Notes under the pieces: generated by a model
Databases searched by the model: none
What the model was told of the DNA's origin: nothing
What the model saw: only the letters and a program-made list of their open reading frames with translations
NCBI GenBank assembly: GCA_017625565.1
Contig: JAGAKN010000015.1
Span: 6,005-70,004, forward strand
From: Clostridia bacterium
GTDB lineage: Bacteria > Bacillota > Clostridia > Christensenellales > Borkfalkiaceae
DNA length: 64,000 bases
Reading direction: 5' to 3'
In this document: piece after piece, positions 1 to 64,000 of the stretch
Layout of the letters: every line of letters begins with the position of its first letter
Numbering within the stretch: position 1 is the first letter of the stretch
Made by a program: the position numbers and the translations under genes

Positions 1-823
1 TGACCGTCGCCGCGACTTCGGCAGGTAAATTTTTCACCACCGCTTTCGCGTACTCGAGTACCTTATTAATATATACGCGAATGCATTCCGTCAAATCCGC
101 CGCTTGTACGGACGTAGACGACGGTTGACAAGTTTCCGTCGAACTGCCTTCCGCAACCATTGTCCCTAAAGCCCCCTGCGCCAACGATCCGATTTCGTTT
201 TTAATCCGTTCCGCCGTCAAAGCGCCGATTAACAGCTTGTTATGGCTAGCAATCCGAGAAATGATGTTCGCGTCCATATTGTTTCCGCCGACGTTCATGG
301 AAATCCCCGCAATCAACCCGTCCGCTGAAACGACTGCGGCGTTGGAAACTCCGCCACCGACGTCCAAACAGAAGATCGGATCGGAATCGCTGAGCGCTAC
401 CCCTGCGCCGAGCGCCGACAAATAGGGTTGCTCGACGAAATACACTTTCTTTAAACCGCATTCTTCCGTCAAATTCTCGTAAGCCAAAAGGTTGCGTTCG
501 GTAATCCCACAAGGCACGTTGATCAATACTTGCGCACGACGGAGCATAGACGATTTCATACCGATCCGCGATAAAAACTCTTTTAACATCGCTACTGCCA
601 AACGCATATCGACGATTTCACCTTCGTACACGGGGTATACAATACTCGTATATTCCGCCGTTTTCCCGATTAAATTTTTCGCTTCTTTCCCAACCGCTTT
701 GATTTCCGCGTCTTCCCCAACGACCGCTACGCAAGACGGCTCTGCAAGGACAATCCCGCTGTTCGTATCCGCGCGGTAAATTTTCGTCATCGACGAACCC
801 AAATCAATCGCAAGTTTTACCAT
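1..823 (-). CDS. mreB: MreB/Mbl-like actin-family rod-shape protein; the C-terminal part runs off the window
   Basis: Own translation from the ATG at 823-821, with a GGAG RBS upstream: MVKLAIDLGSSMTKIY...CLDVGGGVSNAAVVS... These are actin-fold ATPase motifs. The frame stays open to position 1. It lies directly downstream of maf, as in Bacillus. Confidence 0.75.
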   Translation of the reverse strand, partial: MVKLAIDLGSSMTKIYRADTNSGIVLAEPSCVAVVGEDAEIKAVGKEAKNLIGKTAEYTSIVYPVYEGEIVDMRLAVAMLKEFLSRIGMKSSMLRRAQVLINVPCGITERNLLAYENLTEECGLKKVYFVEQPYLSALGAGVALSDSDPIFCLDVGGGVSNAAVVSADGLIAGISMNVGGNNMDANIISRIASHNKLLIGALTAERIKNEIGSLAQGALGTMVAEGSSTETCQPSSTSVQAADLTECIRVYINKVLEYAKAVVKNLPAEVAATV

Positions 824-835
824 AATTCCACTCCT

Positions 836-1420
836 TTATTTCTCGTTGCACTCCGTCGCAACCTGTTGGATGAGCTTGGCGCAAAGCTCTATAGGCAAGC
901 CCACGACGTTGGAGAAACTCCCTTGAATACTTTCCACCAATCCCCCGTCTTGAATGCCGTACGCGCCTGCTTTGTCCATCGGCGAGCCCGTTGCGATATA
1001 CGCGCGGATTTGCGCTTCCGACAACGGATAAAACCGTACCTGGGTGCGTTCTACCGCGACGATTTTTTTCACACCGCGCGCCGTCGGATAGACGATACAC
1101 ACGCCCGTGTATACGTCGTGCTCCCGCCCAGAAAGCGCCGAAAGCATCGAAAAAGCGTCTTCTTCGTCCTTAGGCTTTCCCAACACTTTTCTCTCGTAAG
1201 CCACTACCGTGTCCGCACCGAGTACGATTTTCCCCCGCGATTTCGGATACGTAGCCACTTCCGTCGCTTTTTGTTCGGCAAGCGTTTTTACCAACGCTTC
1301 GGGGGATAAATTCTCATCCGTCCGTTCTTCGCCCCGCGCGGGAATAATTTCAAATTTTCCAATGAGCTGTCCCAACAATTCCTTACGGCGTGGGGACGCA
1401 CTCGCCAAAATCCATTCCAT
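836..1420 (-). CDS. maf: Maf-like nucleoside-triphosphate pyrophosphatase (septum formation protein Maf)
   Basis: 194 aa. N-terminus ILASASPRRKELL and C-terminal AGAYGIQ motif typical of Maf. Confidence 0.9.
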   Translation of the reverse strand: MEWILASASPRRKELLGQLIGKFEIIPARGEERTDENLSPEALVKTLAEQKATEVATYPKSRGKIVLGADTVVAYERKVLGKPKDEEDAFSMLSALSGREHDVYTGVCIVYPTARGVKKIVAVERTQVRFYPLSEAQIRAYIATGSPMDKAGAYGIQDGGLVESIQGSFSNVVGLPIELCAKLIQQVATECNEK

Positions 1421-1473
1421 AGCTTATAGAAAAAGCCACGTTCCCCGACAAACGGAGAGCGTGGCTATAACCC

Positions 1474-2985
1474 TTACAAAATTTCGAGATTCTTACGGAA
1501 AGCTCTCTTGAATTCCATACTCGCCGCAGTAGCGTCGCGGATTTCCAAAGCCGCGTCGCCCGTCACGATCGTTTTCATAATTACGGAATCGCCCAAAACG
1601 TCGCAATTCACACCCGTCACCATACCACAATGCGTACGATCCAAACTCTCTGCCAAGCGGAGCAACACGCCCAACTTCTTCACCGCATCCAAGTCTTCTT
1701 CCAAAACGATATCCTTATATTTTGCCCATTCACCCAAGGGCACGTCCTCTCGGTTATGACAACCTGCTACGAACGCCGCCAAGATAATTTCCCGATGCGT
1801 CGCGCCCGAAATCAAGCCGTTAAGTATGATATAGCAACTATGTTTTGCGTGGTTGTGGTACTTCACGCGCATACCGCAATCGTGCAAACTCGCCGCGATC
1901 TTCAATACCTTCAAATACTGACGGGGGAATTTATGCAACACGCGGAGCTGTTTAAACAGCTGCACCGACAACGAAAGCACGTGTTCGATATGCTTGGGAT
2001 CGCAACCGTGGTATTTCAGCATACGGTCGAGCGAATACCCCAACACGTCGGAAATGGGTTTTTCTTGCGTGATCGGTAAAGCTTGGTTGATCATCAAGCC
2101 TTCGCGCAACCCGCATACGCCGATGGTGATCATTTGCGTATCCATGTAATCGACGAAGGATTTGATAATCGCCATCGCTGCCGGCATAATATCTGCACGC
2201 GCAGGAGATAAGCCCTTAATCTTTTTACGCTTGTCCACGTCGAGCGCTTTTACCATATCGTAAATGCCCGTGAAATCTTCGGTCGCCAACTTGTAATTGT
2301 GTGCCATATCCAACGGATATTTCTTCACGAGTTTGCTAATCTTGAACAAATTGCGGAACGAACCGCCCACCCCGATCATTTGTGCTTCGGGATCGACTTC
2401 GCTCAACCACGGCAACTTTTTCAATTGCTCCGTGAAAAATTCTTCTACGTGTTGCGCCGCAACTTCCGCGGACGGATCACTTGCAAACAAATCCGTCAAC
2501 GTCACCGCGCCAAACGGCAAAGATGCGTAGTGCAATACGTTTCTACGGTTATAATAAATAATCTTCGTGCTACCACCGCCGATTTCCAAGATCAAGCCTT
2601 TGGGAATATCCATCGAGTTGATTACGCCACGATAAACGAGCAACGCTTCTTCTTCTTCGGACAGCACCCGAATGGTAATGTTGCAACTTACTTGGATTTC
2701 ATCTAAGAACGAGCGTTGATTTTTCGCGCGACGTACCGCCGCCGTACCGACTGCGATAATGCGATCGACGCCACTTGCGTCGCAAAGCCGTTTAAAAATC
2801 TTCAACGTCTTAATCGTTTCCGCGATCCGTTGCGGTTTTAAAAACCCGTCGCGGTCCATGTCTTGTCCCAAACGAACACTCTCTTTCAATTCGTCCACAA
2901 CCATGTAATGCCCGTCCGTAAACATCTCTACGATGACAAGACGCGCCGTATTCGATCCCAAATCAATAATACCGATCTTTTCCAC
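1474..2985 (-). CDS. ppx: Ppx/GppA-family exopolyphosphatase with a C-terminal HD-like domain
   Basis: 503 aa. N-terminus IGIIDLGSNTARLVI (ASKHA fold) and the length fit Ppx/GppA. Confidence 0.85.
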   Translation of the reverse strand: MEKIGIIDLGSNTARLVIVEMFTDGHYMVVDELKESVRLGQDMDRDGFLKPQRIAETIKTLKIFKRLCDASGVDRIIAVGTAAVRRAKNQRSFLDEIQVSCNITIRVLSEEEEALLVYRGVINSMDIPKGLILEIGGGSTKIIYYNRRNVLHYASLPFGAVTLTDLFASDPSAEVAAQHVEEFFTEQLKKLPWLSEVDPEAQMIGVGGSFRNLFKISKLVKKYPLDMAHNYKLATEDFTGIYDMVKALDVDKRKKIKGLSPARADIMPAAMAIIKSFVDYMDTQMITIGVCGLREGLMINQALPITQEKPISDVLGYSLDRMLKYHGCDPKHIEHVLSLSVQLFKQLRVLHKFPRQYLKVLKIAASLHDCGMRVKYHNHAKHSCYIILNGLISGATHREIILAAFVAGCHNREDVPLGEWAKYKDIVLEEDLDAVKKLGVLLRLAESLDRTHCGMVTGVNCDVLGDSVIMKTIVTGDAALEIRDATAASMEFKRAFRKNLEIL

Positions 2986-3287
2986 TTTTTCTACCTCTGT
3001 CGCCCACGCAAGCCCTTTTTTCTTGCGACGCCGTATTTCATCTTTCCCGTTTTTTCACGTTCTATAGGGTAATCCCCATTTTCTCTTCCATAGTTTACCA
3101 TAGAAAACGCGTTTTGTAAATACCCTTTTTAAAAATTTTTTCTCCTTTTTTCAACTTTTTTTCATTTTGAATGCTTTTCAGGGCTTTTTTTGTGCGTTTT
3201 GCCCTTTAATCCTTTGTTTTTTTAAGGCTTTTCGCTGGGAAAAATCGTTTATTTTTAATTCTTGTGCATTTTGCCGAAACTTTTCTG

Positions 3288-3656
3288 CTATTCTTGCGTT
3301 TGATAGAGTTGTTTCAAACTGACGAAAGACAATCCGATTAAAAAAATCCCAAACCCCTTTCTCAGTACGTCAGACGTTAAATACGCCGTCAGCGTCGCCC
3401 CCAACACGGCAAGCAACACCGCGGGGAGTATCGTCCATAAAATTCCGTCTGTTTTTAACAGCCCGTTTTCCGAATGTGTCTTGAGCGCAAAACCGCTCAT
3501 CGGCAGGAAAGCAAAGAGATTCGCGCATTGTGCAATCTTTTGTTCCACTCCGCCGACAAGGAGTAGCAGCGGTATAGTCACCGTTCCACCGCCCATGCCC
3601 ATTCCTGCAGGAATTCCACCCAAGAAACCCAATATTAAATACAGATAAAATCGCAT
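3288..3656 (-). CDS. Half-size TauE/SafE (TSUP) family membrane transporter subunit
   Basis: 122 aa, about 4 TM segments, GGGTVTIPLLL motif. Has its own strong RBS (AAGGAG) 15 nt after the upstream half-gene. Confidence 0.75.
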   Translation of the reverse strand: MRFYLYLILGFLGGIPAGMGMGGGTVTIPLLLLVGGVEQKIAQCANLFAFLPMSGFALKTHSENGLLKTDGILWTILPAVLLAVLGATLTAYLTSDVLRKGFGIFLIGLSFVSLKQLYQTQE

Positions 3657-3671
3657 ATTTTTCTCCTTTTT

Positions 3672-4043
3672 CTACGAACTGAACAATAAAAACGCGCCTG
3701 CAAACGCTTGTAAAATCGCAAACGCGATCCCCACCGTTTTTACGGGCAATTTGCCTAAAAGTTTCGCCCCTATTGCTCCACCGAAACTTACCCCGATCGA
3801 CGTGGGGATCAACACCGAAAAATCGTAAATCCCCCTTGAAAAGTACACGATCAGCGACGTAATACAAACGGGCAAAATGAGCAAAATTGCCGTTGCGTGC
3901 GCCACCTTTTCTTTCATGCCCGTTTTTTGTAATAACGGCACGGCAATCATGCCGCCACCCCCGCCGAACAAACTGTTTGCAACTCCGACGACGACTCCGC
4001 ATAAAATCCGCTTTCCATTCCCACTTTTTCCTTTTTCCACCAA
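3672..4043 (-). CDS. Half-size TauE/SafE (TSUP) family membrane transporter subunit
   Basis: 123 aa, about 4 TM segments, GGGGGMIAVPLL motif. Paired with 3288-3656. Confidence 0.75.
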   Translation of the reverse strand: MVEKGKSGNGKRILCGVVVGVANSLFGGGGGMIAVPLLQKTGMKEKVAHATAILLILPVCITSLIVYFSRGIYDFSVLIPTSIGVSFGGAIGAKLLGKLPVKTVGIAFAILQAFAGAFLLFSS

Positions 4044-4134
4044 AAACTCCCCCCTCGCGCGCGTTTATACAATATATACTGCGTAAAATTTTGCAATTTA
4101 TCAAACTTTTTCATCTATTTACCACCATAAACGC

Positions 4135-4163
4135 TTGCCAAGAATTTGATTTTGTATTAAAAT
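4135..4163 (+). promoter_or_regulatory. Sigma-A-type promoter for the large surface protein gene
   Basis: TTGCCA, 17 nt spacer, TAAAAT. About 90 nt upstream of the ATG at 4257. Confidence 0.5.
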
Positions 4164-4256
4164 AGTAGAGTACAAAATCGCGAATAGTGGAAAAATGCCC
4201 CACAATTCACAGTTTTTGAAAATTCAAGACAGAAAATAAAAACCAAAGGTGGTTCC

Positions 4257-7200
4257 ATGAAAAACAGTTCTAACAACCGCAAGAAACATCTTCTTGCCTT
4301 TTGCTTATCGGTTATGATGCTTTCGTCCACGGCGGCATTTGCTTCCTGTTCGAATTCGTCTACAACCGATTCCTCTTCTTCGTCGTCTTCTTCGTCGTCC
4401 ACGACGGAAGCAGTCAACGATACTTCGCTCGTCAAAAACGGCGGATTTGAAACCTTTGCGAAAAACGACGGTTTGAATGCAATCGGTACGTCCGTTTCCA
4501 ACTGGTCGCGCTCGGTGAACACCGTTGCTTCGGGTAGCGCGTTGACCTCTAAGGCGGCGAGCGGTATCATCGATACGGCTACGGACGAATGGAAGAAATT
4601 GACGGGTACGTCGCTTACCGACGCAGAAGATATTACCGTGTTCACGGAAGAAGACGCAAAAGCAAAATGGGATACGCTCACCACGCGGGACAAGCTCGCG
4701 TATTACGACGTTTGGGAAAAGGCTAACCCCGACGGAAAGATTAAGAAAGATCTTTCTTTCTATCAAGCGTTCAATATTGACAGCGGTGACATCCCCACTC
4801 CTTCCTGCGACAATCCCGGCACGCACGACAACAGCACGGAAAATACCAAGATCTTAATGATCCATAACGAGTATCCCGAAAACACGTCGACGTCCACCTA
4901 TCAAAGCATGGGTACGGCGCAAAAATATACCGCGTCTTCGTCGGTCGTTTTAAAAGCAGGTACTTCGGCGGAATTCTCCGTTTGGGTTAAGACGTCCGAC
5001 CTTATGTCTACGTCTACCGACGGTACTCCCCAAGAAGCTGTGAAAAAAGGTGCATATATCAGCATTACGCACTCCGTCGGCGGAAGACAGTTGGATTCTT
5101 ACGAAGTGAAAAATATCAATACCGAAACGATGGACGAAAGCGCCCTTTCTAACGGTTGGATGAAATACTCCTTCTATTTGAAGGGTTCTTCCTATACGGA
5201 AACGACGTTCTCGATCGTGTTGGGTCTTGGTCAAGGCGGCGGGACGGATCGCTTGGAATACGTCAACGGGTATGCGTTCTTCGACGATATTCAATGCAAC
5301 TTGATCACTAATGACGATTTCGACGATAAGATGGACGAGCTGAATCTCGCAGAAGCGTATAAAGCGGACTTCAATTCCAAAAAATCGCAAAAGACGATCG
5401 ACGTTTCCACCCCCGCACACAAGGCGAGCAACGCATACGCAATGAATTTCTTCGGCGAATTCCGTTCGTCGAACGTACTCAAACAAGGCTTTGCATATAA
5501 AGCGACTTCGGGCAAAGTCGGTGGCGTAGATTACACGTCTATGGCAGGCAACTCCACCGCGCCTTGGCTCGGCGAAGGTTTCGACGGCACGTACGATCAA
5601 CAAGGCGTCTTCCAATACGTTGTCAATGCAAACAAAGCCGATTACGCGAAAGATTTAGCGACGGAAGCGCAAGGGAACGAGTATCTCAACGCTGTTTACG
5701 AAGATTATTTCAAAGACAACGATTTTGCAAAAGACAAACCCGTATTGTTGCTCTTGAGTGCGGACGGGGTTGCTTACACCGCAGAATCCAAGTATCAATT
5801 CGAATTTAAAGACACGAACGGCAATCCCGTAGATTATATGGCGATTTCTTTCTTCGTAAAGACGTCGGATTTGAACGGGCTTACGGGCGCAGGCATCAAG
5901 ATCGTAGACAAAAACAACGAAACGCAGTCTTTCGAGTCCATCGACACGACGGATATCACCACCGTTGACGTCGGCGAAAGCAAAGACATTTACAACGGCT
6001 GGCAACAATGTTTCTTCTTTATCGAAAACGAATCGGAAGATCCTGATGCAAAATTCACGTTGTCTTTCACGTTCGGCCCTACGTCGATTACCAAAGACAC
6101 GACTATCTCCAGCTTCCATCCCGGTTTCGCGGCATTTACCGAATTCCAAACGTACGCAATGACGCAAAAGGAATTTGAAAGCGCGCAAAGCAATACCTAC
6201 GCTTTGATCGCGTCCGTCAAGGGCGATAACGTAGAAGAAGAAACGGGCAACGCAGGTTTTGATACGGCGTCTTCGGTTGCGTATACTTCCATCGAAGAAG
6301 GCATCACGACCTTGAAAAACTACAAAGGCGTTTACAGCAATAGCGACTACGTTGCAATCGGCGATGGCACGAACACGAAAATCAACCAACACAAAAACGC
6401 TGGTTTGATCAATAAAGAACATTTCTTAGAATACTACGATACGTTAGTGGCTGGCGCGGACGCTCCCGCTTGGATCAAAGGCTTGCAATCGCATGCAACG
6501 CTTACAACGAACGCGGAAAGCGTTTGGAACGAAGTAATCGGCGACGACGTCACCCAACCCTTGTTGATTTGGAACGACGGCGCAAGCAATAAAGCTTACG
6601 GCTATATCGGTACGACGACGACCATCGCGGCAAATTCCTATTCGGCAATTTCCACGCGCGTTAAAGTAAGCGCAGGCGCGAAAGCGTACGTTTACTTGAT
6701 GGATATGGACGACGATATGCACCAAGACAAGCTTTCCATCGGTTCTACCTTGATTTATTGGTATGACGACGACGGCAACCTTTGCGCATCCGATCCCCAA
6801 GCAAGCGGTTTCAACAAGAGAACGGACGTTGCGTTCAAGATGCAATCCAACGGCTTGTACCTCGTAAATAAGAACTGGAAAGGCGCAAGCTCCGAACGCA
6901 TTTCGCAAACGGCGTACTATGCAAACCTTGATGCGTACACCGAAACGGACGACGACGGCAACAAGCTCGTCGGTAAAGGCGGAGTTGCGTACGCGTACAC
7001 CGACGCTTGGAACGGCGAAGGTCAAGACGGCATCGCGTTCTACTACGACAAGGAAACGGACACCTATTTCGCAGACAAAGCAAAGACGATCCCCGTAAAG
7101 AATTTGACGGAAATCACAAAAATCAGCGAAACGGATACCGTGAACCCCTTGCCCTACCGCTACCTTGCGCAAGAAAAGCAAGAGCTTTACTTCGAAATCG

Positions 7201-7817
7201 AGAACACCAAAGGCGAATGGGCTACCGTCACCTTCTACGTGCATACAGGCTCGAACGCAAAGAACTACCGTTTGGAAGTTTGGAGCGGTGAAAGAAATGG
7301 CGCTGCAAACCCCTTAGACACGTACGTTATGTTCGATACGAACAACCCTGGCGACGCGCAAAATAACTTCTCGGGGCTTATCGAAGAATATAAGGACAAA
7401 GCGGAAACGACGTATTTCGAAAGCGTGTTCTCGTTCTATGACACCGATAAATATCTTCGTTATAACGCGGATTTCGATAAGGCAAACAACCAAATCGGCA
7501 ACGATTACGAAAAGAGTTTCTTCGCTTCCGAACAAACGGCAGGCGTTGCATATCTCAACTATCAAAAAGCAGGTAGCGTGTACACCGCGTTTGCGGACTA
7601 CTCCTACTCCGAACAATTGGTGACGCCGACGGCAAGTGACGATTCCACGACGGAAGAAGACACGACGGAAGAAGATAGCACCGGCACGAACGTGTGGTTG
7701 TTGGCAAGCTCGATCTCAATCGCTGCGGTATTGCTCCTTGCAATCGTCAGCTTGATCGTGAAGAAGGTTGTAGCAAAGATCCGCAAAAAGCGTGGCTATA
7801 AATCTAAAAAGAACTAA
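4257..7817 (+). CDS. Large (1186 aa) cell-surface protein: lipoprotein-type signal peptide, poly-Ser linker, about 4 CBM/galactose-binding-like beta-sandwich modules, acidic Thr/Glu/Asp linker, C-terminal TM helix and basic tail
   Basis: N-terminus MKNSSNNRKKHLLAFCLSVMMLSSTAAFASC followed by S10. NGGFE module start. Recurring FSVWVKTSDL / ISFFVKTSDL / VKVSAGAKAYVYL / TFYVHTGSNAKNYRLEVWSG strands. C-terminus WLLASSISIAAVLLLAIVSLIVKKVVAKIRKKRGYKSKKN, with no LPXTG. Confidence 0.8.
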   Translation: MKNSSNNRKKHLLAFCLSVMMLSSTAAFASCSNSSTTDSSSSSSSSSSTTEAVNDTSLVKNGGFETFAKNDGLNAIGTSVSNWSRSVNTVASGSALTSKAASGIIDTATDEWKKLTGTSLTDAEDITVFTEEDAKAKWDTLTTRDKLAYYDVWEKANPDGKIKKDLSFYQAFNIDSGDIPTPSCDNPGTHDNSTENTKILMIHNEYPENTSTSTYQSMGTAQKYTASSSVVLKAGTSAEFSVWVKTSDLMSTSTDGTPQEAVKKGAYISITHSVGGRQLDSYEVKNINTETMDESALSNGWMKYSFYLKGSSYTETTFSIVLGLGQGGGTDRLEYVNGYAFFDDIQCNLITNDDFDDKMDELNLAEAYKADFNSKKSQKTIDVSTPAHKASNAYAMNFFGEFRSSNVLKQGFAYKATSGKVGGVDYTSMAGNSTAPWLGEGFDGTYDQQGVFQYVVNANKADYAKDLATEAQGNEYLNAVYEDYFKDNDFAKDKPVLLLLSADGVAYTAESKYQFEFKDTNGNPVDYMAISFFVKTSDLNGLTGAGIKIVDKNNETQSFESIDTTDITTVDVGESKDIYNGWQQCFFFIENESEDPDAKFTLSFTFGPTSITKDTTISSFHPGFAAFTEFQTYAMTQKEFESAQSNTYALIASVKGDNVEEETGNAGFDTASSVAYTSIEEGITTLKNYKGVYSNSDYVAIGDGTNTKINQHKNAGLINKEHFLEYYDTLVAGADAPAWIKGLQSHATLTTNAESVWNEVIGDDVTQPLLIWNDGASNKAYGYIGTTTTIAANSYSAISTRVKVSAGAKAYVYLMDMDDDMHQDKLSIGSTLIYWYDDDGNLCASDPQASGFNKRTDVAFKMQSNGLYLVNKNWKGASSERISQTAYYANLDAYTETDDDGNKLVGKGGVAYAYTDAWNGEGQDGIAFYYDKETDTYFADKAKTIPVKNLTEITKISETDTVNPLPYRYLAQEKQELYFEIENTKGEWATVTFYVHTGSNAKNYRLEVWSGERNGAANPLDTYVMFDTNNPGDAQNNFSGLIEEYKDKAETTYFESVFSFYDTDKYLRYNADFDKANNQIGNDYEKSFFASEQTAGVAYLNYQKAGSVYTAFADYSYSEQLVTPTASDDSTTEEDTTEEDSTGTNVWLLASSISIAAVLLLAIVSLIVKKVVAKIRKKRGYKSKKN

Positions 7818-7833
7818 TTTCTAATAAGCAAAA

Positions 7834-7866
7834 AGGTTGCAAGACAAACTTGCAACCTTTTTTTAT
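7834..7866. terminator. Bidirectional rho-independent terminator between convergent genes
   Basis: Perfect 10-bp stem AGGTTGCAAG / CTTGCAACCT with a 5-nt loop. Flanked by an A-run upstream and a T-run downstream. Confidence 0.85.
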
Positions 7867-7877
7867 TTTTCGTGTTT

Positions 7878-9182
7878 TTAATGCCTTAGCGCTTTCGGGA
7901 AATGGTTCTTCACCGTGCCGTTGACCGCTTTCCCAAGCCCCAACGGATACCCGTCTACGCAAACCAAACACCAACCGTTGGGGATCTCCACCGCGATCGT
8001 TTCACCGCGTAAATATCCTCTTACTCTAGCGTCCGTTTCCGACAACGACACAACGTTTTTACAATCTTCTCCGCGTGTAGCCATCGCCAACGAATGGGAC
8101 GGCTCGAACCGACCGTTTCTGACGTCGCCAAGCCGTACGCCGACGCGCAAAACTTGTAAACCTTTCCACTCGAAGACTCCGTCGGGGAGTTCGTATAACG
8201 TTCCATCCGTTTCATAAATGCGCTTTGCAAACGGACTTTTGAAAAATTGCTTTTCAAATTCCCGATACGCCTTTTCACTATCCCTACGCACGTTGGGCAT
8301 AGCCGTTTTGATGCGCGAAATTTCCCTTTCCGCCGTCGACGATTTTTCAAAAACCGCAACGAAATGCCCTTCCCCTTTGCAGGTATGCGGTAAGAGTTTT
8401 TCCGACGTAATCAACCGCATTTCGGGGTGCGTATTTAAAAAATTCTCCACCTGCCACTCGTCTTCTTCCAGCGAAAACGTGCAAGTCGAATACGCCAACC
8501 TTCCACCGCTTTTTAACATTTTCACGCTTTCGTTTAAGATCCGTGCTTGCCGAAGGGCGCATGCTTCGACGTTTTCTTCACTCCATTCCCTTAAAGCTTC
8601 TTCCGCGTTTTTTCGAAACATTCCTTCCCCGGAACAGGGCGCGTCCACGAGAATTTTATCGAAATACCCGCCAAACCGCTTGGAAAGATTTTCAGGCAGT
8701 TCGCAAACCACAACGGCGTTTTTTATCCCCATTCGCTCGACGTTTTGCGAAAGAATTTTCGCTCTTGAAAAAATAGGCTCGTTTAAAACCAACACTCCAT
8801 CACCCTGCATCGCGCAAGCGAGTTGCGTACCTTTTCCCCCAGGCGCGGAACAAAGATCAAGCACTCTTTCCCCCGGTTGCACGTCTAAAAGCGGAGCTAC
8901 TTTCATCGCGGACGGTTCTTGCGAATAAAACAACCCCGCGTCGTGCCACAAAGACAAACCGAGCTTTTCCCTGTCCGTATAAAACCCGTTTTCTTCCCAT
9001 TCTACGGGGTCGCCCAAAAAGGGGATTTTTGCTTTCAACGCATCCCTGCCCCCTTTCAAGACATTCAAACGCACCCCCTTGACGGGCTTTTTTTCATAGA
9101 CGGCAAAAAATGCTTCCCATTCGTTTTCGGGAAGCTGTTTTTGCATTCTTTGCATAAATTTTTCGGGTAATTGCATCTTCAT
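7878..9182 (-). CDS. rsmF: NOL1/NOP2/Sun-family rRNA (cytosine-C5) methyltransferase, RsmF-like with a PUA-like C-terminal domain
   Basis: 434 aa. SAM motif DLCSAPGGKG, catalytic DAPCSGEG and TCT motifs. Confidence 0.8.
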   Translation of the reverse strand: MKMQLPEKFMQRMQKQLPENEWEAFFAVYEKKPVKGVRLNVLKGGRDALKAKIPFLGDPVEWEENGFYTDREKLGLSLWHDAGLFYSQEPSAMKVAPLLDVQPGERVLDLCSAPGGKGTQLACAMQGDGVLVLNEPIFSRAKILSQNVERMGIKNAVVVCELPENLSKRFGGYFDKILVDAPCSGEGMFRKNAEEALREWSEENVEACALRQARILNESVKMLKSGGRLAYSTCTFSLEEDEWQVENFLNTHPEMRLITSEKLLPHTCKGEGHFVAVFEKSSTAEREISRIKTAMPNVRRDSEKAYREFEKQFFKSPFAKRIYETDGTLYELPDGVFEWKGLQVLRVGVRLGDVRNGRFEPSHSLAMATRGEDCKNVVSLSETDARVRGYLRGETIAVEIPNGWCLVCVDGYPLGLGKAVNGTVKNHFPKALRH

Positions 9183-9185
9183 CGG

Positions 9186-10148
9186 TTATTCCTGCGTAGA
9201 CAAATACTGAGAAAATTGTTCAGGTGTAAAAATTTTTGCGTTCTGTTTCTGTACGGATTTTAAGCGCGGTCCGCTTTCGTTGTCAAAGCATACGTATACG
9301 TCGCAATTCTCCGCGTGGGACGTGAACGTTGCGCCTTGCGCGTACGCTTCGCTCAACAAACGTTTGGAAAGGGACAATTCCGTTTCCAAACCGTGGGAAA
9401 AACAGACGTTTTTATCCTTTAATACGCCGTCCTTTTTACGTTTACGTTTTTCACGGTCGACAAAATGATAAAACTCCGCCTTGCGTTTTTCTCGGTCTTC
9501 GCGTTGCCGTTCCTGCTCTTTTTTATAGGCTATAAACGCGTCGGACGTCGTTTGCGTAATCTCGAAATTTTCGATACGCCCCTTTTGAATACGGTATTTT
9601 TCAAGGAGCTCGGCAAAATTCACACCCTCTACCAAACACATGGCTTCGGCAATTTTCATCGTCGCATACGCGTCGTCCACCGCGCGGTGGGCAACGAACT
9701 CTACGCCCAACTGCTCGGCAATAGCGCCAAGACCGAACTGTCTAGAAAAATCCTTTTTGTAGTTCATATACACGAATTGCGTGTCCGCAAACGAGAACTT
9801 GAACGGCGGTAATTGAAAGCGCTGACTTTCAAAATTCAAATACTTCACGTCGTTCATCGTCGCGTGTCCTGCAACCAGCGTATCTTCGTCCTGCAACAAG
9901 GCATAAATCTTCTTTGCGTACTGCGAAAAGGTGGGATACTTCTTAAATTCGTCGTATTTATAGGGCAAGACTAAACCCTGCTTGCCCTGTCTGTCGGTAA
10001 GATGAAATCCCCCTTGTGGATTGATCAGGAGATCTTCCTTTTCCAAAATATGAAATTTTTCGTCCGTTAAACAATACCCGAACGCACAAATCTTCGCCAC
10101 TTTCTTGGATACGACCGAGCATTCGATATCGAAAAATAAATATTTCAT
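9186..10148 (-). CDS. DEDDh 3'-5' exonuclease (DnaQ-like) with a basic coiled linker and a BRCT-like C-terminal domain
   Basis: 320 aa. FFDIE at the N-terminus and HRAVDDAYAT (exo III motif). The C-terminal VCFSHGL...CDVYVCFDN...IFTPEQF pattern resembles BRCT. Confidence 0.75.
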   Translation of the reverse strand: MKYLFFDIECSVVSKKVAKICAFGYCLTDEKFHILEKEDLLINPQGGFHLTDRQGKQGLVLPYKYDEFKKYPTFSQYAKKIYALLQDEDTLVAGHATMNDVKYLNFESQRFQLPPFKFSFADTQFVYMNYKKDFSRQFGLGAIAEQLGVEFVAHRAVDDAYATMKIAEAMCLVEGVNFAELLEKYRIQKGRIENFEITQTTSDAFIAYKKEQERQREDREKRKAEFYHFVDREKRKRKKDGVLKDKNVCFSHGLETELSLSKRLLSEAYAQGATFTSHAENCDVYVCFDNESGPRLKSVQKQNAKIFTPEQFSQYLSTQE

Positions 10149-10178
10149 TTCGCTTTCGTTTGCGTTCCTTTCTTCCCG

Positions 10179-11465
10179 TTATACCGTTTTAATGACTTTC
10201 TTGCCACCCATATACGGTTGCAATACTTCGGGAATGGTCACGCTACCGTCCGCCTGCAAATGGTTTTCCATAAACGCAATCAACATTCTCGGCGGAGCAA
10301 CTACCGTGTTGTTCAAAGTATGCGCGAGCTTGGTTTTCCCGTCGTCGTCCTTATAACGAATGCTCAAACGTCTTGCCTGCGCGTCCGTCAAGTTGGAACA
10401 AGACCCAACTTCGAAATATTTCTTTTGACGGGGGCTCCACGCTTCTACGTCACAACTCTTATATTTCAAATCCGCAAGATCTCCCGAACAACATCCGAGT
10501 TGTCTTACGGGGATATCCATCGAGCGGAACAATTCCACGGTATATGACCAAAGTTTTTCATACCAAGCATCGCTGTCTTCCGGCTTACAAACGACGATCA
10601 TTTCTTGTTTTTCGAATTGATGAATACGGTAAATCCCGCGTTCTTCGATGCCGTGCGCGCCCTTTTCCTTACGGAAACAGGGGGAATAACTCGTCAAAGC
10701 CAAAGGCAATTTCTTGCCGTCGATAATTTGTCCCATATACCGACCGATCATCGAGTGTTCGGACGTACCGATCAAATACAAGTCTTCGCCTTCGATCTTG
10801 TACATCATATTTTCCATTTCGTCAAAGCTCATAACTCCCGAAACGACGTCGCCGTGGATCATAAACGGCGGAATGACGTACGTAAAACCTTTATCGATCA
10901 TGAAATCACGCGCGTATGCTAACACGGCAGAGTGCAATCTCGCAACGTCCCCCGTCAAATAATAGAACCCTTGCCCCGAAGTACGGCGCGCGGAGTCTAC
11001 GTCGATCCCGTCGAGTTTTTCCAAAATATCCAAATGATACGGAATTTCAAAATCGGGCACGACCGCTTCGCCGAAACGTTTTAATTCCACGTTTTCGCTG
11101 TCATCCTTTCCAAGCGGAACGTCGTCAGCGATGATATTCGGGATCGTCATCATCGTCTTTTTCAACGCCACGTCCACTTCTTCGTTTTCCTTTTCGATCG
11201 CAACCAAGCGTTCGGCGTCGGCTTTTACTTGCGCCTTTACCTTTTCCGCTTCTTCACGGTTGCCCGCTTTCATATATTCGCCCACCTTTTTCGAGAGCGT
11301 ATTCCGCGCGGAACGGAGTGCGTCGCCTTCCGCGATCAACGCACGACGCTTTGCGTCGAGTTCCAACGCCTTGTCCACGAGGGGCAACTTGTGGTCTTGG
11401 AATTTCTTTTTAATATTCTCTTTTACAAGTTCGGGATTGGTACGGATAAGATTGATATCGATCAT
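10179..11465 (-). CDS. serS: Seryl-tRNA synthetase
   Basis: 428 aa. N-terminus MIDINLIRTNPE, coiled-coil arm, class II motifs (FRKEKGAHG..., GSCSN). Confidence 0.95.
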   Translation of the reverse strand: MIDINLIRTNPELVKENIKKKFQDHKLPLVDKALELDAKRRALIAEGDALRSARNTLSKKVGEYMKAGNREEAEKVKAQVKADAERLVAIEKENEEVDVALKKTMMTIPNIIADDVPLGKDDSENVELKRFGEAVVPDFEIPYHLDILEKLDGIDVDSARRTSGQGFYYLTGDVARLHSAVLAYARDFMIDKGFTYVIPPFMIHGDVVSGVMSFDEMENMMYKIEGEDLYLIGTSEHSMIGRYMGQIIDGKKLPLALTSYSPCFRKEKGAHGIEERGIYRIHQFEKQEMIVVCKPEDSDAWYEKLWSYTVELFRSMDIPVRQLGCCSGDLADLKYKSCDVEAWSPRQKKYFEVGSCSNLTDAQARRLSIRYKDDDGKTKLAHTLNNTVVAPPRMLIAFMENHLQADGSVTIPEVLQPYMGGKKVIKTV

Positions 11466-11577
11466 CGTATTTTTACTCCATTTTCTTTGTTTTCAATTAT
11501 TATACAACTTTTCATCCTTAAAATCAATTAAATGCACCCAAATAACGCCTATTTAAAAGATTTTTTCCGAAAAAAAC

Positions 11578-11606
11578 TTGTATTTTTCACATAGCTATGC
11601 TATAAT
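11578..11606 (+). promoter_or_regulatory. Sigma-A-type promoter for the P-type ATPase gene
   Basis: TTGTAT, 17 nt spacer, TATAAT. GGAG RBS at 11617-11620. Confidence 0.6.
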
Positions 11607-11632
11607 AAAACCACTTGGAGTAAAATATAGCT

Positions 11633-14209
11633 ATGAAAAAAGATATCAATTCGGAAAAGGAATACGTTTCGGAAGAAGAAAAAAGCAACCGTAAGTTTGC
11701 AAAACTCTTCCCCAAAAAGAAAGAAAAGAGAAAACAAACCGCGCCCGTTGCAGACGTAAAACGCTTTCACGCGCTTGCCAGCGAGGGCCTTTCCAAAGCG
11801 CAAGTCGCCGAACGGGTAGAACAAGGGCTCGTCAACAAAACGGGTAAAAAATACTCGAAAACCTATCGCAGTATTTTTATCGGAAACATTTGCACCTTTT
11901 TCAACCTGTTGTGCTTACTCGCGGGGTTAGCGTTGCTTTTGGCGCGCGCGCCCATTTCGCAATTCTCGTTTGTGGCAATTTTCCTTTGCAATATCTTGGT
12001 GAGTATCGTCCAAGAAATCCGCGCAAAACGAAAAATTGATAAACTCTCCATACTCTCGTCCCCAACGGCAAAGGTCGTTAGAAACGGTATCAAAACGGAC
12101 ATTCCCGTAGAAGAGATTGTCGTAGACGATATTCTTATCCTTTCCGCCGGTCAACAAGTACCTGCCGACTGCATTGCGATGGACGGTATGGCGGAATTCA
12201 ACGAATCCCTACTTACAGGTGAATCCGTGCCCGTCAAAAAAGACGACGGCGACGAACTGTTTGCCGGCTCGTTCGTAGCCAGCGGACAAATCGCGGCACG
12301 CGTTGATAAAATCGGCGACGATACGTACATAAGCAAATTAACGGCACGGGCAAAAAAATACAAGCGTCCGAATTCCGAAATTATGAACTCGATCACGCTA
12401 TTTATTAAGGTCATCGGGCTTTTGATCGTGCCCGTCGCAATCTTTATGTTCTTTACCAACTATCGCTCCATCGGCGGTAGCGGAGCTTGGGATGCGCTCT
12501 CTGAAAGCGGTGGTTTTTGGAAGAACTTACTGCGCGGAAACGCCGACCTTAACGAAACCATTCAAAAAACCTGTTCCGTCGTTATCGGTATGATCCCGTC
12601 GGGACTGTTGCTCTTAACCACCGTCGCTTTGTCCTTGGGGATGATACGACTTGCGAAATACAATACGCTCGTACAAGATATGTACTCTTTGGAAATGCTG
12701 GCACGGGTAAACGTATTGTGCTTGGATAAGACGGGTACGATTACCGACGGCAGAATGCGGGTTAGCGATTGTATTTTGTTGAATGCTACGACGGAATACG
12801 GCATCGACGATATCTTGGGTTCGATGCTCGCGTCGCTCAACGACAACAACCAAACGTCGATCGCTTTGTACGAACGGTTTGGGCATTCTTCCGCATTACA
12901 ACCGATTGCGACGCTCCCGTTCTCGTCGGCGAGAAAGCTTTCCGCCGTCACGTTCGAAGACGTCGGCACGTTTATTATGGGCGCGCCGGAGTTCGTACTC
13001 CGTCCCGTACCGTCGCGGATTGACAAAATTGTAAAACAATATGCGCAAATGGGCTTACGGGTTTTGGTTTTGGCGCATTCCACGGGGCAAATCCAAGGCG
13101 ACAAACCGCCGTCTGCACCCCGCGCCGTTGCGATTATTACCCTTTCGGATAACATTCGTCCCGACGCAATCGATACGATCAAATGGTTTAGAGAAAACGA
13201 CGTAGCCGTCAAGGTCATTTCGGGCGACAACCCCGTGACGGTTTCCGAAGTAGCACGTAGAGCAGGCATTAAAAACGCCGCGCAGTTTATTTCCTTGGAA
13301 GGTTTATCCGATCTCGAAGTCGAAAACGCGGCGAATGCGTACACCGTATTCGGACGGGTGACTCCCGAACAAAAGGCGCTACTGATACGTTCAATTAAGA
13401 AAGCCGGCAACACCGTTGCGATGACAGGCGACGGCGTAAACGATATTTTGGCAATGAAAGAAGCCGACTGCGCCGTATCCGTTGCTTCGGGTAGCGAAGC
13501 GGCAAGAAACGTTTCCAACTTGGTTTTACAGGACAACAATTTCGGGTCTATGCCAAAGATCGTTAACGAAGGCAGACGGGTGATCAATAACATCAAGGAT
13601 TCGTCCGCGCTGTATATTATGAAAACGCTGTTGACGTTGATTTTGGCGGTCACGTGTATTTCGATCGGCAGTACGTATTTCTTCACGACGAATAACATGA
13701 TGATGTTCGAAATCTTTATCAGCGCAATCCCGTCGTTCGTACTCTCGTTGCAACCGAATACCGCGCGCGTAAAAGGCAAGTTTATCCCGTACGTACTAAG
13801 CCGAGCCATTCCCGGCGCGCTAACCATGGCAATCGGGATTATCGCATTGTACATCGTGCATCGAACTTCGCTTTCGGATACGTTCGGATTCCGCACCCCT
13901 ACGGGCGAAGATTCCTTAGAATATCAAGCGTTGATGATGATCGCGTTGACGTTTACGGGCTTGGTAATGCTCTATCGAATTTGCCAACCGTTTAATATCG
14001 TGCGCGCGTGCTTGTTTATCCTATCGGCTTTCCTTTGTACAATCGTTATTTCCGTACCTGTCCTGGGCGAAATCGTATTTGAAGGCTGGTCGAACGTAGA
14101 TTTCTCGCTAGCGCAAATCCTATTAATCGTCATCATCGTACAAGCAAGTTTCCCCATTTCCGGGTTCTTGATACGGGGCTTTGATATGATCAATCCTGCC
14201 GACGAATAA
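11633..14209 (+). CDS. Cation-transporting P-type ATPase (HAD-IC superfamily)
   Basis: 858 aa. DKTGTIT phosphorylation motif, TGES, TGDGVNDILAMKEAD hinge, multiple TM segments. Confidence 0.9.
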   Translation: MKKDINSEKEYVSEEEKSNRKFAKLFPKKKEKRKQTAPVADVKRFHALASEGLSKAQVAERVEQGLVNKTGKKYSKTYRSIFIGNICTFFNLLCLLAGLALLLARAPISQFSFVAIFLCNILVSIVQEIRAKRKIDKLSILSSPTAKVVRNGIKTDIPVEEIVVDDILILSAGQQVPADCIAMDGMAEFNESLLTGESVPVKKDDGDELFAGSFVASGQIAARVDKIGDDTYISKLTARAKKYKRPNSEIMNSITLFIKVIGLLIVPVAIFMFFTNYRSIGGSGAWDALSESGGFWKNLLRGNADLNETIQKTCSVVIGMIPSGLLLLTTVALSLGMIRLAKYNTLVQDMYSLEMLARVNVLCLDKTGTITDGRMRVSDCILLNATTEYGIDDILGSMLASLNDNNQTSIALYERFGHSSALQPIATLPFSSARKLSAVTFEDVGTFIMGAPEFVLRPVPSRIDKIVKQYAQMGLRVLVLAHSTGQIQGDKPPSAPRAVAIITLSDNIRPDAIDTIKWFRENDVAVKVISGDNPVTVSEVARRAGIKNAAQFISLEGLSDLEVENAANAYTVFGRVTPEQKALLIRSIKKAGNTVAMTGDGVNDILAMKEADCAVSVASGSEAARNVSNLVLQDNNFGSMPKIVNEGRRVINNIKDSSALYIMKTLLTLILAVTCISIGSTYFFTTNNMMMFEIFISAIPSFVLSLQPNTARVKGKFIPYVLSRAIPGALTMAIGIIALYIVHRTSLSDTFGFRTPTGEDSLEYQALMMIALTFTGLVMLYRICQPFNIVRACLFILSAFLCTIVISVPVLGEIVFEGWSNVDFSLAQILLIVIIVQASFPISGFLIRGFDMINPADE

Positions 14210-14228
14210 CCCAACTTAAATTCTAAAA

Positions 14229-14267
14229 CTCCCCGTTCGCGGAACACCGCAAACGGGGAGTTTTTTT
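14229..14267. terminator. Bidirectional rho-independent terminator (ATPase / gyrA)
   Basis: CTCCCCGTT ... AACGGGGAG stem followed by T7, with an A-run on the other side. Confidence 0.8.
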
Positions 14268-14282
14268 ATGCTCGTTTTTCGA

Positions 14283-16910
14283 TTATTCTTCGGTTTCGTC
14301 TACAACGTTTTCTTCTTCCGGTTCGTCGTCCAAAACCACCGTTTCTTCTACTTCTTCAACGTCCGTTTCGCCGACCAAATCTTCAGGGCTCAAATCCGCC
14401 GCCGTTTCTTCGGGCGCTTGCGTTTCCGCTTCGTCGTCGCGTTCGGTCACGTCTACCGTCGCCACCAAACTGTCTTTGACGTTCATAACCCGTACCCCAC
14501 GCGTACTTCTACCGATCCGACTGATCGTGTCCGCATGCATACGGATAATCGTTCCGCCCGTCGTAATGATCATAATGTCGTTTTCGTCCGTGACGAGTTT
14601 CATATTCACAAGCTCGCCCGTCTTTTCGTTGAAGATCCCTGCCTTGATCCCTTTACCACCACGGCTTTGCAAGCGATAATCTTCAATGCTCGAACGTTTC
14701 CCATAACCCCCCGACGTCAACGTAAAGATATCTTGCGTCTTGTCGACGATCATCATATCCACGACGATATCGCCTTTGGCGAGCGTAATCGCCTTAACGC
14801 CTTGCGTTCCGCGTCCCGTCGGACGAACGTCCGTTTCCGCAAACCGAATACATTTCCCTGCGCGCGAAGCAATCAAAATTTCGTCCTCGCCCGTCGTGAA
14901 TTGTACGGAAATCAACCGATCTTCTTCTTGCAACTTAATTGCGATTTTCCCGTTCTTGGGAATTCGTGCAAACTCCGAAGTAGCCGTTTTCTTGATCAAA
15001 CCACGCTCCGTCGCCATCGTGAGATAGCCGATGCCGTTTTCCAACACAGGGAGTACCGTTTCGATCTTTTCGCCCGGATCGAGTTGTACGATATTGACGA
15101 CGGCTCTACCGCGTGCCGTACGGTTGGCTTCGGGGATTTCATAGCCCTTAATCGAGTACACTTTCCCTTTCGACGAGAAGAGCAAGATGGGATCGTGCGT
15201 ACAGCATACGAACATTTTTTCCACGTAGTCTTCGTCCTTCGGGCGGTGCGCGGTAATCCCTCTGCCTCCCCTGCCTTGCGCTTTGTATTCCGCAACGGGC
15301 AAGCGTTTGATATATCCGCTATGCGTCAACGAGATCACGACGTCTTCTCTATCGATCAAGTCTTCGTCGTCGATATTGCCGTAGTCTACGGAAATTTCCG
15401 ATTTTCTCGGCGACGGGTATTTGGCTTTGATTTCCGTAAGGTCTTGACGGATAATCGCCATAACGCGCCATTCGTTCGCCAAAATATCTTTGAGATCGGC
15501 AATCGTTGCCTGCAAAGCAGTCAGCTCGTCCTTGAGTTTTTCCACTTCCAGCGACGTCAATCTTTGTAAACGCATTTCGAGGATTGCGTTCGCTTGTTTT
15601 TCATCCAACACGAACGCCGTCGTCAAGCCTTCTACCGCCGCGTTTTTGTCCGCCGACGCCTTGATGATACGAATGACTTCGTCCACGTTCGCGAGCGCCA
15701 ACACAAGCCCTGCAATGATATGCGCGCGTTCTTCCGTCTTGTTTAAATCGTAGCGAGTACGGCGTACGATCACATCTTTTTGATGTTCCAAATAATAATA
15801 CAAAACTTCGCGGAGATTGAGGTTTCTCGGTTCTGTCCCGTTTTCTACGAGCGCGAGCAAGATAATCCCGTCCGAGATTTGCAATTTCGTCTTTTTATAG
15901 AGCGTGTTCAAAACAACTTGCGCGTTTGCGTCTTTCTTGCATTCGATTACGATCCGCATACCGTCGCGGTCGGATTCGTCGCGAATGTCGGAAATGCCTT
16001 CCAAACGCTTGTCGTTGACCATATCCGCAATCGTTTTGATTAGTTGCGCTTTGTTGACTTGGTAGGGAATTTCCGTGACAACGATACGGGAACGGGTATT
16101 TCCGCCCGTGCCGTATTCTTCGATTTCACAACGGGAACGGATACGGATGTTCCCTTGTCCTGTGCGGTACGCTTGGCGAATACCGCTTCTGCCCATAATC
16201 AGCCCCCCGGTCGGGAAATCGGGCGCAGGGATATATTCCATCAACTCGTCCACGGTAATTTCGGGATTGTCGATCATCGCAATCGTCCCGTCGATTACTT
16301 CCGCAAGATTGTGCGGGGGAATATTCGTCGCCATACCTACCGCGATCCCGTCCGCGCCGTTTACGAGCAAATTGGGATATCTCGCAGGCAATACCGTCGG
16401 TTCTTCTTCGCTCCCGTCGAAGTTGGGGATAAAATCCACCGTTTCCTTTTCTAAATCGCGGAGCATTTCCGCCGCCAACTTGGTCAAACGCGCTTCGGTA
16501 TAACGCATCGCCGCCGCAGGGTCGCCGTCCACCGAGCCAAAGTTCCCGTGCCCGTCTACGAGCGGGAAACTGATCGTGAACTCCTGCGCCAACCGCACGA
16601 GCGCGTCGTATACGGAGCTATCGCCGTGGGGGTGGAATTTACCCATACAGTCCCCGACGATACGTGCGCACTTACGATAGGCCTTATCGTTGTACAACCC
16701 CATTTCGTGCATAGAGTATAAGATACGTCTGTGTACGGGTTTCAAGCCGTCGCGCACGTCGGGAATGGCGCGCGATTTATTAACCGCCATGGCGTACGCA
16801 ATAAACGACCGTTTTAACTCGTCGTCGACTTCGACGTCGAGCAATTTCGTCATCTGTAATGTTTTCTTAAATTCTTCGGTCAATTCAGGACTCGTTTCTT
16901 TCTTTGCCAT
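14283..16910 (-). CDS. gyrA: DNA gyrase subunit A
   Basis: 875 aa. AAMRYTE active-site Tyr motif, beta-pinwheel repeats, acidic C-terminal tail. Confidence 0.97.
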   Translation of the reverse strand: MAKKETSPELTEEFKKTLQMTKLLDVEVDDELKRSFIAYAMAVNKSRAIPDVRDGLKPVHRRILYSMHEMGLYNDKAYRKCARIVGDCMGKFHPHGDSSVYDALVRLAQEFTISFPLVDGHGNFGSVDGDPAAAMRYTEARLTKLAAEMLRDLEKETVDFIPNFDGSEEEPTVLPARYPNLLVNGADGIAVGMATNIPPHNLAEVIDGTIAMIDNPEITVDELMEYIPAPDFPTGGLIMGRSGIRQAYRTGQGNIRIRSRCEIEEYGTGGNTRSRIVVTEIPYQVNKAQLIKTIADMVNDKRLEGISDIRDESDRDGMRIVIECKKDANAQVVLNTLYKKTKLQISDGIILLALVENGTEPRNLNLREVLYYYLEHQKDVIVRRTRYDLNKTEERAHIIAGLVLALANVDEVIRIIKASADKNAAVEGLTTAFVLDEKQANAILEMRLQRLTSLEVEKLKDELTALQATIADLKDILANEWRVMAIIRQDLTEIKAKYPSPRKSEISVDYGNIDDEDLIDREDVVISLTHSGYIKRLPVAEYKAQGRGGRGITAHRPKDEDYVEKMFVCCTHDPILLFSSKGKVYSIKGYEIPEANRTARGRAVVNIVQLDPGEKIETVLPVLENGIGYLTMATERGLIKKTATSEFARIPKNGKIAIKLQEEDRLISVQFTTGEDEILIASRAGKCIRFAETDVRPTGRGTQGVKAITLAKGDIVVDMMIVDKTQDIFTLTSGGYGKRSSIEDYRLQSRGGKGIKAGIFNEKTGELVNMKLVTDENDIMIITTGGTIIRMHADTISRIGRSTRGVRVMNVKDSLVATVDVTERDDEAETQAPEETAADLSPEDLVGETDVEEVEETVVLDDEPEEENVVDETEE

Positions 16911-16933
16911 TTTCCTTTACTCCTACCTTTCTC

Positions 16934-18964
<2,031 letters not shown>

Positions 18965-19150
18965 CTACGTTGCACCCTAAAAGCGCATTTTCTTTGAGAT
19001 TCTGCCTTAAACGCCCCTTTTTGCCGTCTATTTCGCGAGCAATCCCCTTTCTCAATAGAGAACGCGAGCGGTTTATCCACTCGCGTTCTTCGCCCGTTTT
19101 TCGGCGTTTATAAATTCTCTCACACTCGGCATTTGCCTGTGCGCCGTCCG

Positions 19151-20089
19151 TTAGCCCCAAATTTCACGCGCAACCGCCAACACTTCGTCGGGGGTTTGCG
19201 CATTAAAAAACCGTTCTTTTGCAACGGACGCTCCGCGCTCGCCCTTGACGTAAAATACCGCCATTTTCCGCATGAATACCGTGGTAAACCGCTCGTCACA
19301 AGTCTTTCTCGTCCATTCGAAATGCTTTTCGAACATTTCCAGCTTGCTTTCCCCTTTTTCGCCCGTCAACTCGCAAAATACTTGCGGATGAAAGAGCGCC
19401 GCGCGCGCAACCATCACACCGTCCGCGCCCGTTTCGTCCATGAGTTTATCCGCGTCCGCCAGGGAAAATACTCCACCGTTGGCAATCACGGGGATTTTCA
19501 CCGCCGATTTCGCCGACAAAATTTCGCCGTAATTTACTTCGCCGGAGTACATTTTGTCTTTCGTTCTGCCATGTACGGTAATCAAACTCGCCCCAGCGCC
19601 TTCCATACGCTTTGCAAATTCCCGTGTGATTAGCTTGTCCGCCGTCACCCCGATACGAAATTTCACCGTGACGGTTTTTCCACTCTTGACGCATTCCTTG
19701 ACGATTTCTTCCGCAAGTGCAGGATTTTCGAGCAACGCGCTCCCTTCGCCGTTTTTATAAATTTTTGGCACGGGACAACCCATGTTGATATCCACAATCG
19801 GGAATTTGGCTAAACTCTCGTGCTCGCAGGCAAATCGCAGGGTGGAGGGTTCACTCCCGAAGATTTGCGCCGCCACAAGCCCTTCTTTTTCGTCGGTATA
19901 AAGCAGTTCTTTCGTGTTCTCGCTACCGTATTTCAGTCCCTTTGCGCTGACCATTTCCGTATAGCAAAGCCCTGCCCCGTACGACGAACAAAGCCGTCGA
20001 AACGCATAGTTCGTGTACCCGGCAAGCGGTGCTAAAAATACGTTATTTTTTACGGTAATCTTGCCTACCGTAATCGGAGTTAATCGCAT
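19151..20089 (-). CDS. dus: tRNA-dihydrouridine synthase
   Basis: 312 aa. LAPLAGYTN...TEMVSA N-terminus and FMN TIM-barrel motifs (NMGCP, TVHGRT). Confidence 0.9.
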   Translation of the reverse strand: MRLTPITVGKITVKNNVFLAPLAGYTNYAFRRLCSSYGAGLCYTEMVSAKGLKYGSENTKELLYTDEKEGLVAAQIFGSEPSTLRFACEHESLAKFPIVDINMGCPVPKIYKNGEGSALLENPALAEEIVKECVKSGKTVTVKFRIGVTADKLITREFAKRMEGAGASLITVHGRTKDKMYSGEVNYGEILSAKSAVKIPVIANGGVFSLADADKLMDETGADGVMVARAALFHPQVFCELTGEKGESKLEMFEKHFEWTRKTCDERFTTVFMRKMAVFYVKGERGASVAKERFFNAQTPDEVLAVAREIWG

Positions 20090-20091
20090 AC

Positions 20092-20994
20092 CTACCCCCT
20101 TTCTTCTTTTGTTTTTCCCCGTTTTTCTCTATGCGCGGAAAACGCTTTTATAACCGCCGCCCCGATGATAATCGCATACCCTAAAACGCTCCACCAGTCG
20201 GGAAATTCGCCTAAGAAACTCGCACCCCAAATCGCCGTAAAAAGCACCTGCGAATAATCGTAAACGGAAATTTCTTTTGCTTGGGCGTAGGTGTACGCAG
20301 CCGTCACGGAAAGTTGCGCTCCCCCAGCGGAACAACCTGCCAACAACAAAAACCCAAGTTGCGCCCAAGTCATCGGTTCGTATTGCGCGATCACAAACGG
20401 CAACATCGTCAAACAGGAAAAGGTCGAGAAAAAGAACACGATCACGGCGTTTCGCTCACCCCGTTTTCCCAACTTCCGCACGAACGTATACGCCAAACCT
20501 GCGCTAAGCCCACCCAGCACCCCCAGCGTCGCAGGGATACTCTTAGAAAAATCAAAGGACGGTTTTACGACGAACAAAGCGCCCGAAAAGGCTACCGCCA
20601 CCAAAATCCAGTCTTTCGCGCTCGCTTTTTCGCGCAACAAAAACGCAGAAAAGACAATCGAGAAAAAGGGCGCGAGCTTGTTTAAAATAGACGCGTCGGA
20701 AATATTCATTCGGTCGATGGCGTAGAAGTTGCACAAAATCCCCACCGTGCCTGCTATCGAGCGTGCGAGCAAAGACGGTAAGCTCCCCTTTTTCATTTTT
20801 AGGGATCGGCTTTTGAGCAAAATCCCCAGCCCCAAAAAGGACGCTACGAGATTTCTAAAAAAGGATTTTTGGAACACGGGCAAATCCCCTGCCAGCCTGA
20901 CGAATAAACTCATCAACGAATAAAACAACGCCGAAACGACGATATAAATCACCCCGATCCAAGGGTTTTTCGGTTGTGGCTGGCTGTTTTGCAT
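20092..20994 (-). CDS. EamA/DMT-family membrane transporter
   Basis: 300 aa, about 10 TM segments, two EamA-like halves. Confidence 0.85.
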   Translation of the reverse strand: MQNSQPQPKNPWIGVIYIVVSALFYSLMSLFVRLAGDLPVFQKSFFRNLVASFLGLGILLKSRSLKMKKGSLPSLLARSIAGTVGILCNFYAIDRMNISDASILNKLAPFFSIVFSAFLLREKASAKDWILVAVAFSGALFVVKPSFDFSKSIPATLGVLGGLSAGLAYTFVRKLGKRGERNAVIVFFFSTFSCLTMLPFVIAQYEPMTWAQLGFLLLAGCSAGGAQLSVTAAYTYAQAKEISVYDYSQVLFTAIWGASFLGEFPDWWSVLGYAIIIGAAVIKAFSAHREKRGKTKEERG

Positions 20995-21054
20995 TGCGAA
21001 CGCTCCTATACAGTATTAGTATACTCTATTTTTCCAAAAAAGTAAAATAAAAAA

Positions 21055-21081
21055 CCCGACTACCTGCGTAATCGGGATTTT
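21055..21081 (-). terminator. Candidate terminator downstream of rpmA
   Basis: Minus strand CCCGA ... TCGGG stem followed by TTTTT. The stem is short. Confidence 0.45.
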
Positions 21082-21100
21082 TCTCTTTGTTTGCGTGCCG

Positions 21101-21385
21101 TTATGCTTGCGCAACTACGGGATAAACGCTTGCCTTTTTCTTATCTTTGCCCATTCTTTCGTACCGAACAATGCCGTCTACGAGCGCGAACAACGTATCG
21201 TCTTTACCGATGCCTACGTTTTCACCGGGATGAATTTTCGTGCCACGTTGACGAACGAGAATGTTCCCTGCGACAACTGCTTGACCGTCGCTACGCTTCG
21301 TGCCAAGGCGTTTCGCTTCGCTGTCTCTACCGTTGTGGGAAGAGCCGGTACCTTTTTTATGAGCGAATAAACTGATGAAAATCAT
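21101..21385 (-). CDS. rpmA: 50S ribosomal protein L27, with an N-terminal propeptide-like extension
   Basis: 94 aa: [28 protein letters not shown]... The mature-type AHKKG motif is preceded by 7 residues ending in F. Confidence 0.95.
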
Positions 21386-21437
21386 TTTTATTTCTCCTTA
21401 ATTTCAAATTTCTTTCGGGCGCATGCCCGCCGTGCAA

Positions 21438-21743
21438 TTAGAGTTCGATTTTTTCGATCTTAACTGCGGTGAAGGGTTGTCTATGCCCTTGCTTCTTACG
21501 TTCGTTCTTCTTTGCTTTGTATTTGAAAACGATGATCTTTCTTGCCTTGTCTTGTTTTACAACGGTTGCGGTCACTTTTACGTTTTCCACTTCCGCGCCA
21601 ACCTTAACACCGTTTTCATCGGCAACCATAACCGCCTTAAACGAAACCGTATCGCCTTCGTTTGCAGCAAGCTTTTCTACCTTTACAACGTCGCCTTCCG
21701 CAACTTTGTATTGCTTGTTCCCGTTATCGATGATCGCGTACAT
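21438..21743 (-). CDS. rplU: 50S ribosomal protein L21
   Basis: 101 aa: [25 protein letters not shown]... Confidence 0.95.
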
Positions 21744-21885
21744 AAGTTTTACCTCCTCTTTCCAGTCTCGAAGAAATTCCCTAGGCGCGGTTTTTCACGG
21801 TTTTTCCCGTAAAAATGCCCGACTTAAAAAAGCCCGTTTCTATCGGCTCGGATATTACTATAACACATTACGGGAAGTTCGTCAA
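21744..21885 (-). promoter_or_regulatory. rplU promoter plus a roughly 110-nt leader with a terminator-like hairpin (candidate L21-type ribosomal-protein leader)
   Basis: Minus strand: TTGACG (21885-21880), 17 nt spacer, TATAGT (21862-21857). The leader contains AGCCG-AUAGAAA-CGGGCU followed by U6 (about 21848-21826). Confidence 0.45.
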
Positions 21886-21977
21886 GCAATTTTGCGTGAA
21901 TTTTTGCACTTTTTTCTCTCTTTTGGCATAGAACTCCCCTTTTCGGGCAAATTATTGATACAAGGAGATAAAGCTAT

Positions 21978-22424
21978 ATGGAAAATACTGCACGTAAAAA
22001 AACGGAAGAAGTGTTGGCGGAGATTTATCGGAATTGCCAACTCGCCCTGCAATCCATTTCGAACATTCTGCCCGCCGTGGAAGACGAAACTTTGAAAAAC
22101 GAACTCACGCTTGAACACGAAGAATACGAACGGTTTTCCGCGAAAGCCGTGATGCTCGCCAAAAACAAGGGCATCGAATTGAAAGAACCTAATCCCTTTA
22201 AAAAAGCGATGATGTGGGGCTCGATTAAGATGAACACCCTGATGAACAACGCTCCGGAACATATCGCGGATATGATGATCCAAGGCACGGTGATGGGGAT
22301 TACTGCTTTGCGCACCACCGCAAGCGAAGTTTACGACAACGGCGATCCTGAAATTCGAGAACTGTTGGACGAACTCATTCGCACGGAAGAAGAGTTCGAA
22401 AAGAAATGGAAAGCGTATTTATGA
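21978..22424 (+). CDS. Hypothetical all-helical protein (148 aa)
   Basis: Good RBS (AAGGAG). The sequence looks like a helical bundle. I do not recognise a family. Confidence 0.6.
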   Translation: MENTARKKTEEVLAEIYRNCQLALQSISNILPAVEDETLKNELTLEHEEYERFSAKAVMLAKNKGIELKEPNPFKKAMMWGSIKMNTLMNNAPEHIADMMIQGTVMGITALRTTASEVYDNGDPEIRELLDELIRTEEEFEKKWKAYL

Positions 22425-22430
22425 CCAAAG

Positions 22431-22465
22431 AAATCTCTCGCGAAAACGGGAGATTTTCTTTTTTG
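22431..22465 (+). terminator. Rho-independent terminator
   Basis: AAATCTCTCG / CGGGAGATTT stem (one G-U pair) followed by a T-run. Confidence 0.75.
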
Positions 22466-22485
22466 GGGATTGTCTTTTCAAGCGC

Positions 22486-22514
22486 TTGCGTATTTGCGTG
22501 ATTTGTGCTATAAT
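22486..22514 (+). promoter_or_regulatory. Sigma-A-type promoter for holB-yaaT
   Basis: TTGCGT, 17 nt spacer, TATAAT with a TGC extended -10. Confidence 0.6.
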
Positions 22515-22563
22515 ATGATTTGGTGAAAGCGTTCGCTTTACGCGTGAACGGAAGGAATGGGCT

Positions 22564-23532
22564 ATGCAAACGTTGTTGCGGAATACTCAAGCGTATAAAC
22601 TCTTGCAAACGGAAGCGAAAAAGGCTTCCCTTTCGCACGCATATCTTTTGCTACTCAACGACGGGCGGAATTTGCGCGAAGCGTTGAAAACGTTCGCAAA
22701 ACTGCTCCTGACGGACGGCGTAGGCGAGAATAGCAAACGTATTGAACGGCTGATTGATAAAGAAAGTTTTGCCGATTGCGTTTTTTTGCCCGAGCCCGAT
22801 AAAAAACTTTCCGTAGACGACGCGGAACGCATTCGCGAAGAGAGCGCGTTCAGTCCCGTTGAAGGCGAGAAAAAACTCTTTGTCATCGGCGATTTTGCAC
22901 AGGCAAACGCGCAGACGCAAAACAAGCTTTTAAAACTCCTGGAAGAACCGCCCAAGGGTGTGATTTTCTTGCTCGGCGCGACCACGGTGTTCCCGATTTT
23001 GTCCACCGTGCTCTCTCGGACGAAGAAACTGGAAATCCAACCATTCGACATGAAAGACTTGCAAACGTGCCTTGCACGCATCTACGGCGATACGTACGAT
23101 CAAAGCACGCTGGAGCTTTGCGCGGCGACTTCCGGCGGTATTCTCGGCGAAGCGCAAAATATCTTGGAAGGCGGATATTATAAAACGCTTTCCGAAAACG
23201 CGTTTGCGTTGGCATTATGCCCCGAAAGCAGGTTGCCTGCAGTCGTCAAACAAATCGGCGAAAGCAAACGCCAAAAAGAATTGCTCGCTTTACTTCGGTT
23301 GATTTTCCGCGACGCGTTGCTACTGAAAACACAACCCCGAGCAACCAAATCCTTATTGTTGCAATCGGAAAAAGCCAACGTACTCGCCGTCAGTAAACAA
23401 TACGGCGCAACGGCGCTTTTGTTCGCGCAAGAAGCGTTGTCGGAGGCGGAAAAACAAATCGCGTTCAACGCGGTATTCCCGCAATGTATCGAGCTTTGTA
23501 TGGCAAAGCTCCGCGCGAAAGCAAATTTATAA
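22564..23532 (+). CDS. holB: DNA polymerase III delta-prime subunit
   Basis: 322 aa. AAA+ clamp-loader fold with a degenerate P-loop (SHAYLLLL), NKLLKLLEEPP motif, followed by yaaT as in Bacillus. Confidence 0.8.
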   Translation: MQTLLRNTQAYKLLQTEAKKASLSHAYLLLLNDGRNLREALKTFAKLLLTDGVGENSKRIERLIDKESFADCVFLPEPDKKLSVDDAERIREESAFSPVEGEKKLFVIGDFAQANAQTQNKLLKLLEEPPKGVIFLLGATTVFPILSTVLSRTKKLEIQPFDMKDLQTCLARIYGDTYDQSTLELCAATSGGILGEAQNILEGGYYKTLSENAFALALCPESRLPAVVKQIGESKRQKELLALLRLIFRDALLLKTQPRATKSLLLQSEKANVLAVSKQYGATALLFAQEALSEAEKQIAFNAVFPQCIELCMAKLRAKANL

Positions 23533-23551
23533 AAACGGATAGGAAACGAAT

Positions 23552-24427
23552 ATGACGAAAGTAGTAGGTATTAAATTTAAAAACGGTGGAAAGCTGTATT
23601 ATTTCGCGCCTAAGCAAGGCGAAGTCTATCAACGGAATATGCCCGTAATCGTGGAAACGGCGCGCGGTGTCGAGTACGCATGGGTTGCGTATCCCGAAAA
23701 AGAAGTAGAAGATGACGAAGTTGTACAACCCTTGAAACCGATTTTGCGGATCGCAACGCAAAAAGATAAGGAGTTTTATGCAGCTTGCGAAGCGAAAAAA
23801 CCCAAAACAATACAAATTTGCAAGGAAAAAATTGCTGCACACGGCTTGGAAATGAAACTCGTCGACTGCGAGTTTGCGATGGACGGAAACAAAATTTCTT
23901 TCTATTTCACGTCCGCAAACCGTGTGGATTTTAGAGAGCTTGTCAAAGATCTCGCCGCCACTTTCCATTGTCGGATCGAATTGCGACAGGTCGGCACGCG
24001 CGACGAAACCAAATACTTGGGCGGGCTTGCTCCCTGCGGTCGCGTTTGCTGTTGCGCAGGCAATATGCCGGAATTTAAAAAAGTCAGCGTACGTATGGCA
24101 AAGGCGCAAGGCTTGTCCTTGAACCCCGGGAAAATTAGCGGACTTTGCGGACGGTTGATGTGTTGTTTGAGCTACGAAAACGACTACTACGTAGAAGTGG
24201 GCAAAAAGATGCCGAAAGTCGGCTCGGAAGTAGGTACGCCCGACGGGAAAGCGACGGTAGCGGCCTTGGATATGTTGCGTATGCAAGTCAGGGTAAAAAT
24301 GGACGACAACAACGGCGGTTGGATTTTTAAGGACTTCCCCCTTGCGGACGTGCGGTTCCGTAAAGCGAACGTCCAGCCTGAAAAGGAAAACGCGGACGAC
24401 GACGCGGATTTTCTTCCGAATTCGTAA
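23552..24427 (+). CDS. yaaT: PSP1-domain protein YaaT/RicT (stage 0 sporulation protein)
   Basis: 291 aa. PSP1 domain with a Cys cluster (CGRVCCC..., GLCGRLMCCL). Confidence 0.85.
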   Translation: MTKVVGIKFKNGGKLYYFAPKQGEVYQRNMPVIVETARGVEYAWVAYPEKEVEDDEVVQPLKPILRIATQKDKEFYAACEAKKPKTIQICKEKIAAHGLEMKLVDCEFAMDGNKISFYFTSANRVDFRELVKDLAATFHCRIELRQVGTRDETKYLGGLAPCGRVCCCAGNMPEFKKVSVRMAKAQGLSLNPGKISGLCGRLMCCLSYENDYYVEVGKKMPKVGSEVGTPDGKATVAALDMLRMQVRVKMDDNNGGWIFKDFPLADVRFRKANVQPEKENADDDADFLPNS

Positions 24428-24440
24428 AGAAAAATGGATT

Positions 24441-24472
24441 AAACGGCGTGGTACCTACCACGCCGTTTCTTT
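24441..24472 (+). terminator. Rho-independent terminator
   Basis: AAACGGCGTGG / CCACGCCGTTT stem followed by a T-rich tail. Confidence 0.8.
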
Positions 24473-24539
24473 ATTTCCTAAACTGAAAAATTACTTACGT
24501 TAATCAACATTAGCCCCCACAAAGAGCGCCGTCATTCCG

Positions 24540-25214
24540 TTATTCTGCTTTCTCCTTCTCTTGCTCTACTTCCTCCACGCCGAGCGTTTCGTCTTGCGCC
24601 ACACGGATTACCGAGCCGATCTTCCGCAACACGTCGTCCTTGCCATAGCCCGTTTCCGAGCTCGTCGCAAGCAAATTGCTTTGCCCTAAGTACAAGTCCG
24701 CGGCAATCGCGCGCAAATGCTCTTTGAGTTTCATTTTCGACAACTTGTCCGCTTTTGTCAACACGACCGTGAACGGCAAGATATGGAAATTTAAAAACTG
24801 CATCATTTGCACGTCGTCCGCCGTGGGATCGTGCCGTGCGTCCACCAGCATAAACACGTGCGAAATCTTCTCTTTGTCCTTGAAAAACTGATCGAGCGTT
24901 TTCGCCCACTTCGCTTTCTCCGTCTTGGAAACGCGCGCAAACCCGTAGCCGGGTAAATCCGCCAAAACAAACTCCCCAAAGTCGAAATAATTGACAAGTC
25001 GCGTTCGCCCTGGTTCACTACTCGTTTTCGCCAACTTTTTACGGTTCGCAAGCATATTGATAAACGAGCTTTTCCCAACGTTCGATTTTCCGCACACCGC
25101 AATCATCGGTTTTTCGGGCGTAATAAACTGCTCCGCGCGCGCCGCCGAAGTAATAAACGTCGCGTTCTTGATCACGAATGGCTTTTCCTGTTTTTCCTGT
25201 TTCATCTCGTACAT
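24540..25214 (-). CDS. engB: Ribosome-biogenesis GTPase EngB/YsxC
   Basis: 224 aa. G1 motif GKSNVGKSS, DLPGYG. Lies downstream of lon, as in B. subtilis. Confidence 0.9.
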   Translation of the reverse strand: MYEMKQEKQEKPFVIKNATFITSAARAEQFITPEKPMIAVCGKSNVGKSSFINMLANRKKLAKTSSEPGRTRLVNYFDFGEFVLADLPGYGFARVSKTEKAKWAKTLDQFFKDKEKISHVFMLVDARHDPTADDVQMMQFLNFHILPFTVVLTKADKLSKMKLKEHLRAIAADLYLGQSNLLATSSETGYGKDDVLRKIGSVIRVAQDETLGVEEVEQEKEKAE

Positions 25215-25235
25215 GGTACTTTCCTTTTGCCTATA

Positions 25236-27671
25236 TTACATACAACGCACGCCGTTGTGTTCCTCATTTTCCGCAGGAATTACGGGCATTCTCTTGGGTT
25301 TTTGCGCCCGTTTTTTAGGTGGACGCGGTTTTTCGCAGTTTTCTCCGCCAAAAACCCATTCGAACACTTCGTCGACGTTCGCTACGGGGATAAACCGTAT
25401 TTCTAAGCGTACGACTTCAGGGAGTTCCGCAACGTCCCGCTCGTTGTCTTTGGGGATAAGCACCGTCTTAATCCCCACTCGTCTTGCAGCGAGCGCCTTT
25501 TCTTTCAATCCCCCGATCGGCAATACCTTTCCACGCAAGGTGATCTCGCCCGTCATCGCCACGTCGCCACGCGCTTCCCGTTCCGTCAACGCCGACAAAA
25601 TCGCGCTCGCGATCGTGATCCCTGCGCTGGGCCCGTCCTTAGGCGTTGCGCCTTCGGGAACGTGCACGTGCACGTCTGTTTTGGCGAACATTTCGGGATC
25701 AAGCCCGTATTTTTCGGCATGCGCACGGATATACGTCAAGGCGGTGAGCGCCGATTCTTTCATGACGTCGCCGAGTTTCCCCGTCAACTTCACTTCACCC
25801 TTACCCTGCATTTTCACCGCTTCTACGACAAGCGTCGTTCCGCCTACCGCCGTCCAAGCCAAGCCCGTGACCGCGCCGATTTCCTGTTGGAAACGCGTTT
25901 CGTCGATTTTGAACTTGGGCGCGCCGAGCAATTCTTCCACTTTTTGCGCGTCTACCGTCACACAAGCAAGCTGTTTATTTTCCGCGTACTTTACGGCGAT
26001 TTTACGACACAACGTCCCCACCGTACGCTCCAGCGTACGCACACCTGCTTCCTTGGTATACCCTTCAATCGCCATTCGAATCCCGTCTTCCGTGAACGTC
26101 ATATGGTTGTCCGTCAACCCGTTCGCCACGAGTTGTTTGGGCGCAAGATATCTTCTCGCGATCTCCGTCTTTTCTTCCATCGTGTAGCCGGAAACTTCGA
26201 TAATTTCCATTCTGTCGCGCAAGGGCGCAGGAATGGTTTCCAGCGTGTTCGCCGTCGTGATGAACAACACTTTGCTCAAATCGTACGGGTATTCGATAAA
26301 CCGATCTCGGAAAGTCGCGTTTTGCTCGGGATCGAGCACTTCCAACAACGCCCCTGCAGGATCGCCGTGCATATCCGAAGTGATTTTGTCGATTTCGTCG
26401 AGCAGGAACACGGGATTGATCGAGCCTGCATTTTTCATTCCGTACATGATCCGTCCAGGCATAGCCCCGATATACGTCCGTCTATGCCCACGGATTTCCG
26501 CTTCATCTTTGACGCCACCAAGGCTCATTCTCACGAATTTCCGTCCCAAAGCGCGCGCAACCGATTGTGCAATACTCGTTTTCCCCACCCCAGGAGGTCC
26601 TACGAAACACAAAATCGGGGCTTTCATATTCCCAGTCAATTTCAACACAGCAAGGTATTCGGTGATGCGTTCCTTGATTTTTTCCAGCCCGTAATGATCG
26701 GCTTCTAACACCGCGGAGCAATCGGTCAACAGCTCCGTATCCGTCGTTTCTTCCGTCCACGGCAACGCGAGCACTTGCTCTAAATATCCGCTAATGACGG
26801 TATATTCAGGCGACGACGGTTGCATTTTGCCCATTCTATCAATTTCTTTTAAGCACTTTTCTTCCAGCTTTTCGGGCAATTTTTTCGCAAGGATTTTTTC
26901 ACGGTATTCGTCTTCTTCCTTGCCGTCGTCCCCAAGCTCTTTATGAATGGCTTTCAACTGTTCGCGCAAGAAGTATTCCTTTTGCGATTGATCGATATTT
27001 TGCCGAACGGTGGAGGCGATTTTCTTCTCGATTTTGGAAATTTCCAGCTCGTCGTTCAAACAACGTTCGAACAATTTTAAGCGTTCGATCGTGCGCGCTT
27101 CTTCCAAAATGGCTTGTTTCACGTCCAAACGCACGCGCATAGCCGTCACCGCAACGTCCACGTACTCTTCGGCGCTTGAAATCCGTTCCAGCTTGTTATA
27201 CGTTTCCTTAGCAATTTTCCCGTCCGTCGCCAAAACGTCTTTCAGGAGCGCTTTTGCGGTACGGAAATAAGCTTCTTCCAACACTTCGTCGCCGTGCACG
27301 GACGGAATTTCGTCGGCTACGGCATAATAATACCCGCCGTTTTCGTCCATCGTAATCCGACGGGCACGGGCGCGATACAGCCCTTCACAAAGCACGCGCA
27401 TTGCTCCGCCTGCAAGTTGCGCCACCTGTTTAATACGCGCAACACAACCCACCGTGTACAAATCGTCGGCGGTGATTTCGTCTTTCTCCGTTTGTTTTTG
27501 TGCACAAATCAAAACCAGCCGATCGCTATTCGATGCGTAATCGACGGCTTTCAAGGTCATTTCCCGTCCTACTTCAAAAGAAATATTCGTATGCGGAAAC
27601 GCCACTTTCCCACGCAAAGGCACGACGGATAAAATATTCGTTTTTTTGTTTTCGTTGAGTTCTTTTTCCAT
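25236..27671 (-). CDS. lon: ATP-dependent Lon protease
   Basis: 811 aa. LON N-domain, Walker A GPPGVGKTS, catalytic PKDGPSAG. Confidence 0.97.
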   Translation of the reverse strand: MEKELNENKKTNILSVVPLRGKVAFPHTNISFEVGREMTLKAVDYASNSDRLVLICAQKQTEKDEITADDLYTVGCVARIKQVAQLAGGAMRVLCEGLYRARARRITMDENGGYYYAVADEIPSVHGDEVLEEAYFRTAKALLKDVLATDGKIAKETYNKLERISSAEEYVDVAVTAMRVRLDVKQAILEEARTIERLKLFERCLNDELEISKIEKKIASTVRQNIDQSQKEYFLREQLKAIHKELGDDGKEEDEYREKILAKKLPEKLEEKCLKEIDRMGKMQPSSPEYTVISGYLEQVLALPWTEETTDTELLTDCSAVLEADHYGLEKIKERITEYLAVLKLTGNMKAPILCFVGPPGVGKTSIAQSVARALGRKFVRMSLGGVKDEAEIRGHRRTYIGAMPGRIMYGMKNAGSINPVFLLDEIDKITSDMHGDPAGALLEVLDPEQNATFRDRFIEYPYDLSKVLFITTANTLETIPAPLRDRMEIIEVSGYTMEEKTEIARRYLAPKQLVANGLTDNHMTFTEDGIRMAIEGYTKEAGVRTLERTVGTLCRKIAVKYAENKQLACVTVDAQKVEELLGAPKFKIDETRFQQEIGAVTGLAWTAVGGTTLVVEAVKMQGKGEVKLTGKLGDVMKESALTALTYIRAHAEKYGLDPEMFAKTDVHVHVPEGATPKDGPSAGITIASAILSALTEREARGDVAMTGEITLRGKVLPIGGLKEKALAARRVGIKTVLIPKDNERDVAELPEVVRLEIRFIPVANVDEVFEWVFGGENCEKPRPPKKRAQKPKRMPVIPAENEEHNGVRCM

Positions 27672-27722
27672 ATATTTATTTTTACCCTTTTTTTTGCCCG
27701 ATTAAACAAGCGAATTTTAGAG

Positions 27723-27752
27723 AAAAACGGGCGGAACACTTTCCACCCGTTT
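27723..27752 (-). terminator. Rho-independent terminator after the BY-kinase gene
   Basis: Minus strand AACGGGTGG ... CCGCCCGTT stem followed by TTTTT. Confidence 0.65.
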
Positions 27753-27769
27753 CGTCGTTTCCGTTCGGA

Positions 27770-28549
27770 TTATTTGGATTTTCTCGCCGAGTCGTAATAA
27801 TAACTGTACCCGTCGTGTTCCCTTTGTCTACGCGCGTCTTTATAACCGTTAACAATCGCGCCGAGCACGTTGACTTTTGCAAATCTTAACAACTCCAATT
27901 CCCGTTCGATATCCCGCAAATAGGTCGTTTCATGTCGAGCAACGATTACCGCACCGTCCGTATACGGAGCAACCGCCAACGCGTCCGACAAAATCAAAAT
28001 GGGCGGAGTGTCGATAATGACGTAATCGTATTCTTTCCGCAAACGTTCGATCAATTCTTTCATTTGATCGCTTTCCAACAATTCGTACGGTCTCGGGGGA
28101 TGCGTCCCACAAGCAATATACGAGAGGTTTTCATTGATAGGCGAAACGCGGACTGTGTCTTCATAGCTGATTTGCCCGGACAAATATTCGGACAATCCTT
28201 TCTTGTGGGTTGCACGGAAGAATTTCGCAATTTGTCCCCGACGCATATCGACGTCTACGATTACGACTTTCAAATTGGAAAGCGCAAACATCGACGCAAG
28301 ATTCACGGCAACCATCGTTTTCCCTGCGTACGGATACGCCGACGCGACGAAAATCGCTTTTCCGCCTTCTGTTTTCGGTACGGCTACGGAGAGCGCGACC
28401 TTGATACTACGGAAAGCTTCTCTTACGCTCGGCGGAGAGTTCTCGTCGACTAAATATTCCGTTCTTTGCGAGAGTTGTTGTATTCTTTTCGAATCTTTAT
28501 ACGCACGTTTTTCGTCTCTGCGGCGACGGATTTCCTTTAAAAATTTCAT
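27770..28549 (-). CDS. CpsD/CapB-type bacterial tyrosine (BY) kinase
   Basis: 259 aa. Walker A SAYPYAGKT, Walker A' VVIVDVDMRR, C-terminal Tyr cluster DGYSYYYD. ATGA overlap with the upstream Wzz gene. Confidence 0.85.
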   Translation of the reverse strand: MKFLKEIRRRRDEKRAYKDSKRIQQLSQRTEYLVDENSPPSVREAFRSIKVALSVAVPKTEGGKAIFVASAYPYAGKTMVAVNLASMFALSNLKVVIVDVDMRRGQIAKFFRATHKKGLSEYLSGQISYEDTVRVSPINENLSYIACGTHPPRPYELLESDQMKELIERLRKEYDYVIIDTPPILILSDALAVAPYTDGAVIVARHETTYLRDIERELELLRFAKVNVLGAIVNGYKDARRQREHDGYSYYYDSARKSK

Positions 28550-29415
28550 TGCTTGTCCTCCGTTTCACGTTCCTCAACGGTTTTATTCGCAAGAGTTGCG
28601 TCCCCGATCAATGGAATAATCCCTAACAGGGGAATATTGAATCTCTTTTGTATAACGTCCGTATCGCGAAGACGTTTGTCTGCGCGATCCAACAAAATGA
28701 CGACGACGCACGCAACTACCCCCGACGCAAACGCGAACAAGAACGCGTATTTAATGATTTGTGATCTCATATAACCAGGGTTCAGCAACACGATCGAATT
28801 CAACGGCGTGATGTTCAAGCAGTTCGTTTCTAAGTTGTCTTTTTCTTCCAAGTAGATCTTTGTTTCTACGTATTTAGGCACTTCTTCGTTGATCCGTTGC
28901 AACAAGTTTGTCGCAAACGCTTCGTCCCTCAAAACGTTGATTTTTACAAAGAAGAAACTGTAATATTTCGCAGCGGTCGTCTTCTCATCCGCAGCCGTCT
29001 TATAATAGAAGTCCACCGCCTTTTGAATACGGGAAACGTACGCCTTATACCCTGCTTGATACGAGCCGTCCGCATTCTTTTGCGGAGCGCCTTCCATTCC
29101 TGCCATCAAGGTTTCCGCAAAGTCTTGCGAAGACAATAAGCGTACCACCGCGTTTAACACGTTTTCACCATACGCGCCACTTACCTTATACGGATCGTCA
29201 TCTTCACCCGTGGTCGGCGTTCTGGGATTGATAAAGAATTCGATCGTCGTACCGTAATAATCTACGTCTTTCGACTTCCAAGCCGCAAGCGCACCGCCGA
29301 AAACACCGCCGATGATAACAACCAGCAAAAGGATATACACCTTTTTAAGCAAAAGTCTCACCAGGCCTACTATGCTGATACTACTGGTTTCTTGTACATT
29401 TTCGTCCATATACAT
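28546..29415 (-). CDS. Wzz/CpsC-type polysaccharide co-polymerase (BY-kinase transmembrane modulator)
   Basis: Start set at the ATG 29415 (AAAGGAAG RBS; the longer ORF would overlap the DeoR gene). N- and C-terminal TM helices flank an extracytoplasmic domain. Confidence 0.75.
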   Translation of the reverse strand: MYMDENVQETSSISIVGLVRLLLKKVYILLLVVIIGGVFGGALAAWKSKDVDYYGTTIEFFINPRTPTTGEDDDPYKVSGAYGENVLNAVVRLLSSQDFAETLMAGMEGAPQKNADGSYQAGYKAYVSRIQKAVDFYYKTAADEKTTAAKYYSFFFVKINVLRDEAFATNLLQRINEEVPKYVETKIYLEEKDNLETNCLNITPLNSIVLLNPGYMRSQIIKYAFLFAFASGVVACVVVILLDRADKRLRDTDVIQKRFNIPLLGIIPLIGDATLANKTVEERETEDKQ

Positions 29416-29507
29416 TTCACTTCCTTTCCCTTCGCAGGGTTTGTGTCCATTATTATAACATCTTTTTTTATAAATGTAAAGCGTTTCGTAAAAAAAACAA
29501 AATTTTC

Positions 29508-30245
29508 CTATACTTTTACAAATTGCGTGTCGGGATATTTTTTCTTGACTTCTTCCGAAAATTCGTGGTCGCTGATTACACAAAATAAATCGGAAAAACT
29601 CATTCCGAACGACTTCGCGCGACGGGAAAGATCCAACTTCCCACCGTCCACCAAATAATACGCCTTACGGGAATTTTGCGCCATCAATTTGTGCATAAAC
29701 GCCGAATTCAACATTCCGTCTTCCGAACAATACCCCGATGAAAAGAAACATCGATCCACGCGGTATTTCATAATGTTTTCTAGCATTACTTCTCCACCGA
29801 GCATAGACGGCGGTTCTACCACCCGTCCCCCTAGACAAATCGCGGTGATCCCATATTCGCTCAATTTCCCAAGTAGCGTCATATTGTTGGATACAACGGT
29901 AAGATTTTTTTTCGTCGACAAAAATTCCGCCATATACTCCGTCGTCGTCGACGAATCCATAAAAATCATGTCCCCGTCGCGAACGAACTCCGACGCCTTT
30001 TTCGCAATTTTTAATTTCGCCGAACGCATTATTAAATAGCGGAATTTCAACGGCGTACCCTGCATTTCAACGTATTCCACACCACCGTACGTGCGCTTGA
30101 TTTGCTTTTGTTTTTCTAAAATGTTCAAGTCCCGATTGATCGTCGCGTTGCTGTAATGCAAACTCTCTACCAAGAACTTCACCGTCACGTATCCGTTGCG
30201 TTTTACAATTTGTAAAATTTGATCTAACCGTTCCTTTTGATACAT
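29508..30245 (-). CDS. DeoR/GlpR-family transcriptional regulator
   Basis: 245 aa. N-terminal wHTH (RLDQILQIVKRNGYVTVKFLVESLHYSNATINRDLN) and a DeoR C-terminal sensor domain. Confidence 0.85.
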   Translation of the reverse strand: MYQKERLDQILQIVKRNGYVTVKFLVESLHYSNATINRDLNILEKQKQIKRTYGGVEYVEMQGTPLKFRYLIMRSAKLKIAKKASEFVRDGDMIFMDSSTTTEYMAEFLSTKKNLTVVSNNMTLLGKLSEYGITAICLGGRVVEPPSMLGGEVMLENIMKYRVDRCFFSSGYCSEDGMLNSAFMHKLMAQNSRKAYYLVDGGKLDLSRRAKSFGMSFSDLFCVISDHEFSEEVKKKYPDTQFVKV

Positions 30246-30311
30246 ACCTTCCCCTTTATTTTGTGAGAATTGTTGAGAAATTTGAATAAAACTTTCTCGC
30301 GATTACGTTGA

Positions 30312-30339
30312 TTGACTTTTCTTAAAAAGCTACTATAAT
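30312..30339 (+). promoter_or_regulatory. Sigma-A-type promoter for the MATE transporter gene
   Basis: TTGACT, 16 nt spacer, TATAAT. Confidence 0.55.
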
Positions 30340-30372
30340 TATACTTATAAAATAAATTGTTGTCAAGGAAGT

Positions 30373-31800
30373 ATGGCTATGAAAGACTTGACGAAAGGCA
30401 ATATTTATAAAAATTTCTTCCTGTTTGGCATTCCGATGATTCTTGCGGGGTTGTTGTCGACAAGCTATGGGCTAGTGGACTCCGCCATCGCGGGGAAATT
30501 TATCGGGGAGCACGCGCTCGCCGCAACGGGCTCGGTTAGCGCGTTGATTACGTTTACAAACTCGATTTTTTGGGGTTTCACGACGGGCTTTTCCATTTAC
30601 GTCGCAAAATTATTCGGCGCGAAGGACTATAAGAAAATCAAATCATCCGTGTACTCCATGCTCATTTTCACGGCGATCGTCGCCGGGGCGTTGAGCGCAG
30701 GAATGATCGTCTTTTACAAACCGTTGTTCCGTTTGTTAAACGTCCACGAAAGCCTTTGGGACGAAACGTTCAAATATTATCTCGTCATCGTCATCGGACA
30801 ATATTTTCTCGTATCCACAAACACGGGCGCGGTGCTGATGAACGCCATGGGGATTAGCAGTTTTACGTTTTATATGTCGCTAATTTCCGCCGTAGGGAAC
30901 GTTGGGGGGAACTTACTTTTCGTGCTTGTATTCCATACGGGCGTCGAAGGGTTGGCGATTGCGTCCGTGCTCTCCTCTCTTGCGGTTGATCTTTGCTATT
31001 TTATCAAATTCCGATCTTGCTTAAAAGAAATGGGGATTGCGAAAGAATCTTGGTGTTTTAGCATAACTGCTATGAAAGATTCCTTTGCCTATTCCGTGCC
31101 GAATACGATACAACAGCTCGTCATGTATCTCGCACCGTTTACCGTTACGCCATACTTAAACCAACTCGGCCCGTCGGCTACGGCGGGGGCGTCTATCGGG
31201 ACGAAAGTGCAAAGCGTTTTCACAACGGTATACGGAAATTCGTCGCGCGTAGTCGGGAACTACGTCGCACAATGCGTCGGCAAAAAACAATATAAGAAAA
31301 TGAAAAAGGGCGCTTTTGCAGGGCTTTTACAAGGGATCGTCTTGTCCACGCCTTTCTACCTCGCAACACTTCTTTTCCGAAATCCGCTTTGTTCGTTGTT
31401 TTTAAACGCAGATGCAACCGCCATCACACGGGAATACGCCCTGCTATTTGTAGAAAAATATTTGATCTTCTGTTATTTCCATCTCCTTGCCAACTTGGCG
31501 CACGGCTTCTTCCGTGGAGCAAAGGCTATGGGGCATTTGTTCTTCAGTACGTTGGCAGGCTCGGTTGCTCGATACCTGTTTACGGTAGCACTCGTTTCGT
31601 TATACGACATCGACGGTTTTTATATCGGGATTGCAGCGGCATGGTTGGTAGACGCAATCGTTTGCTTGACGTTGTATTTCTTGGGATATTGGAATCCTGA
31701 GAAAATCGAACGATTAAAAGCCAAGCGCCAAGCCAAAAAACGCGCGGTTTTGCCCACCGAAGAAGAAGTTGCCACGCCCAATGACGAACAATCCGCTTAA
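30373..31800 (+). CDS. MATE-family efflux transporter
   Basis: 475 aa, 12 TM segments, N-terminus FFLFGIPMILAGLL typical of MATE. Confidence 0.9.
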   Translation: MAMKDLTKGNIYKNFFLFGIPMILAGLLSTSYGLVDSAIAGKFIGEHALAATGSVSALITFTNSIFWGFTTGFSIYVAKLFGAKDYKKIKSSVYSMLIFTAIVAGALSAGMIVFYKPLFRLLNVHESLWDETFKYYLVIVIGQYFLVSTNTGAVLMNAMGISSFTFYMSLISAVGNVGGNLLFVLVFHTGVEGLAIASVLSSLAVDLCYFIKFRSCLKEMGIAKESWCFSITAMKDSFAYSVPNTIQQLVMYLAPFTVTPYLNQLGPSATAGASIGTKVQSVFTTVYGNSSRVVGNYVAQCVGKKQYKKMKKGAFAGLLQGIVLSTPFYLATLLFRNPLCSLFLNADATAITREYALLFVEKYLIFCYFHLLANLAHGFFRGAKAMGHLFFSTLAGSVARYLFTVALVSLYDIDGFYIGIAAAWLVDAIVCLTLYFLGYWNPEKIERLKAKRQAKKRAVLPTEEEVATPNDEQSA

Positions 31801-31917
31801 ATATAAGAGTTCGATTTCTACGTCTAACGGCTCGATAGGAAAATAAACCAAAAAATACACGATAAACAACTGCCCCGCGAATTTCGCGGGGCGGTTGTGT
31901 GTTCAAAATCTTTCTTT

Positions 31918-33435
31918 TTAATACAATAACTGCGCATTATTAGGCAATTGCAACACGTGCGCTTTTTCACCACGCACGGAATATTGCTCCGATTTATACG
32001 TTCTATGCGGAATAAAGTACACGCGTTTGTCTTTCCAACGCCCTTTGGCTTCGCGAGAGAACAAACCTTCCGAAAGTATTTTTTGCATAATCCGTTCGTT
32101 CAGTTCCACGATCGCCGCGTCGTAGCCGTCCGCAAAACAATCGAGTATGTCCGCGCGCAAACGCGTGACTACGAATATGTCCGCAGGCAAATACCCTTTC
32201 CCGACGCATTCTTCGCAGGGTTGCACCAAATACGAAAAACTCTCGTTCCCAACCCGTTTTCGAGTAAATTGCGTCAAACACAATTCGCTCATCGGCAAGA
32301 CGTTGCATTTCGCCTTGTCCTCGCTTAAGTATTTTTTCAATTCTTCGGTGACGGCTATGCGGTGCGGTTCTTCCAACATGTCGATAAAATCCACCACGAC
32401 GATCCCCCCGATATTCCGAAGCCGTACCTGCCGAGCAATCTCTTTCGCCGCCGCCATATTCATGGCAAACACCGTTTCTTCTAAGCGATCCTTTCCAACG
32501 TATTTGCCCGTATTCACGTCCACGACCGTCATCGCTTCCGTATGTTCGATTACGAGCGAGCCCCCGTTTTTCAACGGTACTATCGGCAAAGCCATATCGT
32601 AAGCGAGTGGCGTAATCCCGTATTCTTTCATCATCGAACGCTCGCCCGTGTAGAATACGATTTGTTTTTGAGAAAGGTCGCTGTTGAATTTAATCAGTTG
32701 CAATAACCGCTCGTACAAATCCTTGTCCCCGACGTGGATCGCGGTAATTTCTTCCCCAAAACAATCCCGAATGACGCGCGTAGGCAAATCTTCATCTTCG
32801 TACAAAAGCGTGCCGATTTGCGCGTTTTTCGCCGTTTTTTGCATGTTTTGGTAGAGTTTCTTTAAGTACTCCGTTTCCGATTTGAGCTGTTTGAGTTTCG
32901 CAAAAGGGGCTTGCGTACGTACGATAAACCCGTCGTGCGCGCTTTCGCGCATTTTTTCCACGCGCTTGAGTAGTTTTTGTCGAGTTTCTTCGTTGGTGAT
33001 CTTTCTCGATATTCCTAAAAAGTCGGTGTTCGGTAAATAGATAATACGTTTCCCAACGAACGAGAGCCGTGTCGTCACTTTCGCGCCTTTCGTCCCCCGT
33101 GGCGGTTTCGTCACCTGAACGATTACTTCGTCGCCCTCTTTCAAGGACAGGGGAAGCTCTTCCACGCGCTCCATAACCCCGTCGTACTTTTTGTAATCGG
33201 TGTACGTTTCTTCCATCGAAAGATAGCAGTTCCTAGATAATCCGCAATCGATAAACGCTGCGTTCATTCCTGCGATGACGTTGGTCACTCTGCCTTTATA
33301 AATATTCCCAACGCAGGACGTGCGCGGTTCGTTTTCGCTAGAAAACTCCATCAGCACCCCGTCTTCCACAAGCGCGGCGAATTGTTGACCGCAAAAGCGA
33401 TCCAAAAACCATTCTTTTTTCTTATCCTTTCTCAT
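31918..33435 (-). CDS. rng: Ribonuclease G/E family (Rng/CafA)
   Basis: S1 domain GNIYKGRVTNVIAGMNAAFIDCG and the RNase E/G catalytic core. The start is ambiguous: ATG 33435 or TTG 33468. Confidence 0.85.
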   Translation of the reverse strand: MRKDKKKEWFLDRFCGQQFAALVEDGVLMEFSSENEPRTSCVGNIYKGRVTNVIAGMNAAFIDCGLSRNCYLSMEETYTDYKKYDGVMERVEELPLSLKEGDEVIVQVTKPPRGTKGAKVTTRLSFVGKRIIYLPNTDFLGISRKITNEETRQKLLKRVEKMRESAHDGFIVRTQAPFAKLKQLKSETEYLKKLYQNMQKTAKNAQIGTLLYEDEDLPTRVIRDCFGEEITAIHVGDKDLYERLLQLIKFNSDLSQKQIVFYTGERSMMKEYGITPLAYDMALPIVPLKNGGSLVIEHTEAMTVVDVNTGKYVGKDRLEETVFAMNMAAAKEIARQVRLRNIGGIVVVDFIDMLEEPHRIAVTEELKKYLSEDKAKCNVLPMSELCLTQFTRKRVGNESFSYLVQPCEECVGKGYLPADIFVVTRLRADILDCFADGYDAAIVELNERIMQKILSEGLFSREAKGRWKDKRVYFIPHRTYKSEQYSVRGEKAHVLQLPNNAQLLY

Positions 33436-33512
33436 ACCTGTCTTTTTGCCCGTCGCTAAGTCGTGCAAACGCGGACGTCTTTCTCGGGCGCAAGATTTTT
33501 CCGTGTTCCGTA

Positions 33513-34532
33513 TTAGTATAGCACACCCTGTGTTTTTTTCAAAGCGTTTTTATCCGTTTTTTTCGCTTTTTCCGTCTTAAAATCGCTTTTCCGACACAAA
33601 TCTCCCAACCCTTCGTAAGGAGTTTGCGCGAATTCGAACAGTTCCGCAAGCTCGTTTTGTGAAAGATCGAACAAGTGCCGTTCCGCACCGTCGTATACCT
33701 CCAAAACAAGATACGTGCCTCTCGCTACAAACCGCAACGCGTCCTTTATAGAGCAACTCTCCAGCACGGCTACACGACGGATTTCTACACCCTTTCTAAA
33801 CGCCGACAAAGCGGACACGTCCAGCTTTTCGTACGTCGCCGATTTGTCCTTGTTCCCAAATCCGCCCACGAACAACAATCCCCCGAACGTCAATAGCGTG
33901 AAATTCCACACCCTTTCCCGCGCGAGCGCGAAAAACGCCGAAAAAAAGAACGCTGAAAATAAAATCGTCAATACTCGACAAATACGTTCGGCTTTTCTCT
34001 CCGCAAGCGCTTGCCTGGGTTGTTTTTTGGAGAATACTCTTGCGAGCGCGCATTTTAACACTCTTCCGCCGTCCAAAGGGTATGCAGGCAAAATATTCAC
34101 AAGCGCTACGGACAGCGACGCATAACAAGCCGTATCCGTGTACGCGTAGAGCGTCGGATAAAACCACCAAAGCGCCACGAAAAACCCTGCCGTCGCCAAA
34201 TTGCAAAGCGGCCCGCAAACCGCCACGAAAATCTCGTCCTTGAACGACAACCCGCGCATATCCCCGTCGATTACCGCCCCGAACGGCATCAGTACGATTT
34301 TGTTGAGTTTATACCCTAGTTTCGCCGCCGCAAACGCGTGGGCGCATTCGTGTTGCGTTGCGACAAGCGCACTCATTAGAAATAGCAACAAATCCCCCGT
34401 GAACGCGTACCAAATCCCCGTCAGGATAAAAAGGGGATGAAATTGTATCACGTGAAACAACTTTTTTATTTTGCTATGAGAAAGGCGACGTTCTTGCGAG
34501 CGTCGCCTTGTACGTTCTGCACGCAAAGACAA
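33513..34532 (-). CDS. spoIVFB: M50 site-2 protease, SpoIVFB-like, with a C-terminal CBS-like domain
   Basis: HECAH zinc motif, NILPAYPLDGG motif, multiple TM segments. The start codon is uncertain. Confidence 0.75.
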   Translation of the reverse strand: MSLRAERTRRRSQERRLSHSKIKKLFHVIQFHPLFILTGIWYAFTGDLLLFLMSALVATQHECAHAFAAAKLGYKLNKIVLMPFGAVIDGDMRGLSFKDEIFVAVCGPLCNLATAGFFVALWWFYPTLYAYTDTACYASLSVALVNILPAYPLDGGRVLKCALARVFSKKQPRQALAERKAERICRVLTILFSAFFFSAFFALARERVWNFTLLTFGGLLFVGGFGNKDKSATYEKLDVSALSAFRKGVEIRRVAVLESCSIKDALRFVARGTYLVLEVYDGAERHLFDLSQNELAELFEFAQTPYEGLGDLCRKSDFKTEKAKKTDKNALKKTQGVLY

Positions 34533-34544
34533 TTCCCCCTTGCG

Positions 34545-35519
34545 TTATTGCGCCGTTTGATCGTTCCAAGCCAGGCAGTTTTCGTCCGTCAACTCGAAAC
34601 AATTCAAAAGTACACCGTCCGAATACATCGTCACCTGTACTTCCGTTTCGCCGTCCGTATACCCGAACGGAACGTTGGCTTTCACCACGTCGCCGATTTC
34701 ATAATACACTTGGTCTAAGCCGTTAAATACCCCTGTAAACGTGGACGAGTAGGCGATTTTTACGGTATATTCGCCCGTTTCCGAGCGCGTGATTTCCGCA
34801 ACTTTTCCGTCGGCGGTAGGGTACACGCAACAAGCGTCCGAGAAGGTCAAAACGCCCGTTTCCGACAACGTGAGTTCCGCATCCGACAATCCGCTAACGA
34901 CGGGCGAGAGAATGAAGTCCGTATACGTTCTTTCGTCCGTTTGCGACGCCTGCGCCGTCGTACCGCTCAACGTACGGAAGAAGGTATTGATCGCGCTGTT
35001 GGGCATCAATACGTTCGTCAAGAAAATCGCTCCGCAAAGCGCACACGCCAAAGCAAACTCTGCCCCGAGCGCAATTTTAAAGCCTTTCGAAACGGATTTT
35101 TCGTCGTTCGTCGCATACCTGCCCACGTCGTTTCCGTATTCGTTCCATGCGTATTCGTCCGCATAAAAGCCTTTCTTTTTCCAAAAACGTTTGCTTTTTG
35201 ACGTAGAATACAAGCGTACCGTGTCGATTCGATCGGGGATAAGCTCGGGCTCGGGATCAAAATGCAACTCCCCATCGCTTGACGCTTGTAAAGGCGTTTC
35301 TTCGTCCGCTTGCGTTTCCAAACGGTCGTTGACCTGCGCAATCACGGCGTCCTTTAACGCCGACGGATTGTTCTCTTCCGCCAAATTCGGCTCTATGCGG
35401 ATCGGGTTGAGTTCTTCGCGCGTTTTCTTCCGACGACGGGGTTTGCGCGCGACGTTTACGGTAGATACGGGGATCTCCAACATTTCGGCATATTCGATTT
35501 CTTCGTTCATACAATACAC
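34545..35519 (-). CDS. SpoIVFA-like membrane protein with a degenerate LytM/M23 C-terminal domain
   Basis: 324 aa. Central TM helix, C-terminal beta-rich domain. It lies immediately upstream of the M50 protease (12-nt gap), as spoIVFA does relative to spoIVFB. Confidence 0.55.
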   Translation of the reverse strand: MYCMNEEIEYAEMLEIPVSTVNVARKPRRRKKTREELNPIRIEPNLAEENNPSALKDAVIAQVNDRLETQADEETPLQASSDGELHFDPEPELIPDRIDTVRLYSTSKSKRFWKKKGFYADEYAWNEYGNDVGRYATNDEKSVSKGFKIALGAEFALACALCGAIFLTNVLMPNSAINTFFRTLSGTTAQASQTDERTYTDFILSPVVSGLSDAELTLSETGVLTFSDACCVYPTADGKVAEITRSETGEYTVKIAYSSTFTGVFNGLDQVYYEIGDVVKANVPFGYTDGETEVQVTMYSDGVLLNCFELTDENCLAWNDQTAQ

Positions 35520-35575
35520 TCCTTGTCTTTGCTTTTTGCTTTACGTTAGTATATTGTATGCGCTCCCGTCACCGT

Positions 35576-36298
35576 TTAGAACGTATTGTTTTTATGACAA
35601 TGCTCGTAATACCAACACGCGTACGGCTTTAAGCATTGTTCGCCGATTGCCACGTCGGGGATCGGCGTTTCCTTCTTTTTGAGTTTTCCCAGCTCGAAAA
35701 CGCGCCGATCGGCTACCCGTTCGGCTTGTTTTGTTTCCGCCGTCACGTCGACGATTTTATAACGAAATCCATCCTTTTCCAAGTACTCCGCGTCCACGTT
35801 TTCTTCTTCGGGAATCGCCACGCCTTCGGGCGGTTCGTCCCCACGCAATACGAGCTTTACCGCCGTCAATTTCACCCCACATTTGCGCAAAATCAAGCGT
35901 TGAAAGCCAAGATCCGTGATAAATTCTTGGCGGACGAAATAGGTGTTTTTCACTTCGTATAACGCGTAGCCGTCGCCGTCTTTTTTCAGGATATCGGCGG
36001 CGCAATAATTCCCGTACCACGAGAAAGCGGCTTCGCAAACGACGTTCTCGCCTGCGGTAATCCAGTCTTGCGTTTTTTCAAGCATCGCCTTGAAATCCAA
36101 GCGCCCGTCCTCACGGAAGGTCGTCGTTTCCAAGTACTCGCCAAACAGCGACATCGCCTTGTCGCCAAATTCGTTCCCGGCGTCCAAACGCGCCTGAACT
36201 TCGGGGGGGATAATCTTCAATTCGGGCGCGTGCGCGTCCAGCCATAACATTTTTGCACATTGTAAACCGCGGACGAAATCCGTCTTAGATACTGCCAT
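35576..36298 (-). CDS. PD-(D/E)XK nuclease with a Cas4/AddB-type Cys4 (Fe-S) signature
   Basis: 240 aa. One N-terminal Cys (RGLQCAKMLW), D...YEVK catalytic motif, C-terminal CX5CX5C (CLKPYACWYYEHC). Confidence 0.65.
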   Translation of the reverse strand: MAVSKTDFVRGLQCAKMLWLDAHAPELKIIPPEVQARLDAGNEFGDKAMSLFGEYLETTTFREDGRLDFKAMLEKTQDWITAGENVVCEAAFSWYGNYCAADILKKDGDGYALYEVKNTYFVRQEFITDLGFQRLILRKCGVKLTAVKLVLRGDEPPEGVAIPEEENVDAEYLEKDGFRYKIVDVTAETKQAERVADRRVFELGKLKKKETPIPDVAIGEQCLKPYACWYYEHCHKNNTF

Positions 36299-36316
36299 TT
36301 TTACTCCTTTTACGGG

Positions 36317-36345
36317 AACAAAAAGGGGCAGATGTCTGCCCCTTT
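36317..36345 (-). terminator. Rho-independent terminator after the permease gene
   Basis: GGGGCAG / CTGCCCC stem with a 4-nt loop, followed by a T-run on the minus strand. Confidence 0.8.
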
Positions 36346-36366
36346 CGTCGTTTTGCGTTTTTTTGA

Positions 36367-37770
36367 TTATTCCGCTTTTTCTTCCGTCGTTTCTTCAACA
36401 ACTTCTTCTTTCTTTTCTTTCAAGATCAAGTTCAAAACGATACCGAGTACCATTGCAACTGCGGTAGACGTGATTTGTACCATTTCGCCTGCAACCGTGA
36501 ACTTAATCGTCAAGCCACCGATACCAGCAACGAGAATTGCAGCCGCGATGAAGATATTACGCGTTTTGCCAAAATCTACTTTTTCGTTGATGAGCATCTT
36601 AACACCCGAAGAAGCGATGAACCCGTACAATACGAGAGATACGCCACCCGTCACGCAAGCGGGAATCGTTTGTACCAAAACCATAAGCGGGGTGAAGAAC
36701 CCAAGCGCGATGGTCGCGATACAAGCAACGATGATAACGGAAACGGAAGCAACTTTCGTTACACCGACAACCGCTACGTTTTCACCGTACGTCGTGTTCG
36801 CACAACCGCAAAGCACGCCGGAAACCGCCGTTGCGATACCGTCGCCTGCAAGCGTGCGAGGCAAACCGGGATCTTTCAACAAATCTTTATGGATAACGTT
36901 GGAAAGGTTCATATGGTCGCCGATGTGTTCGCAAATCGTCACGAACGATACGGGCGCAAACGCCAACAAGATCGTGATCAATTGACCAACCTTGAACGAA
37001 CCGTTGTTCCATTCCAAGAAACCGAAACAATCATAACCGATAAAGCTCTTAAGGTTCATATCTTTGAAGTTGTCGACCACGGGCGAGAAGTTGATGATTT
37101 GCATCGACGCTTTGTCCATACCGTAATAACCGATCAACGTGATGATGAGCGCGGTTGCATAACCAGCCAACATACCGATAACAAAGGGGATAAGCGACAA
37201 CGTTTTCTTGCCGTAGTATGCGGTGATTGCCGTCACGAACAACGCTACGATACCGGGAAGAATACACCAAAGGTTATAGCCGTCTGCTCCGCCTGCGGTG
37301 TTTTGAAGGTTGTTTACTGCCGATACCGCAAGTCCGAGACCGATAACCATAATAACCGGCCCGATAACAATCGTAGGAAGAAGTTTGAAGAGCCAAGCCG
37401 TGCCAACTTTCTTTACGACGAGCGCTACGATAACGTAGATAAGCCCGACCATACCCATACCGATTGCAAGCGCAAGGTAGTTGTTTCCGCCACCTAAACC
37501 GAATGCAACGCCCATTGAAGAAAGGTATGCAAACGAGCTGGACAAGACGACGGGGGATTTCTTTTGCGTTAACAAAATGTAGATCAACGTACCGACGCCG
37601 GCGGAGATGATCGTCGCGGGGATCGACGTACCGATCAAAAGGGGTACGGTGATACATGCAACGAACATTGCAAGGATGTGTTGGATAGAAAGAAGCGCCC
37701 ATTGAGATACTTTCTTGGGGTTTTCATGCACGTCCAACACAAGGTCGTTTTTAGCGGATGTGTTTTCCAT
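36367..37770 (-). CDS. NCS2-family nucleobase (uracil/xanthine) permease
   Basis: 467 aa. LSIQHILAMFVACITVPLLIG signature, about 13 TM segments. Confidence 0.85.
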   Translation of the reverse strand: MENTSAKNDLVLDVHENPKKVSQWALLSIQHILAMFVACITVPLLIGTSIPATIISAGVGTLIYILLTQKKSPVVLSSSFAYLSSMGVAFGLGGGNNYLALAIGMGMVGLIYVIVALVVKKVGTAWLFKLLPTIVIGPVIMVIGLGLAVSAVNNLQNTAGGADGYNLWCILPGIVALFVTAITAYYGKKTLSLIPFVIGMLAGYATALIITLIGYYGMDKASMQIINFSPVVDNFKDMNLKSFIGYDCFGFLEWNNGSFKVGQLITILLAFAPVSFVTICEHIGDHMNLSNVIHKDLLKDPGLPRTLAGDGIATAVSGVLCGCANTTYGENVAVVGVTKVASVSVIIVACIATIALGFFTPLMVLVQTIPACVTGGVSLVLYGFIASSGVKMLINEKVDFGKTRNIFIAAAILVAGIGGLTIKFTVAGEMVQITSTAVAMVLGIVLNLILKEKKEEVVEETTEEKAE

Positions 37771-37940
37771 AAAAGATACTCCTGTAAAATAATTTTTTTA
37801 TATAAAACCCGAAAAAATACCCCCGCAAATGTTCCCTATCGAGTATAGGAAACGAACTGTCCCTTATCTTCGAAGCCGTTTTGCAGAGGCGTTTTGTCGG
37901 AATTTTATCCGATCCGAAATTATTTTTTGTTATCTTCTAT

Positions 37941-37969
37941 ATTATATCACACCGTTTTCACAATGTCAA
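37941..37969 (-). promoter_or_regulatory. Consensus sigma-A promoter for the permease gene
   Basis: Minus strand TTGACA, 17 nt spacer, TATAAT (perfect). Gives a leader of about 165 nt. Confidence 0.7.
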
Positions 37970-38007
37970 CAATTCTGTCGATTTTTTTGTTTTTTTCTTC
38001 AAGAATT

Positions 38008-38712
38008 TTACTCCGCCGAAAGCATCATTTCTTCCGCGTTCTTCCCCGGCAACGTATACAATTCAAACTCGCTTTCAATATCAAATTCTTCGGCGGAATC
38101 AAACGCCGCGAGCTTGGAAACGGACACTTCATACGCCGTCATCGTCCGCGTTTCCGTTTCGGAGAGTTTCTTTTGGTACTCACGGCTCTGAATTCTACCC
38201 GAAATGGCAATCCTGTCGCCCACGCCGAGATTTTTAACAAAGCGAGCGTTGCGCCCCCACGCGATACACGGTATATAATCGGATTTATTATACGCGCGAT
38301 TAACCGCCACAAGTACGTCCGCTATTTCGCGATTAAACGGCGTCGTTCGATACACGGGTGGCTTGCATATATATCCACTCAATAAAATACTGTTCGGATT
38401 TTTGTCGGGAACGACTTCTAACAATTCGCGGACGAACACCGTCAACATTAACCGAGATTTCCCGTTTTCAAGCTTGTTATAACTGCGGAACTGCCCCAAC
38501 GCGCAAATCGTCTTGCCTTTGCCAAGCGTTCCGTCTTGAATTAACCGCTCTGACAGCGTGACGGGGAGAATATCCGCTTGCCCCGAAAGGCGCATGACTT
38601 GCACGAAGAACTCGTAAAAGCCTTCCCCGTAGACTTCGTGGGAAAACGTCGCGTCACTAACAATTTCTCCCATTACGTATACTTTGTTGTTTTTTTCCGT
38701 TGCGTAATTCAT
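38008..38712 (-). CDS. SSB-like protein with two tandem OB folds and an acidic C-terminal tail
   Basis: 234 aa. Two segments each resemble an SSB OB fold (NKVYVMGEIV...FFVQVMRLSG; NSILLSGYIC...IPCIAWGRNARF...GRIQSREY). Tail EEFDIESEFELY. Confidence 0.6.
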   Translation of the reverse strand: MNYATEKNNKVYVMGEIVSDATFSHEVYGEGFYEFFVQVMRLSGQADILPVTLSERLIQDGTLGKGKTICALGQFRSYNKLENGKSRLMLTVFVRELLEVVPDKNPNSILLSGYICKPPVYRTTPFNREIADVLVAVNRAYNKSDYIPCIAWGRNARFVKNLGVGDRIAISGRIQSREYQKKLSETETRTMTAYEVSVSKLAAFDSAEEFDIESEFELYTLPGKNAEEMMLSAE

Positions 38713-38739
38713 ACCTACCTCCTAAACGTGTACGAAATT

Positions 38740-39534
38740 TTAATTTTGTCCGTGTTGTCTGCCGTTCGCGTCTATCGTATAATTTTCCTTATAGATGAGC
38801 TCGCTAATCGGCACAAATTCATATCCGCGGTTTCGTAGCGTCGAAAAAATCAACGGCAACGCCTCCGCCGTATGCAAACCGTTGTTATGACAAAGAATAA
38901 TCGAGCCGTTCTTCGTCGCGTTGATCACGCGCAAAGCAATCTCCTGCCCCGATAAATTTTTCCAGTCGAGCGAATCCACGTCCCATTGAATCGTATATAG
39001 CCCCATATCCCGCGCCGTATCTACAAGCAGGTTGTCGTAATCCCCGTAAGGCGGACGAAATAAAGAAACCTTTTGCCCCGTCAAACGTTCGATGGCTTGC
39101 GCGCTCGTAGACAGTTCGCTACGGATTTCCGTTTCCGAGAGTTTGCTCATATACGAGTGCGTACGGCTATGCGTACCGATTTCGTGTCCCGCCGAAACAA
39201 TTTTTTCGACGTACTCGGGGTATTTTTTCACCCAAAACTCCACGGCGAAAAAAGTACAGCGAACACCGTTTTTTTGCATAACGTCCAACAATTGATCGGT
39301 AAAATCGACGCCCCACGCACAGTCGAAACTAATCGAAATTTTCTTCTCCGACGTTTCCACCGAATAAATGGGCAGAGAGCGTTTTCCGCCCGCAAGCTCC
39401 GCATCCGCCCTTCCTATGCTTTTTCGGACGCAATACACGCTTGTGCAAAGCACCGCGATGATGGCCGCAAGGAACACCGTCGCCAAGGACAATACCCCGA
39501 ACAAGTTATGGTTTTGCTTGTTTTTTCCTTTCAA
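38740..39534 (-). CDS. Polysaccharide deacetylase (NodB homology domain; PdaA/PdaB-like), membrane-anchored
   Basis: 264 aa. FDCAWG, TFF, HEIGTHSRTH motifs and an N-terminal TM helix. Confidence 0.85.
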   Translation of the reverse strand: MKGKNKQNHNLFGVLSLATVFLAAIIAVLCTSVYCVRKSIGRADAELAGGKRSLPIYSVETSEKKISISFDCAWGVDFTDQLLDVMQKNGVRCTFFAVEFWVKKYPEYVEKIVSAGHEIGTHSRTHSYMSKLSETEIRSELSTSAQAIERLTGQKVSLFRPPYGDYDNLLVDTARDMGLYTIQWDVDSLDWKNLSGQEIALRVINATKNGSIILCHNNGLHTAEALPLIFSTLRNRGYEFVPISELIYKENYTIDANGRQHGQN

Positions 39535-39706
39535 ATCGTTCTATCTCCATCATAGCGATTCTTCTCCGTCAAAATTTCAACAAAAAGGCTGTTTTTTGTC
39601 CGCTTTTGTCAAAAACGTTTTCTCAACGGATACAACATACTATATTCTCTTTTTCCTGGAAAATATGCCTACCGCGTAAAAACTTTTCCTTTTCCCTTTG
39701 AAACGG

Positions 39707-39735
39707 TTTACTTTTCGCGAAGTTTTGTGTATAAT
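39707..39735 (+). promoter_or_regulatory. Sigma-A-type promoter ending 6 nt upstream of an ATG
   Basis: TTTACT, 17 nt spacer, TATAAT. The ATG is at 39742. Confidence 0.5.
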
Positions 39736-39741
39736 AGCCGT

Positions 39742-39996
39742 ATGAGAATTTGGGCAAAGCTTATGACAAACGGTCGGATTCGAAAACAGTTCGTTTACGA
39801 AAACCCCGAAAAATTGACCTACTCGCATTTTTTCGAGTATCTAACGGATATCTGCCAAGCGTTGGATATCCCTACCCCCGTTTTAACGAAAACGCACGTG
39901 TTTAATTTTGCAAAATTCAACCACGTAAAATTCCCTGCCCGCGATTTCGTCGAGAGTTTACATTACGATTATTTATTTTTAGAAAATCTACTTTGA
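39742..39996 (+). CDS. Small hypothetical protein (84 aa)
   Basis: ORF MRIWAKLMTNGRI...LFLENLL, with no recognisable family and no RBS. Its stop overlaps the start region of the Lrp gene. Confidence 0.5.
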   Translation: MRIWAKLMTNGRIRKQFVYENPEKLTYSHFFEYLTDICQALDIPTPVLTKTHVFNFAKFNHVKFPARDFVESLHYDYLFLENLL

Positions 39997-40016
39997 TAAA
40001 GAAAAGGAATACCATT

Positions 40017-40508
40017 ATGACGGCATTAAAAAGAGAAATTTTAACCATTTTAACCGACGACGCGAGAATTTCCACAAAGCAAATCTCGGCAATGCTTTCC
40101 GTGACAGAAGAAACGGTACAGCTCGCCGTCGCAGAAATGGAAGCAGACGGTTTGCTTGTCAAATATACGGCAATCGTCAATAGCGAAAAACTCAACGATC
40201 CACTCGTCGAAGCGTTGATCGAAGTCAAGGTTTCTCCCAAAAAGAAAGAAGGCTTCGACGGGATTGCCAAGCAAATCGCCTCGTTTCCCGAAGTCAAATC
40301 GGTGTATTTAATGAGCGGAGCTTACGATCTCGCCGTGTTTATCGAAGACCGCACCTTACAACAGGTTTCCCGTTTTGTTTCGGAACGCATTTCCACCTTC
40401 GACGGCGTACTTTCCACCGCCACGCATTTTATTTTGAAAAAATATAAAATCGAAGGCGCTTTAACGGAAAAAGACGACGCCGATTATCGGCTTTCCGTAC
40501 AGGCATAA
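40017..40508 (+). CDS. Lrp/AsnC-family transcriptional regulator (AlaR-like position)
   Basis: Start at the ATG 40017 with an AAGGAA RBS. HTH_AsnC followed by a RAM domain. Precedes an aminotransferase gene. Confidence 0.85.
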   Translation: MTALKREILTILTDDARISTKQISAMLSVTEETVQLAVAEMEADGLLVKYTAIVNSEKLNDPLVEALIEVKVSPKKKEGFDGIAKQIASFPEVKSVYLMSGAYDLAVFIEDRTLQQVSRFVSERISTFDGVLSTATHFILKKYKIEGALTEKDDADYRLSVQA

Positions 40509-40560
40509 AACAGCTTTATTTCGTACATGGTACGCTCATTTTTATATAAGGTAAATTGTT

Positions 40561-41730
40561 ATGCGCGATTTTGTCAACCGTAAAACCAAACTATTGCAAC
40601 CCAGCGGTATTCGGAAATTTTTCGATATCGTACGGGAAACGCAAGGGGCAATCTCACTCGGCGTGGGAGAGCCCGATTTTATTACGCCTTGGAAAATCCG
40701 CGCCGCGGCGATCACTTCCTTACAGCGCGGATATACGCAATACACGGGAAACCGCGGTTTACCAGCCCTGCTTGAGAGTATTTCCCGTTATTTAGAGAAT
40801 CGATTTTCTCTCAACTACGACCCAAAGCATATACTCATTACCGTCGGCGGTAGTGAAGCGATCGATTTGGCGCTCCGCGCGTGTATCGAACGAGGGGACG
40901 AAATACTCATTCCCGATCCTGCGTACGTTTCCTATTCCCCGCTTGTTTCCCTTTCCGACGGCGTGCCCGTACACGTCGAATGCTTTGAACGGGATCGTTT
41001 CGTCTTAAAGCCTGAAAATCTCGAAAAGGCGATTACGAATAAAACCAAGGCGCTGATTCTTACCTACCCGAACAATCCAACGGGCGCGATTATGACAAAG
41101 GAAGAGCTTGAAAAAATTGCCGAAGTCGTCATTCGTCACGATTTGCTTGTCATCACCGACGAAATTTATGCGGAGTTGACGTACGGCAAACAACACGTTT
41201 CCATCGCGTCGTTGCCGAATATGAAAGAGCGCACCGTATATATCGGCGGTTTTTCCAAAGCTTTCGCTATGACCGGGTGGCGTTTGGGTTTTGCTTGCGC
41301 ACCCGCGGAAATCGACGAAGGTATGTTTAAAATTCATCAATACGGTATGCTCTGCGCGCCGATTACGTCGCAATACGCGGCGCTCGAAGCGTTAAACGAC
41401 GGACTTTCCGACGGGTTTGCGACGGTGGAAGAAATGCGCGATTCCTACGACAAACGCAGAAAATTCGTATTGCATTCCTTGAAAGAAATCGGGCTTAGCT
41501 GTTTTGAACCGAAGGGCGCGTTTTACGCATTTCCGTCCGTCCGTTCTACGGGCTTGAACGGGGAAACGTTTGCAAACAAGTTGTTGCAGGAACAAAAAGT
41601 TGCCGTCGTGCCAGGGAACGCTTTCGGGCAGTTCGGAGAAGAGAACGTGCGCATTTCGTACGCAACGAGTATGCGCTCGCTTACCGAAGCGTTTGAGAGA
41701 ACCGCCAAATTTTTACAAAAACACCGTTGA
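40561..41730 (+). CDS. Class I/II PLP-dependent aminotransferase (AlaT/aspartate aminotransferase-like)
   Basis: 389 aa. Motifs NPTG and the PLP-lysine SKAFAMTGWRLG. Confidence 0.85.
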   Translation: MRDFVNRKTKLLQPSGIRKFFDIVRETQGAISLGVGEPDFITPWKIRAAAITSLQRGYTQYTGNRGLPALLESISRYLENRFSLNYDPKHILITVGGSEAIDLALRACIERGDEILIPDPAYVSYSPLVSLSDGVPVHVECFERDRFVLKPENLEKAITNKTKALILTYPNNPTGAIMTKEELEKIAEVVIRHDLLVITDEIYAELTYGKQHVSIASLPNMKERTVYIGGFSKAFAMTGWRLGFACAPAEIDEGMFKIHQYGMLCAPITSQYAALEALNDGLSDGFATVEEMRDSYDKRRKFVLHSLKEIGLSCFEPKGAFYAFPSVRSTGLNGETFANKLLQEQKVAVVPGNAFGQFGEENVRISYATSMRSLTEAFERTAKFLQKHR

Positions 41731-41786
41731 TAAGCGTTAGATTTTTGTGAAAATCTTGAAATTCTTTCGAAAACTTTCAAAAATCA

Positions 41787-41815
41787 TTGACAAACACAAG
41801 AAAATACAGTATAAT
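41787..41815 (+). promoter_or_regulatory. Consensus sigma-A promoter for greA
   Basis: TTGACA, 17 nt spacer, TATAAT (perfect). Confidence 0.7.
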
Positions 41816-41970
41816 TACCATAGAAAAAGATAACCGCCGTGGCTTTTGTCCACGGTTGTATTTTTAACGTTCCGTCGGCGAACGGTTTTTTTCGTGTATT
41901 TGCAATTTTGCAAAATGGGTTCTGACGCGAAAACAACCGCAAATACAAACGGCGCGGAATAGGAGGATTT

Positions 41971-42441
41971 ATGTCGGAACAACAATTTATTATGACGCAA
42001 AAAGGGTATAACGAGGCGAAAGAGCGTTTGCTGTATTTGCAAACGGTAAAACGTCAAGAAATCGTCGATCGTATTGCAGAAGCAAGAAGCCACGGCGACT
42101 TGTCGGAAAACGCGGAATACGACGCGGCGCGCAACGAACAAGCGGCAAACGAAGGTGAAATCGTCGATTTGGATTACAAAATCAAGAACGCCGTGATTAT
42201 CGAAGCAAACTCGGACACGTCTTTCGTACACATCGGCTCGAAAGTACGCGTTTATGATGAAGAATTAGAAGAAGAAGCGGTTTATGAAATCACCGGTTCG
42301 ACGGAAGCGAACGCGATGGAAAATAAGATTTCCAACGAATCCCCCGTCGGTTCAGCGTTGTTGAAACACAAAGTCGATGAAACGGTAAAAGTTTCCGCAC
42401 CCGACGGCGATTATAAATTGAAGATTTTGGAAATTTTCTAA
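41971..42441 (+). CDS. greA: Transcription elongation factor GreA
   Basis: 156 aa. GDLSENAEYDAA acidic-tip motif. Confidence 0.95.
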   Translation: MSEQQFIMTQKGYNEAKERLLYLQTVKRQEIVDRIAEARSHGDLSENAEYDAARNEQAANEGEIVDLDYKIKNAVIIEANSDTSFVHIGSKVRVYDEELEEEAVYEITGSTEANAMENKISNESPVGSALLKHKVDETVKVSAPDGDYKLKILEIF

Positions 42442-42486
42442 TTTATTCCGCTTTTAAAGAATTGATTACGATTGCGAGGTTTTACG

Positions 42487-43998
42487 ATGCAAGAAAATAA
42501 AACGGTAAACGCAACGGCGACCGTAGACGAAGCAGAACAACTCATTGAACAGGCGCGAATTCGCCGTGAAAAGTTAGCAAAACTCGTTTCCGAAGGCAAA
42601 AACCCGTACGAACAGGTGAAATATCCCGTCGACGCGGATTCCGAAACGATCAAAAACAACTTTGAAGCTTTCGAAGGCAAAACGGTGACCATGGCAGGGC
42701 GTATGATGTCCCGTCGGATTATGGGCAAAGCGTCCTTTTCGCATATTGCCGACCGTACCGGTTCGATCCAAATTTACGTGACGCGCCAAGACATCGGCGA
42801 AGAAAATTACGCGTCTTATAAAAAGGACTACGATATCGGCGACATCTTCGGCTTTAAAGGGTTCGTATTCAAAACGCAAACGGGCGAAGTTTCCGTGCAC
42901 GTGCAAGAACTCGTCCTGCTTTCTAAATCCCTTTTGCCGTTGCCCGAAAAATACAACGGGTTGCAAAATCAGGATTTAAAATACCGTTTGCGCCATCTCG
43001 ATCTGATTATGAACAAAGACGTGCGCGATCTTTTCCGCGTTCGCTCTAAAATCTTAAAGGAAATCCGCGCGTACTTGGACGGTCGCGGATACTTAGAAGT
43101 GGACACCCCCACCTTATTACCGCTCGAAATCGGCGCGGACGCCCGTCCGTTTAAAACGCATCATAACGCGCTTGATCTCGATATGTATATGCGTATTGAA
43201 ACGGAGCTTTTCTTAAAACGTTTAATCGTCGGCGGAATGGATAAAGTCTATGAAGTCGGTCGTATTTTCCGCAACGAGGGCATGGACGCTTTCCACAACC
43301 CCGAATTCACTTCCATCGAAATGTACGAAGCGTACAGCGATTACTTCGATATGATGGATATGATCGAAGATTTGTATAAAACGGTCACGTTCAACGTCTG
43401 CGGAACGTTGGATATCACCTACCAAGGCACGGAAATCCACATGGGCGAATGGACGCGCTTGACGATGGCGGAAGCCGTAAAAAAATATGCCGGCGTCGAT
43501 TATAACGACTGGGCTACAGACGAAGACGCGAGAAATTCGGCAAAAGCGCTGGGTGTAGAACTCGAACACGAGAATGCAACGAAGGGCTGGGTACTGATCG
43601 AGTTGTTTGACGCGTTCGTCGAACACAATCTCGTACAACCGACGGTGATCTACGATTATCCCGTGGAAAATTCCCCGCTTGCAAAACGCAAGCCTTCTAA
43701 CCCTGCGTTTACCGAACGTTTCGAATACTTCATTTGCGGACACGAATACGGCAACGCGTTCTCGGAACTCAACGATCCGATCGACCAAAAGCAACGTATG
43801 TTAAAACAAGTCGAAGCAAAACGCGCAAAGGGCAATAACGACGCGCAAGTGGATGAAGATTTCATCAACGCCTTGGAATACGGCATGCCCCCGACAGGCG
43901 GTTTGGGCATGGGGCTCGATCGTTTTGTGATGTTGCTTACGGACAGCTCTACCATTCGCGACGTCATTCTCTTCCCCACGATGAAACCGAAAAAATAA
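42487..43998 (+). CDS. lysS: Lysyl-tRNA synthetase (class II)
   Basis: Start at the ATG 42487. OB anticodon domain and class II motifs (FRNEG, GGLGMGLDR). Confidence 0.95.
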   Translation: MQENKTVNATATVDEAEQLIEQARIRREKLAKLVSEGKNPYEQVKYPVDADSETIKNNFEAFEGKTVTMAGRMMSRRIMGKASFSHIADRTGSIQIYVTRQDIGEENYASYKKDYDIGDIFGFKGFVFKTQTGEVSVHVQELVLLSKSLLPLPEKYNGLQNQDLKYRLRHLDLIMNKDVRDLFRVRSKILKEIRAYLDGRGYLEVDTPTLLPLEIGADARPFKTHHNALDLDMYMRIETELFLKRLIVGGMDKVYEVGRIFRNEGMDAFHNPEFTSIEMYEAYSDYFDMMDMIEDLYKTVTFNVCGTLDITYQGTEIHMGEWTRLTMAEAVKKYAGVDYNDWATDEDARNSAKALGVELEHENATKGWVLIELFDAFVEHNLVQPTVIYDYPVENSPLAKRKPSNPAFTERFEYFICGHEYGNAFSELNDPIDQKQRMLKQVEAKRAKGNNDAQVDEDFINALEYGMPPTGGLGMGLDRFVMLLTDSSTIRDVILFPTMKPKK

Positions 43999-44005
43999 AC
44001 GCTTT

Positions 44006-44039
44006 GCGTCGGCATCGCCTTTTGGGGCGTTGCCGACGC
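44006..44039 (+). terminator. Stem-loop downstream of lysS (no U-tract)
   Basis: GCGTCGGCA / TGCCGACGC stem with an inner CGCC/GGCG pairing and no T-run. Confidence 0.4.
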
Positions 44040-44143
44040 GTATTCTTATACACTCTTTCAAACGAACAGTTTTGTGTTTTTATTCGTTTATACATTTTGA
44101 TATGCGGTAATATTTCAAACGTTTTCTTATTAGGAGTTCGATT

Positions 44144-45154
44144 ATGGATGCAAAAATCACCAAACAACGGTTGAGCAGAATGCTTTCGTATGATTGGATT
44201 AAAATAATTATTTTTTGCGTGGTCGGCATCTTGATTTGGTCGCTCATTTTCACGATGACGGCGACGAAGATCACGACGTCGCAACAATTCGTCGTATACA
44301 ATTACGTAGGCAACCGCCCGTTTACGCACACCAAGTTCTACGAATCCTACACCGGAGCGGTAGAAAACGGGATTTTCTCCTATGAAGTGTTGAAAACGAG
44401 CGTTTTTGACATCGCGGGAACACCCAGCGAAGAACGGAGGTTGATGGAAGGGCATCTTGGCATAGACGAAGGCGACGTTATTTTCGTGGCGGACAGTTGG
44501 CACTTAGACTCGGCTTACGAAGACGAAGAAACGGGCGAAACTCGCTACCAATACACCTATTTACAACAATTCTTATACTCTTGGCGTTTTTACGTCTACG
44601 ATTTAAATCCGGAAAGCGAACACAGTTATTTCCGCCAAATGGAAACCTATCTCGACGGATACTACACCAACGGTTGGGAAGATGCCGAAAGTTTGGATGA
44701 AAGCGCCGTGGAACGGGATTTCCGCGCGCGCGCCAAAAAAGACAAGCGCTTTAAAAAATCTTCGCAAATCCGCCAAGGCCTTCAAGACGATATTACACGT
44801 ATCCAAAATTACCGCAACGCCTTGGAGGAATTCTACGGCTACGTAGAAGCAGGCGTGGTCACGTTCACTCGTACGAGTATGCTCGATCCGGAAGACGAAA
44901 CGCAAACGCTCTTCGACGGCGTATTTACGATCAATATTTGCCCTGACAAAGCGGTTTCGGGCGGACTTTCCGAAATCGTTTCCTATCCGATTAAAACGCT
45001 GGATGAAAACGGCAACGAACAAACCGTTCAAACGGCGGAAAATATGAACGTTGCATTCTTTTATATGGACTCCACCGCAAAGGGTTTCGAGTTTGAGAGC
45101 GTTCCCTATATCACCTATATCATTCGGAACGCCATCGCCGCAACGGAGCATTGA
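44144..45154 (+). CDS. Hypothetical membrane-anchored protein (336 aa)
   Basis: TAGGAG RBS, one N-terminal TM helix (IIIFCVVGILIWSLIF), acidic and Tyr-rich extracytoplasmic part. No recognised family. Confidence 0.6.
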   Translation: MDAKITKQRLSRMLSYDWIKIIIFCVVGILIWSLIFTMTATKITTSQQFVVYNYVGNRPFTHTKFYESYTGAVENGIFSYEVLKTSVFDIAGTPSEERRLMEGHLGIDEGDVIFVADSWHLDSAYEDEETGETRYQYTYLQQFLYSWRFYVYDLNPESEHSYFRQMETYLDGYYTNGWEDAESLDESAVERDFRARAKKDKRFKKSSQIRQGLQDDITRIQNYRNALEEFYGYVEAGVVTFTRTSMLDPEDETQTLFDGVFTINICPDKAVSGGLSEIVSYPIKTLDENGNEQTVQTAENMNVAFFYMDSTAKGFEFESVPYITYIIRNAIAATEH

Positions 45155-45159
45155 TCCGT

Positions 45160-46446
45160 ATGCGGTTGTTTCGGGACAAACCAACACGAAAGCGGTGCAA
45201 ACTGTATTCTATGCTCCGCGCGCAAGCTCGCCGCCCACACAAATCTTTTCACACCCCTGGACATAAGCAAAAGGGATTTGATATCACCGAGCTTTCCTAT
45301 TCGGACAACCTGTCCTGTCCACGCGGTTGTATCCTGGACGCAGAGCGCGACGTTGCCAAAATTCTTAGCGCAAATCGTAGCTTTTTGTTGACCGACGGTA
45401 GCACCGCAGGGGTTTTCGCCATTTTACACACGGCAAAAGCGCAAGGCGTGCGTTCGATCGCCGTATGCGAGAACTCGCACAAAAGCGTGTTTAATGCTTG
45501 CGCAGTGTTGGGGATTACCCCCCTTGTATACGAACAAGCCTACCGCGATAAAATTCCGTTTGTCCACACCAGGTATGCGTTGAATGAAGATTTTGGCAAT
45601 ATTTTTGCGAAAGCGGATGCGGTATTTTTGACTTCGCCTGATTATTACGGCAACGTCGCCGATTTACAGGGTTTTTCTTCGTTTTGTAAAGAAACGGGCA
45701 AACTTTTGCTTGTCGACGGTGCGCACGGTGGGCATTTGCATTTCGAGCCGTCTTTGTACGCAGGCGCTTACGCCGATCTTTGGGTAGACGGCGTCCATAA
45801 GAGCTTGCCCGCCTACACGCAGGGCGCGGTTGTTTCGGCAAAGTCGGAAAATTTGGCGGAATCACTCCGACAAGCGGTCGACTGTTTCCGCACGACAAGC
45901 CCGTCTTATCCGATTATGGCATCGGTAGAGTACGCGGTAAAATATCCGCGCAACGTTTGGTTAGAACAAGCGATAAAAACGCTCCGTGATGATAACGAAC
46001 GCATTTCTATCGGCGAAGATTGGACGAAAGTTTGCGTACGCTTTGGCGATACGGCGTTTCAAGCACACGCGTATTGCGAACAAAAGGGCGTTTACCCCGA
46101 ATTTTGCGACGGGAACGTCGTAATGTTTTATCTTTCGCCTGCTACCAGCCGAAAAGCGTTCCGTTTTTTGCGCCGTTTCTTGCGGAAATTAACGGATTTA
46201 TTCCCGTTTGTGCAACGCAAAGAACAAGAACGGGAGTTTGCGCTTCCGAACAACGCGACAACCGAACAGGTCGCGTTGCGTGATGCAGAAAATCGGCTTT
46301 GCGCTACCAACTGCGGGTTGTTTCCGCCCTGCACTCCGCTTTTACGAGTTGGAGAACGCATCACGGAAGAAAAACTCCGTTTGTTAGAAAGTGCCGACAA
46401 CGTGTACGGTTTGCTCGACGGAAAAATCTCGGTTTTTAAGGAGTAA
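45160..46446 (+). CDS. Orn/Lys/Arg decarboxylase-family PLP enzyme (YaaO-like)
   Basis: SFHTPGHK motif. Start chosen at the ATG 45160 (GGAG 10 nt upstream). Lies directly upstream of tmk, as yaaO does in B. subtilis. Confidence 0.8.
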   Translation: MRLFRDKPTRKRCKLYSMLRAQARRPHKSFHTPGHKQKGFDITELSYSDNLSCPRGCILDAERDVAKILSANRSFLLTDGSTAGVFAILHTAKAQGVRSIAVCENSHKSVFNACAVLGITPLVYEQAYRDKIPFVHTRYALNEDFGNIFAKADAVFLTSPDYYGNVADLQGFSSFCKETGKLLLVDGAHGGHLHFEPSLYAGAYADLWVDGVHKSLPAYTQGAVVSAKSENLAESLRQAVDCFRTTSPSYPIMASVEYAVKYPRNVWLEQAIKTLRDDNERISIGEDWTKVCVRFGDTAFQAHAYCEQKGVYPEFCDGNVVMFYLSPATSRKAFRFLRRFLRKLTDLFPFVQRKEQEREFALPNNATTEQVALRDAENRLCATNCGLFPPCTPLLRVGERITEEKLRLLESADNVYGLLDGKISVFKE

Positions 46447-46451
46447 TACAT

Positions 46452-47078
46452 ATGAAACGCGGAAAATTGATTACGTTTGAGGGTTGCGACGGTTGCGGAA
46501 AAAGCACACAGTTGCGGTTGCTGAGCGAGTACTTGACAAAAAACGCCGTTCCGCATATTTTCACCCGTGAGCCGGGTGGCGGAAAAATCTCTGAAGCCAT
46601 TCGCGAAATCCTACTCAACGGCAAAAACGCCGAAATGACGGACGAATGCGAAGCGCTGTTGTACGCGGCGGCGCGCGTACAACATTTACACGACCGCGTA
46701 GAACCTGCTTTGCGTGACGGCAAGTTGGTTATTTGCGACCGCTACGTGGATTCTTCGCTTGCCTACCAAGCCTATGCGCGTGGTTTGGGCAAGGATTTCG
46801 TCACAAAAATCAATTCGTTTGCTTTGGAGCACTACTTGCCCGACGTGACTGTATTCATCGATCTCACGCCTGAAATGGCTTTCGCGCGTAAACGTGGCGC
46901 GGACGAAAACGACCGTTTAGAACAAGCCGGCATGGAATTCCACCGCAAAGTCTACGCAGGCTACAAAGCGCTCGCCGAGAGCGAGCCAAACCGGTTTGTT
47001 TGCGTGGACGGAAATCAAACTCCGCAAGAAATTTTCCAAAACGTTTTACGTGTTTTACGAGAACGGAACTGCTTATAA
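46452..47078 (+). CDS. tmk: Thymidylate kinase
   Basis: 208 aa. P-loop FEGCDGCGKST and DRY motif. Confidence 0.95.
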   Translation: MKRGKLITFEGCDGCGKSTQLRLLSEYLTKNAVPHIFTREPGGGKISEAIREILLNGKNAEMTDECEALLYAAARVQHLHDRVEPALRDGKLVICDRYVDSSLAYQAYARGLGKDFVTKINSFALEHYLPDVTVFIDLTPEMAFARKRGADENDRLEQAGMEFHRKVYAGYKALAESEPNRFVCVDGNQTPQEIFQNVLRVLRERNCL

Positions 47079-47092
47079 AAACTCTCAAAAAA

Positions 47093-47117
47093 CCCCGTCA
47101 AAATCGACAGGGTTTTT
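47093..47117 (+). terminator. Rho-independent terminator after tmk
   Basis: CCCCGTC / GACAGGG stem (one mismatch) followed by TTTTT. Confidence 0.6.
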
Positions 47118-47138
47118 CTCGTTTTGTTTGTTTTTTTC

Positions 47139-47167
47139 TTGAAATTCTTCTTGTTTCGTGTTATAAT
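47139..47167 (+). promoter_or_regulatory. Near-consensus sigma-A promoter ending 6 nt upstream of the AraC-family start codon
   Basis: TTGAAA, 17 nt spacer, TATAAT. The ATG is at 47174. Confidence 0.65.
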
Positions 47168-47173
47168 AGGTCT

Positions 47174-47950
47174 ATGGATATTTTATACGAACGAACAAGG
47201 GAAGAGCGCAATCGTTTGGAATGTAGCGTTAGTCGTAATCGTGTTTTCCCCCCGCATTTTCATTTGGATTTAGAGCTCCACGTTTTAAGGAGGGGCAATA
47301 TTACCGTCAACGTAAACGGCGAAGAACAAGAAGTACACGACGGCACAATTACCATTATCGACAGCTACGACGTGCACAGTTTCCGTAATCAATCGGGCGA
47401 AAATTGGCAGGATTTGTTGTTGATTATTCCCTACAAATTCTTAACCCGTTTTAATGCAATTCGCGAGAATTTCAAGATCGCCGATCCGTTTATCCACGAT
47501 CCTGCGCTCTGCGAAGAGTTGTATGCGGTTGCCGATCGATTCTTGTTAAATCCCGATTTTCGGAGCGACGAAAACGTACAAGCTTGCGCCGTCGATTTGT
47601 TGCTCTCTCTTTTATGCCGTCGAATCGAATTTTCGAAGAAAAAGGAACGTGGCGACGCGATTTTAGTACGGCAAATCCTTGCGTTTTTGCAGGAGCATTA
47701 TTCCGAAAACGTCAAACGTAGCGACGTTGCACGGGAGCTGGGATACACAGAAACGCATATTTCCCGTGTCTTTCACCGTTTTTTGCAAATGGGAATTTCG
47801 GAATACGTCAACAGACTGCGTTTATCGGAAATGGAACGTAGGCGTAAACAAGGGGACACACGCACGACGTTGGAACTTTTGTACGAAGTCGGGTTTCAAA
47901 GCCAACAAACGTACTACCGCGCCAAACTAAAAGCTGAAGAGAATGCATAA
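47174..47950 (+). CDS. AraC-family transcriptional regulator (cupin plus HTH)
   Basis: 258 aa from MDILYERT... N-terminal cupin (HFHLDLELHVL) and C-terminal AraC HTH (ELGYTETHISRVF). The longer ORF from 47000 overlaps tmk and its terminator. Confidence 0.85.
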   Translation: MDILYERTREERNRLECSVSRNRVFPPHFHLDLELHVLRRGNITVNVNGEEQEVHDGTITIIDSYDVHSFRNQSGENWQDLLLIIPYKFLTRFNAIRENFKIADPFIHDPALCEELYAVADRFLLNPDFRSDENVQACAVDLLLSLLCRRIEFSKKKERGDAILVRQILAFLQEHYSENVKRSDVARELGYTETHISRVFHRFLQMGISEYVNRLRLSEMERRRKQGDTRTTLELLYEVGFQSQQTYYRAKLKAEENA

Positions 47951-47957
47951 ATTTATA

Positions 47958-47988
47958 AAAGCCACTCGCAAAGCGAGTGGCTTTTTCT
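47958..47988 (+). terminator. Rho-independent terminator after the AraC-family gene
   Basis: AAAGCCACTCGC / GCGAGTGGCTTT stem followed by a T-run. Confidence 0.85.
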
Positions 47989-48011
47989 ATTCTACGTTCA
48001 TAAAGCCAAAG

Positions 48012-48041
48012 AAAAAAGGCTTGGATATCCAAGCCTTTTCG
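48012..48041 (-). terminator. Rho-independent terminator after gap
   Basis: AAGGCTTGGA / TCCAAGCCTT palindromic stem with a T-run on the minus strand. Confidence 0.8.
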
Positions 48042-48062
48042 TTTTGCATTTTTCTCGGTGAA

Positions 48063-49082
48063 TTAAAGTTCCGCGAAATATTTGATCGTTCTAACCATTT
48101 GGCTGGTGTACGAGTTTTCGTTGTCATACCAGGAAACGACCTTAACAAGCGTCGTGCCGTCGCCCATGGGCATGCACTTCGTTTGCGTTGCGTCGAACAA
48201 CGAACCGTAGGTGATACCGATGATGTCGGACGAAACGAGTTCTTCTTCGGTGTAGCCGAACGATGCGGATGCCGCCGCTTTCATCGCTGCGTTTACCGTA
48301 GCCGCGTCAACTTCGCCTTCGCAGAATGCAACGAGTTGGGTAAGCGAACCGGTGGGAACGGGAACACGTTGTGCGCAACCGTCCAAAACGCCGTTAAGTT
48401 CAGGGATTACCAAGCCGATTGCTTTTGCAGCGCCCGTCGAGTTGGGAACGATGTTCGCAGCAGCAGCGCGCGCACGACGAAGGTCACCCTTTCTGTGCGG
48501 TCCGTCAAGAACCATTTGGTCACCCGTGTAAGCGTGGATCGTGGTCATGTACCCTTTCTTAATTTTGCAAAGCTTGTTCAACGTATTTGCCATAGGAGCA
48601 AGGCAGTTCGTCGTACAGGACGCAGCGGAGATGATCGTGTCGTTCTTCGTCAACGTCTTTTCGTTTACGCTGTAAACGATGGTAGGAAGGTCGTTGCCTG
48701 CGGGTGCAGAGATAACAACTTTCTTAGCGCCTGCTTTGATGTGCGCTTCGGATTTTGCTTTCGACGTATAGAAGCCGGTGCATTCCAAAACTACGTCTAC
48801 GTCAAGTGCAGCCCAAGGGCAGTTCACTGCATCTTTTTCTGCGTAAATCTTGATCGTCTTGCCGTTTACGGTGATCGTGCCTGCTTCGTCGTCAGCGGAA
48901 ACCGTATCCGCGAGCGCGTATCTGCCTTGCGCAGAGTCATACTTCAAAAGGTGTGCAAGCATCGAGGGGCTAGTAAGGTCGTTGATCGCAACTACTTCAT
49001 AGCCTTCTGCGCCGAACATCTGTCTGAATGCAAGACGGCCGATACGACCGAAACCGTTGATTGCAACTTTTACGTTTGCCAT
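48063..49082 (-). CDS. gap: Glyceraldehyde-3-phosphate dehydrogenase
   Basis: 339 aa. NGFGRIGR and the active site SCTTNCLAP. Confidence 0.97.
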
Positions 49083-49165
49083 AATGTTTATCCTCCAATA
49101 TATGAAAAAATTTATTTGTTTCTATCGGTTGATTTAGGTTTTTAACACCCTTTTCTTCCTAGTAT

Positions 49166-49194
49166 ATTCTACCATACTTTTTCTTTTTCGTCAA
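49166..49194 (-). promoter_or_regulatory. Sigma-A-type promoter for gap
   Basis: Minus strand TTGACG, 17 nt spacer, TAGAAT. Confidence 0.6.
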
Positions 49195-49321
49195 TAATTT
49201 TGCGCAATCGAAAACAAAATTATTTCCCAAATTGTATAGAAAAACGTTTTTTCTTTTCGCCGTCCTGCCTTTTCTGTGAAAAACAGACAAAAAGCGTTCG
49301 GTTTTTTAACTTTGTTTTCCT

Positions 49322-51004
49322 TTAAGGCAGTTTCGGCGTCACCAAAACCGTCTTGTAATCGGTGTACACCACAAACCCCGCTTTGCTTTTGTTTGGCTTT
49401 TTGACGTACTTGCGCTTGCAATAATCCACGGGAATTTTATCCCCGTCCCGCCCATCCGAATAATAGGCGCAAATTTGCGCGGCAACTTCCAACGTTTCGT
49501 CGGAAACACGCTTTCCATCTGTTGCGATAATCACGTGCGAAGAATGGTATTTTTGCGTGTGCAACCACAAATCTTCGGGGGACGCCGACCGCAACAACCG
49601 ATCGTTTTGCAAATTGTTCCGCCCTGCGTAAATTTTCATACCGCCGTGCGTAAACTCCCGAAAAGGAACGGGCTCGTCCTTCCTTTTTACTCCCGCGCGG
49701 AGCTTGGGCGCGCGCAACAACCCCATTTCGATTAACTCCATTGACAATTCCTGAATATCTTCTTTCGTTTCAGCCGTAAAAATCGCCGAAAGCACGCTGT
49801 CCGTGTACTCGATTTCCGCCCGTTCTTGTTCAAGCATCGGCGTCAAAACTTCTTTCGTGCGCTTTTGTTTGTTGTACGCTTTAAAATACCTCTGCGCGTT
49901 TTTCGACGGGGAGAGCGTTTCGTCCAAAGCAATCTTTACCGTACCGCCGTCGGGGGAGTACCAATTTTCTAGCTCCACGCAAGTCGCTCCCTTTTCGATG
50001 CGGTACAAATTCGCCGTCAAAAGCTCGCCTTTGATACGATATTCATCCGCCTTTTCCGACTCCTGCAAGCGCTCCAGCGTCGTTTGTAGTTTTTTTGCCT
50101 GTTTTTTCTTTAACGCGCGAACGGAGTTCTCTAATTTCCGTTTTTGATCGTCGAAACCCTTCTTGCTTTCCCGACGGAAAAAGTACTCGTCTTCCGCCCG
50201 ACAAAGCGACGGCATTTCTACGCCGTTTGGAACGGGGAACGCGAAAAAGTCGACAGGGATTCCCTTTTTATCGTAAGTCACGCAAGGGGAGTTCGGCTCG
50301 TCCAAACAAAACGCGCCGACAAATTCCCAGAGCGGTTTGTCTTGGGTTTTTACCCGTTCCGCAATATGCCTAGTGGTAGAAAGCGCAAGCCCGGAAACGT
50401 TGTTAAACAAGAAATTTGCAACGTCCTCCGCCTCCGTGTTTTTGCGGTTTTTTAGAAAGTTTTCATAGCGTGAACGCATACCTGCCCCGTCGAAAGGCGA
50501 AATTTTATCCTGTGGATCGGGATAGACGTACTTCGCCCCGGCAAGCAACACTCGGCGGGTATTATCTTCCAAAGCGCCCGTTTTTAACGCACCCAAAATC
50601 ACGTCGTTTTCCGTCAATAACACGTTGGAATATTTCCCCATCAACTCGCACCGTAATACGCGGATACTTTGGGAAAAATCCGTCGTACAATGCAGGGAAA
50701 TTTCGATAATCCGCTCGAACCCGTGTTGACGGACGTCTAAAATTTCCGCTCCCTGCAAATGTTTTCTTAAGAGCATGCAAAAATTCGGGGCGACAGGCGC
50801 AGGCTCTTTCTCCGTTTGCGCAAGGCAAACCCGCGCGCCCGAAGCGGATGCGCTAATGACGAGTTTTACCGTCGTTTTTCCCGTGTAGATAATAAACGTA
50901 AGCTCGTCCTTATTGACTTGGGAAATACGGTTGATTTTTCCACCCACTAAAAAAGCGTGTAGCTCCTTTGTCAGGCGTCGGATATGAAAAGCGTCCTGTG
51001 GCAT
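49322..51004 (-). CDS. rqcH: RqcH / FbpA (NFACT-family ribosome quality-control protein)
   Basis: Start at the ATG 51004 (AAGGAA RBS): MPQDAFHIRRLTKELH... NFACT-N and NFACT-R domains, coiled coil, about 560 aa. Confidence 0.85.
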   Translation of the reverse strand: MPQDAFHIRRLTKELHAFLVGGKINRISQVNKDELTFIIYTGKTTVKLVISASASGARVCLAQTEKEPAPVAPNFCMLLRKHLQGAEILDVRQHGFERIIEISLHCTTDFSQSIRVLRCELMGKYSNVLLTENDVILGALKTGALEDNTRRVLLAGAKYVYPDPQDKISPFDGAGMRSRYENFLKNRKNTEAEDVANFLFNNVSGLALSTTRHIAERVKTQDKPLWEFVGAFCLDEPNSPCVTYDKKGIPVDFFAFPVPNGVEMPSLCRAEDEYFFRRESKKGFDDQKRKLENSVRALKKKQAKKLQTTLERLQESEKADEYRIKGELLTANLYRIEKGATCVELENWYSPDGGTVKIALDETLSPSKNAQRYFKAYNKQKRTKEVLTPMLEQERAEIEYTDSVLSAIFTAETKEDIQELSMELIEMGLLRAPKLRAGVKRKDEPVPFREFTHGGMKIYAGRNNLQNDRLLRSASPEDLWLHTQKYHSSHVIIATDGKRVSDETLEVAAQICAYYSDGRDGDKIPVDYCKRKYVKKPNKSKAGFVVYTDYKTVLVTPKLP

Positions 51005-51237
51005 AACAGTTCCTTTATTTTCGCGTGTCGAAAGCTGATAAAAAAGCGAAAAACTTCTTTCTTTTTTTAAATTATACCGCAAATTTTCGAAATTGTAAAT
51101 AAAAACGATAGAAAAACGCTTTATTTTCTTTGACAAATATGCTAAAATGTTAGACGTAGCTACGCGTTCGTATACGCGTGCGTTATATAATATGGTAAAG
51201 AAAAGAAATTAATTAGCAATAGCAGGAGAAATTAGTT

Positions 51238-52536
51238 ATGAAGTACACTACCAAAGCATCGGCAAAAAGTACGGTAAAAATCACCATCAAGTTCGACGGT
51301 GAAGAATGGAAAGCAGCGCAAACGAAAGCGTATTTGAAAACGAGAAGTCGTTTTGCAATCAACGGTTTCCGTAAAGGCAAAGCTCCCAAAAACGTTATCG
51401 AACACGTTTACGGCAAAGGCGTATTCTATGAAGACGCGCTCAACCTTCTCTTCTCGGAAAACTACAATACCATTCTCGACAAGGAAGAAAAGAAGTTTAT
51501 CGCAGTTGGCGAACCCGAAGTTTCGGTGGATAAACTCGAAGACGACGGCGTGACGCTCGTAGCAGTCACCCCTGTAAAACCCGAAGTGAAGATTTCCGCT
51601 TATACGGGTATGAAAATTAAGGAATTTGCGTATACTGTTAAGGACGAAGAAGTTGCAGAAGAAGTCAACCGCCTTTTGGAACGCAACGCACGCAAAGTGC
51701 CCGTGGAAGACAGAGCGGCACAAAACGGCGATATCGCAAATATCGATTTCGTTGGCTCGGTCGACGGCGTGAAGTTCGACGGTGGCGAAGCGCACGGGTT
51801 CGATCTTACGCTCGGTAGCGGACAATTTATTCCCGGTTTTGAAGAACAAGTCGTTGGTATGCAAATCGGCGAAGAAAAAGACGTCAACGTTTCCTTCCCT
51901 GAAAACTACCAAGCAGAAGATTTGAAGGGTAAACCGGCTGTATTTGCGGTAAAACTCAACGCGCTCCAAGCGAAAGAGCTCCCCGAACTTACGGACGAAT
52001 TCATCAAGGAAGCAACGGGTAGCGAAACGGTAGAAGCGTACAAGGAAAAGACGAAAGAACGCCTTGCGCAAATGGCGAAACGTCGCGCGAACGACGCTAC
52101 GGAAAACAGCATTCTCGAAGCGGTTGCTGCGAATGCGGAAGCGGAAATTCCCCAAGCGATGATCGAAAGAGAAATCGACGGTTTGGTACAAAAATTCGAA
52201 TATCAATTAATGTATCAAGGCATGAAATTGCAAGACTATCTCGATTTCTTGAAAACGACGATGGCGGATTTCAGAAAGAATTACGAAGAACAAGCAAAGA
52301 AGAACGTTTTAAATCAATTAATTATTTCGCAACTTATTAAAGACGAAAAGATCGAAGCGACGGAAGAAGAAGTCGAAGCGAGAGTTGCTGAACAAGCAAC
52401 GTCCGTAAGCAAGACGACGGAAGAATATAAAAAGAATATGGATCCCCGTCAATTCGACTATATCCGCAACGATATCATCATTACGAAGTTGTTTGATTTC
52501 TTGAAAGCGAACAACGAAATGTACGTGGAAGAATAA
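51238..52536 (+). CDS. tig: Trigger factor
   Basis: 432 aa. GFRKGKAP ribosome-binding motif and an FKBP PPIase domain. Confidence 0.95.
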   Translation: MKYTTKASAKSTVKITIKFDGEEWKAAQTKAYLKTRSRFAINGFRKGKAPKNVIEHVYGKGVFYEDALNLLFSENYNTILDKEEKKFIAVGEPEVSVDKLEDDGVTLVAVTPVKPEVKISAYTGMKIKEFAYTVKDEEVAEEVNRLLERNARKVPVEDRAAQNGDIANIDFVGSVDGVKFDGGEAHGFDLTLGSGQFIPGFEEQVVGMQIGEEKDVNVSFPENYQAEDLKGKPAVFAVKLNALQAKELPELTDEFIKEATGSETVEAYKEKTKERLAQMAKRRANDATENSILEAVAANAEAEIPQAMIEREIDGLVQKFEYQLMYQGMKLQDYLDFLKTTMADFRKNYEEQAKKNVLNQLIISQLIKDEKIEATEEEVEARVAEQATSVSKTTEEYKKNMDPRQFDYIRNDIIITKLFDFLKANNEMYVEE

Positions 52537-52550
52537 TTTGTTTCGAAAGT

Positions 52551-52574
52551 ACGCCACCGTAAAATCGGTGGCGT
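52551..52574 (+). terminator. Stem-loop between tig and clpP (no U-tract)
   Basis: ACGCCACCG / CGGTGGCGT stem with no following T-run. Confidence 0.35.
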
Positions 52575-52595
52575 CACTATCCCAAGGAGTTTTTT

Positions 52596-53186
52596 ATGGA
52601 AAAGAACGTTTTAATCCCCTACGTCGTAGAACGTACTTCGTCGGGAGAGCGCACTTACGATTTGTATTCCCGCTTACTCGACGATCGAATCATCTTTTTG
52701 AGTGGGGAAATTAACGACGCGGTCGCAAATACCGTCGTTGCGCAACTTATTTATTTGGAAGGGAAAGACCCTACGAAAGATATCAGTTTGTATATCAACT
52801 CCCCCGGCGGTTCGGTTTCCGCTGGTATGGCGATCTACGACACGATGAATTATATCAAATGCGACGTTTCGACGATTTGTATCGGTTTGGCTGCGTCCAT
52901 GGGCGCGTTTCTTTTGTCGAGTGGCGCGCGCGGTAAGCGTTTTGCATTACCCAACTCCGAGATCATGATCCATCAACCTTTGGGCGGAGCGCAAGGGCAA
53001 GCCAGCGATATTAAAATCCAAGCGGAGCACATTTTGCGCACGAAAGCAAAACTCAATCGCATTCTTTCGGAAAACACCGGTAAAGAAATCGGCGTGATCG
53101 AACGGGATACGGATAGAGATTATTATATGTCCGCCGAAGAAGCGCGCGTATACGGTTTGATCGATAAAGTATTTTTAAAACGCTAA
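52596..53186 (+). CDS. clpP: ATP-dependent Clp protease proteolytic subunit
   Basis: 196 aa. Catalytic GLAASMG and HQP motifs. Confidence 0.97.
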
Positions 53187-53381
53187 TCACCGTAATTAGA
53201 AAAGTTTTTCGCGCAGAACCCTTTCGGTTTTGCGCGCTCATTTTCCTTGAATATCCCGTTTCTTTTATGAAAATCAACGGGGCAGGTATGTGATGAAGGG
53301 TTTTTGGGAATACTCTTTTTGGTATTCACAAACCTTGTATATTTCGCATACAATTTTATAGAAAAATAACGGAGTAAAACT

Positions 53382-54620
53382 ATGTCCAATAAAAATCAAC
53401 ATTGTTCCTTTTGCGGAAAACCCAAAGAAGAAACCCGTCGTTTGATTTCAAGCCCTGACGGCGCTTGTATTTGCGACGAGTGTGTGGAAATTTGTAAGTC
53501 AATGGTAGACGAATGGGTGGACGAAAAGGAAACACAATCGGAAGTTCCTTTAAAAAAACCTGCGGAAATTAAAGCGGAACTCGATCAGTATATCGTCGGG
53601 CAAGACAAGGCAAAGCGCGTCCTTTCGGTTGCCGTTTATAACCATTATAAGCGCATTAACGCAACGGCAGATAAAAAGAAAAACGACGACGGCGTAGAAA
53701 TTGAAAAGAGCAACGTTCTTTTACTTGGACCTACAGGGAGTGGGAAAACTTTGCTTGCGCGGACGCTTGCGAAAATTTTAAACGTACCCTTTGCTACTTC
53801 CGACGCCACGACGCTCACCGAAGCAGGCTACGTTGGGGAAGACGTAGAGAATATTCTTTTGAAACTCATTCAAAACGCCGATTACGATATCAACCGTGCG
53901 CAACGTGGAATTATTTATATTGACGAAATCGATAAGATTGCGAGAAAGAGTGAAAACGTTTCGATTACGCGCGACGTTTCCGGGGAAGGCGTTCAGCAAG
54001 CGCTTTTAAAAATTATTGAAAGCACGACGGCAAACGTTCCACCCCAAGGCGGAAGAAAACATCCTAACCAAGAATATTTGCGCATTGATACTACGAATAT
54101 TTTGTTTATTTGCGGTGGCGCGTTCGTGGGACTTGATAAAATCGTATCTTCAAGAAAGGACGATACGACTCTTGGATTCGGCGGAAAAGTACGTTTGGGT
54201 GCAAACGAAGCGGATTATTCCGTTTTAGAAGACGTAAAACCCCAAGATCTTACCAAGTTTGGATTAATTCCGGAATTTGTCGGAAGAATTCCCATCGTCG
54301 TGAATTTAGATCCGTTGGGAGAAGACGCTTTGGTAAAAATTTTGACCGAGCCGAAAAACGCGATAATCAAACAATATCAAAAGCTCGTCGGATTTGACGG
54401 AGTAAAACTGACGGTACAAGACGACGCTGTTCGGGAAATCGCGCAAACGGCAATCCGTTTAAAAACAGGCGCGCGCGGACTTCGGACGATTATCGAAAAC
54501 GTAATGACGGACGTTATGTATAAAATTCCATCTGAAGAAAATATTGAAGAAGTGGTTATTACAAAGGAATGTTTAACCAACGGGGAAAATCCCCTGCTAA
54601 TTTATAAGAAAGCAAGTTGA
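53382..54620 (+). CDS. clpX: ATP-dependent Clp protease ATP-binding subunit ClpX
   Basis: 412 aa. Zinc ribbon CSFCGK...CDEC and Walker A GPTGSGKT. Confidence 0.97.
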
Positions 54621-54625
54621 TTTAG

Positions 54626-54654
54626 AAAGCCTTACTTTTAGTAAGGCTTTTTTA
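54626..54654 (+). terminator. Rho-independent terminator after clpX
   Basis: AAAGCCTTAC / GTAAGGCTTT stem followed by a T-run. Confidence 0.85.
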
Positions 54655-54664
54655 TTTCCTTTCA

Positions 54665-54693
54665 TTGACAAAACTTTTAAGAAGTGTTATAAT
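54665..54693 (+). promoter_or_regulatory. Consensus sigma-A promoter ending 6 nt upstream of the ATG at 54700
   Basis: TTGACA, 17 nt spacer, TATAAT (perfect). Confidence 0.7.
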
Positions 54694-54699
54694 TTTCCT

Positions 54700-55191
54700 A
54701 TGGAACAAATTTCTTTTTTAGAAGAAAAATTACCGATGACGGCGTGCGTATTTACCGGACACCGAGAATTAGAGAAGGATTTTTCTTTAAAAAAATTAAA
54801 ATATTTAACGGAAACCCTTATTTTAAAAGGAGTTTCCTCCTTTTACTGTGGCATGGCAGAAGGTTTTGATTTATTCGCGTCGAAAACGGTAATTTCTTTA
54901 AAAAAGAAATATCCACATATTCAGTTGATTGCTTGTATTCCTTGCCTTAACCAAGAAAAATATTTTTCTTCTGTAAATAAAAAACTCTACGTAAAAACGT
55001 TATCCTCTTGCGACGAAAAAGTGCTCCTATCTCCGTCTTATCATAAAGGCTGTATGTTAAATAGAAATAAATATATGGTCGATCATTGTGATTGTATGAT
55101 TGCGTATTGCAAAAAGGATACAGGTGGAACAGCTTTTACCGTGAAATATTTCCAAAAAACAAAAAACAAAACGAATATCTTCTTCCTATAA
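54700..55191 (+). CDS. DUF1273 / YpsA-like SLOG-family protein
   Basis: 163 aa. FTGHR, GMAEGFD and TGGT motifs resemble the YpsA/SLOG family. An alternative start at Met13 (54736) aligns better with family N-termini. AT-rich and uses many TTA codons. Confidence 0.65.
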   Translation: MEQISFLEEKLPMTACVFTGHRELEKDFSLKKLKYLTETLILKGVSSFYCGMAEGFDLFASKTVISLKKKYPHIQLIACIPCLNQEKYFSSVNKKLYVKTLSSCDEKVLLSPSYHKGCMLNRNKYMVDHCDCMIAYCKKDTGGTAFTVKYFQKTKNKTNIFFL

Positions 55192-55200
55192 TCCCCGTTA

Positions 55201-55480
55201 CTTAAATATATTTATATAAATAAAAATAGTAGTATTAGTAGTAGTGTGGGTGGAAAAGTGGACAACCCTTAAAAATAAAAAATAAAGCCCTTTTAATTAA
55301 AGAAATTTTTAGAAAAAATCGTTGTGTAGAACTTCCCTTTTTTTAGTGGATATTATTGTGAATAGTTTGTGGAATTGTGTATAGTAAAAAATTTAAAATT
55401 TTATATTTATAAAAAAGTAAATAATAAAAATACAAAATGAAAACAGTCCACAAACGTTGTTAACATTGTGGATAAACGTG
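55201..55480. other. oriC-like region: AT-rich tract, DnaA-trio run, GC cluster, DnaA boxes, a second 60-bp AT tract
   Basis: - 55201-55226 is 25/26 A/T.
- 55227-55244 reads TAG TAG TAT TAG TAG TAG.
- 55245-55253 is TGTGGGTGG.
- Degenerate boxes lie at 55257, 55323, 55345, 55357, 55368 and 55377.
- 55381-55440 is 56/60 A/T.
- A perfect TGTGGATAA lies at 55467-55475. Confidence 0.75.
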
Positions 55481-55534
55481 TTGTTTATAGAAAGTGAAAT
55501 TCTTTATAAAGCGTAAAAAAATTAGGAAATAAAT

Positions 55535-56206
55535 ATGATTAAAGAACAATTAATTAAAGAAAAAAAAGAATATTTCGATGCGTTTAGGGCGTTGATTTTA
55601 GAATATAATAAGCGGTTTAATTTAACGACGATTTTGGATGAAAAAGATATGTATTATAAGCATTTTCTCGATAGCGTTGCCGGGATAGAGTGCTTTGAAA
55701 AAAATACGAAAGTTGCAGAAGTAGGTTCAGGCGCAGGGTTTCCTTCCATCGCATTAAAAATTGTTGAACCGAGTTTAGAATTTTCCCTTTTTGAAAGTGT
55801 AGGAAAAAAATGCGAATTTTTGCACGTTGTTGTGGATAAACTTGGATTAAAAGGAATGTATATTTATAACATGCGTGCAGAAGACGCATTAAAGGAAAAC
55901 ATACATAGAGAACAGTACGATTACGTGACAGCGCGGGCAGTTGCTCGTATGAATACGTTGACGGAATACTGTTTGCCTTTTGTAAAGGTGGGCGGAAGGT
56001 TTATTGCATATAAAAGCGGTGAAAAAGAAGAGATTGACGAAGCAAAAACCGCCTATAAAACGTTGGGCGGAACGTTGGAAAAAATTTACGAGTACGAATT
56101 GCCTGAAAATTACGGAAAAAGGATTATTGCCGTTGTAAAAAAGGTAAAAAATACGCCTTTGCAATATCCGCGCGGACAAGGAAAAGAGCGAAAACAACCA
56201 CTTTGA
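55535..56206 (+). CDS. rsmG: 16S rRNA (guanine527-N7) methyltransferase RsmG (GidB)
   Basis: 223 aa. SAM motif VGSGAGFP and family-typical length. Contains an internal perfect DnaA box at 55831-55839. Confidence 0.9.
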   Translation: MIKEQLIKEKKEYFDAFRALILEYNKRFNLTTILDEKDMYYKHFLDSVAGIECFEKNTKVAEVGSGAGFPSIALKIVEPSLEFSLFESVGKKCEFLHVVVDKLGLKGMYIYNMRAEDALKENIHREQYDYVTARAVARMNTLTEYCLPFVKVGGRFIAYKSGEKEEIDEAKTAYKTLGGTLEKIYEYELPENYGKRIIAVVKKVKNTPLQYPRGQGKERKQPL

Positions 56207-56257
56207 AAAAATTCCGCGCAAAACGTGGATAAAATGTGTTAAAAACAACGTTTTTAC

Positions 56258-56286
56258 TTGCAAAAAAAAGCAATTTATAGTACAAT
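56258..56286 (+). promoter_or_regulatory. Candidate dnaN promoter with an upstream DnaA-box-like site
   Basis: TTGCAA, 17 nt spacer, TACAAT. CGTGGATAA (1 mismatch) lies at 56224-56232. Confidence 0.5.
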
Positions 56287-56327
56287 GAAAAGGAAGAAAA
56301 AAGAAAGTTTATAAGGAGAGAAAATTT

Positions 56328-57446
56328 ATGAAATTTGTTTGCGACGGAATGGTGCTTTCGGATGCCGCTACGACGGTAAGTAAGGCTTGCGCGGTAAAGA
56401 CGATCACGCCGATTATGGAATGTATCAAAATGCGTGCGGAAAACGACGGACTTATTTTGACTGCTTACGACGGTGAAATTTCCATTGAAAAGAAAATTCC
56501 TGCAGACGTTATGGAAGAAGGCGAAATTTGCGTGAAAGGAAAAACGTTTGCTGATTTCGTTGGTAAAATTTCCGCTTTTGAAGTGGTTATAAGCTCCAAC
56601 GAAAAAGGAATAAAAATTAATTACGCGGACAGCGAATCTTTTATGCAAACACTCTCTGCGGAAGATTTTCCCCGCTTAGGAAATCAACTCGGCAACAACG
56701 AACATTATTTTGAATGCAAGGAATCGGCATTGAAAAAACTCATTTCCGAAGTTGTGTTCTGTTGCGCAACCGACGAAAGTAGACCGATTTTGAAAGGTTG
56801 CTTGTTAGAAGCGAAAGACGGTGTTTTGTCGGCGTCGGCGCTGGACGGATTCCGTATGGCTTGTTCTTATTGTGAAGAGGTAGAAGGTAGCGGAAATTTA
56901 AAAATCGTTTGTCCTGCGAGAACGTTAACGGAAATTTCCCGTATGCTTGACGGCGACGAACCGTTGAAAATTTTTGCCGATAAAAACTTGTTGTCGGTAT
57001 GCGTAAAAGATACGGTGATCACGTCGAGATTGTACGCAGGAGAATTCGTTAGAAAAGAAAATATTTATCCCTTGGATTCGACGACGAAACTTACGGTAAA
57101 ACGCGCGGAAATGATCGATAGCGTCGAACGCGCGTCCGTACTCATTCGTGGAGATAAAAACAATTTGATTTTGCTTGATATTAAAAACGGGAAAGTCGTG
57201 ATTAATGCGAACTCCGAAATGGGCAAAATTGAAGAAACGGTTTCGGCGACGCTGGACGGGAAAGATTTGCGGATCGCGATGAACGCGAAGTATTTGTTGG
57301 ACGCGATAAAAGCTTTAGATGAAGAAACCATTAAGCTCGCATTCACGTCGGCGATTTCCCCTTTCACTTTGGAAAATGCGGAAAATCCGCGCGCGCAATA
57401 CTTAATTTTACCCGTACGTACGGGAAATTCGGGCGCAAACAACTAA
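56328..57446 (+). CDS. dnaN: DNA polymerase III beta sliding clamp
   Basis: 372 aa. Three-domain clamp pattern and a YLILPVR C-terminal motif. Confidence 0.95.
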   Translation: MKFVCDGMVLSDAATTVSKACAVKTITPIMECIKMRAENDGLILTAYDGEISIEKKIPADVMEEGEICVKGKTFADFVGKISAFEVVISSNEKGIKINYADSESFMQTLSAEDFPRLGNQLGNNEHYFECKESALKKLISEVVFCCATDESRPILKGCLLEAKDGVLSASALDGFRMACSYCEEVEGSGNLKIVCPARTLTEISRMLDGDEPLKIFADKNLLSVCVKDTVITSRLYAGEFVRKENIYPLDSTTKLTVKRAEMIDSVERASVLIRGDKNNLILLDIKNGKVVINANSEMGKIEETVSATLDGKDLRIAMNAKYLLDAIKALDEETIKLAFTSAISPFTLENAENPRAQYLILPVRTGNSGANN

Positions 57447-57474
57447 AAAAAGCGGAAAGAGCGTAGAAAATCAC

Positions 57475-57503
57475 TTGACGAGTTTGTCCGTTTGCGTTAT
57501 AAT
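57475..57503 (+). promoter_or_regulatory. Sigma-A-type promoter for rpmH-rnpA
   Basis: TTGACG, 17 nt spacer, TATAAT. Confidence 0.65.
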
Positions 57504-57579
57504 AAATGAAGTTATCGTGGGGTAGCTTGCGAAACAAAGAAAAATAAAAAATAAAAACATTTAGTTTAGGAGAAAGGAT

Positions 57580-57714
57580 ATGAAAAGAACTTACCAACCC
57601 AAAAAGAGAACGAGAAACAAAGTACACGGATTTCGTAAAAGAATGTCTACGACTGCAGGCAGAAGAGTGTTGAAAAGACGTAGAAATAAGGGTAGAAAGA
57701 GATTAACGTACTAA
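57580..57714 (+). CDS. rpmH: 50S ribosomal protein L34
   Basis: Not in the ORF track because it is under 60 aa. Own translation: [53 protein letters not shown] upstream. Confidence 0.95.
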
Positions 57715-57737
57715 AACGAAACAAAAAAAGCAGGTAT

Positions 57738-57764
57738 TCCTTTCCTTAAATTTTAAGGAGAGGA
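57738..57764 (+). terminator. Hairpin between rpmH and rnpA (possible partial terminator)
   Basis: TCCTTTCCTTA / TAAGGAGAGGA stem (1 mismatch) followed by a T-rich sequence. Confidence 0.4.
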
Positions 57765-57821
57765 TTTGCCATTTTAACAACGGGGAAACAGGGTTTTCGT
57801 TTGTAGGTTGAACACGGATCA

Positions 57822-58139
57822 ATGAAGTATTTAAGACTGAAAAAACAAGCGGACTTTCAAAGGCTGTTTCAAAAAGGAACGCGGGCGTTTTCGTCGTCAC
57901 TGACGATGCTCTACCGTCCGTCGGAAAAGATGCGGATGGGGATTTCCATCGGTAAGAAACACGGAAAAAGCGTACGGAGAAACCGAATAAAAAGGCTTTT
58001 ACGGGAAGCGTTCCGCTCCACGCAGGGATTGATGAAAAAAAATTATTCTATCGTCTTGATCCCGAAAGTGCGGGAAGAATACGCCTTTCAAACGTTCGAA
58101 CGGCATTTAAAATGTATGATAGAAAAAGAGAATTTGTAG
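57822..58139 (+). CDS. rnpA: Ribonuclease P protein component
   Basis: 105 aa. [12 protein letters not shown] and the RNR motif [16 protein letters not shown]. Confidence 0.9.
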
Positions 58140-58156
58140 GGACGAATTTTTTCCGA

Positions 58157-58438
58157 ATGTTCACGGAAAACGCAATCTATTTGCGAAAAACGGTGTTTAA
58201 GCCGTATTTAAAAATGCTCTGTTTACGAATGATTTTGTTCTATCAACGGCATTTGTCTAAACATACTTGCCGTTATAACCCGACTTGTTCGCAGTATACG
58301 TTAGAATGTATTCATATTCACGGCCCGATTATAGGGATAGTGTTAGGCTCGTGGCGAATACTTCGGTGTAATCCCTGGTCGAAAGGCGGATACGATCCCG
58401 CCCCTGAAAAGTACAGAAAAAAACGTTGGCTATTATAG
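58157..58438 (+). CDS. yidD: Membrane protein insertion efficiency factor YidD
   Basis: YQRHLS...[15 protein letters not shown]...[15 protein letters not shown] signature. The start is ambiguous: 58112, 58157 or 58214. Confidence 0.85.
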
Positions 58439-58486
58439 CCGAATAAACGCGTGTTGGAAGGAATTCCAGCACATAAAAGGAAAATC

Positions 58487-59929
58487 ATGGAATTGATGAA
58501 TATATTGGAAACACAAATCCCTATTTTTGGTGAAACCTACGGCGTATCGTTAAACTGGATCGGTAATTTGATTCGGTTGTTGATTTCCGGCGTCGGTGTT
58601 GTCGGCGTGGGGATTATTCTCTTCTCGCTTGTATTAAAACTCATTGTTTTGCCCTTCGACGTATTCCAAAGAATTTCGATGCGAAAGCAAAACAATAAGA
58701 TGAAAGAACAAAAAGAGAAAATGGAACGCTTGCAAAAGCAGTACGCCAACAATAAGGAAATGTATAACCAAAAGGTTATGGAAATGTACAAAGAAAACGG
58801 GTTTTCGATGTGTTCTTCCTGTTTGCCGATGATTATCTCGCTTGTCATCTTTATCGTGGCGATTAACGCGTTCAACGCGTTCTCGCAATATTCTAACGTG
58901 CAAAACTATAACACGATGGTAGAAGCGTATAACGCGGAATTAAAATCCTATTGCGCGGAAATTAACGAAGAAAATCTTTCTTGGGATAATGAAACCGTGC
59001 TTGTTAAGGACGATGACGGCGAAAATAAATTTATCTATTTTAAGACGGAATATAAAGACGACTACGCCGGAATGACGAAAGCGGAAATCGCGCAGAATAT
59101 CGTAAACGCGAAAAAGACGTACTTCGTCGACGTAGAAAAGTCGCTCGCGAATGCAGAGATTCTTGCCTACGTAGAACAGGCGGTTGCGTCTTCTCAACAA
59201 ACGGCAGAACCGATGGATAAAAATACCGCGGTGTACTTGTATTTTGTAGAAAAGGGTCAAGACGCGGTTGTAAAAGCATACCAAACGACGGTAAAGGACA
59301 AAACGGAATTCCTTTGGATCAAGAACGTATGGTCGACGGATGCGCACTATAAGCACCCTGTTTTGAGTTATTCCAAGTTCGCATCGGAAGCGAAACAAGA
59401 AAAGTTCAAAGTAGACGGTAAAAAAGTAAAATACAGCGCGATCGGCGAAAAAACGGGTACGGACGTGTACACCGAAACAACGTATAATTTGGTGACGGCG
59501 AAACTCGGCGAACAAAAGAAACAAGCAAACGGGTATTATATTCTCGTCGTGCTTTCGATCGGTACGATTTTGTTGCAACAATTCGTATCTATGCGCTCGC
59601 AAAAAGACCAACAAAAATTTGCGTCGGTAGACGGACAAGGCGCAGGGCAACAAAAGATTATGATGGTCATCATGACGGGTATGTTTGCAATCTTCTCGTT
59701 CATGTATAGCGCGGCGTTCTCCATCTACATGATCACGAGCAACCTATTCTCATTGCTCTCCACCATAGTCATCAATAAATGCGTGGATATGAGCGCGAAA
59801 AGAAAAGAAGCGCGCGCTACGGAAGCGAAGTTGGATAACCGCCATATCGCGCGTGTGGAAGCGGCAAAAAACGCAGGCAAGAACTCTGCGCAAAAAAGCC
59901 AAAACAAAAAATCCAACAAAAAGAAATAA
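58487..59929 (+). CDS. yidC: YidC/Oxa1-family membrane insertase with an enlarged extracytoplasmic loop
   Basis: Start at the ATG 58487 (AAAGGAAAA RBS). TM1, coiled-coil and TM2 pattern, then an insert of about 220 aa before the remaining TM segments, and a basic C-terminal tail. Confidence 0.85.
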   Translation: MELMNILETQIPIFGETYGVSLNWIGNLIRLLISGVGVVGVGIILFSLVLKLIVLPFDVFQRISMRKQNNKMKEQKEKMERLQKQYANNKEMYNQKVMEMYKENGFSMCSSCLPMIISLVIFIVAINAFNAFSQYSNVQNYNTMVEAYNAELKSYCAEINEENLSWDNETVLVKDDDGENKFIYFKTEYKDDYAGMTKAEIAQNIVNAKKTYFVDVEKSLANAEILAYVEQAVASSQQTAEPMDKNTAVYLYFVEKGQDAVVKAYQTTVKDKTEFLWIKNVWSTDAHYKHPVLSYSKFASEAKQEKFKVDGKKVKYSAIGEKTGTDVYTETTYNLVTAKLGEQKKQANGYYILVVLSIGTILLQQFVSMRSQKDQQKFASVDGQGAGQQKIMMVIMTGMFAIFSFMYSAAFSIYMITSNLFSLLSTIVINKCVDMSAKRKEARATEAKLDNRHIARVEAAKNAGKNSAQKSQNKKSNKKK

Positions 59930-59992
59930 GAAACAGTAGAAATCGTTCCAAACAAACCAAGAAAAACGTTCGGGACAAGGAGTTATAGAGAA

Positions 59993-60895
59993 ATGGAATA
60001 TAGGGAATTTACCGGGAAAACGGTAGAAGAAGCGATAGGCAAAGGGTTGGAAGAACTCGGTCTTACCGCGGAAAACGCGGACGTGCGCGTTTTAGAAGAA
60101 GGAAAAAAGAAATTATTCGGTTCGGTAAAAGCTCGCGTAGAAATTGCACCGAAAGACGGCGTGACGGTAAAACCGAGCTCTGCGCAAACGGTAGCGAATA
60201 AAACGGACGGCGAACGCACGGTAGAGTTCTTGGAAGGCTTGTTTAAGCTCTTGAACATTACCGCTTGCACGGAATTGGTCGCCGAAGGCGAAAAGGTAGA
60301 AATCAACGTGACGGCGGCGAATACGAACTCGGTTATCGGCAAACGCGGAGTGATGCTCGACGCAATCCAAACGCTTGCCGGCGCAGTTGCGAACACGGGT
60401 AGGGAAGAATATAAGCGCGTTGTCGTCGATTGTGAAAATTACCGCGAAAACCGAGAAGCGACGCTTACCAAGCTTGCGGATAATTTGGCGCAAAAAGCGA
60501 CGAGATTGGGTAAAAAGATCAAGCTTGAACCGATGAACCCGTACGAAAGACGGATTATTCACTCCGCGCTTGCGGAAAGAAGCGACGTTTCGACGCAAAG
60601 CGAAGGGAAAGAACCCAACCGGTATTTGGTAATCATTCCCGAAAACTTGGAAGATCCGTCCGCACCTGCAATCCCAGCGAGAAACGAAAGAAACGATAGA
60701 CGTAGCCGTGGGAATTTTAACCGTGACAGACGTGAACGTAGTGGTCGCGGTGGTTTTAACAAGAAACCGTTTGATCGTAATAGACGTCGCGAAGCCCCGA
60801 GATCCAGCGGATCGGGTGGTGGAACGAGCTTGAAAGCATCCAACGATTTCTTCGGCATTTTCCTTGGCAACAGTGGAAACGACGAAAACAAGTAA
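59993..60895 (+). CDS. jag: Jag/KhpB (Jag_N, KH, R3H) RNA-binding protein with an Arg/Gly-rich C-terminal extension
   Basis: 300 aa. N-terminus MEYREFTGKTVEEAI, R3H motif ERRIIHSAL, tail RNERNDRRSRGNFNRDRRERSGRGGFN... Confidence 0.85.
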   Translation: MEYREFTGKTVEEAIGKGLEELGLTAENADVRVLEEGKKKLFGSVKARVEIAPKDGVTVKPSSAQTVANKTDGERTVEFLEGLFKLLNITACTELVAEGEKVEINVTAANTNSVIGKRGVMLDAIQTLAGAVANTGREEYKRVVVDCENYRENREATLTKLADNLAQKATRLGKKIKLEPMNPYERRIIHSALAERSDVSTQSEGKEPNRYLVIIPENLEDPSAPAIPARNERNDRRSRGNFNRDRRERSGRGGFNKKPFDRNRRREAPRSSGSGGGTSLKASNDFFGIFLGNSGNDENK

Positions 60896-60905
60896 AATAA
60901 AAAGC

Positions 60906-60943
60906 ACGCCCCCTTTGCGGAAAACCGCAAAGGGGGCGTTTTT
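60906..60943 (+). terminator. Strong rho-independent terminator after jag
   Basis: Perfect 15-bp stem ACGCCCCCTTTGCGG / CCGCAAAGGGGGCGT with an AAAA loop and a T-run. Confidence 0.9.
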
Positions 60944-61045
60944 CAGTAAAAACAAGGTTGTGTTTTCGATTGTTAGATTTGCTTAGGCGCTCGCGTTGAC
61001 GGGTAGGTAATCCCGTCACGGCGATAGGAAAGAGAGAAAACTCGA

Positions 61046-61579
61046 TTAAGTGTTTTTATGATCCATCGATTTCATTTGTCGACGCAAAAGGAAATACAAC
61101 GGCGTACCTAACCCGTACACCCAAACAGACTGCGTAAGCAATAGGCAGGTTGCGTAAAAGAAGTACGCTGTCCACGCGCTATCCTTTCCGCTGAGATCCC
61201 CACACAAAAAGACGATAATCAACGGGATCATCAAGGCGTTAAATAACACGGGAAATATTCCGCCGAGCGTCAAGCGCACGCCGTCCTTTTTGAACACTCT
61301 GCCAACGGCATACGTACATAAGCCTGCAACGAGCGTCGTCAACGAGCCGAGTAAAACGTCGTAGAGCAAAAACGGCGACGACAGGTTGGAGATCATACAC
61401 CCGATCCAAAGAGCGGGTACGGCTTCTATAAAGAAAAGCGGTAAAATGCAAAGCGCCTCTGCGGGACGGATTTGTAAAGGTCCGAAAGCAAAGGGCGCGA
61501 ACGCGTAGGTAAGCACTACGTAAAGGGCAGCAAAAATTCCTGCGCGACAAAGACGTTTGGTCAATAAAACGTTTTTCAT
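61046..61579 (-). CDS. queT: QueT-family queuosine-precursor transporter
   Basis: 177 aa, about 5-6 TM segments. AALYVVLT...FGPLQIRPAEAL motif typical of QueT. Preceded by a preQ1-type aptamer. Confidence 0.8.
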   Translation of the reverse strand: MKNVLLTKRLCRAGIFAALYVVLTYAFAPFAFGPLQIRPAEALCILPLFFIEAVPALWIGCMISNLSSPFLLYDVLLGSLTTLVAGLCTYAVGRVFKKDGVRLTLGGIFPVLFNALMIPLIIVFLCGDLSGKDSAWTAYFFYATCLLLTQSVWVYGLGTPLYFLLRRQMKSMDHKNT

Positions 61580-61587
61580 TTGTAATA

Positions 61588-61630
61588 CCTCGGTTTTTTT
61601 ATCAGGAAGTGTTTTCCGAAAACCTTCCTA
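61588..61630 (-). ncRNA. preQ1-I riboswitch (translational; SD sequestered in P2)
   Basis: Minus strand reads GGAAG-GUUUUCGGAAAACA-CUUCC-UGAUAAAAAAACCGAGG. There is a 5-bp P1, the loop UCGG pairs with CCGA in the tail (P2), the tail is A-rich, and GAGG is the SD 9 nt from the AUG. It matches the layout of the B. subtilis queC aptamer. Confidence 0.75.
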
Positions 61631-61638
61631 CGACGGAT

Positions 61639-61667
61639 AGTATACCACGTTCCTTTTTGTAAGTCAA
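61639..61667 (-). promoter_or_regulatory. Sigma-A-type promoter for the riboswitch-queT transcript
   Basis: Minus strand TTGACT, 17 nt spacer, TATACT. Confidence 0.65.
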
Positions 61668-61677
61668 GCGAAATTCG

Positions 61678-62301
61678 TTATTTTGCCATACGCTTTTTTC
61701 CGCAACGTTCCCATAACAGGTTGGCAATCGCGTCGGAAATGATTTCGGACATCGTATACACGAGATTTAACCGAGTGGTGTTGAGTAATCCGTAATTTGC
61801 TACCGATTTTTCCGCGACAACACCCATAATCGAAATATCCCCGAACGAGCCCAACTTCTTATTCGCGCCTGCCCCAGGGCGTAAGGGTGTATCGTTTATT
61901 TTAATCAATCCGATATCCCCACTCTCTCCAACGGCGGCGTCGATGGCAATCACGGGGCTATCCTTATGCGTTTCCTTTAAAAACGTGCGCATATAACGGA
62001 TTTCTTTCGCCGTGATCGGCGCGGAAAGCGTTCCGTACAAAAATACGCGCAACCCCTGCGTTTTATAGCGCAACATCGATCCCGTAATCGGCCCGACGCA
62101 ATCTCCGATCGCAAGATCGCTCCCCACGCAGACAATCACGGGCGTTGGTGCGTCTTGTAGCCCGTTTTCCACCGTTAACTGCGTACCTGCCCTGCCTTTT
62201 TCTCCCTTTTTCCCTTGCGAAACTTTGCGCAAAAGCGCATCCGTCGCCATAGACATTCCGTCTGATGCGAACTTGTTATAAATATGAAAAGAGTACTCCA
62301 T
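61678..62301 (-). CDS. yyaC: YyaC-like putative sporulation protease (DUF1256)
   Basis: VCVGSDLAIGDCVGPITG and IAIDAAVG motifs. Start taken at the ATG 62301; the ORF track starts at the GTG 62325. Confidence 0.75.
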   Translation of the reverse strand: MEYSFHIYNKFASDGMSMATDALLRKVSQGKKGEKGRAGTQLTVENGLQDAPTPVIVCVGSDLAIGDCVGPITGSMLRYKTQGLRVFLYGTLSAPITAKEIRYMRTFLKETHKDSPVIAIDAAVGESGDIGLIKINDTPLRPGAGANKKLGSFGDISIMGVVAEKSVANYGLLNTTRLNLVYTMSEIISDAIANLLWERCGKKRMAK

Positions 62302-62406
62302 TTTCAAAACCCCATATAAACTCACGAAAAAGTATAGCCAAAGCAGGCGTTTTTTAAACGGGATCGCAGGAATAGAAAAGAAAAAATAAAAAAATTCTCT
62401 TTTAGG

Positions 62407-62435
62407 TTGAAAAAACGCGTCTTTTGTGGTATAAT
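62407..62435 (+). promoter_or_regulatory. Sigma-A-type promoter for the cvpA-like gene
   Basis: TTGAAA, 17 nt spacer, TATAAT with a TGG extension. Confidence 0.65.
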
Positions 62436-62462
62436 AATAGAACGGAGCAAAAAGGAGCGCTT

Positions 62463-63185
62463 ATGACGAACGGCATTTTGCAAAATTTATGCGCAATTCA
62501 ATGGTCGCGATACGTCTTTGACGTCATCGTGGTGCTTTGTTTGCTAGGATTTATGATTGTTTCCGCGCGTAAAGGTTTTGTGGAATGTTTTTTCGGGTTT
62601 GCGTCTACGCTTATCGCGCTATTCGTCGCCGTTGCCTTTGCGAAAGCGTTTTTAAATATGACGGGCGGATTGTTCGGTTTGCAGAAATTTTTTGACGGAA
62701 AGTTTACCAAATTCTTCTCCAAGATTTCCGGGTTTGACGTGGATATTTCCCAAGTAGGCTTAGAAACGGCGTTAGAGAGCCAAGACGTATCCGCGTTGCT
62801 AGGAAAACTTGCGCTGAAAACCTTCGGGAAAGGGGAGCTTGCGCCGGGCACGACGCTTGGAATGGTGCTCGGTACGACGGTTGCTAAATTGACGGCAACG
62901 CTTGTTTCGGCGATCCTGCTTTTTATTGTAGCAAAACTCTTGCTCGGCTTGGCGAAAGCCGTGCTCCGCGCGGTGGTTATGCGTTTGCGATTATTGGACG
63001 CGGTAGACACCTTACTCGGTGCGGTGGTTGGGATTGCGGAATGTTTACTGCTCGTTTGTTTCGTAATGTCGGTGCTTACGATCATTCCGTCGCAAACCGT
63101 CGTAGCGTATTTGGAAAACGGCTTGCTAGTCGGTTGGCTTTACCGCAATAATTTAATCGTATATTTGCTCGGATTATTGTTGTAA
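62463..63185 (+). CDS. cvpA: CvpA-family (colicin V production) membrane protein
   Basis: Start at the ATG 62463 (AAAGGAG RBS). N-terminus DVIVVLCLLGFMIVSARKGF typical of CvpA, 4-5 TM segments. Confidence 0.8.
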   Translation: MTNGILQNLCAIQWSRYVFDVIVVLCLLGFMIVSARKGFVECFFGFASTLIALFVAVAFAKAFLNMTGGLFGLQKFFDGKFTKFFSKISGFDVDISQVGLETALESQDVSALLGKLALKTFGKGELAPGTTLGMVLGTTVAKLTATLVSAILLFIVAKLLLGLAKAVLRAVVMRLRLLDAVDTLLGAVVGIAECLLLVCFVMSVLTIIPSQTVVAYLENGLLVGWLYRNNLIVYLLGLLL

Positions 63186-63194
63186 ACCTTTCTA

Positions 63195-63666
63195 CTATCC
63201 ACAGAAAAAAACGTTATCCACAATGAAAAAAGAAGAAAAAAGTTCCCCCGAAAACGGCTTGTAGGATCTTGTCGCGCGGGGGATTTTTTTGTCGAAAAAT
63301 AAAATTATAAATCGTATGCAAAAGCAAAAAAAGTCGGTTATCCACAAAAATGTGGAGAAAAAAAGGTTGTCCACCCAACAAATTTCAAAAATGTGGATAA
63401 TTAGCCCTGTCAATGTGCAAGCAGGGGCTGTTTTAAAACGGGTATTTTATTAAAACTCCTTGAAAACAAAGGGAAAGAGATGTGGATAACTACTCCACAA
63501 ACGCGCGCAAATAAAGAAAAGAAGATAAAAAAAACTTGTGGATAAAAAACAGGGAGAGAGAAAAAAGTGGATAAATTTGCAAAAACGTCGCAAAAAAAGT
63601 GAAAAAATATGCGCAATTATCCACAAACGTTTGTTCTTTTCCACAAGTCGAAAAAAGTTTTCCACA
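63195..63666. repeat. Dense DnaA-box cluster (13 boxes, 6 perfect)
   Basis: - Perfect TTATCCACA/TGTGGATAA at 63214, 63338, 63392, 63481, 63537 and 63617.
- One mismatch at 63195, 63351, 63566, 63637 and 63658.
- Two mismatches at 63367 and 63491. Confidence 0.9.
63244..63290 (+). terminator. Candidate terminator after cvpA
   Basis: 7-bp stem TCCCCCG / CGGGGGA with a 26-nt loop, followed by T7. Confidence 0.45.
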
Positions 63667-63732
63667 AATATGCATTGCAGTATATTTGCATACGGGGTAA
63701 AATTATGCAAAAAACAGGTGCTGGAATGGTCC

Positions 63733-64000
63733 TTATCGGACGCTTTCAAAACGCACGTTTACGTTGGCGATTGTGCGTGCGAGAATGGTGTCTTGATAGC
63801 TACGCAATCGACGGTTTTTATATTTGACTAACCGTTCCCGAATGCGGAACACGTCGCAACCGCAAGCGCGGGTTTTTTCGAAAACGTGATGGATTTCGCC
63901 CGAGAGTTTCTTTTCCGCGGAAGAAAAAAATTCCTTAGAAATGTTGCCCGCGTCCGAAAGCGAATCCAAGGATTGTGCCGTGGAATAGTCGAGAACCCCC
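63733..64000 (-). CDS. 3' end of an unidentified CDS that enters from beyond the window
   Basis: The frame is open from 64000 to the stop at 63733 (...FRIRERLVKYKNRRLRSYQDTILARTIANVNVRFESVR). I do not recognise a family, and it is not DnaA-like. Confidence 0.4.
   Translation of the reverse strand, partial: GVLDYSTAQSLDSLSDAGNISKEFFSSAEKKLSGEIHHVFEKTRACGCDVFRIRERLVKYKNRRLRSYQDTILARTIANVNVRFESVR

Follow-up and report, generated by a model that had tools for sequence, protein, structure and literature searches.

A dnaN-linked chromosome replication origin unlinked from dnaA in a clade of uncultured gut Clostridia

RESULTS AND DISCUSSION

Gene content of the origin neighborhood

The locus described here, the origin of chromosome replication in an uncultured Clostridia bacterium from the gut ("Candidatus Scatosoma" group), was analyzed within a 64-kb stretch of DNA (hereafter, the window, to which all positions refer). 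It follows the usual design of a DnaA-driven start site. The genes rsmG (gidB; 55535-56206), dnaN (DNA polymerase III beta clamp; 56328-57446), rpmH (57580-57714), rnpA (57822-58139), yidD (58112-58438), yidC (58451-59929) and jag (59993-60895) all lie on the plus strand, and NCBIfam assignments agreed with the identities given to them in a first-pass annotation of the sequence. They are preceded by a ypsA-like gene (PF06908; 54700-55191, plus strand), the final gene of the left replichore. As the first-pass annotation had proposed, dnaN is preceded by rsmG and has a putative promoter and a DnaA box of its own: the intergenic region (56207-56327, plus strand) contains one box (TTATCCACG, 56224-56232, minus strand) and the promoter-like site TTGCAA-17-TACAAT (56258-56286). 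Also as proposed, rpmH follows dnaN on the same strand. It is served by a strong promoter-like site of its own (TTGACG-17-TATAAT, 57475-57503), and the block from this site to the end of the rpmH-to-jag genes (57475-60939, plus strand) is closed by a bidirectional terminator hairpin (60906-60939). Next come queT and the spore protease gene yyaC (both minus strand) and cvpA (plus strand, 62463-63185), which together occupy 61046-63185. Further genes listed in the first pass were likewise recovered, with gyrB-gyrA at 14.3-18.9 kb of the window, 37 kb from dnaN (about 37 kb in the earlier estimate), and serS, dus, holB, yaaT, lysS, a yaaO-like gene and tmk all present in the window.

A search of the whole 64-kb window for DnaA boxes (consensus TTATCCACA, ≤1 mismatch) identified 32 boxes, compared to 9.8 expected, and this number was reached in 0 of 100 shuffles. 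One perfect box is located within the rsmG coding region (55831-55839). The two DnaA-box regions noted previously are real and 7.7 kb apart: cluster A (55,192-55,534), beside rsmG-dnaN, has its last box at 55475, and cluster B has its first at 63195. However, they are not equivalent, since an unwinding module and a skew switch are present at cluster A only.

The earlier statement that the 64 kb contain no dnaA was upheld. The DnaA signature motif was absent from all six reading frames of the window, tblastn with Bacillus subtilis DnaA (a query confirmed as DnaA by Pfam) gave no match better than E = 1.3, and among the genes called between -5.3 kb and +73.2 kb (window coordinates) none carried a Bac_DnaA domain. 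Both refuting cases raised in the first pass, dnaA in the immediate flanks and a misassembled gene order, are excluded. An independent ENA scaffold matches the window at 100% identity along 11.5 kb, and Logan assemblies as well as at least three ENA assemblies of different samples have the same gene order. All of these sources are short-read metagenome assemblies, with no isolate genome among them, which is what could be said for a chimeric contig or binning artefact concealing a real dnaA that adjoins dnaN in a canonical context. Such an artefact is extremely improbable, and effectively refuted by the independent assemblies, by skew that is continuous over the junctions, and by 87 of 88 related loci, drawn from numerous hosts, studies and assemblers, in which rpmH follows dnaN.

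An unwinding module in cluster A

Cluster A contains one perfect DnaA box and several degenerate ones. On its ypsA side is a 26-bp AT-only stretch (55201-55226), a putative DNA unwinding element whose position is conserved in relatives; the only two 27-mers with 0% GC in the 64-kb window are both in cluster A. Adjoining it are six DnaA-trios of the 3'-GAT-5' type (TAG TAG TAT TAG TAG TAG; TAGTAGTATTAGTAGTAG, 55227-55244, plus strand), which are almost identical to the trio sequence of Clostridioides difficile oriC2 (reverse complement CTACTACTAATACTACTA versus CTACTACTATTACTACTA, one base apart; PMC7561715). A 4-nt spacer (TGTG) then leads to two DnaA boxes in tandem, GGTGGAAAA and AGTGGACAA (together 55245-55265, plus strand), which constitute the pair of boxes of the basal unwinding system. 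Towards rsmG lie a middle group of same-orientation boxes (AGTGGATAT, TTGTGAATA and TGTGGAATT; 55340-55385, plus strand), a second stretch of AT only (55385-55430), which separates the box groups and probably belongs to the rsmG promoter region, and an inverted box pair (GTCCACAAA ... TGTGGATAA; 55443-55475) flanking the presumed rsmG promoter. The inverted pair is kept in relatives as TTATCCACA-N13-TGTGGATAA, and the middle group, degenerate in the window, is represented there by 4-5 good boxes.

Cluster A satisfies every published sequence rule for the basal unwinding system, in which the distance from box to first trio is limited to 16 nt and is most commonly 13 (PMC8287927). Here, the better tandem box is 12 nt from the first trio, and all six trios have a central A. 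The tandem boxes adjoining the trios carry two mismatches each, and such weak boxes, together with the degenerate middle group, count against cluster A as the active origin. The order of elements (boxes, tandem pair, short GC-rich spacer, 3'-GAT-5' trios, AT-rich unwinding element) is the same as in the oriC2/incC regions of B. subtilis and C. difficile, from which we infer how cluster A may unwind. DnaA-ATP would bind the two tandem boxes (55249-55265), and a DnaA filament would then spread along all six TAG-type trios (55227-55244), melting the adjoining 26-bp AT-only stretch (55201-55226). The boxes towards rsmG and the inverted pair at its promoter would probably stabilize the complex, and probably make expression of rsmG (and dnaN) sensitive to DnaA.

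Skew and gene orientation

Along the plus strand, third-codon-position GC skew was negative for nearly all genes from 0.8 to 54.6 kb, independent of gene strand, and positive from 55.5 to 73 kb. The cumulative G3-C3 minimum coincides with the end of ypsA (55191). Skew differed between genes left of cluster A and the A-to-B interval (Fisher P = 7e-10), but not between that interval and genes right of cluster B (P = 0.2). The switch at cluster A was also found in relatives L023, L024, L026 and L031 (P = 2e-3 to 4e-7), and most genomes compared had no skew change at cluster B. Because the sign flips exactly at cluster A and not at cluster B, cluster A is the firing origin, and the unwinding module and skew switch together leave little doubt on this point. 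The skew is a record of replication starts over evolutionary time, and not of the activity of the present arrangement.

With an origin at 55.2 kb, about 15 kb of plus-strand genes (40-55 kb, including tig-clpP-clpX) are head-on to the leftward fork, which is unusual for Bacillota and counts against an origin at cluster A. The gene-strand switch is located at about 39.8 kb, away from cluster A, and dnaA itself was not found. Both observations speak for a true origin beside an unseen dnaA, in which case clusters A and B would be only promoters under DnaA control or remnants of an earlier origin. We regard this as very unlikely given that the third-position skew switches exactly at cluster A in the window and four relatives, that both of the most AT-rich 27-mers of the window are inside cluster A, and that the trio and AT module, which would have decayed in a relic, is strongly conserved in a clade with DnaN identities as low as 46%.

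Conservation and ancestral layout

The layout is common to about 100 related genomes or loci, although the counts across these relatives are not phylogenetically independent. Synteny was supported by 87 of 88 related loci, where rpmH is ≤1.2 kb downstream of dnaN and is followed by rnpA-yidD-yidC-jag, with DnaN identities ranging down to 46%. No DnaA homologue was found in any related locus, dnaA being absent within 6-10 kb (88 loci). As no dnaA gene was found for the organism or clade, it is the conserved boxes and trios only that point to the existence of DnaA. Of 71 related loci, 50 carry a module fitting the basal-unwinding rules upstream of dnaN, and the same rules gave 0 matches in the remaining 539 kb of sequence examined. 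The element order of the cluster A module, as judged by eye, is kept down to 46% DnaN identity.

The nearest gene upstream of dnaN is most often a minus-strand rsmG that faces away, with the origin between the two (44 of 65 informative loci), whereas the order seen in the window, with rsmG directly upstream and co-directional, was found in 5/65. Hence, the placement of rsmG upstream of dnaN reported in the first pass is true of the window but is not the basic state of the lineage. Comparison of gene orders gives the ancestral layout ypsA<-rsmG<-[boxes-trios-AT (oriC)]->dnaN->rpmH->rnpA->yidD->yidC->jag, of which the window is a derived version with the ypsA-oriC-rsmG block inverted locally. 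The ancestral module keeps the canonical orientation, its AT-rich end facing dnaN as in dnaA-dnaN origins. Unlike oriC2 of B. subtilis and C. difficile, rsmG and ypsA are upstream in place of dnaA, and the window module is inverted, with rsmG between it and dnaN. The rpmH-rnpA-yidD-yidC-jag genes, canonically divergent and upstream of dnaA, are here co-directional and downstream of dnaN. It had been argued that a single inversion of the canonical arrangement cannot produce this order. While literally true, as dnaA is missing, one inversion of [oriC1-dnaA-oriC2-dnaN] gives dnaN->rpmH->...->jag, which leaves only the loss of dnaA from the locus and a degree of local shuffling to be accounted for.

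Role of cluster B

Cluster B (63195-63666) comprises 12 DnaA boxes (≤1 mismatch) of mixed orientation in 470 bp, and sits between cvpA and gerAC, whose 3' ends converge on it. No DnaA-trio, TAG run or AT-only stretch was found in it (lowest 27-mer GC 11%). Its box order is kept across Scatosoma relatives, and in relatives it moves as one unit with the queT-yyaC-cvpA block. A conserved Spo0A box (TGTCGAA) lies within it at 63290 and is enriched (11 observed versus 0.55 expected). Cluster B is present in 11-12 of 18 informative loci, absent from the expected place in 6-7 (e.g., L020 and L029), and located on either side of cluster A, 2-13 kb away (L022 and L076 versus the window), making its link to origin function uncertain. 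With neither trios nor an unwinding element, it represents an accessory DnaA-binding site. Its sequence suggests a separate site for DnaA and Spo0A that would be incapable of DNA unwinding, and it most likely plays an accessory regulatory part, whether as a reservoir of DnaA or as a remote oriC1-like partner that loops to cluster A.

Our preferred reading, which we hold to be somewhat more probable than otherwise, is that cluster B is an origin-proximal reservoir or regulatory cluster outside the origin proper, buffering free DnaA, with the Spo0A box tying initiation control to sporulation. Dense consensus boxes without an unwinding module, a position between convergent genes and outside any promoter, varying presence, distance and side, and the conserved, enriched Spo0A box are all consistent with this, as is the organism being a spore former with gerA and yyaC adjoining cluster B. 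The titration or regulatory role is, however, predicted from sequence, and the steady association with yyaC, including a position directly upstream of it in distant relatives, fits less well; cluster B could have begun as a DnaA-regulated yyaC promoter region. Clusters of DnaA boxes outside the origin include the DBCs of B. subtilis and datA of Escherichia coli. Cluster B resembles these in its dense consensus boxes, proximity to the origin and lack of an unwinding element, and its titration role is putative.

A split, long-range bipartite origin is a less likely alternative, which we consider doubtful. Here, clusters B and A would serve as the oriC1 and oriC2 halves, respectively, DnaA at both sites would loop out the 7.7 kb from rsmG to cvpA, and cluster B would be needed for efficient unwinding at cluster A. 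Two box clusters with an unwinding element in only one define a bipartite origin, as in B. subtilis, C. difficile, Helicobacter pylori and mollicutes, and oriC1 of C. difficile is required for in vitro melting at oriC2. Moreover, cluster B has more boxes (12) than cluster A, comparable to the 9-19 of clostridial oriC1 versus 5-9 of oriC2 (PMC7561715), and its place between convergent genes means that it is the promoter of neither neighbor. Wherever seen, it is 2-13 kb from cluster A, and distant relatives L076 and L092 have a B-like cluster at 2.2-2.5 kb, with yyaC, ypsA and rsmG as the spacer. Known bipartite origins, however, have a spacer of one gene (usually dnaA) and a total of up to ~2 kb, far below spacings of 7.7-13 kb, and the spacer in the window holds nine genes. 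The absence of cluster B from 6-7 of 18 loci, its occurrence on either side and the lack of a skew change at it in most genomes also argue against a split origin. The reservoir reading of cluster B is compatible with what we consider a highly likely explanation overall, namely that cluster A is the active oriC (the oriC2/incC half of a Bacillota origin), with dnaA unlinked clade-wide and cluster B accessory.

Comparison with other dnaA-unlinked origins

Cyanobacteria offer the closest precedent, a dnaN-linked origin in which oriC adjoins dnaN and dnaA lies at another chromosomal site, lineage-wide (Gao 2014, PMC4009838). This state has been explained by an ancestral dnaA-oriC-dnaN order from which dnaA was lost by translocation (PMC4009838). 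Given how well known such origins are in cyanobacteria, the surprise initially attached to the arrangement was overstated, although the dnaA-less neighborhood itself was confirmed. The two share a dnaN-linked, dnaA-unlinked origin as a lineage-wide trait, but cyanobacteria are another phylum, their box motif is TTTTCCACA rather than of the TTATCCACA type, no rpmH operon is described after their dnaN, and a second box cluster is nearby here. In E. coli, the order is gidB/rsmG-gidA-oriC-mioC, with dnaA about 40 kb away. The ancestral layout here shares with it a dnaA-unlinked origin and an rsmG (gidB) unit reading away, and E. coli oriC has been described as located in another gene context (PMC4285127). 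Nonetheless, the origin architecture is unrelated, mnmG is not present here, and the likeness is a convergent accident of context.

In "Ca. Scatosoma" and its uncultured relatives among the gut Clostridia, the initiator gene dnaA is unlinked from the origin clade-wide. In Bacillota, where rnpA-rpmH-dnaA-dnaN is treated as conserved, a dnaN-linked, dnaA-less origin represents a new context for an origin of a known kind.

Gene order around dnaN and absence of dnaA

Cluster A, the DnaA-box region proposed as oriC (55192–55534), lies within a run of plus-strand genes identified with NCBIfam, comprising a ypsA-like gene (54700–55191), rsmG (55535–56206), dnaN (56328–57446), rpmH (57580–57714), rnpA (57822–58139), yidD (58112–58438), yidC (58451–59929), and jag (59993–60895), in which rpmH starts 134 bp past dnaN. 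On the minus strand, queT is located 3′ of jag and is followed by the spore protease gene yyaC; cvpA (62463–63185) is again on the plus strand. The dnaN–rpmH interval has no predicted terminator, and a near-consensus promoter-like site ahead of rpmH (TTGACG-17-TATAAT, 57475–57503) indicates that this gene probably has its own transcription, besides read-through from dnaN. A further near-consensus site with an extended TG (TTGACA-17-TATAAT, 54665–54693) precedes ypsA. The 191-position YidC core profile covers residues 51–443 of the 492-aa YidC, hence an insertion of ~200 aa, and the 300-aa Jag has an Arg/Gly-rich C-terminal tail extending ~85 aa past its 203-position profile; both lengths are preserved among relatives.

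Elsewhere in the window, Pfam annotation of identical metagenome contigs bore out the other genes named in the first-pass annotation: gyrB-gyrA (found at 14.3–18.9 kb), serS, dus, holB, yaaT, lysS, a yaaO-like decarboxylase gene, and tmk. The window contains no tRNA genes and no Rfam matches. The left flank (to −5.3 kb) encodes Ppx/GppA, Maf, MreB, FtsH, and a ParB-like protein, and the right flank (to +73.2 kb) gerAC-gerAB-gerAA (minus strand), two methyltransferases, a peptidase, a MatE transporter, and fumarase. A 1,186-aa ORF (4257–7817, plus strand) had no Pfam match, nor did smaller ORFs at 28546–29415, 35576–36298, and 44144–45154, the first of which sits just 3′ of a ParA-like gene, where ParB might be expected. 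The single parS-like palindrome in the window (TGTATCACGTGAAACA, 34444–34459) is found 21 kb to the left of the origin, inside a gene for a peptidase M50.

The locus had previously been described as an origin neighborhood without dnaA, with the proviso that the gene might lie just outside the window or that the assembly might be wrong. No DnaA signature motif was present in any of the six reading frames of the window, and tblastn with B. subtilis DnaA (a query sequence that Pfam scores as a full DnaA) gave a best E value of 1.3 across the window and all fetched related loci. Together with a Pfam scan of unannotated ORFs, these searches returned no dnaA inside the window. Identical metagenome contigs likewise revealed none over the adjoining 5.3 kb to the left and 9.2 kb to the right, and no DnaA homologue was found from −5.3 to +73.2 kb, or in ~100 related loci spanning 6–10 kb on each side of dnaN. 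An ENA scaffold (XIEF21-1...scaffold_482) matches the window at 100% identity across 11.5 kb, and the same gene order recurs in further ENA assemblies and, for separate runs, in Logan assemblies, all genomes compared being short-read MAGs or metagenome contigs. With no dnaA on either flank and independent assemblies in agreement, neither a gene just beyond the window nor a misassembly accounts for the arrangement. We infer that DnaA exists in the clade (“Ca. Scatosoma” and its relatives) rather than report it directly, because dnaA was not located. It is very unlikely that the clade is devoid of any dnaA, given the conservation of consensus DnaA boxes and trios.

A predicted basal unwinding system upstream of rsmG

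The DnaA-box consensus (TTATCCACA, ≤1 mismatch) occurs at 32 sites in the window compared with 9.8 expected, a number reached by none of 100 shuffles. Twelve of the 32 crowd into 63195–63666 (cluster B, the second DnaA-box region), and a weaker group is found at 55245–55475, in cluster A. Isolated boxes are located ahead of dnaN (56224) and within rsmG (55831), the latter being a perfect match on the minus strand (55831–55839) inside the coding region.

Cluster A begins with a 26 bp stretch of 100% A+T (55201–55226), a putative unwinding element, which is followed by six DnaA-trios (TAG TAG TAT TAG TAG TAG, 55227–55244), a 4-nt spacer (TGTG), and two tandem DnaA boxes, GGTGGAAAA and AGTGGACAA (55249–55265). 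These boxes have two mismatches each, versus one in the tandem pairs of relatives, where the GC-type spacer is GGTGC or GGGCG. The better, distal box is 12 nt from the last TAG. Only two 27-mers with 0% GC exist in the 64 kb, both within cluster A and one of them at 55201–55226. On the rsmG side, same-orientation boxes form a further group; beyond it come another AT stretch and two inverted boxes that bracket the probable promoter of rsmG.

The basal unwinding system (BUS) of B. subtilis, which is widespread in bacteria, consists of a DnaA box with up to two mismatches, often a tandem pair adjoining the trios, a spacer no longer than 16 bp (most often 13) with a short GC-rich part, and at least three consecutive trios with a central A (3′-GAT-5′ preferred), just beyond which lies an AT-rich element (PMC8287927). 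Cluster A agrees with these rules in its box, spacer, trios, and AT-rich element. Moreover, the reverse complement of its trio run, CTACTACTAATACTACTA, is one base off CACCTACTACTATTACTACTATGA, which has been designated the DnaA-trio of C. difficile oriC2, a region shown by experiment to unwind (PMC7561715). On these sequence features, cluster A is a predicted BUS with an apparently ordinary origin mechanism, and by analogy its unwinding would proceed as in B. subtilis and C. difficile, driven by DnaA-ATP and dependent on the boxes and trios.

Strand asymmetry places the replication start at cluster A

GC skew at third codon positions was calculated per gene and expressed on the plus strand. 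Between 0.8 and 54.6 kb, almost every gene had negative skew, the plus-strand genes of 40–55 kb among them; from rsmG out to 73 kb, skew was positive, also in the minus-strand gerA operon. Hence, its sign varies with location, not with the direction of transcription. The cumulative G3−C3 curve bottoms out precisely where ypsA ends (55191). Pooled skew was −0.120 left of cluster A, +0.074 between clusters A and B, and +0.124 right of cluster B, giving a step that was highly significant at cluster A (Fisher P = 7e-10) and not significant at cluster B (P = 0.2). The step at cluster A was repeated in four of five relatives having both clusters (P = 2e-3 to 4e-7); in the fifth, the left flank was too short for comparison. 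Replication has thus long started at cluster A, the skew recording history rather than measuring firing.

An origin at the gene-strand switch (~39.8 kb) was considered and rejected, as no box cluster is present there and skew keeps its left-replichore sign until 55.2 kb. The gene-strand switch (~39.6–40.0 kb) and the skew switch (55.2 kb) do not coincide. Between them, ~14 plus-strand genes (39993–55191) left of the origin are head-on to the leftward fork, including those for an asnC-type regulator and an aminotransferase, greA, lysS, the yaaO-like gene, tmk, araC, tig, clpP, clpX, and ypsA. These genes already carry left-replichore skew, so the arrangement is not recent. In relatives, tig-clpP-clpX occupies several other positions and orientations.

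Conservation of the dnaN-linked module among relatives

A DnaN scan of GTDB species representatives recovered 21 MAGs assigned to Candidatus Scatosoma or uncultured Clostridia (53%–86% DnaN identity) from sheep, deer, chicken, rabbit, and human gut. Scanning metagenomes with a DnaN alignment added 80 loci, with identity down to 46%, several from high-coverage human-gut assemblies. Scatosoma is listed by NCBI as Clostridia incertae sedis, and no family or order is given in the Scatosoma literature searched.

In 87 of the 88 loci that reach far enough, rpmH follows dnaN within 1.2 kb on the same strand and is succeeded by rnpA-yidD-yidC-jag; the sole exception to the dnaN-rpmH junction (L056) has a gene inserted. 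Such counts are not phylogenetically independent. The nearest gene upstream of dnaN is more variable: among 65 informative loci, it was rsmG on the opposite strand in 44, ypsA (+) in 9, rsmG (+) as in the window in 5, ypsA (−) in 1, and another gene in 6. From rsmG to dnaN, the majority intergenic region reads inverted box pair, box group, tandem boxes, GC spacer, trios, and AT stretch. This is the canonical oriC2 orientation toward dnaN, and thus the clade has the basic layout ypsA← rsmG← oriC →dnaN→ rpmH→ ... →jag.

A pattern modelled on the published rules detected the unwinding module ahead of dnaN in 50 of the 71 loci compared and had no matches in the other 539 kb of sequence; stricter initial trio-module patterns had undercounted the relatives. 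In most of the remaining loci, degenerate versions are visible by eye. Two loci (L101 and L102) have an rsmG-dnaN spacer of just 232 bp (5769–6000) that is GC-rich and contains neither DnaA boxes nor trios, and their origin must therefore lie elsewhere despite the same gene order.

A second DnaA-box cluster linked to yyaC

Cluster B, located where cvpA and gerAC converge at their 3′ ends, comprises 12 DnaA boxes of mixed orientation in 470 bp. Neither a TAG run nor an AT-only stretch occurs in it, and its minimum 27-mer GC content is 11%. A second firing origin at this site was dismissed because cluster B is without a trio or AT module and most genomes show no skew change there. Nor did a small RNA or gene account for the region: there was no Rfam match, a hairpin at 63404–63432 is not conserved in the related locus L011, and small ORFs look spurious.

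The order of elements is kept in Scatosoma relatives, namely a Spo0A-type box, a box triplet, several spaced boxes, and lastly three boxes ~20 bp apart that end near gerAC. The Spo0A-type box (TGTCGAA, usually TTTTGTCGAAAA; 63290–63296 in the window) is conserved in cluster B. Across related loci L011–L031, it was observed 11 times in cluster B (0.55 expected) and six times in cluster A (0.65 expected). This enrichment in both clusters suggests that initiation may be under sporulation control.

The position of cluster B varies. In the window, 7.7 kb and nine genes separate it from cluster A; the distance is 7.7–12.7 kb in other Scatosoma loci and only ~2.2–2.5 kb in two distant relatives (L076 and L092), in which two parS sites and cluster B are followed by yyaC→, ←ypsA, ←rsmG, cluster A, and dnaN→. 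Locus L022 carries the queT-yyaC-cvpA block on the opposite side of cluster A, and in L020 and L029, cluster B is missing from its expected place. Of 18 informative loci, 11 (12 with L023 included) have a cluster of at least four boxes no more than 2 kb ahead of yyaC. Near-perfect parS sites (GTTTCACGTGAAAC), two or three per locus, flank the yyaC-linked box cluster in the distant relatives L066, L067, L076, L078, L087, L092, and L094.

We read cluster B as a putative accessory DnaA/Spo0A-binding site, either a DnaA reservoir or regulator or a distant partner of cluster A resembling oriC1, which together with oriC2 forms the canonical bipartite Bacillota origin flanking dnaA. Like such an origin, the window has two box clusters, with trios and an AT element in cluster A only; the spacer of a bipartite origin, however, is usually dnaA alone and the whole at most ~2 kb, compared with 7.7 kb and nine genes here. 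Non-origin DnaA-box clusters (DBC/datA-like) have dense consensus boxes and no unwinding element, as does cluster B. Of the two roles, we lean toward that of a DnaA reservoir or regulator, in which cluster B would titrate or inactivate DnaA and thereby alter initiation frequency. More tentatively, and with considerable doubt on our part, the origin of the clade might be modular and split, with dnaA moved out of the origin region, a self-sufficient unwinding module tied to dnaN, and a movable DnaA/Spo0A(/parS) module tied to yyaC that would act over 2–13 kb from either side via DnaA looping. If this were true, Bacillota would need neither linkage of dnaA to oriC nor a short spacer between oriC1 and oriC2.

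Comparison with known origins and a possible evolutionary route

Reviews and the C. difficile origin study (PMC7561715) describe the rnpA-rpmH-dnaA-dnaN context as conserved in Bacillota, including clostridia. There, dnaA lies between the box clusters, upstream of the unwinding module, and rpmH-rnpA is divergent, on the opposite side from dnaN; here, dnaA does not hold that place, and rpmH-rnpA follows dnaN co-directionally. The canonical unwinding element is directly upstream of dnaN and faces it, as in the majority rsmG(−)-oriC-dnaN(+) layout of the relatives, whereas the window has the module in inverted orientation, with rsmG intervening. Linkage of oriC to dnaN alone, with dnaA moved away, is the rule in cyanobacteria (PMC4009838). 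As in that type, oriC adjoins dnaN in most relatives, although in the window it is 0.8 kb off, across rsmG. Origins outside the rnpA-rpmH-dnaA-dnaN context are common across bacteria (PMC4285127). A search of open full-text literature turned up neither a dnaN-linked origin lacking dnaA in Clostridia nor the dnaN-rpmH operon order. The origin mechanism appears ordinary; its context is unusual for the phylum and common to a large, abundant, uncultured gut clade.

We infer that a block inversion may underlie this arrangement. Starting from the canonical order (jag← yidC← rnpA← rpmH←, oriC1, dnaA→, oriC2, dnaN→), inversion of the oriC1-dnaA-oriC2-dnaN block would bring dnaN beside rpmH, co-directionally, and would keep the orientation of oriC2 toward dnaN. 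The remaining steps would be loss of dnaA from the origin and arrival of rsmG-ypsA. The window-type order (ypsA→, AT-trios-boxes, rsmG→, dnaN→) follows from an intermediate like that of L027 (rsmG←, oriC, ypsA←, dnaN→) by one inversion of rsmG-oriC-ypsA. Placement of flanking genes fits this scenario: gyrBA, serS, holB, tmk, and lysS, right-arm genes in B. subtilis, are here on the far side of the origin, and jag and yyaC, left-arm genes in B. subtilis, come after dnaN. The first-pass annotation held that a single inversion cannot give the observed order, which stands only narrowly, in that dnaA loss and rsmG-ypsA arrival remain to be added; the dnaN-rpmH order itself would be obtained from one block inversion.

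Implications

A canonical unwinding module without an adjoining dnaA, and with the rpmH operon turned around to follow dnaN, is present in a broad, abundant, uncultured gut clade. This clade offers a natural test of the linkage between dnaA and the origin with respect to autoregulation, gene dosage, and local DnaA supply, and also of the maximal separation of two box clusters in a Gram-positive origin. Origin predictors that use dnaA as an indicator gene could misplace the origin in genomes of the clade, as could peak-to-trough estimates of growth rate from metagenomes, which depend on origin position. For these genomes, the module at rsmG and dnaN gives the correct origin landmark.

Follow-up and report, generated by a model that had tools for sequence, protein, structure and literature searches.

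The ypsA–rsmG intergenic region (343 nt, positions 55192–55534), together with one DnaA box within rsmG, is very probably the chromosomal origin of replication (oriC) of a Candidatus Scatosoma-like, uncultured gut Clostridia bacterium, with its basal unwinding system (BUS) located at 55202–55265. The positions refer to the window, which is the whole stretch of 64,000 nucleotides that was analysed. This assignment rests on the architecture of the module at 55202–55265, its uniqueness, its conservation in related genomes, a switch in strand composition and a minimum of duplex stability. In its architecture, the module is a canonical BUS. It is mildly unusual only in its context, in which no dnaA lies nearby, the module is linked to rsmG, its orientation varies within the clade and a satellite cluster of DnaA boxes is present. 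The gene order on the plus strand was tig, clpP, clpX, ypsA, the intergenic region, rsmG, dnaN, (rpmH), rnpA, yidD, yidC and jag. After jag followed queT and a DUF1256 gene on the minus strand, cvpA on the plus strand (ATG start at 62463), a 550-nt non-coding region, and gerAC, gerAB and gerAA on the minus strand. The features of the region are given below.

54700–55191, plus strand: ypsA (YpsA SLOG family, DUF1273; PF06908), with its stop codon at 55189–55191
55202–55228, no strand: predicted A/T-rich DNA unwinding element (DUE), a 27-nt pure A/T run that overlaps the first two trio bases
55227–55244, plus strand: six DnaA-trios, TAG TAG TAT TAG TAG TAG (five TAG and one TAT; consensus 3'-GAT-5')
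55245–55248, no strand: 4-nt spacer TGTG (CACA on the minus strand), where B. subtilis has the 'GC cluster' GGCC
55249–55257, minus strand: proximal DnaA box TTTTCCACC, 2 mismatches, counterpart of B. subtilis DnaA-box#7
55257–55265, minus strand: distal DnaA box TTGTCCACT, 2 mismatches, counterpart of B. subtilis DnaA-box#6
55323–55384, minus strand: four further weak DnaA boxes (55323, 55345, 55357 and 55376), 2 mismatches each, co-oriented with the tandem pair
55380–55440, no strand: second A/T-rich tract, which includes the longest pure A/T run of the window (55385–55416)
55446–55475, both strands: convergent DnaA-box pair, with a weak box CAGTCCACA (plus strand, 55446–55454) and a perfect box TTATCCACA (minus strand, 55467–55475)
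55535–56206, plus strand: rsmG (gidB; PF02527, E 2.2e-46)
55831–55839, minus strand: perfect DnaA box within the rsmG coding sequence, co-oriented with the intergenic boxes
56328–57446, plus strand: dnaN (beta clamp), with three DNA_pol3_beta domains
63195–63666, no strand: satellite DnaA-box cluster, with 7 perfect and 5 one-mismatch boxes in 470 nt

The plus strand at 55201–55265 reads CTTAAATATATTTATATAAATAAAAATAGTAGTATTAGTAGTAGTGTGGGTGGAAAAGTGGACAA, which is the exact reverse complement of the minus-strand string quoted in an earlier note that had proposed an origin unwinding module at this place. From 55202 to 55265, the A/T tract of 27 nt is followed by six in-phase trinucleotides, the spacer of 4 nt and two tandem, co-oriented DnaA boxes. 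Several elements of that proposal were recovered as described, namely the distal box with two mismatches, the six in-phase trinucleotides of which five are CTA (TAG on the plus strand), and a last 26 nt with a single G/C, where 55202–55228 is pure A/T. The proposal had also contained a G/C-rich, box-like element, CCACCCACA, as a GC cluster. This sequence is present, but it is really the proximal box overlapping the spacer CACA. The positions given for the flanking genes were correct: dnaN starts at 56328, and the module abuts the stop codon of the DUF1273 gene, which ends 10 nt before the A/T tract.

According to the BUS rule, a DnaA box with ≤2 mismatches, often part of a tandem pair, is separated by a spacer of ≤16 bp (peak at 10–13 bp) from at least three in-phase NAN triplets (Pelliciari 2021, PMC8287927). 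In the module, each of the tandem boxes had at most two mismatches to TTATCCACA, and both were on the minus strand, 3' of the plus-strand 5'-TAG-3' run, which is the orientation of a BUS. The distance from the distal box to the first trio was 12 nt. Ten consecutive NAN triplets were found, including the six trios. The preferred trio dinucleotide is 3'-GA-5' (PMC10721633, PMC8287927), and it was present in five of the six trios.

The uniqueness of the trio run was evaluated on both strands of the 64 kb (128 kb of strand). The module was the sole match to (TAG)x6 with ≤3 mismatches, with 0.02 matches expected, and none of 100 shuffles reached the observed count. An independent scan for six in-phase triplets with at least three exact TAG and at least five middle adenines returned only the module site in the window. 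In the 21 related loci, the same scan returned the homologous site and one weak three-TAG run elsewhere (L016, 3170–3187). When the published BUS rule was scanned over the window, the module was the only match that bore TAG. Permissive matches to the rule at boxes 60916, 63537 and 44046 were A-rich runs without TAG and were dropped; the first lay in the terminator region of jag, and the second was not conserved in the related locus L001. The duplex stability profile pointed to the same place. Of all 25-mers in the 64 kb, 55203–55228 was the least stable (dG −20.8 versus a mean of −35.0; z 4.23). The A/T tract of the module, which ranked second in length among the pure A/T runs of the window, corresponds to the unstable element of a BUS. 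Among 40-mers and 60-mers, stability was lowest in the tract at 55380–55440, with z values of 4.4–4.65.

The conservation of the module was explored in representative genomes scanned with DnaN, which gave 21 loci from uncultured gut Clostridia, namely Candidatus Scatosoma and its allies. Their DnaN proteins were 54–86% identical to that of the window. The module was found in register in all 16 loci that cover the rsmG upstream region; the trios, whose conservation in relatives the earlier note had proposed as a check, were thus kept in 16 genomes. The shared module consisted of the A/T tract, a TAG TAG TAT TAG TAG core, a G-rich spacer of 4–5 nt and TGTGGAAA(A)GTGGACAA. The middle adenines of the trios at 55228, 55234, 55240 and 55243 were invariant and those at 55231 and 55237 were ≥90% conserved in the 16 genomes and the B. 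subtilis scaffold, where the alignment to B. subtilis is valid for the oHM558 part only, its left flank being inexact. The alignment anchors of L012, L014 and L015 were set by hand. In the 16 relatives, the columns homologous to the DUE were ≥90% A/T, and the distal box GTGGA(C/T)AA was nearly invariant. The proximal-box core GTGGA was invariant in the alignment, and the whole box was TTTTCCACA or ATTTCCACA in most relatives. Across the relatives, the tandem boxes had 0–2 mismatches and the spacing from the distal box to the trios was 12–13 nt, while the intergenic DNA flanking the module was only ~30–50% identical.

The sliding GC skew changed sign somewhere between 40 and 55 kb. The sliding GC skew is confounded by gene strand, and therefore gene-wise regression and third-position skew (GC3 skew) were used. 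In the regression, each gene was one observation, gene strand was a covariate and the change point was scanned. For the total GC skew, the sliding profile and the regression placed the switch only within 49–55.5 kb, since the gene strand weighs as heavily as replication in this measure (coefficients of +0.08 for strand and +0.056 for arm). The GC3 skew was nearly independent of strand (coefficient −0.02), and its best change point was at 54.5–55.5 kb, with a residual sum of squares of 717–720. The corresponding values were 978 without an arm term, ~913 for a change point at 62.5 kb and 967 for one at 40 kb. The genes directly to the left of the module (tig, clpP, clpX and ypsA) had negative GC3 skew, and those directly to the right (rsmG, dnaN, rnpA, yidD and yidC) had positive GC3 skew. 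A switch in strand composition was thus found at the putative origin on local DNA, which extends over 64 kb, or 73 kb with the rightward extension L022; such a local sign change could, in principle, have arisen by rearrangement. Of the 14 usable related genomes, which share kinship and are not independent replicates, 13 had a lower GC3 skew to the left than to the right of the module, with a mean difference of ~+0.14. This pattern included genomes in which the module was inverted relative to dnaN. The difference between the two sides was small or nil in L002, L005, L007 and L020, which are relatives of the window type, and in L019.

The gene-strand switch at ~39.7 kb was also considered as an origin and was rejected: the plus-strand genes between 40 and 55 kb shared the negative GC3 skew of the remaining left arm. 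Transcription of about 15 kb of genes directly to the left of the module, tig-clpP-clpX among them, would meet a leftward fork head-on, which is unusual beside a Firmicute origin and counts against the origin reading.

An origin was not the only reading of the trio run that was weighed. The run is a short repeat with a period of 3 in intergenic DNA that is rich in A/T, and DnaA is a transcription factor at several box clusters of B. subtilis. Both points are compatible with a chance microsatellite in an A/T-rich 3' UTR or promoter, where the boxes would serve only the transcriptional control of rsmG and dnaN by DnaA. This reading is extremely improbable. The number of such runs expected by chance was only 0.02, as given above. 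The copy number of a microsatellite would vary, yet the TAG TAG TAT TAG TAG core and its distance of 4–5 nt from the boxes were held across the clade. Chance would not explain why the run coincides with the skew switch and with the minimum of duplex stability. Moreover, the module follows rsmG while its other neighbour changes, so it is not bound to one 3' UTR.

Further elements of the putative origin were found between the module and rsmG and inside rsmG. The intergenic region contained seven DnaA boxes with ≤2 mismatches, every one on the minus strand, and its box density was the second highest in the window. Comparable arrays of 4–5 co-oriented boxes were seen in all relatives. An A/T-rich tract was also present at the position of the second tract in the relatives, where the convergent pair took the form TTATCCACA, 13 nt, TGTGGATAA. 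The box internal to rsmG was perfect in 14 of 14 genomes of the Scatosoma clade. Its three synonymous third positions (GTT GTG GAT) did not vary, whereas the flanking codons were variable. Hence, the box array reaches into rsmG, and because of this extension rsmG and the module travel together. An Rfam scan of 50–64 kb of the window gave no family match.

The module was located on the 5' side of rsmG, and this linkage and the relative orientation were kept in the 16 genomes. The other neighbour of the module was variable, being the 3' end of ypsA, the 5' end of ypsA or the start of dnaN. The DUE end pointed away from dnaN in the window genome, L002, L003, L005, L007 and L020, and it pointed toward dnaN in L010, L012–L017, L021, L018 and L019. 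The claim of the earlier note that the DUE points away from dnaN, opposite to Bacillus, is therefore right for this genome but does not hold as a property of the clade. In L010, L012–L016 and L021, the order was rsmG (minus strand), boxes, trios, DUE, ypsA (plus strand) and dnaN (plus strand). L017 had the same order with ypsA on the minus strand. Only in L018 and L019, the most distant relatives, did the DUE abut the start of dnaN directly. The Bacillus-like orientation toward dnaN is therefore probably ancestral and that of the window probably a derived local inversion. One inversion of an L017-type block (rsmG, origin and ypsA) would suffice to yield the window arrangement. The flanking blocks tig-clpP-clpX and queT-DUF1256-cvpA switched sides between genome types, which fits frequent inversions around origins.

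The arrangement in the window also bears on transcription. A perfect sigma-70 consensus promoter for ypsA was found at 54665–54693, and no terminator-like site was found from the ypsA stop codon up to the DUE. Because of the latter, the ypsA transcript probably runs into the DUE in this genome type.

The dnaA gene was searched for with B. subtilis DnaA as a tblastn query, which was itself checked by its end-to-end match to PDB 8btg chain A (E 4.5e-298). No dnaA was found in the window, the 21 related loci or the 9 kb rightward extension, where the best E values were 0.7–0.9; this extension (L022) was 100% identical to the window over the overlap. DnaA signature motifs were not found in any frame of the window and the 21 loci, and no dnaA was found within 10 kb of dnaN in the 21 relatives. 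The canonical Firmicute oriC context, rnpA-rpmH-[oriC1]-dnaA-[oriC2]-dnaN, differs from that of the module, whose neighbours are ypsA and rsmG. Because dnaA was not located in the DNA searched, a DnaA protein in this organism is suggested solely by the conserved boxes. The missing dnaA had escaped the earlier note, as had rsmG between the module and dnaN and the denser box cluster at 63195–63666.

This second cluster was the densest DnaA-box cluster in the window and was 8 kb from the module. It is placed between the convergent 3' ends of cvpA (plus strand) and a gerAC-like gene (minus strand), whose products carry the Pfam domains Colicin_V and Spore_GerAC, and it is separated from the module by about ten genes, not by dnaA. 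The cluster was conserved in 9 relatives, with 8–13 boxes each, at ~8–13 kb from the module. In L012, the genes that flank the cluster were on the opposite side of the module, and in L010 no cluster followed cvpA. A Spo0A-box-like motif, TGTCGAA, was kept in the cluster across the relatives; it was not enriched in the whole window (5 found versus ~8 expected). The tandem boxes of the module have 2 mismatches apiece, as against seven perfect boxes in the 63.5 kb cluster, and this difference counts against the origin reading.

The cluster might be regarded as the true origin, with the 55.2 kb module as a decayed relic or a DnaA-regulated promoter region of rsmG and dnaN. Perfect boxes number 7 in the cluster and 1 in the ypsA–rsmG region, and with ≤2 mismatches the numbers are 11 and 7. 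The cluster is conserved, and DnaA boxes in front of operons of the dnaN type can have a regulatory role. Nevertheless, an origin at 63195–63666 is very unlikely. The GC3 change point at 54.5–55.5 kb (717–720) fits far better than one at 62.5 kb (~913). No trios, no tandem co-oriented pair with trios and no long A/T tract were conserved in the cluster; it has no TAG trio run, and its longest A/T run was only 18 nt. Its single permissive BUS match, the poly-A sequence AAAGAAGATAAAAAAAAC in front of box 63537, lacks TAG and was not conserved in L001. A relic, moreover, would lose its trio adenines, its spacing and its A/T tract over genomes with DnaN 54–86% identical. Instead of serving for unwinding, the cluster most likely titrates DnaA or has a regulatory function close to the origin, and it has the character of an origin-external DnaA-box cluster of the B. 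subtilis DBC or E. coli datA type. It lies between convergent 3' ends and therefore has no obvious promoter to regulate.

As the main rival to the preferred reading, the two sites may be parts of one long-range bipartite origin, in which 55.2–55.8 kb would be oriC2, 63.2–63.7 kb would be oriC1 and the 8 kb from rsmG to cvpA would be looped out. The model for such a loop comes from B. subtilis, C. difficile and H. pylori, where the looped-out segment is dnaA and the two box clusters on either side of it are both needed for unwinding; in the window, unwinding would still occur at 55202–55244. Firmicute origins typically comprise oriC1 (9–19 boxes, no trios) and oriC2 (5–9 boxes, trios and a DUE), and the same division is seen here. 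The second cluster is conserved in 9 relatives, always ~8–13 kb from the module, and a distal box of B. subtilis works through a loop at 462 bp. A bipartite origin is nonetheless unlikely. The separation of 8–13 kb is variable and compares with ~1.4 kb in known bipartite origins. The cluster lies between convergent gene ends and does not flank dnaA, its flanking genes are across the module in L012, and L010 is without it after cvpA. The non-oriC, origin-proximal box clusters of B. subtilis account for the same facts.

A broader reading that joins these observations is offered tentatively and is unlikely as a whole. The ancestral Firmicute dnaA-oriC-dnaN unit would have been dismantled, and the unwinding module would now be a portable cassette linked to rsmG, a gene that contains some of its boxes. 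In recent evolution, this cassette would have flipped relative to dnaN, and so presumably relative to the replichores too. The dnaA gene would have moved to at least 55 kb left or at least 18 kb right of the module. The 12-box cluster 8–13 kb away would act at long range as the second half of the origin, and its conserved, Spo0A-box-like TGTCGAA would couple initiation to sporulation. If this were true, the flip of the cassette would be a natural experiment on whether the orientation of a BUS matters.

For the preferred reading, an origin between ypsA and rsmG with its BUS at 55202–55265, a sequence of events can be proposed after the B. subtilis paradigm. Domain IV of ATP-DnaA would bind the tandem co-oriented boxes at 55249–55265. 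An oligomer of DnaA-ATP would then grow from the boxes onto the plus-strand trios at 55227–55244, for which the six trios would be the single-strand binding track. The oligomer would capture the 3'-GA-5' dinucleotides and stretch the trio strand. The opening would spread into the all-A/T stretch at 55202–55228, where helicase loading would take place. The accessory elements, which are the weak boxes at 55323–55384, the strong box at 55467 and the rsmG box at 55831, would probably raise the local DnaA level, like the distal boxes #1–3 of B. subtilis. The satellite cluster could possibly tune the local supply of DnaA.

For a genus represented solely by metagenome-assembled genomes, the assignment would define the origin at base resolution. 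It would aid read-depth estimates of growth rate (peak-to-trough ratio), the orientation of genomes and the checking of assemblies. Origin finders keyed on dnaA adjacency or on the highest box density would fail here, returning nothing or the 63.5 kb cluster. The module also lends independent comparative support to the B. subtilis BUS, which is conserved in distant Clostridia down to the 12-nt spacing and persists even where dnaA is no longer linked and where the module is inverted relative to dnaN. The current mechanistic understanding is unchanged by it.

The origin was compared with known systems. In cyanobacteria, oriC is upstream of dnaN and dnaA is located elsewhere. The BUS of Synechococcus elongatus has been tested (PMC8287927). 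Cyanobacteria and the window thus have in common a BUS-type origin beside dnaN to which dnaA is not adjacent; unlike the window, cyanobacteria belong to a different phylum and have no rsmG linkage. The oriC of E. coli is located beside the gidA(mnmG)-gidB(rsmG) operon. It is 42 kb from dnaA (PMC3245932). E. coli oriC and the window therefore share an origin that is unlinked from dnaA and adjoins rsmG/gidB, and transcription of a neighbour can enter both. E. coli oriC differs from the window in its 13-mer DUE repeats, its R, I, tau and C sites, its IHF and Fis sites, and the single box beside its trio-like motif, and E. coli belongs to another lineage. The common rsmG neighbourhood may be ancestral synteny rather than a shared mechanism.

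The satellite cluster has its own counterparts. The nearest to it are origin-proximal DnaA-box clusters of B. subtilis (e.g., thdF-jag), which restrain initiation (PMC3245932). These DBCs, E. coli datA and 63195–63666 are alike in having dense, high-affinity boxes near the origin, outside the unwinding region and without a DUE (PMC3245932). The number of boxes was 12 (≤1 mismatch) in 63195–63666 and five in datA.

C. difficile belongs, like the window, to the class Clostridia. The trio run of its oriC2, CTACTACTATTACTACTA, which is located between dnaA and dnaN and adjoins an experimentally mapped unwinding site (PMC7561715), is nearly identical to CTACTACTAATACTACTA in the window. In both, the trios are followed by a predicted DUE, and there is a second, box-richer cluster without trios. 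C. difficile has kept rnpA-rpmH-dnaA-dnaN, with dnaA between the two clusters. In contrast, the window has no dnaA, its rpmH-rnpA-yidD-yidC-jag genes are downstream of dnaN, and its clusters are 8 kb apart.

The module was also compared with the incC BUS of B. subtilis (Richardson 2016/2019, Pelliciari 2021/2023), whose parts have the same order and register as those of the module. The flanking genes are dnaA and dnaN in B. subtilis and ypsA and rsmG in the window, and the orientation relative to dnaN is reversed in the window genome. Box#6 of B. subtilis is perfect, whereas both tandem boxes of the window have 2 mismatches, and the spacer is GGCC in B. subtilis and TGTG in the window. Reversal of box#6/#7 inactivates incC in B. 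subtilis (PMC6669920). The B. subtilis scaffold oHM558, TAGTAGAAGTAATAGTAG GGCC TGTGGATT TGTGGATAA, unwinds in vitro; its spacer is given as CCGG in the 3'→5' direction, and its distal box is 12 nt from the trios (PMC8287927 supplement). The window counterpart of oHM558 is TAGTAGTATTAGTAGTAG TGTG GGTGGAAA AGTGGACAA, which aligned without gaps over the module, and its proximal box aligned with TGTGGATT. The B. subtilis element order asserted in the earlier note is supported by this collinearity with a scaffold of published unwinding assays. In each system, a distal box of 9 nt abuts a proximal box of 8 nt, and a spacer of 4 nt, six trios with the 3'-GAT-5' consensus and an A/T tract of ~27 nt follow. 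Moreover, the distance from the distal box to the trios is 12 nt in both, and the two boxes of each system share one orientation and lie on the same side of the trio strand.

The following features were located around the origin module, the inferred basal unwinding system (BUS), and its neighbouring genes:
54665-54693, ypsA promoter with a perfect extended sigma-70 consensus (TTGACA, 17 nt, TG-TATAAT)
55446-55475, convergent DnaA-box pair just upstream of rsmG
55831-55839, perfect DnaA box within rsmG, on codons V-V-D of its reading frame
63195-63666, dense second DnaA-box cluster, where the 3' ends of cvpA (plus strand) and a gerAC-like gene (minus strand) converge
63290-63296, TGTCGAA motif inside the second cluster
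63668-63700, TGCATAAA / ATAAATATACA-like motif

The second cluster contained seven perfect and five one-mismatch DnaA boxes within 470 nt, and neither a trio run nor a long A/T tract was present in 63195-63666. The cluster was kept in nine relatives and was not found after cvpA in the related locus L010. The sequence TGTCGAA, the Spo0A-box consensus, occupied conserved positions in the second clusters of the window and of L001, L002, L006, L011, L013, L014 and L021, and in L003 and L020 it lay directly beside the tandem BUS boxes. The motif was not enriched across the whole window, where five copies were found against about eight expected. These genomes carried the gerA operon, and they therefore probably sporulate.

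The TGCATAAA / ATAAATATACA-like motif recurred clade-wide in A/T-rich stretches of the two DnaA-box regions, namely in the A/T tract upstream of rsmG (L002, L003, L007, L010, L016 and L017) and in the second clusters of L003, L011 and L014. This motif could represent either a DnaA site in degenerate form (compare TTATNCACA) or the target of some other factor that binds origins.

The rsmG-internal box was free of mismatches in all 14 Scatosoma-clade genomes, in which its three synonymous third positions were invariant and the flanking codons variable; the box was not found in the distant loci L018 and L019. The convergent pair upstream of rsmG consisted in the relatives of two perfect boxes, TTATCCACA and TGTGGATAA, separated by 13 nt. 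The left box of the window had decayed to CAGTCCACA, and the gap to TGTGGATAA was 14 nt, with 12 nt between the annotated 9-mers. On the other side of the module, the A/T tract began 10 nt downstream of the ypsA stop codon. There was no terminator between this stop codon and the tract (55192-55201); hence, the ypsA transcript probably enters the unwinding element.

Nearly all genes in the approximately 15 kb to the left of the inferred origin (39700-55191), including tig-clpP-clpX, were on the plus strand and would be head-on to a fork moving left. The change of gene strand, at about 39.7 kb, did not match that of third-codon-position GC skew, at about 55 kb. The NFACT-tig-clpP-clpX and queT-DUF1256-cvpA blocks flanked the origin-dnaN-jag core, and both swapped side and orientation among genomes (L004, L008, L012 and L015 versus the window), with each block keeping a constant orientation with respect to the origin module. 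In L012-type genomes, tig-clpP-clpX was on the opposite side and again pointed toward the origin. Side-swapping with a fixed orientation to the module is the pattern expected of inversions spanning an origin.

No dnaA was found left of the module over at least 55 kb, or right of it over at least 18 kb (window 1-64000 and its rightward extension L022, window-equivalent to 73185), and in 21 relatives none lay closer than 10 kb to dnaN. The rpmH-rnpA-yidD-yidC-jag genes were located downstream of dnaN and were co-directional with it, whereas in other Firmicutes these genes lie upstream of dnaA.

What the first reader, a model, noticed from the sequence alone, without database searches (positions are those of the whole stretch)
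63195..63666. Thirteen DnaA boxes (six perfect) in a 470-bp intergenic region between convergent genes
A perfect 9-mer in either orientation is expected about once per 131 kb by chance. Here six occur within 412 bp, plus five with one mismatch and two with two mismatches.

Arrangement:
- A head-to-head pair, TTATCCACA-AAAA-TGTGGAGAA, lies at 63338-63359.
- Three co-oriented boxes lie at 63617, 63637 and 63658, spaced 20-21 bp (two helical turns).

The region lies between the 3' ends of cvpA (+) and an unidentified minus-strand gene, so it is not a dnaA promoter. It contains no trio run and no long AT tract. It could be the box-rich half of a bipartite origin (incA/B-like), a DnaA-titrating cluster (datA/DBC-like), or a relic of a relocated dnaA promoter.
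Basis: partly seen in the sequence, partly recalled or inferred. Interest (0 to 1): 0.8.

Follow-up and report, generated by a model that had tools for sequence, protein, structure and literature searches.

The report
Conserved DnaA-box cluster near a dnaA-less origin
A dense array of binding sites for the replication initiator DnaA sits between two convergent genes, 8 kb from the probable start site of chromosome replication, in an uncultured gut Clostridia genus; it has been kept in 12 species and most likely buffers or assists initiation rather than being the place where the DNA opens.

Summary
Window 63195-63666 holds six perfect TTATCCACA boxes, five with one mismatch and two with two mismatches. 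Only 0.29 perfect boxes are expected in the whole 64 kb.

The cluster lies between the 3' ends of cvpA (+) and the germination gene gerAC (-). It is not a misassembly: three independent contigs are identical. It is not a relic: a cluster of 8-13 boxes with the same internal layout occurs at this junction in 12 Candidatus Scatosoma-like species, although CvpA is often only 31-42% identical.

The cluster has no DnaA-trio array and only a 30-bp AT tract, so it is not an unwinding site. That site is at 55196-55266: an AT-rich tract, TAG TAG TAT TAG TAG TAG, then tandem boxes. This module is conserved beside rsmG/dnaN and holds the two least stable duplex stretches of the window.

dnaA was not found within about -61/+18 kb of that module, nor within 10 kb of dnaN in 21 related species.

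Best reading (about 0.5): an origin-proximal DnaA-box cluster like the B. subtilis DBCs or E. coli datA. Main rival (about 0.25): the box-rich half of a bipartite origin split by 8-13 kb. This is probably a new member of a known kind, in an unusual dnaA-less Firmicute origin region.

The parts
63195..63222 (+). Two co-oriented DnaA boxes, CTATCCACA at 63195 and TTATCCACA at 63214. They lie between the cvpA stop codon and its terminator.
   Evidence: Only the second box is kept in the closest relative, L004.
63237..63290 (+). Intrinsic terminator of cvpA: a GC stem CCCCCG...CGGGGG followed by a T run.
   Evidence: -22.2 kcal/mol, z-score -2.3, followed by UUUUUUU.
63283..63312 (+). Short AT-rich tract containing TTTGTCGAAAA. 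This resembles a Spo0A '0A box' (TGTCGAA), or a DnaA box with 2 mismatches. It is followed by ATAAAATTATAAAT.
   Evidence: It is the only 30-bp tract in the cluster with at least 90% AT. TGTCGAA followed by an AT-rich tract occurs in the spacer in 10 of 12 species. The exact 11-mer occurs once in the window. The consensus 0A box is taken from PMC5295017.
63303..63322 (.). Left arm of an inverted repeat that brackets the core of the cluster. The partner arm is at 63685-63704. The motif is TTATGCA-like, that is, a weak DnaA-box-like sequence.
   Evidence: repeat I2: 20 nt, 80% complementary. By eye, related motifs (TTTAT-N5-TATGCA) sit at both edges in the relatives in alignment A1.
63338..63400 (.). 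Dense block of four boxes: TTATCCACA (+), AAAA, TGTGGAGAA (-), TTGTCCACC (+, 63367) and TGTGGATAA (-, 63392).
   Evidence: This is the best-conserved block of the spacer, with consensus TTATCCACCGCAAATGTGGATAA-A.AGGGGTTGTCCACC.
63481..63574 (-). Minus-oriented boxes at 63481 (perfect), 63537 (perfect) and 63566 (1 mismatch), plus a 2-mismatch box at 63491 (+).
   Evidence: The positions are conserved in relatives.
63617..63666 (+). Three co-oriented boxes, TTATCCACA, TTTTCCACA and TTTTCCACA, with starts 20 and 21 bp apart.
   Evidence: The first and third boxes are kept in all aligned species. The middle one is kept in W, L004, L014, L017, L024 and L034.
63685..63704 (.). Right arm of the bracketing inverted repeat, just before the gerAC stop codon (63733-63735, minus strand).
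55196..55266 (+). Partner element outside the finding: the probable unwinding module of oriC. It consists of an AT-rich tract (55196-55240), a DnaA-trio array TAG TAG TAT TAG TAG TAG (55227-55244), a 4-nt spacer, and tandem boxes GGTGGAAAA / AGTGGACAA (55249-55265).
   Evidence: One search gives the sequence. It is the only place in the window where a box lies within 16 bp of at least three TAG trios. The two least stable 40-bp duplex windows of the whole window start at 55198 and 55392. The module is conserved in at least 12 related species, next to the rsmG 5' end in all those whose locus includes rsmG.
55467..55475 (-). Perfect DnaA box in the same intergenic region (ypsA|rsmG), following a second 71-bp AT-rich tract at 55373-55443.
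55831..55839 (-). Perfect DnaA box inside the rsmG coding sequence (codons for V-V-D-K).
   Evidence: A perfect box lies inside rsmG in all 14 closer related loci that hold rsmG; the same offset (296 nt) was computed for L005 only.

Best explanation
The 470-bp spacer between cvpA and gerAC is a dedicated, selectively maintained, high-affinity DnaA-binding platform. It sits 8 kb from the chromosome's unwinding module, which is at 55.2 kb next to rsmG-dnaN. It is not itself a site of strand opening.

Proposed mechanism (inferred): its 11-13 strong boxes fill with DnaA before the weaker boxes beside the DnaA-trios do, so it acts as an origin-proximal sink or reservoir. Because it is replicated seconds after firing, its capacity doubles immediately and helps delay re-initiation. 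This is what has been shown or proposed for the oriC-proximal DnaA-box clusters (DBCs) of Bacillus subtilis and for datA of E. coli. A conserved TGTCGAA motif suggests that Spo0A may also act here in this spore-former.

Shown: the boxes, their conservation, the absence of trios and of a DUE, and the position relative to the trio module.
Inferred: DnaA occupancy, titration, and any Spo0A input.
For: 1. Box density is far above chance.
2. A cluster of 8-13 boxes (at most 1 mismatch), with the same order and orientation pattern, is present in all 12 species whose locus covers the gerAC 3' end. Flanking protein identity is as low as 31%.
3. In the alignment, box columns are 83% conserved against 58% for non-box columns (Mann-Whitney p = 9e-23).
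4. Only two clusters exist per locus: this one and the trio module.
5. The cluster has no TAG trios next to any box and only a 30-bp AT tract. The trio/DUE module at 55.2 kb is unique in the window.
6. It lies between convergent 3' ends. No conserved sigma-70 promoter was found (no conserved promoter spacing seen in alignment A1), no conserved small ORF and no Rfam match. It is therefore unlikely to be a transcriptional operator.
7. The whole cassette is inverted relative to both neighbours, and to the trio module, in two species, with its internal layout intact. Its function is therefore autonomous and independent of orientation.
8. At least five relatives (L008, L013, L018, L020, L022) keep the trio module but have no second cluster within about 8-10 kb. 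This fits an accessory element better than an obligatory half-origin.
9. Precedents in B. subtilis: six DBCs outside oriC, nearly all oriC-proximal. Deleting them causes early initiation, and a single oriC-proximal copy partly rescues this (PMC3245932). One DBC lies downstream of two convergent genes (gcp/ydiF, 10 sites). Another lies downstream of jag (PMC4447404).
Against: - There are no binding or phenotype data, and the organism is known only from metagenomes.
- In B. subtilis the effect of DBCs is modest and needs several deletions (PMC5295017). Strong genus-wide conservation of one cluster with fixed internal spacing may therefore point to a more specific role.
- In the window's own species, the boxes at the trio module are weak: one perfect box, the others with at least 2 mismatches. 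This could mean that the strong cluster is needed in cis to load DnaA, which is the bipartite-origin reading.
- The location of dnaA is unknown.
Confidence: 0.5

Rival explanations
1. Distal, box-rich half of a split bipartite oriC (equivalent to oriC1/incAB). DnaA bound at the cluster loops over 8-13 kb to the trio/DUE module and is required, or strongly stimulatory, for unwinding there. In typical Firmicutes the dnaA gene separates the two halves; here it has been replaced by about ten other genes.
For: - Firmicute origins normally consist of a box-rich cluster without a DUE plus a cluster with a DUE and trios. In C. difficile both were needed for unwinding in vitro (PMC7561715).
- The cluster has about the same number of sites (13) as B. 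subtilis oriC1 (12).
- It carries a 0A-box-like motif and a short AT tract, as B. subtilis oriC does.
- The boxes at the trio module are weak in this species.
- The two elements stay 7.7-13 kb apart in the seven species where both could be located.
- The strongly conserved internal spacing suggests an ordered DnaA oligomer.
Against: - The defining feature, two halves flanking dnaA about 1.4 kb apart, is not met. There is no dnaA, and 8-13 kb holding about 10 genes lies between them.
- The distance varies by 5 kb, and the orientation flips in two species.
- Five or more relatives have the trio module but no second cluster within 8-10 kb.
- Proximity is also what symmetric inversions around an origin preserve by default.
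Confidence: 0.25
2. DnaA- and/or Spo0A-controlled regulatory region for an unannotated transcript (sRNA, antisense to gerAC or cvpA, or a tiny sda-like gene). Alternatively, a DnaA roadblock that insulates the two convergent transcription units.
For: - DnaA acts as a transcription factor at several B. subtilis DBCs, for example sda and ywlC.
- A TGTCGAA motif plus an AT-rich tract is conserved at one end of the cassette.
- A weak promoter-like match at 63659-63686 points into gerAC antisense.
Against: - There is no conserved -35/-10 spacing in relatives (reading of alignment A1).
- There is no conserved ORF. Peptide similarity between loci comes only from translated boxes in shifting frames.
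- There is no Rfam family match.
- The stem-loop at 63405-63430 is neither significant nor conserved.
- The cassette inversion swaps which gene would be read antisense.
Confidence: 0.1
3. Decaying relic of the ancestral rpmH-dnaA intergenic region (the old dnaA promoter/oriC1), left behind when dnaA moved. It has no present function.
For: - dnaA is missing from its usual place next to dnaN and rpmH.
- The origin region is heavily rearranged: dnaN-rpmH-rnpA-yidD-yidC-jag all lie on one strand, and gyrBA lies 37 kb away on the other strand.
Against: - Perfect boxes and their spacing persist in 12 species at about 70% nucleotide identity in the flanking genes, while the sequence between boxes is essentially randomised.
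- dnaA is absent next to dnaN even in the most distant relatives sampled (54% DnaN identity). Any relic would therefore be old enough to have decayed.
Confidence: 0.03
4. A second, independent origin of replication, or the true oriC.
For: - It has the highest density of perfect DnaA boxes in the window.
Against: - There is no trio array in this cluster in any species.
- There is no DUE-grade AT tract: the least stable 40-bp window is -43.3 kcal/mol, against -36.1 and -36.4 at 55.2-55.4 kb.
- The cumulative GC skew minimum is at about 40-51 kb, and all genes from 51 to 61 kb are on the + strand. An origin at 63.4 kb would put tig, clpPX, dnaN, rpmH and yidC head-on to replication.
Confidence: 0.03

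Closest known systems
Bacillus subtilis DnaA-box clusters outside oriC (DBCs: gcp-ydiF, jag-trmE/thdF, yydA-yycS, ywcI-vpr, ywlC-ywlB, yqeG-sda)
   Same: - An intergenic array of about 4-12 DnaA boxes, separate from the unwinding site and close to the origin.
- One B. subtilis DBC (gcp/ydiF, 10 sites) also lies between convergent 3' ends. Another lies just downstream of jag, as here, where the cluster is 2.3 kb past jag.
- The proposed role, titrating DnaA and restraining initiation, matches.
(PMC3245932, PMC4447404)
   Different: - Here a single cluster with a fixed internal layout is conserved across a genus. In Bacillus, DBC positions differ between species.
- The cluster is paired with an origin that lacks dnaA.
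- It contains more perfect consensus boxes: six.
- It carries a conserved 0A-box-like motif and bracketing inverted repeats.
- No binding or phenotype data exist.
Bipartite oriC of Firmicutes and Helicobacter (oriC1-dnaA-oriC2; B. subtilis incAB/incC, C. difficile, H. pylori)
   Same: - There are two DnaA-box clusters, and only one of them carries the DnaA-trios and the DUE.
- The trio array (CTACTACTAATACTACTA on the box strand) is almost the same as that of C. difficile (CTACTACTATTACTACTA).
   Different: - The two clusters are not separated by dnaA. Instead, 8-13 kb holding rsmG, dnaN, rpmH, rnpA, yidD, yidC, jag, queT, yyaC and cvpA lies between them.
- dnaA is not in the neighbourhood at all.
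- Several relatives lack the second cluster nearby.
E. coli datA
   Same: - A cluster of high-affinity DnaA boxes away from oriC and without a DUE.
- It is replicated soon after initiation and is proposed to lower the amount of available initiator.
   Different: - datA has five boxes plus an essential IHF site, and it works by stimulating DnaA-ATP hydrolysis. No IHF and no such mechanism are known in Firmicutes.
- datA is hundreds of kb from oriC (my recollection, not a tool result), whereas this cluster is 8 kb from the origin module.
Basal unwinding system (BUS: DnaA box(es) + spacer + DnaA-trios)
   Same: The partner element at 55196-55266 fits it fully: tandem boxes, a 4-nt spacer, six trios (five of them TAG, i.e. 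3'-GAT-5'; one search counts ten consecutive NAN triplets), and a flanking AT-rich tract (definition from PMC8287927).
   Different: The finding itself (63195-63666) does not fit. No box is followed by GAT-type trios. The A-run 'NAN' triplets next to box 63537 are not conserved in relatives.

Membership tests
DnaA-box cluster outside oriC (DBC, B. subtilis type) | Several consensus or near-consensus DnaA boxes clustered within a few hundred bp of intergenic DNA | tested here: met
   There are 11 boxes with at most 1 mismatch (6 perfect) in 472 bp. Relatives have 8-13.
DnaA-box cluster outside oriC (DBC, B. subtilis type) | Physically separate from the unwinding module (no DUE or trios of its own) | tested here: met
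   The cluster has no TAG trios and no long AT tract. The trio/DUE module is 7,954 bp away.
DnaA-box cluster outside oriC (DBC, B. subtilis type) | Origin-proximal position | tested here: met
   The cluster is 7.7-13 kb from the trio module in seven species. The GC-skew turn is at about 40-51 kb.
DnaA-box cluster outside oriC (DBC, B. subtilis type) | Stable DnaA binding in vivo or in vitro | not testable with these tools
   This needs the cognate DnaA protein, and the dnaA gene has not yet been located.
DnaA-box cluster outside oriC (DBC, B. subtilis type) | Deletion advances initiation; re-insertion near oriC restores timing | not testable with these tools
   The organism is uncultured.
Bipartite oriC (oriC1-dnaA-oriC2) | Two DnaA-box clusters, one of which carries the DUE and DnaA-trios | tested here: met
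   The two clusters are at 55.2-55.5 kb and 63.2-63.7 kb.
Bipartite oriC (oriC1-dnaA-oriC2) | The two clusters flank the dnaA gene (about 1.3-1.5 kb apart) | tested here: not met
   No DnaA signature (GxGKTHL, DH[TS]T[VI]) was found in any frame of the window or of the loci L001-L024 and L029-L039; the left extension L025 has no gene with a DnaA Pfam family. The separation is 8-13 kb and holds about 10 genes.
Bipartite oriC (oriC1-dnaA-oriC2) | Both clusters are required for DnaA-dependent unwinding, with DnaA-mediated looping | not testable with these tools
   An in vitro assay is needed.
Basal unwinding system (BUS) | A DnaA box (at most 2 mismatches) within 16 bp of at least 3 DnaA-trios (3'-GAT-5' preferred), next to AT-rich DNA | tested here: not met
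   For the finding, some boxes are next to A-run NAN triplets, but there are no TAG/GAT trios and the triplets are not conserved. The criterion is met only at 55227-55265.
dnaA promoter / autoregulatory region | Lies upstream of dnaA | tested here: not met
   Both flanking genes end at the cluster (cvpA and gerAC). There is no dnaA nearby.
E. coli datA | Five DnaA boxes with an essential IHF-binding site; promotes DnaA-ATP hydrolysis | not tested
Only the general logic (a box cluster without a DUE, near the origin) is shared.

The most novel reading that the evidence does not exclude
Candidatus Scatosoma and its relatives may run a 'dispersed' Firmicute origin. The dnaA gene has left the origin region. 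The minimal unwinding module (boxes, trios, DUE) sits beside rsmG-dnaN with only weak boxes. A conserved, orientation-independent cassette of strong boxes 8-13 kb away would then be an obligatory cis-acting loading platform. It would deliver DnaA to the unwinding module by long-range looping, possibly gated by Spo0A during sporulation. That would be a bipartite origin whose halves work over a distance five to ten times larger than any described.
Probability: 0.2. Interest if true: 0.8.

Novelty: new member of a known kind. Interest (0 to 1): 0.55.

Why it matters
Firmicute origins are generally described as rnpA-rpmH-dnaA-dnaN with two box clusters flanking dnaA. In this lineage that arrangement has been taken apart. 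dnaA is gone from the region, the unwinding module stands almost alone, and the strongest DnaA-binding DNA lies 8 kb away between two unrelated convergent genes. Even so, that DNA is conserved box by box.

This is a natural experiment on a long-standing question: what are the 'extra' DnaA boxes of an origin for? They could be needed for loading in cis, or they could only buffer the initiator. It also shows that origin predictors which look for the densest box cluster, or for dnaA, would mis-place oriC in these genomes.

If the cluster is only a DBC-type sink, the result is a well-supported but ordinary addition to a known class.

Tried and rejected
- Search for dnaA. No DnaA signature was found in the six-frame translation of the window or in 21 related loci. 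Pfam annotation of 20 large ORFs found gyrA, gyrB, serS, lysS-like, lon and others, but no DnaA. Extending the locus about 6 kb to the left (maf, mreB, ftsH, parB-like) and 9.2 kb to the right (gerA operon, methyltransferases, MatE, lyase) also found none. I did not walk further, because each step would cost a whole-database protein search with a low chance of success.
- Genome-contig scan with CvpA. It found no relative. DnaN worked instead.
- Small conserved ORF (sda-like) inside the cassette. Rejected: the only similarity comes from translated boxes in inconsistent frames.
- Known RNA family. None was found at gathering thresholds in 54-64 kb.
- Structured terminator or sRNA at 63405-63430. 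Not significant (z = -0.19) and not conserved.
- Sigma-70 promoter in the cassette. There are only weak 9/12 matches, none conserved.
- Phase-variable inverton. The cassette is inverted in L034 and L037, but these are distinct species (79% identical to each other, about 71% to the others). The three contigs of the window's own species all share one orientation. This is therefore a fixed inversion, not evidence of switching.
- Linkage to gerAC as such. More distant gerA operons (51% GerAC identity, human gut contigs) have no box cluster downstream.
- Compensation test. Species without a nearby second cluster do not have visibly more boxes at the trio module.
Full report
**1. The observation**

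The region 63195-63666 contains six perfect TTATCCACA boxes, at 63214+, 63338+, 63392-, 63481-, 63537- and 63617+. The whole 64-kb window has eight. Dinucleotide-preserving shuffles give a mean of 0.29, and none of 100 reached eight.

Five further boxes have one mismatch: 63195+, 63351-, 63566-, 63637+ and 63658+. Boxes with two mismatches lie at 63367+ (TTGTCCACC) and 63491+ (TACTCCACA). That makes 14 boxes with at most 2 mismatches in 472 bp, where the window-wide rate predicts about 1.6.

By my own arithmetic, a Poisson rate of 0.0031 perfect boxes per 412 bp makes six of them a roughly 1e-18 event.

The head-to-head pair at 63338-63359 and the three co-oriented boxes spaced 20-21 bp at 63617-63666 read exactly as described.

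**2. The flanks**

cvpA (Pfam Colicin_V) ends at 63185 on the + strand. It is followed by two boxes and then a good intrinsic terminator at 63237-63290 (-22.2 kcal/mol, z = -2.3, then a U run).

The minus-strand reading frame that runs off the window ends at 63733. A metagenome scaffold identical to the window over 11.5 kb (0 mismatches) identifies it as gerAC, the last gene of a gerAA-gerAB-gerAC germination operon.

Three contigs from different assemblies carry the same sequence, so misassembly is excluded.

**3. The wider context: where the origin is**

The gene order upstream is:
- gap(-), fbpA-like(-)
- tig, clpP, clpX, ypsA, rsmG, dnaN, rpmH, rnpA, yidD, yidC, jag (all +)
- queT(-), yyaC(-), cvpA(+), the box cluster, gerAC(-)

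. gyrB and gyrA lie at 14-19 kb on the minus strand.

There is no dnaA. No GxGKTHL or DH[TS]T[VI] motif appears in any frame of the window. No DnaA family appears among 20 large ORFs. None appears in the 9.2 kb to the right or in the roughly 6 kb to the left (Pfam gene calls).

The ypsA|rsmG spacer has the following layout:
- an AT-rich tract at 55196-55240;
- the array TAG TAG TAT TAG TAG TAG at 55227-55244;
- a 4-nt spacer;
- tandem boxes GGTGGAAAA / AGTGGACAA at 55249-55265;
- a second 71-bp AT tract at 55373-55443;
- a perfect box at 55467.

This matches the architecture of the basal unwinding system (box or boxes, a spacer of at most 16 bp, at least three trios, 3'-GAT-5' preferred) as defined in PMC8287927. 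Its trio string is nearly identical to the experimentally located C. difficile one (PMC7561715).

In the whole window this is the only box with at least three TAG trios within 16 bp. The two least stable 40-bp duplex stretches of the window both lie here. The cumulative GC skew bottoms out between about 40 and 51 kb and rises from there, and GC content is lowest at 54-57 kb. I therefore take 55.2 kb as the probable unwinding site. The finding lies 7,954 bp to its right.

**4. Comparative evidence**

A scan of one genome per GTDB species with DnaN returned 21 loci. All are MAGs labelled Candidatus Scatosoma, Clostridia or Clostridiales, with DnaN 54-86% identical. NCBI places Ca. Scatosoma in Clostridia incertae sedis. 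A metagenome scan with GerAC added two more species with the same gene order (L034, L037).

The findings were:

(a) dnaN-(rpmH)-rnpA-yidD-yidC-jag is conserved in essentially all of them, and none has dnaA within 10 kb of dnaN. The un-Firmicute-like origin region is therefore old.

(b) The AT-tract / trio / tandem-box module is conserved in at least 12 species. It lies next to the 5' end of rsmG in all those whose locus includes rsmG, although rsmG and ypsA have been inverted or shuffled around it.

(c) Every locus that covers the gerAC 3' end next to cvpA or yyaC has a cluster of 8-13 boxes with at most 1 mismatch, 3-7 of them perfect. These are the window plus L004, L005, L006, L009, L014, L016, L017, L019, L024, L034 and L037. 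The layout is always the same: one or two boxes and a TGTCGAA/AT-rich motif at one end, a dense head-to-head block, a run of minus-oriented boxes, and two or three plus-oriented boxes spaced about 20 or 41 bp at the other end.

(d) Apart from the trio module, no other cluster occurs in any locus.

(e) In the 10-species alignment the conserved columns are essentially the boxes: 83% majority identity against 58% elsewhere (p = 9e-23). Meanwhile CvpA is 31-42% identical in most of these species, and flanking DNA is about 70% identical. This is purifying selection on the boxes and on their spacing. It excludes a dead relic.

(f) In L016 a 522-aa lipoprotein-like gene has been inserted between cvpA and the cluster. 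In L006 no cvpA match was found. In L013, cvpA is followed by unrelated genes and no cluster. The cluster therefore travels with the gerAC end. However, more distant gerA operons (51% identity) have no cluster.

(g) In L034 and L037 the whole spacer is inverted relative to both neighbours and to the trio module, with its internal order intact. In the window the core is bracketed by an inverted repeat (63303-63322 / 63685-63704) that looks like weak boxes (TTATGCA).

(h) At least five species (L008, L013, L018, L020, L022) have the trio module but no second cluster within the 8-10 kb covered.

**5. What it is not**

- It is not an unwinding element. It has no trios in any species and only a 30-bp AT tract.
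- It is not a dnaA promoter.
- It is not evidently a promoter at all. The only sigma-70-like matches are weak and unconserved. There is no conserved small ORF: the apparent peptide similarity is translated boxes in shifting frames. There is no Rfam family and no significant conserved hairpin other than the cvpA terminator.

**6. Mechanism**

Shown:
- a conserved, orientation-independent array of strong DnaA boxes lies about 8 kb from the unwinding module;
- the unwinding module itself has mostly weak boxes in this species (one perfect, the rest with at least 2 mismatches).

Inferred:
- the array is occupied by DnaA at lower concentrations than the unwinding module;
- it is duplicated within seconds of firing, so it acts as an origin-proximal sink or reservoir that shapes initiation timing.

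This is what has been shown for the B. subtilis DBCs. Six clusters lie outside oriC, almost all near it. Deleting them causes early initiation, and one oriC-proximal copy partly restores timing, in a dosage-dependent way (PMC3245932). In the in vitro catalogue of DnaA sites, one of these clusters lies downstream of two convergent genes (gcp/ydiF, 10 sites) and another downstream of jag (PMC4447404). Both are close positional analogies.

The conserved TGTCGAA motif equals the Spo0A-box consensus. In B. subtilis oriC, Spo0A boxes overlap DnaA boxes and contribute to copy-number control during sporulation (PMC5295017). The organism has germination and spore-protease genes, so a Spo0A input is plausible, but it is unproven. 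The motif is also a DnaA box with 2 mismatches.

**7. The main rival**

The cluster could be the oriC1-like half of a bipartite origin. In C. difficile both halves were needed for unwinding in vitro, and the weak boxes at the trio module here would fit such dependence.

Against this:
- the defining arrangement, two halves flanking dnaA at about 1.4 kb, is not met;
- the distance varies from 7.7 to 13 kb;
- the orientation is not fixed;
- several relatives lack a nearby second cluster.

I assign about 0.5 to the DBC/datA-like reading, about 0.25 to the split-origin reading, about 0.1 to a transcription-related role, and a few per cent each to the relic and second-origin readings.

**8. Novelty and interest**

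As an element, this is a new member of a known kind: a DnaA-box cluster outside the unwinding site. The context is unusual in four ways:
- a Clostridia lineage in which dnaA is unlinked from oriC;
- an unwinding module that stands beside rsmG-dnaN;
- the strongest DnaA-binding DNA conserved box by box 8-13 kb away between unrelated convergent genes;
- a cassette that has been inverted without losing its internal layout.

Box-density-based or dnaA-based origin predictors would probably mis-call oriC here. The organism is uncultured, so direct tests must be in vitro, heterologous or metagenomic. I score interest at 0.55. It would be about 0.8 if the long-range bipartite reading proved true (probability about 0.2).

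Noticed in passing
window 55196-55475: A canonical unwinding module (AT tract, TAG TAG TAT TAG TAG TAG, tandem DnaA boxes, a second 71-bp AT tract, a perfect box) lies in the ypsA|rsmG spacer, not next to dnaA. It is conserved in at least 12 related species. It is probably the real oriC DUE.
   Followed up: yes
window 55831-55839 (inside rsmG): A perfect DnaA box sits inside the rsmG coding sequence (codons V-V-D-K). A perfect box lies inside rsmG in all 14 closer relatives that hold rsmG; the same offset, 296 nt, was computed for L005 only. By my estimate, synonymous-site chance would be about 1/32 per species, so this suggests selection at the DNA level.
   Followed up: partly
whole window plus L001 and L025; L004-L024: No dnaA was found from about -61 kb to +18 kb of the trio module, nor within 10 kb of dnaN in 21 related species. 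dnaN is followed directly by rpmH-rnpA-yidD-yidC-jag on the same strand. gyrB and gyrA lie 37 kb away on the opposite strand.
   Followed up: partly
L034:11390-12004 and L037:8359-8956: The whole cvpA-gerAC spacer, with its box cluster, is inverted relative to both flanking genes and to the trio module in two species. Its internal order is intact.
   Followed up: partly
window 63283-63312: TTTGTCGAAAA (the Spo0A 0A-box consensus TGTCGAA) followed by an AT-rich tract is conserved in the spacer in 10 of 12 species. Similar TTGTCGAAAA strings also occur just beyond the tandem boxes of the trio module in some relatives (for example L006 and L023).
   Followed up: partly
window 63303-63322 / 63685-63704: A 20-nt inverted repeat (80% complementary) brackets the core of the cluster. 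The arms resemble weak DnaA boxes (TTATGCA). It may have mediated the inversion seen in L034 and L037.
   Followed up: partly
window 34444-34459: A single parS-like site, TGTATCACGTGAAACA (1 mismatch to the consensus), lies about 21 kb left of the trio module.
   Followed up: no
L005:5588-8364; L005:8482-9702; L008:8575-9873: In L005 a three-gene block whose products, by my reading of the translations, look like a restriction-modification system (two methyltransferases and an endonuclease; no family search was run) is inserted between rsmG and dnaN, right beside the origin module. A conserved protein of 406-432 aa (no function search was run) also sits between rsmG and dnaN in L005 and L008.
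   Followed up: no
window 4257-7817 (+) and 44144-45154 (+): A 1186-aa ORF and a 336-aa ORF have no Pfam match. The 1186-aa ORF is called as a gene in independent assemblies (L025, L026).
   Followed up: no
L001:13997 (equivalent to window coordinate ~66459, beyond the window end): An isolated perfect DnaA box lies inside gerAA. It is also present in L002.
   Followed up: no
L016:16950-18518: A 522-aa protein with a lipoprotein-like N-terminus has been inserted between cvpA and the box cluster in one species. The cluster stays next to the gerAC stop codon.
   Followed up: no
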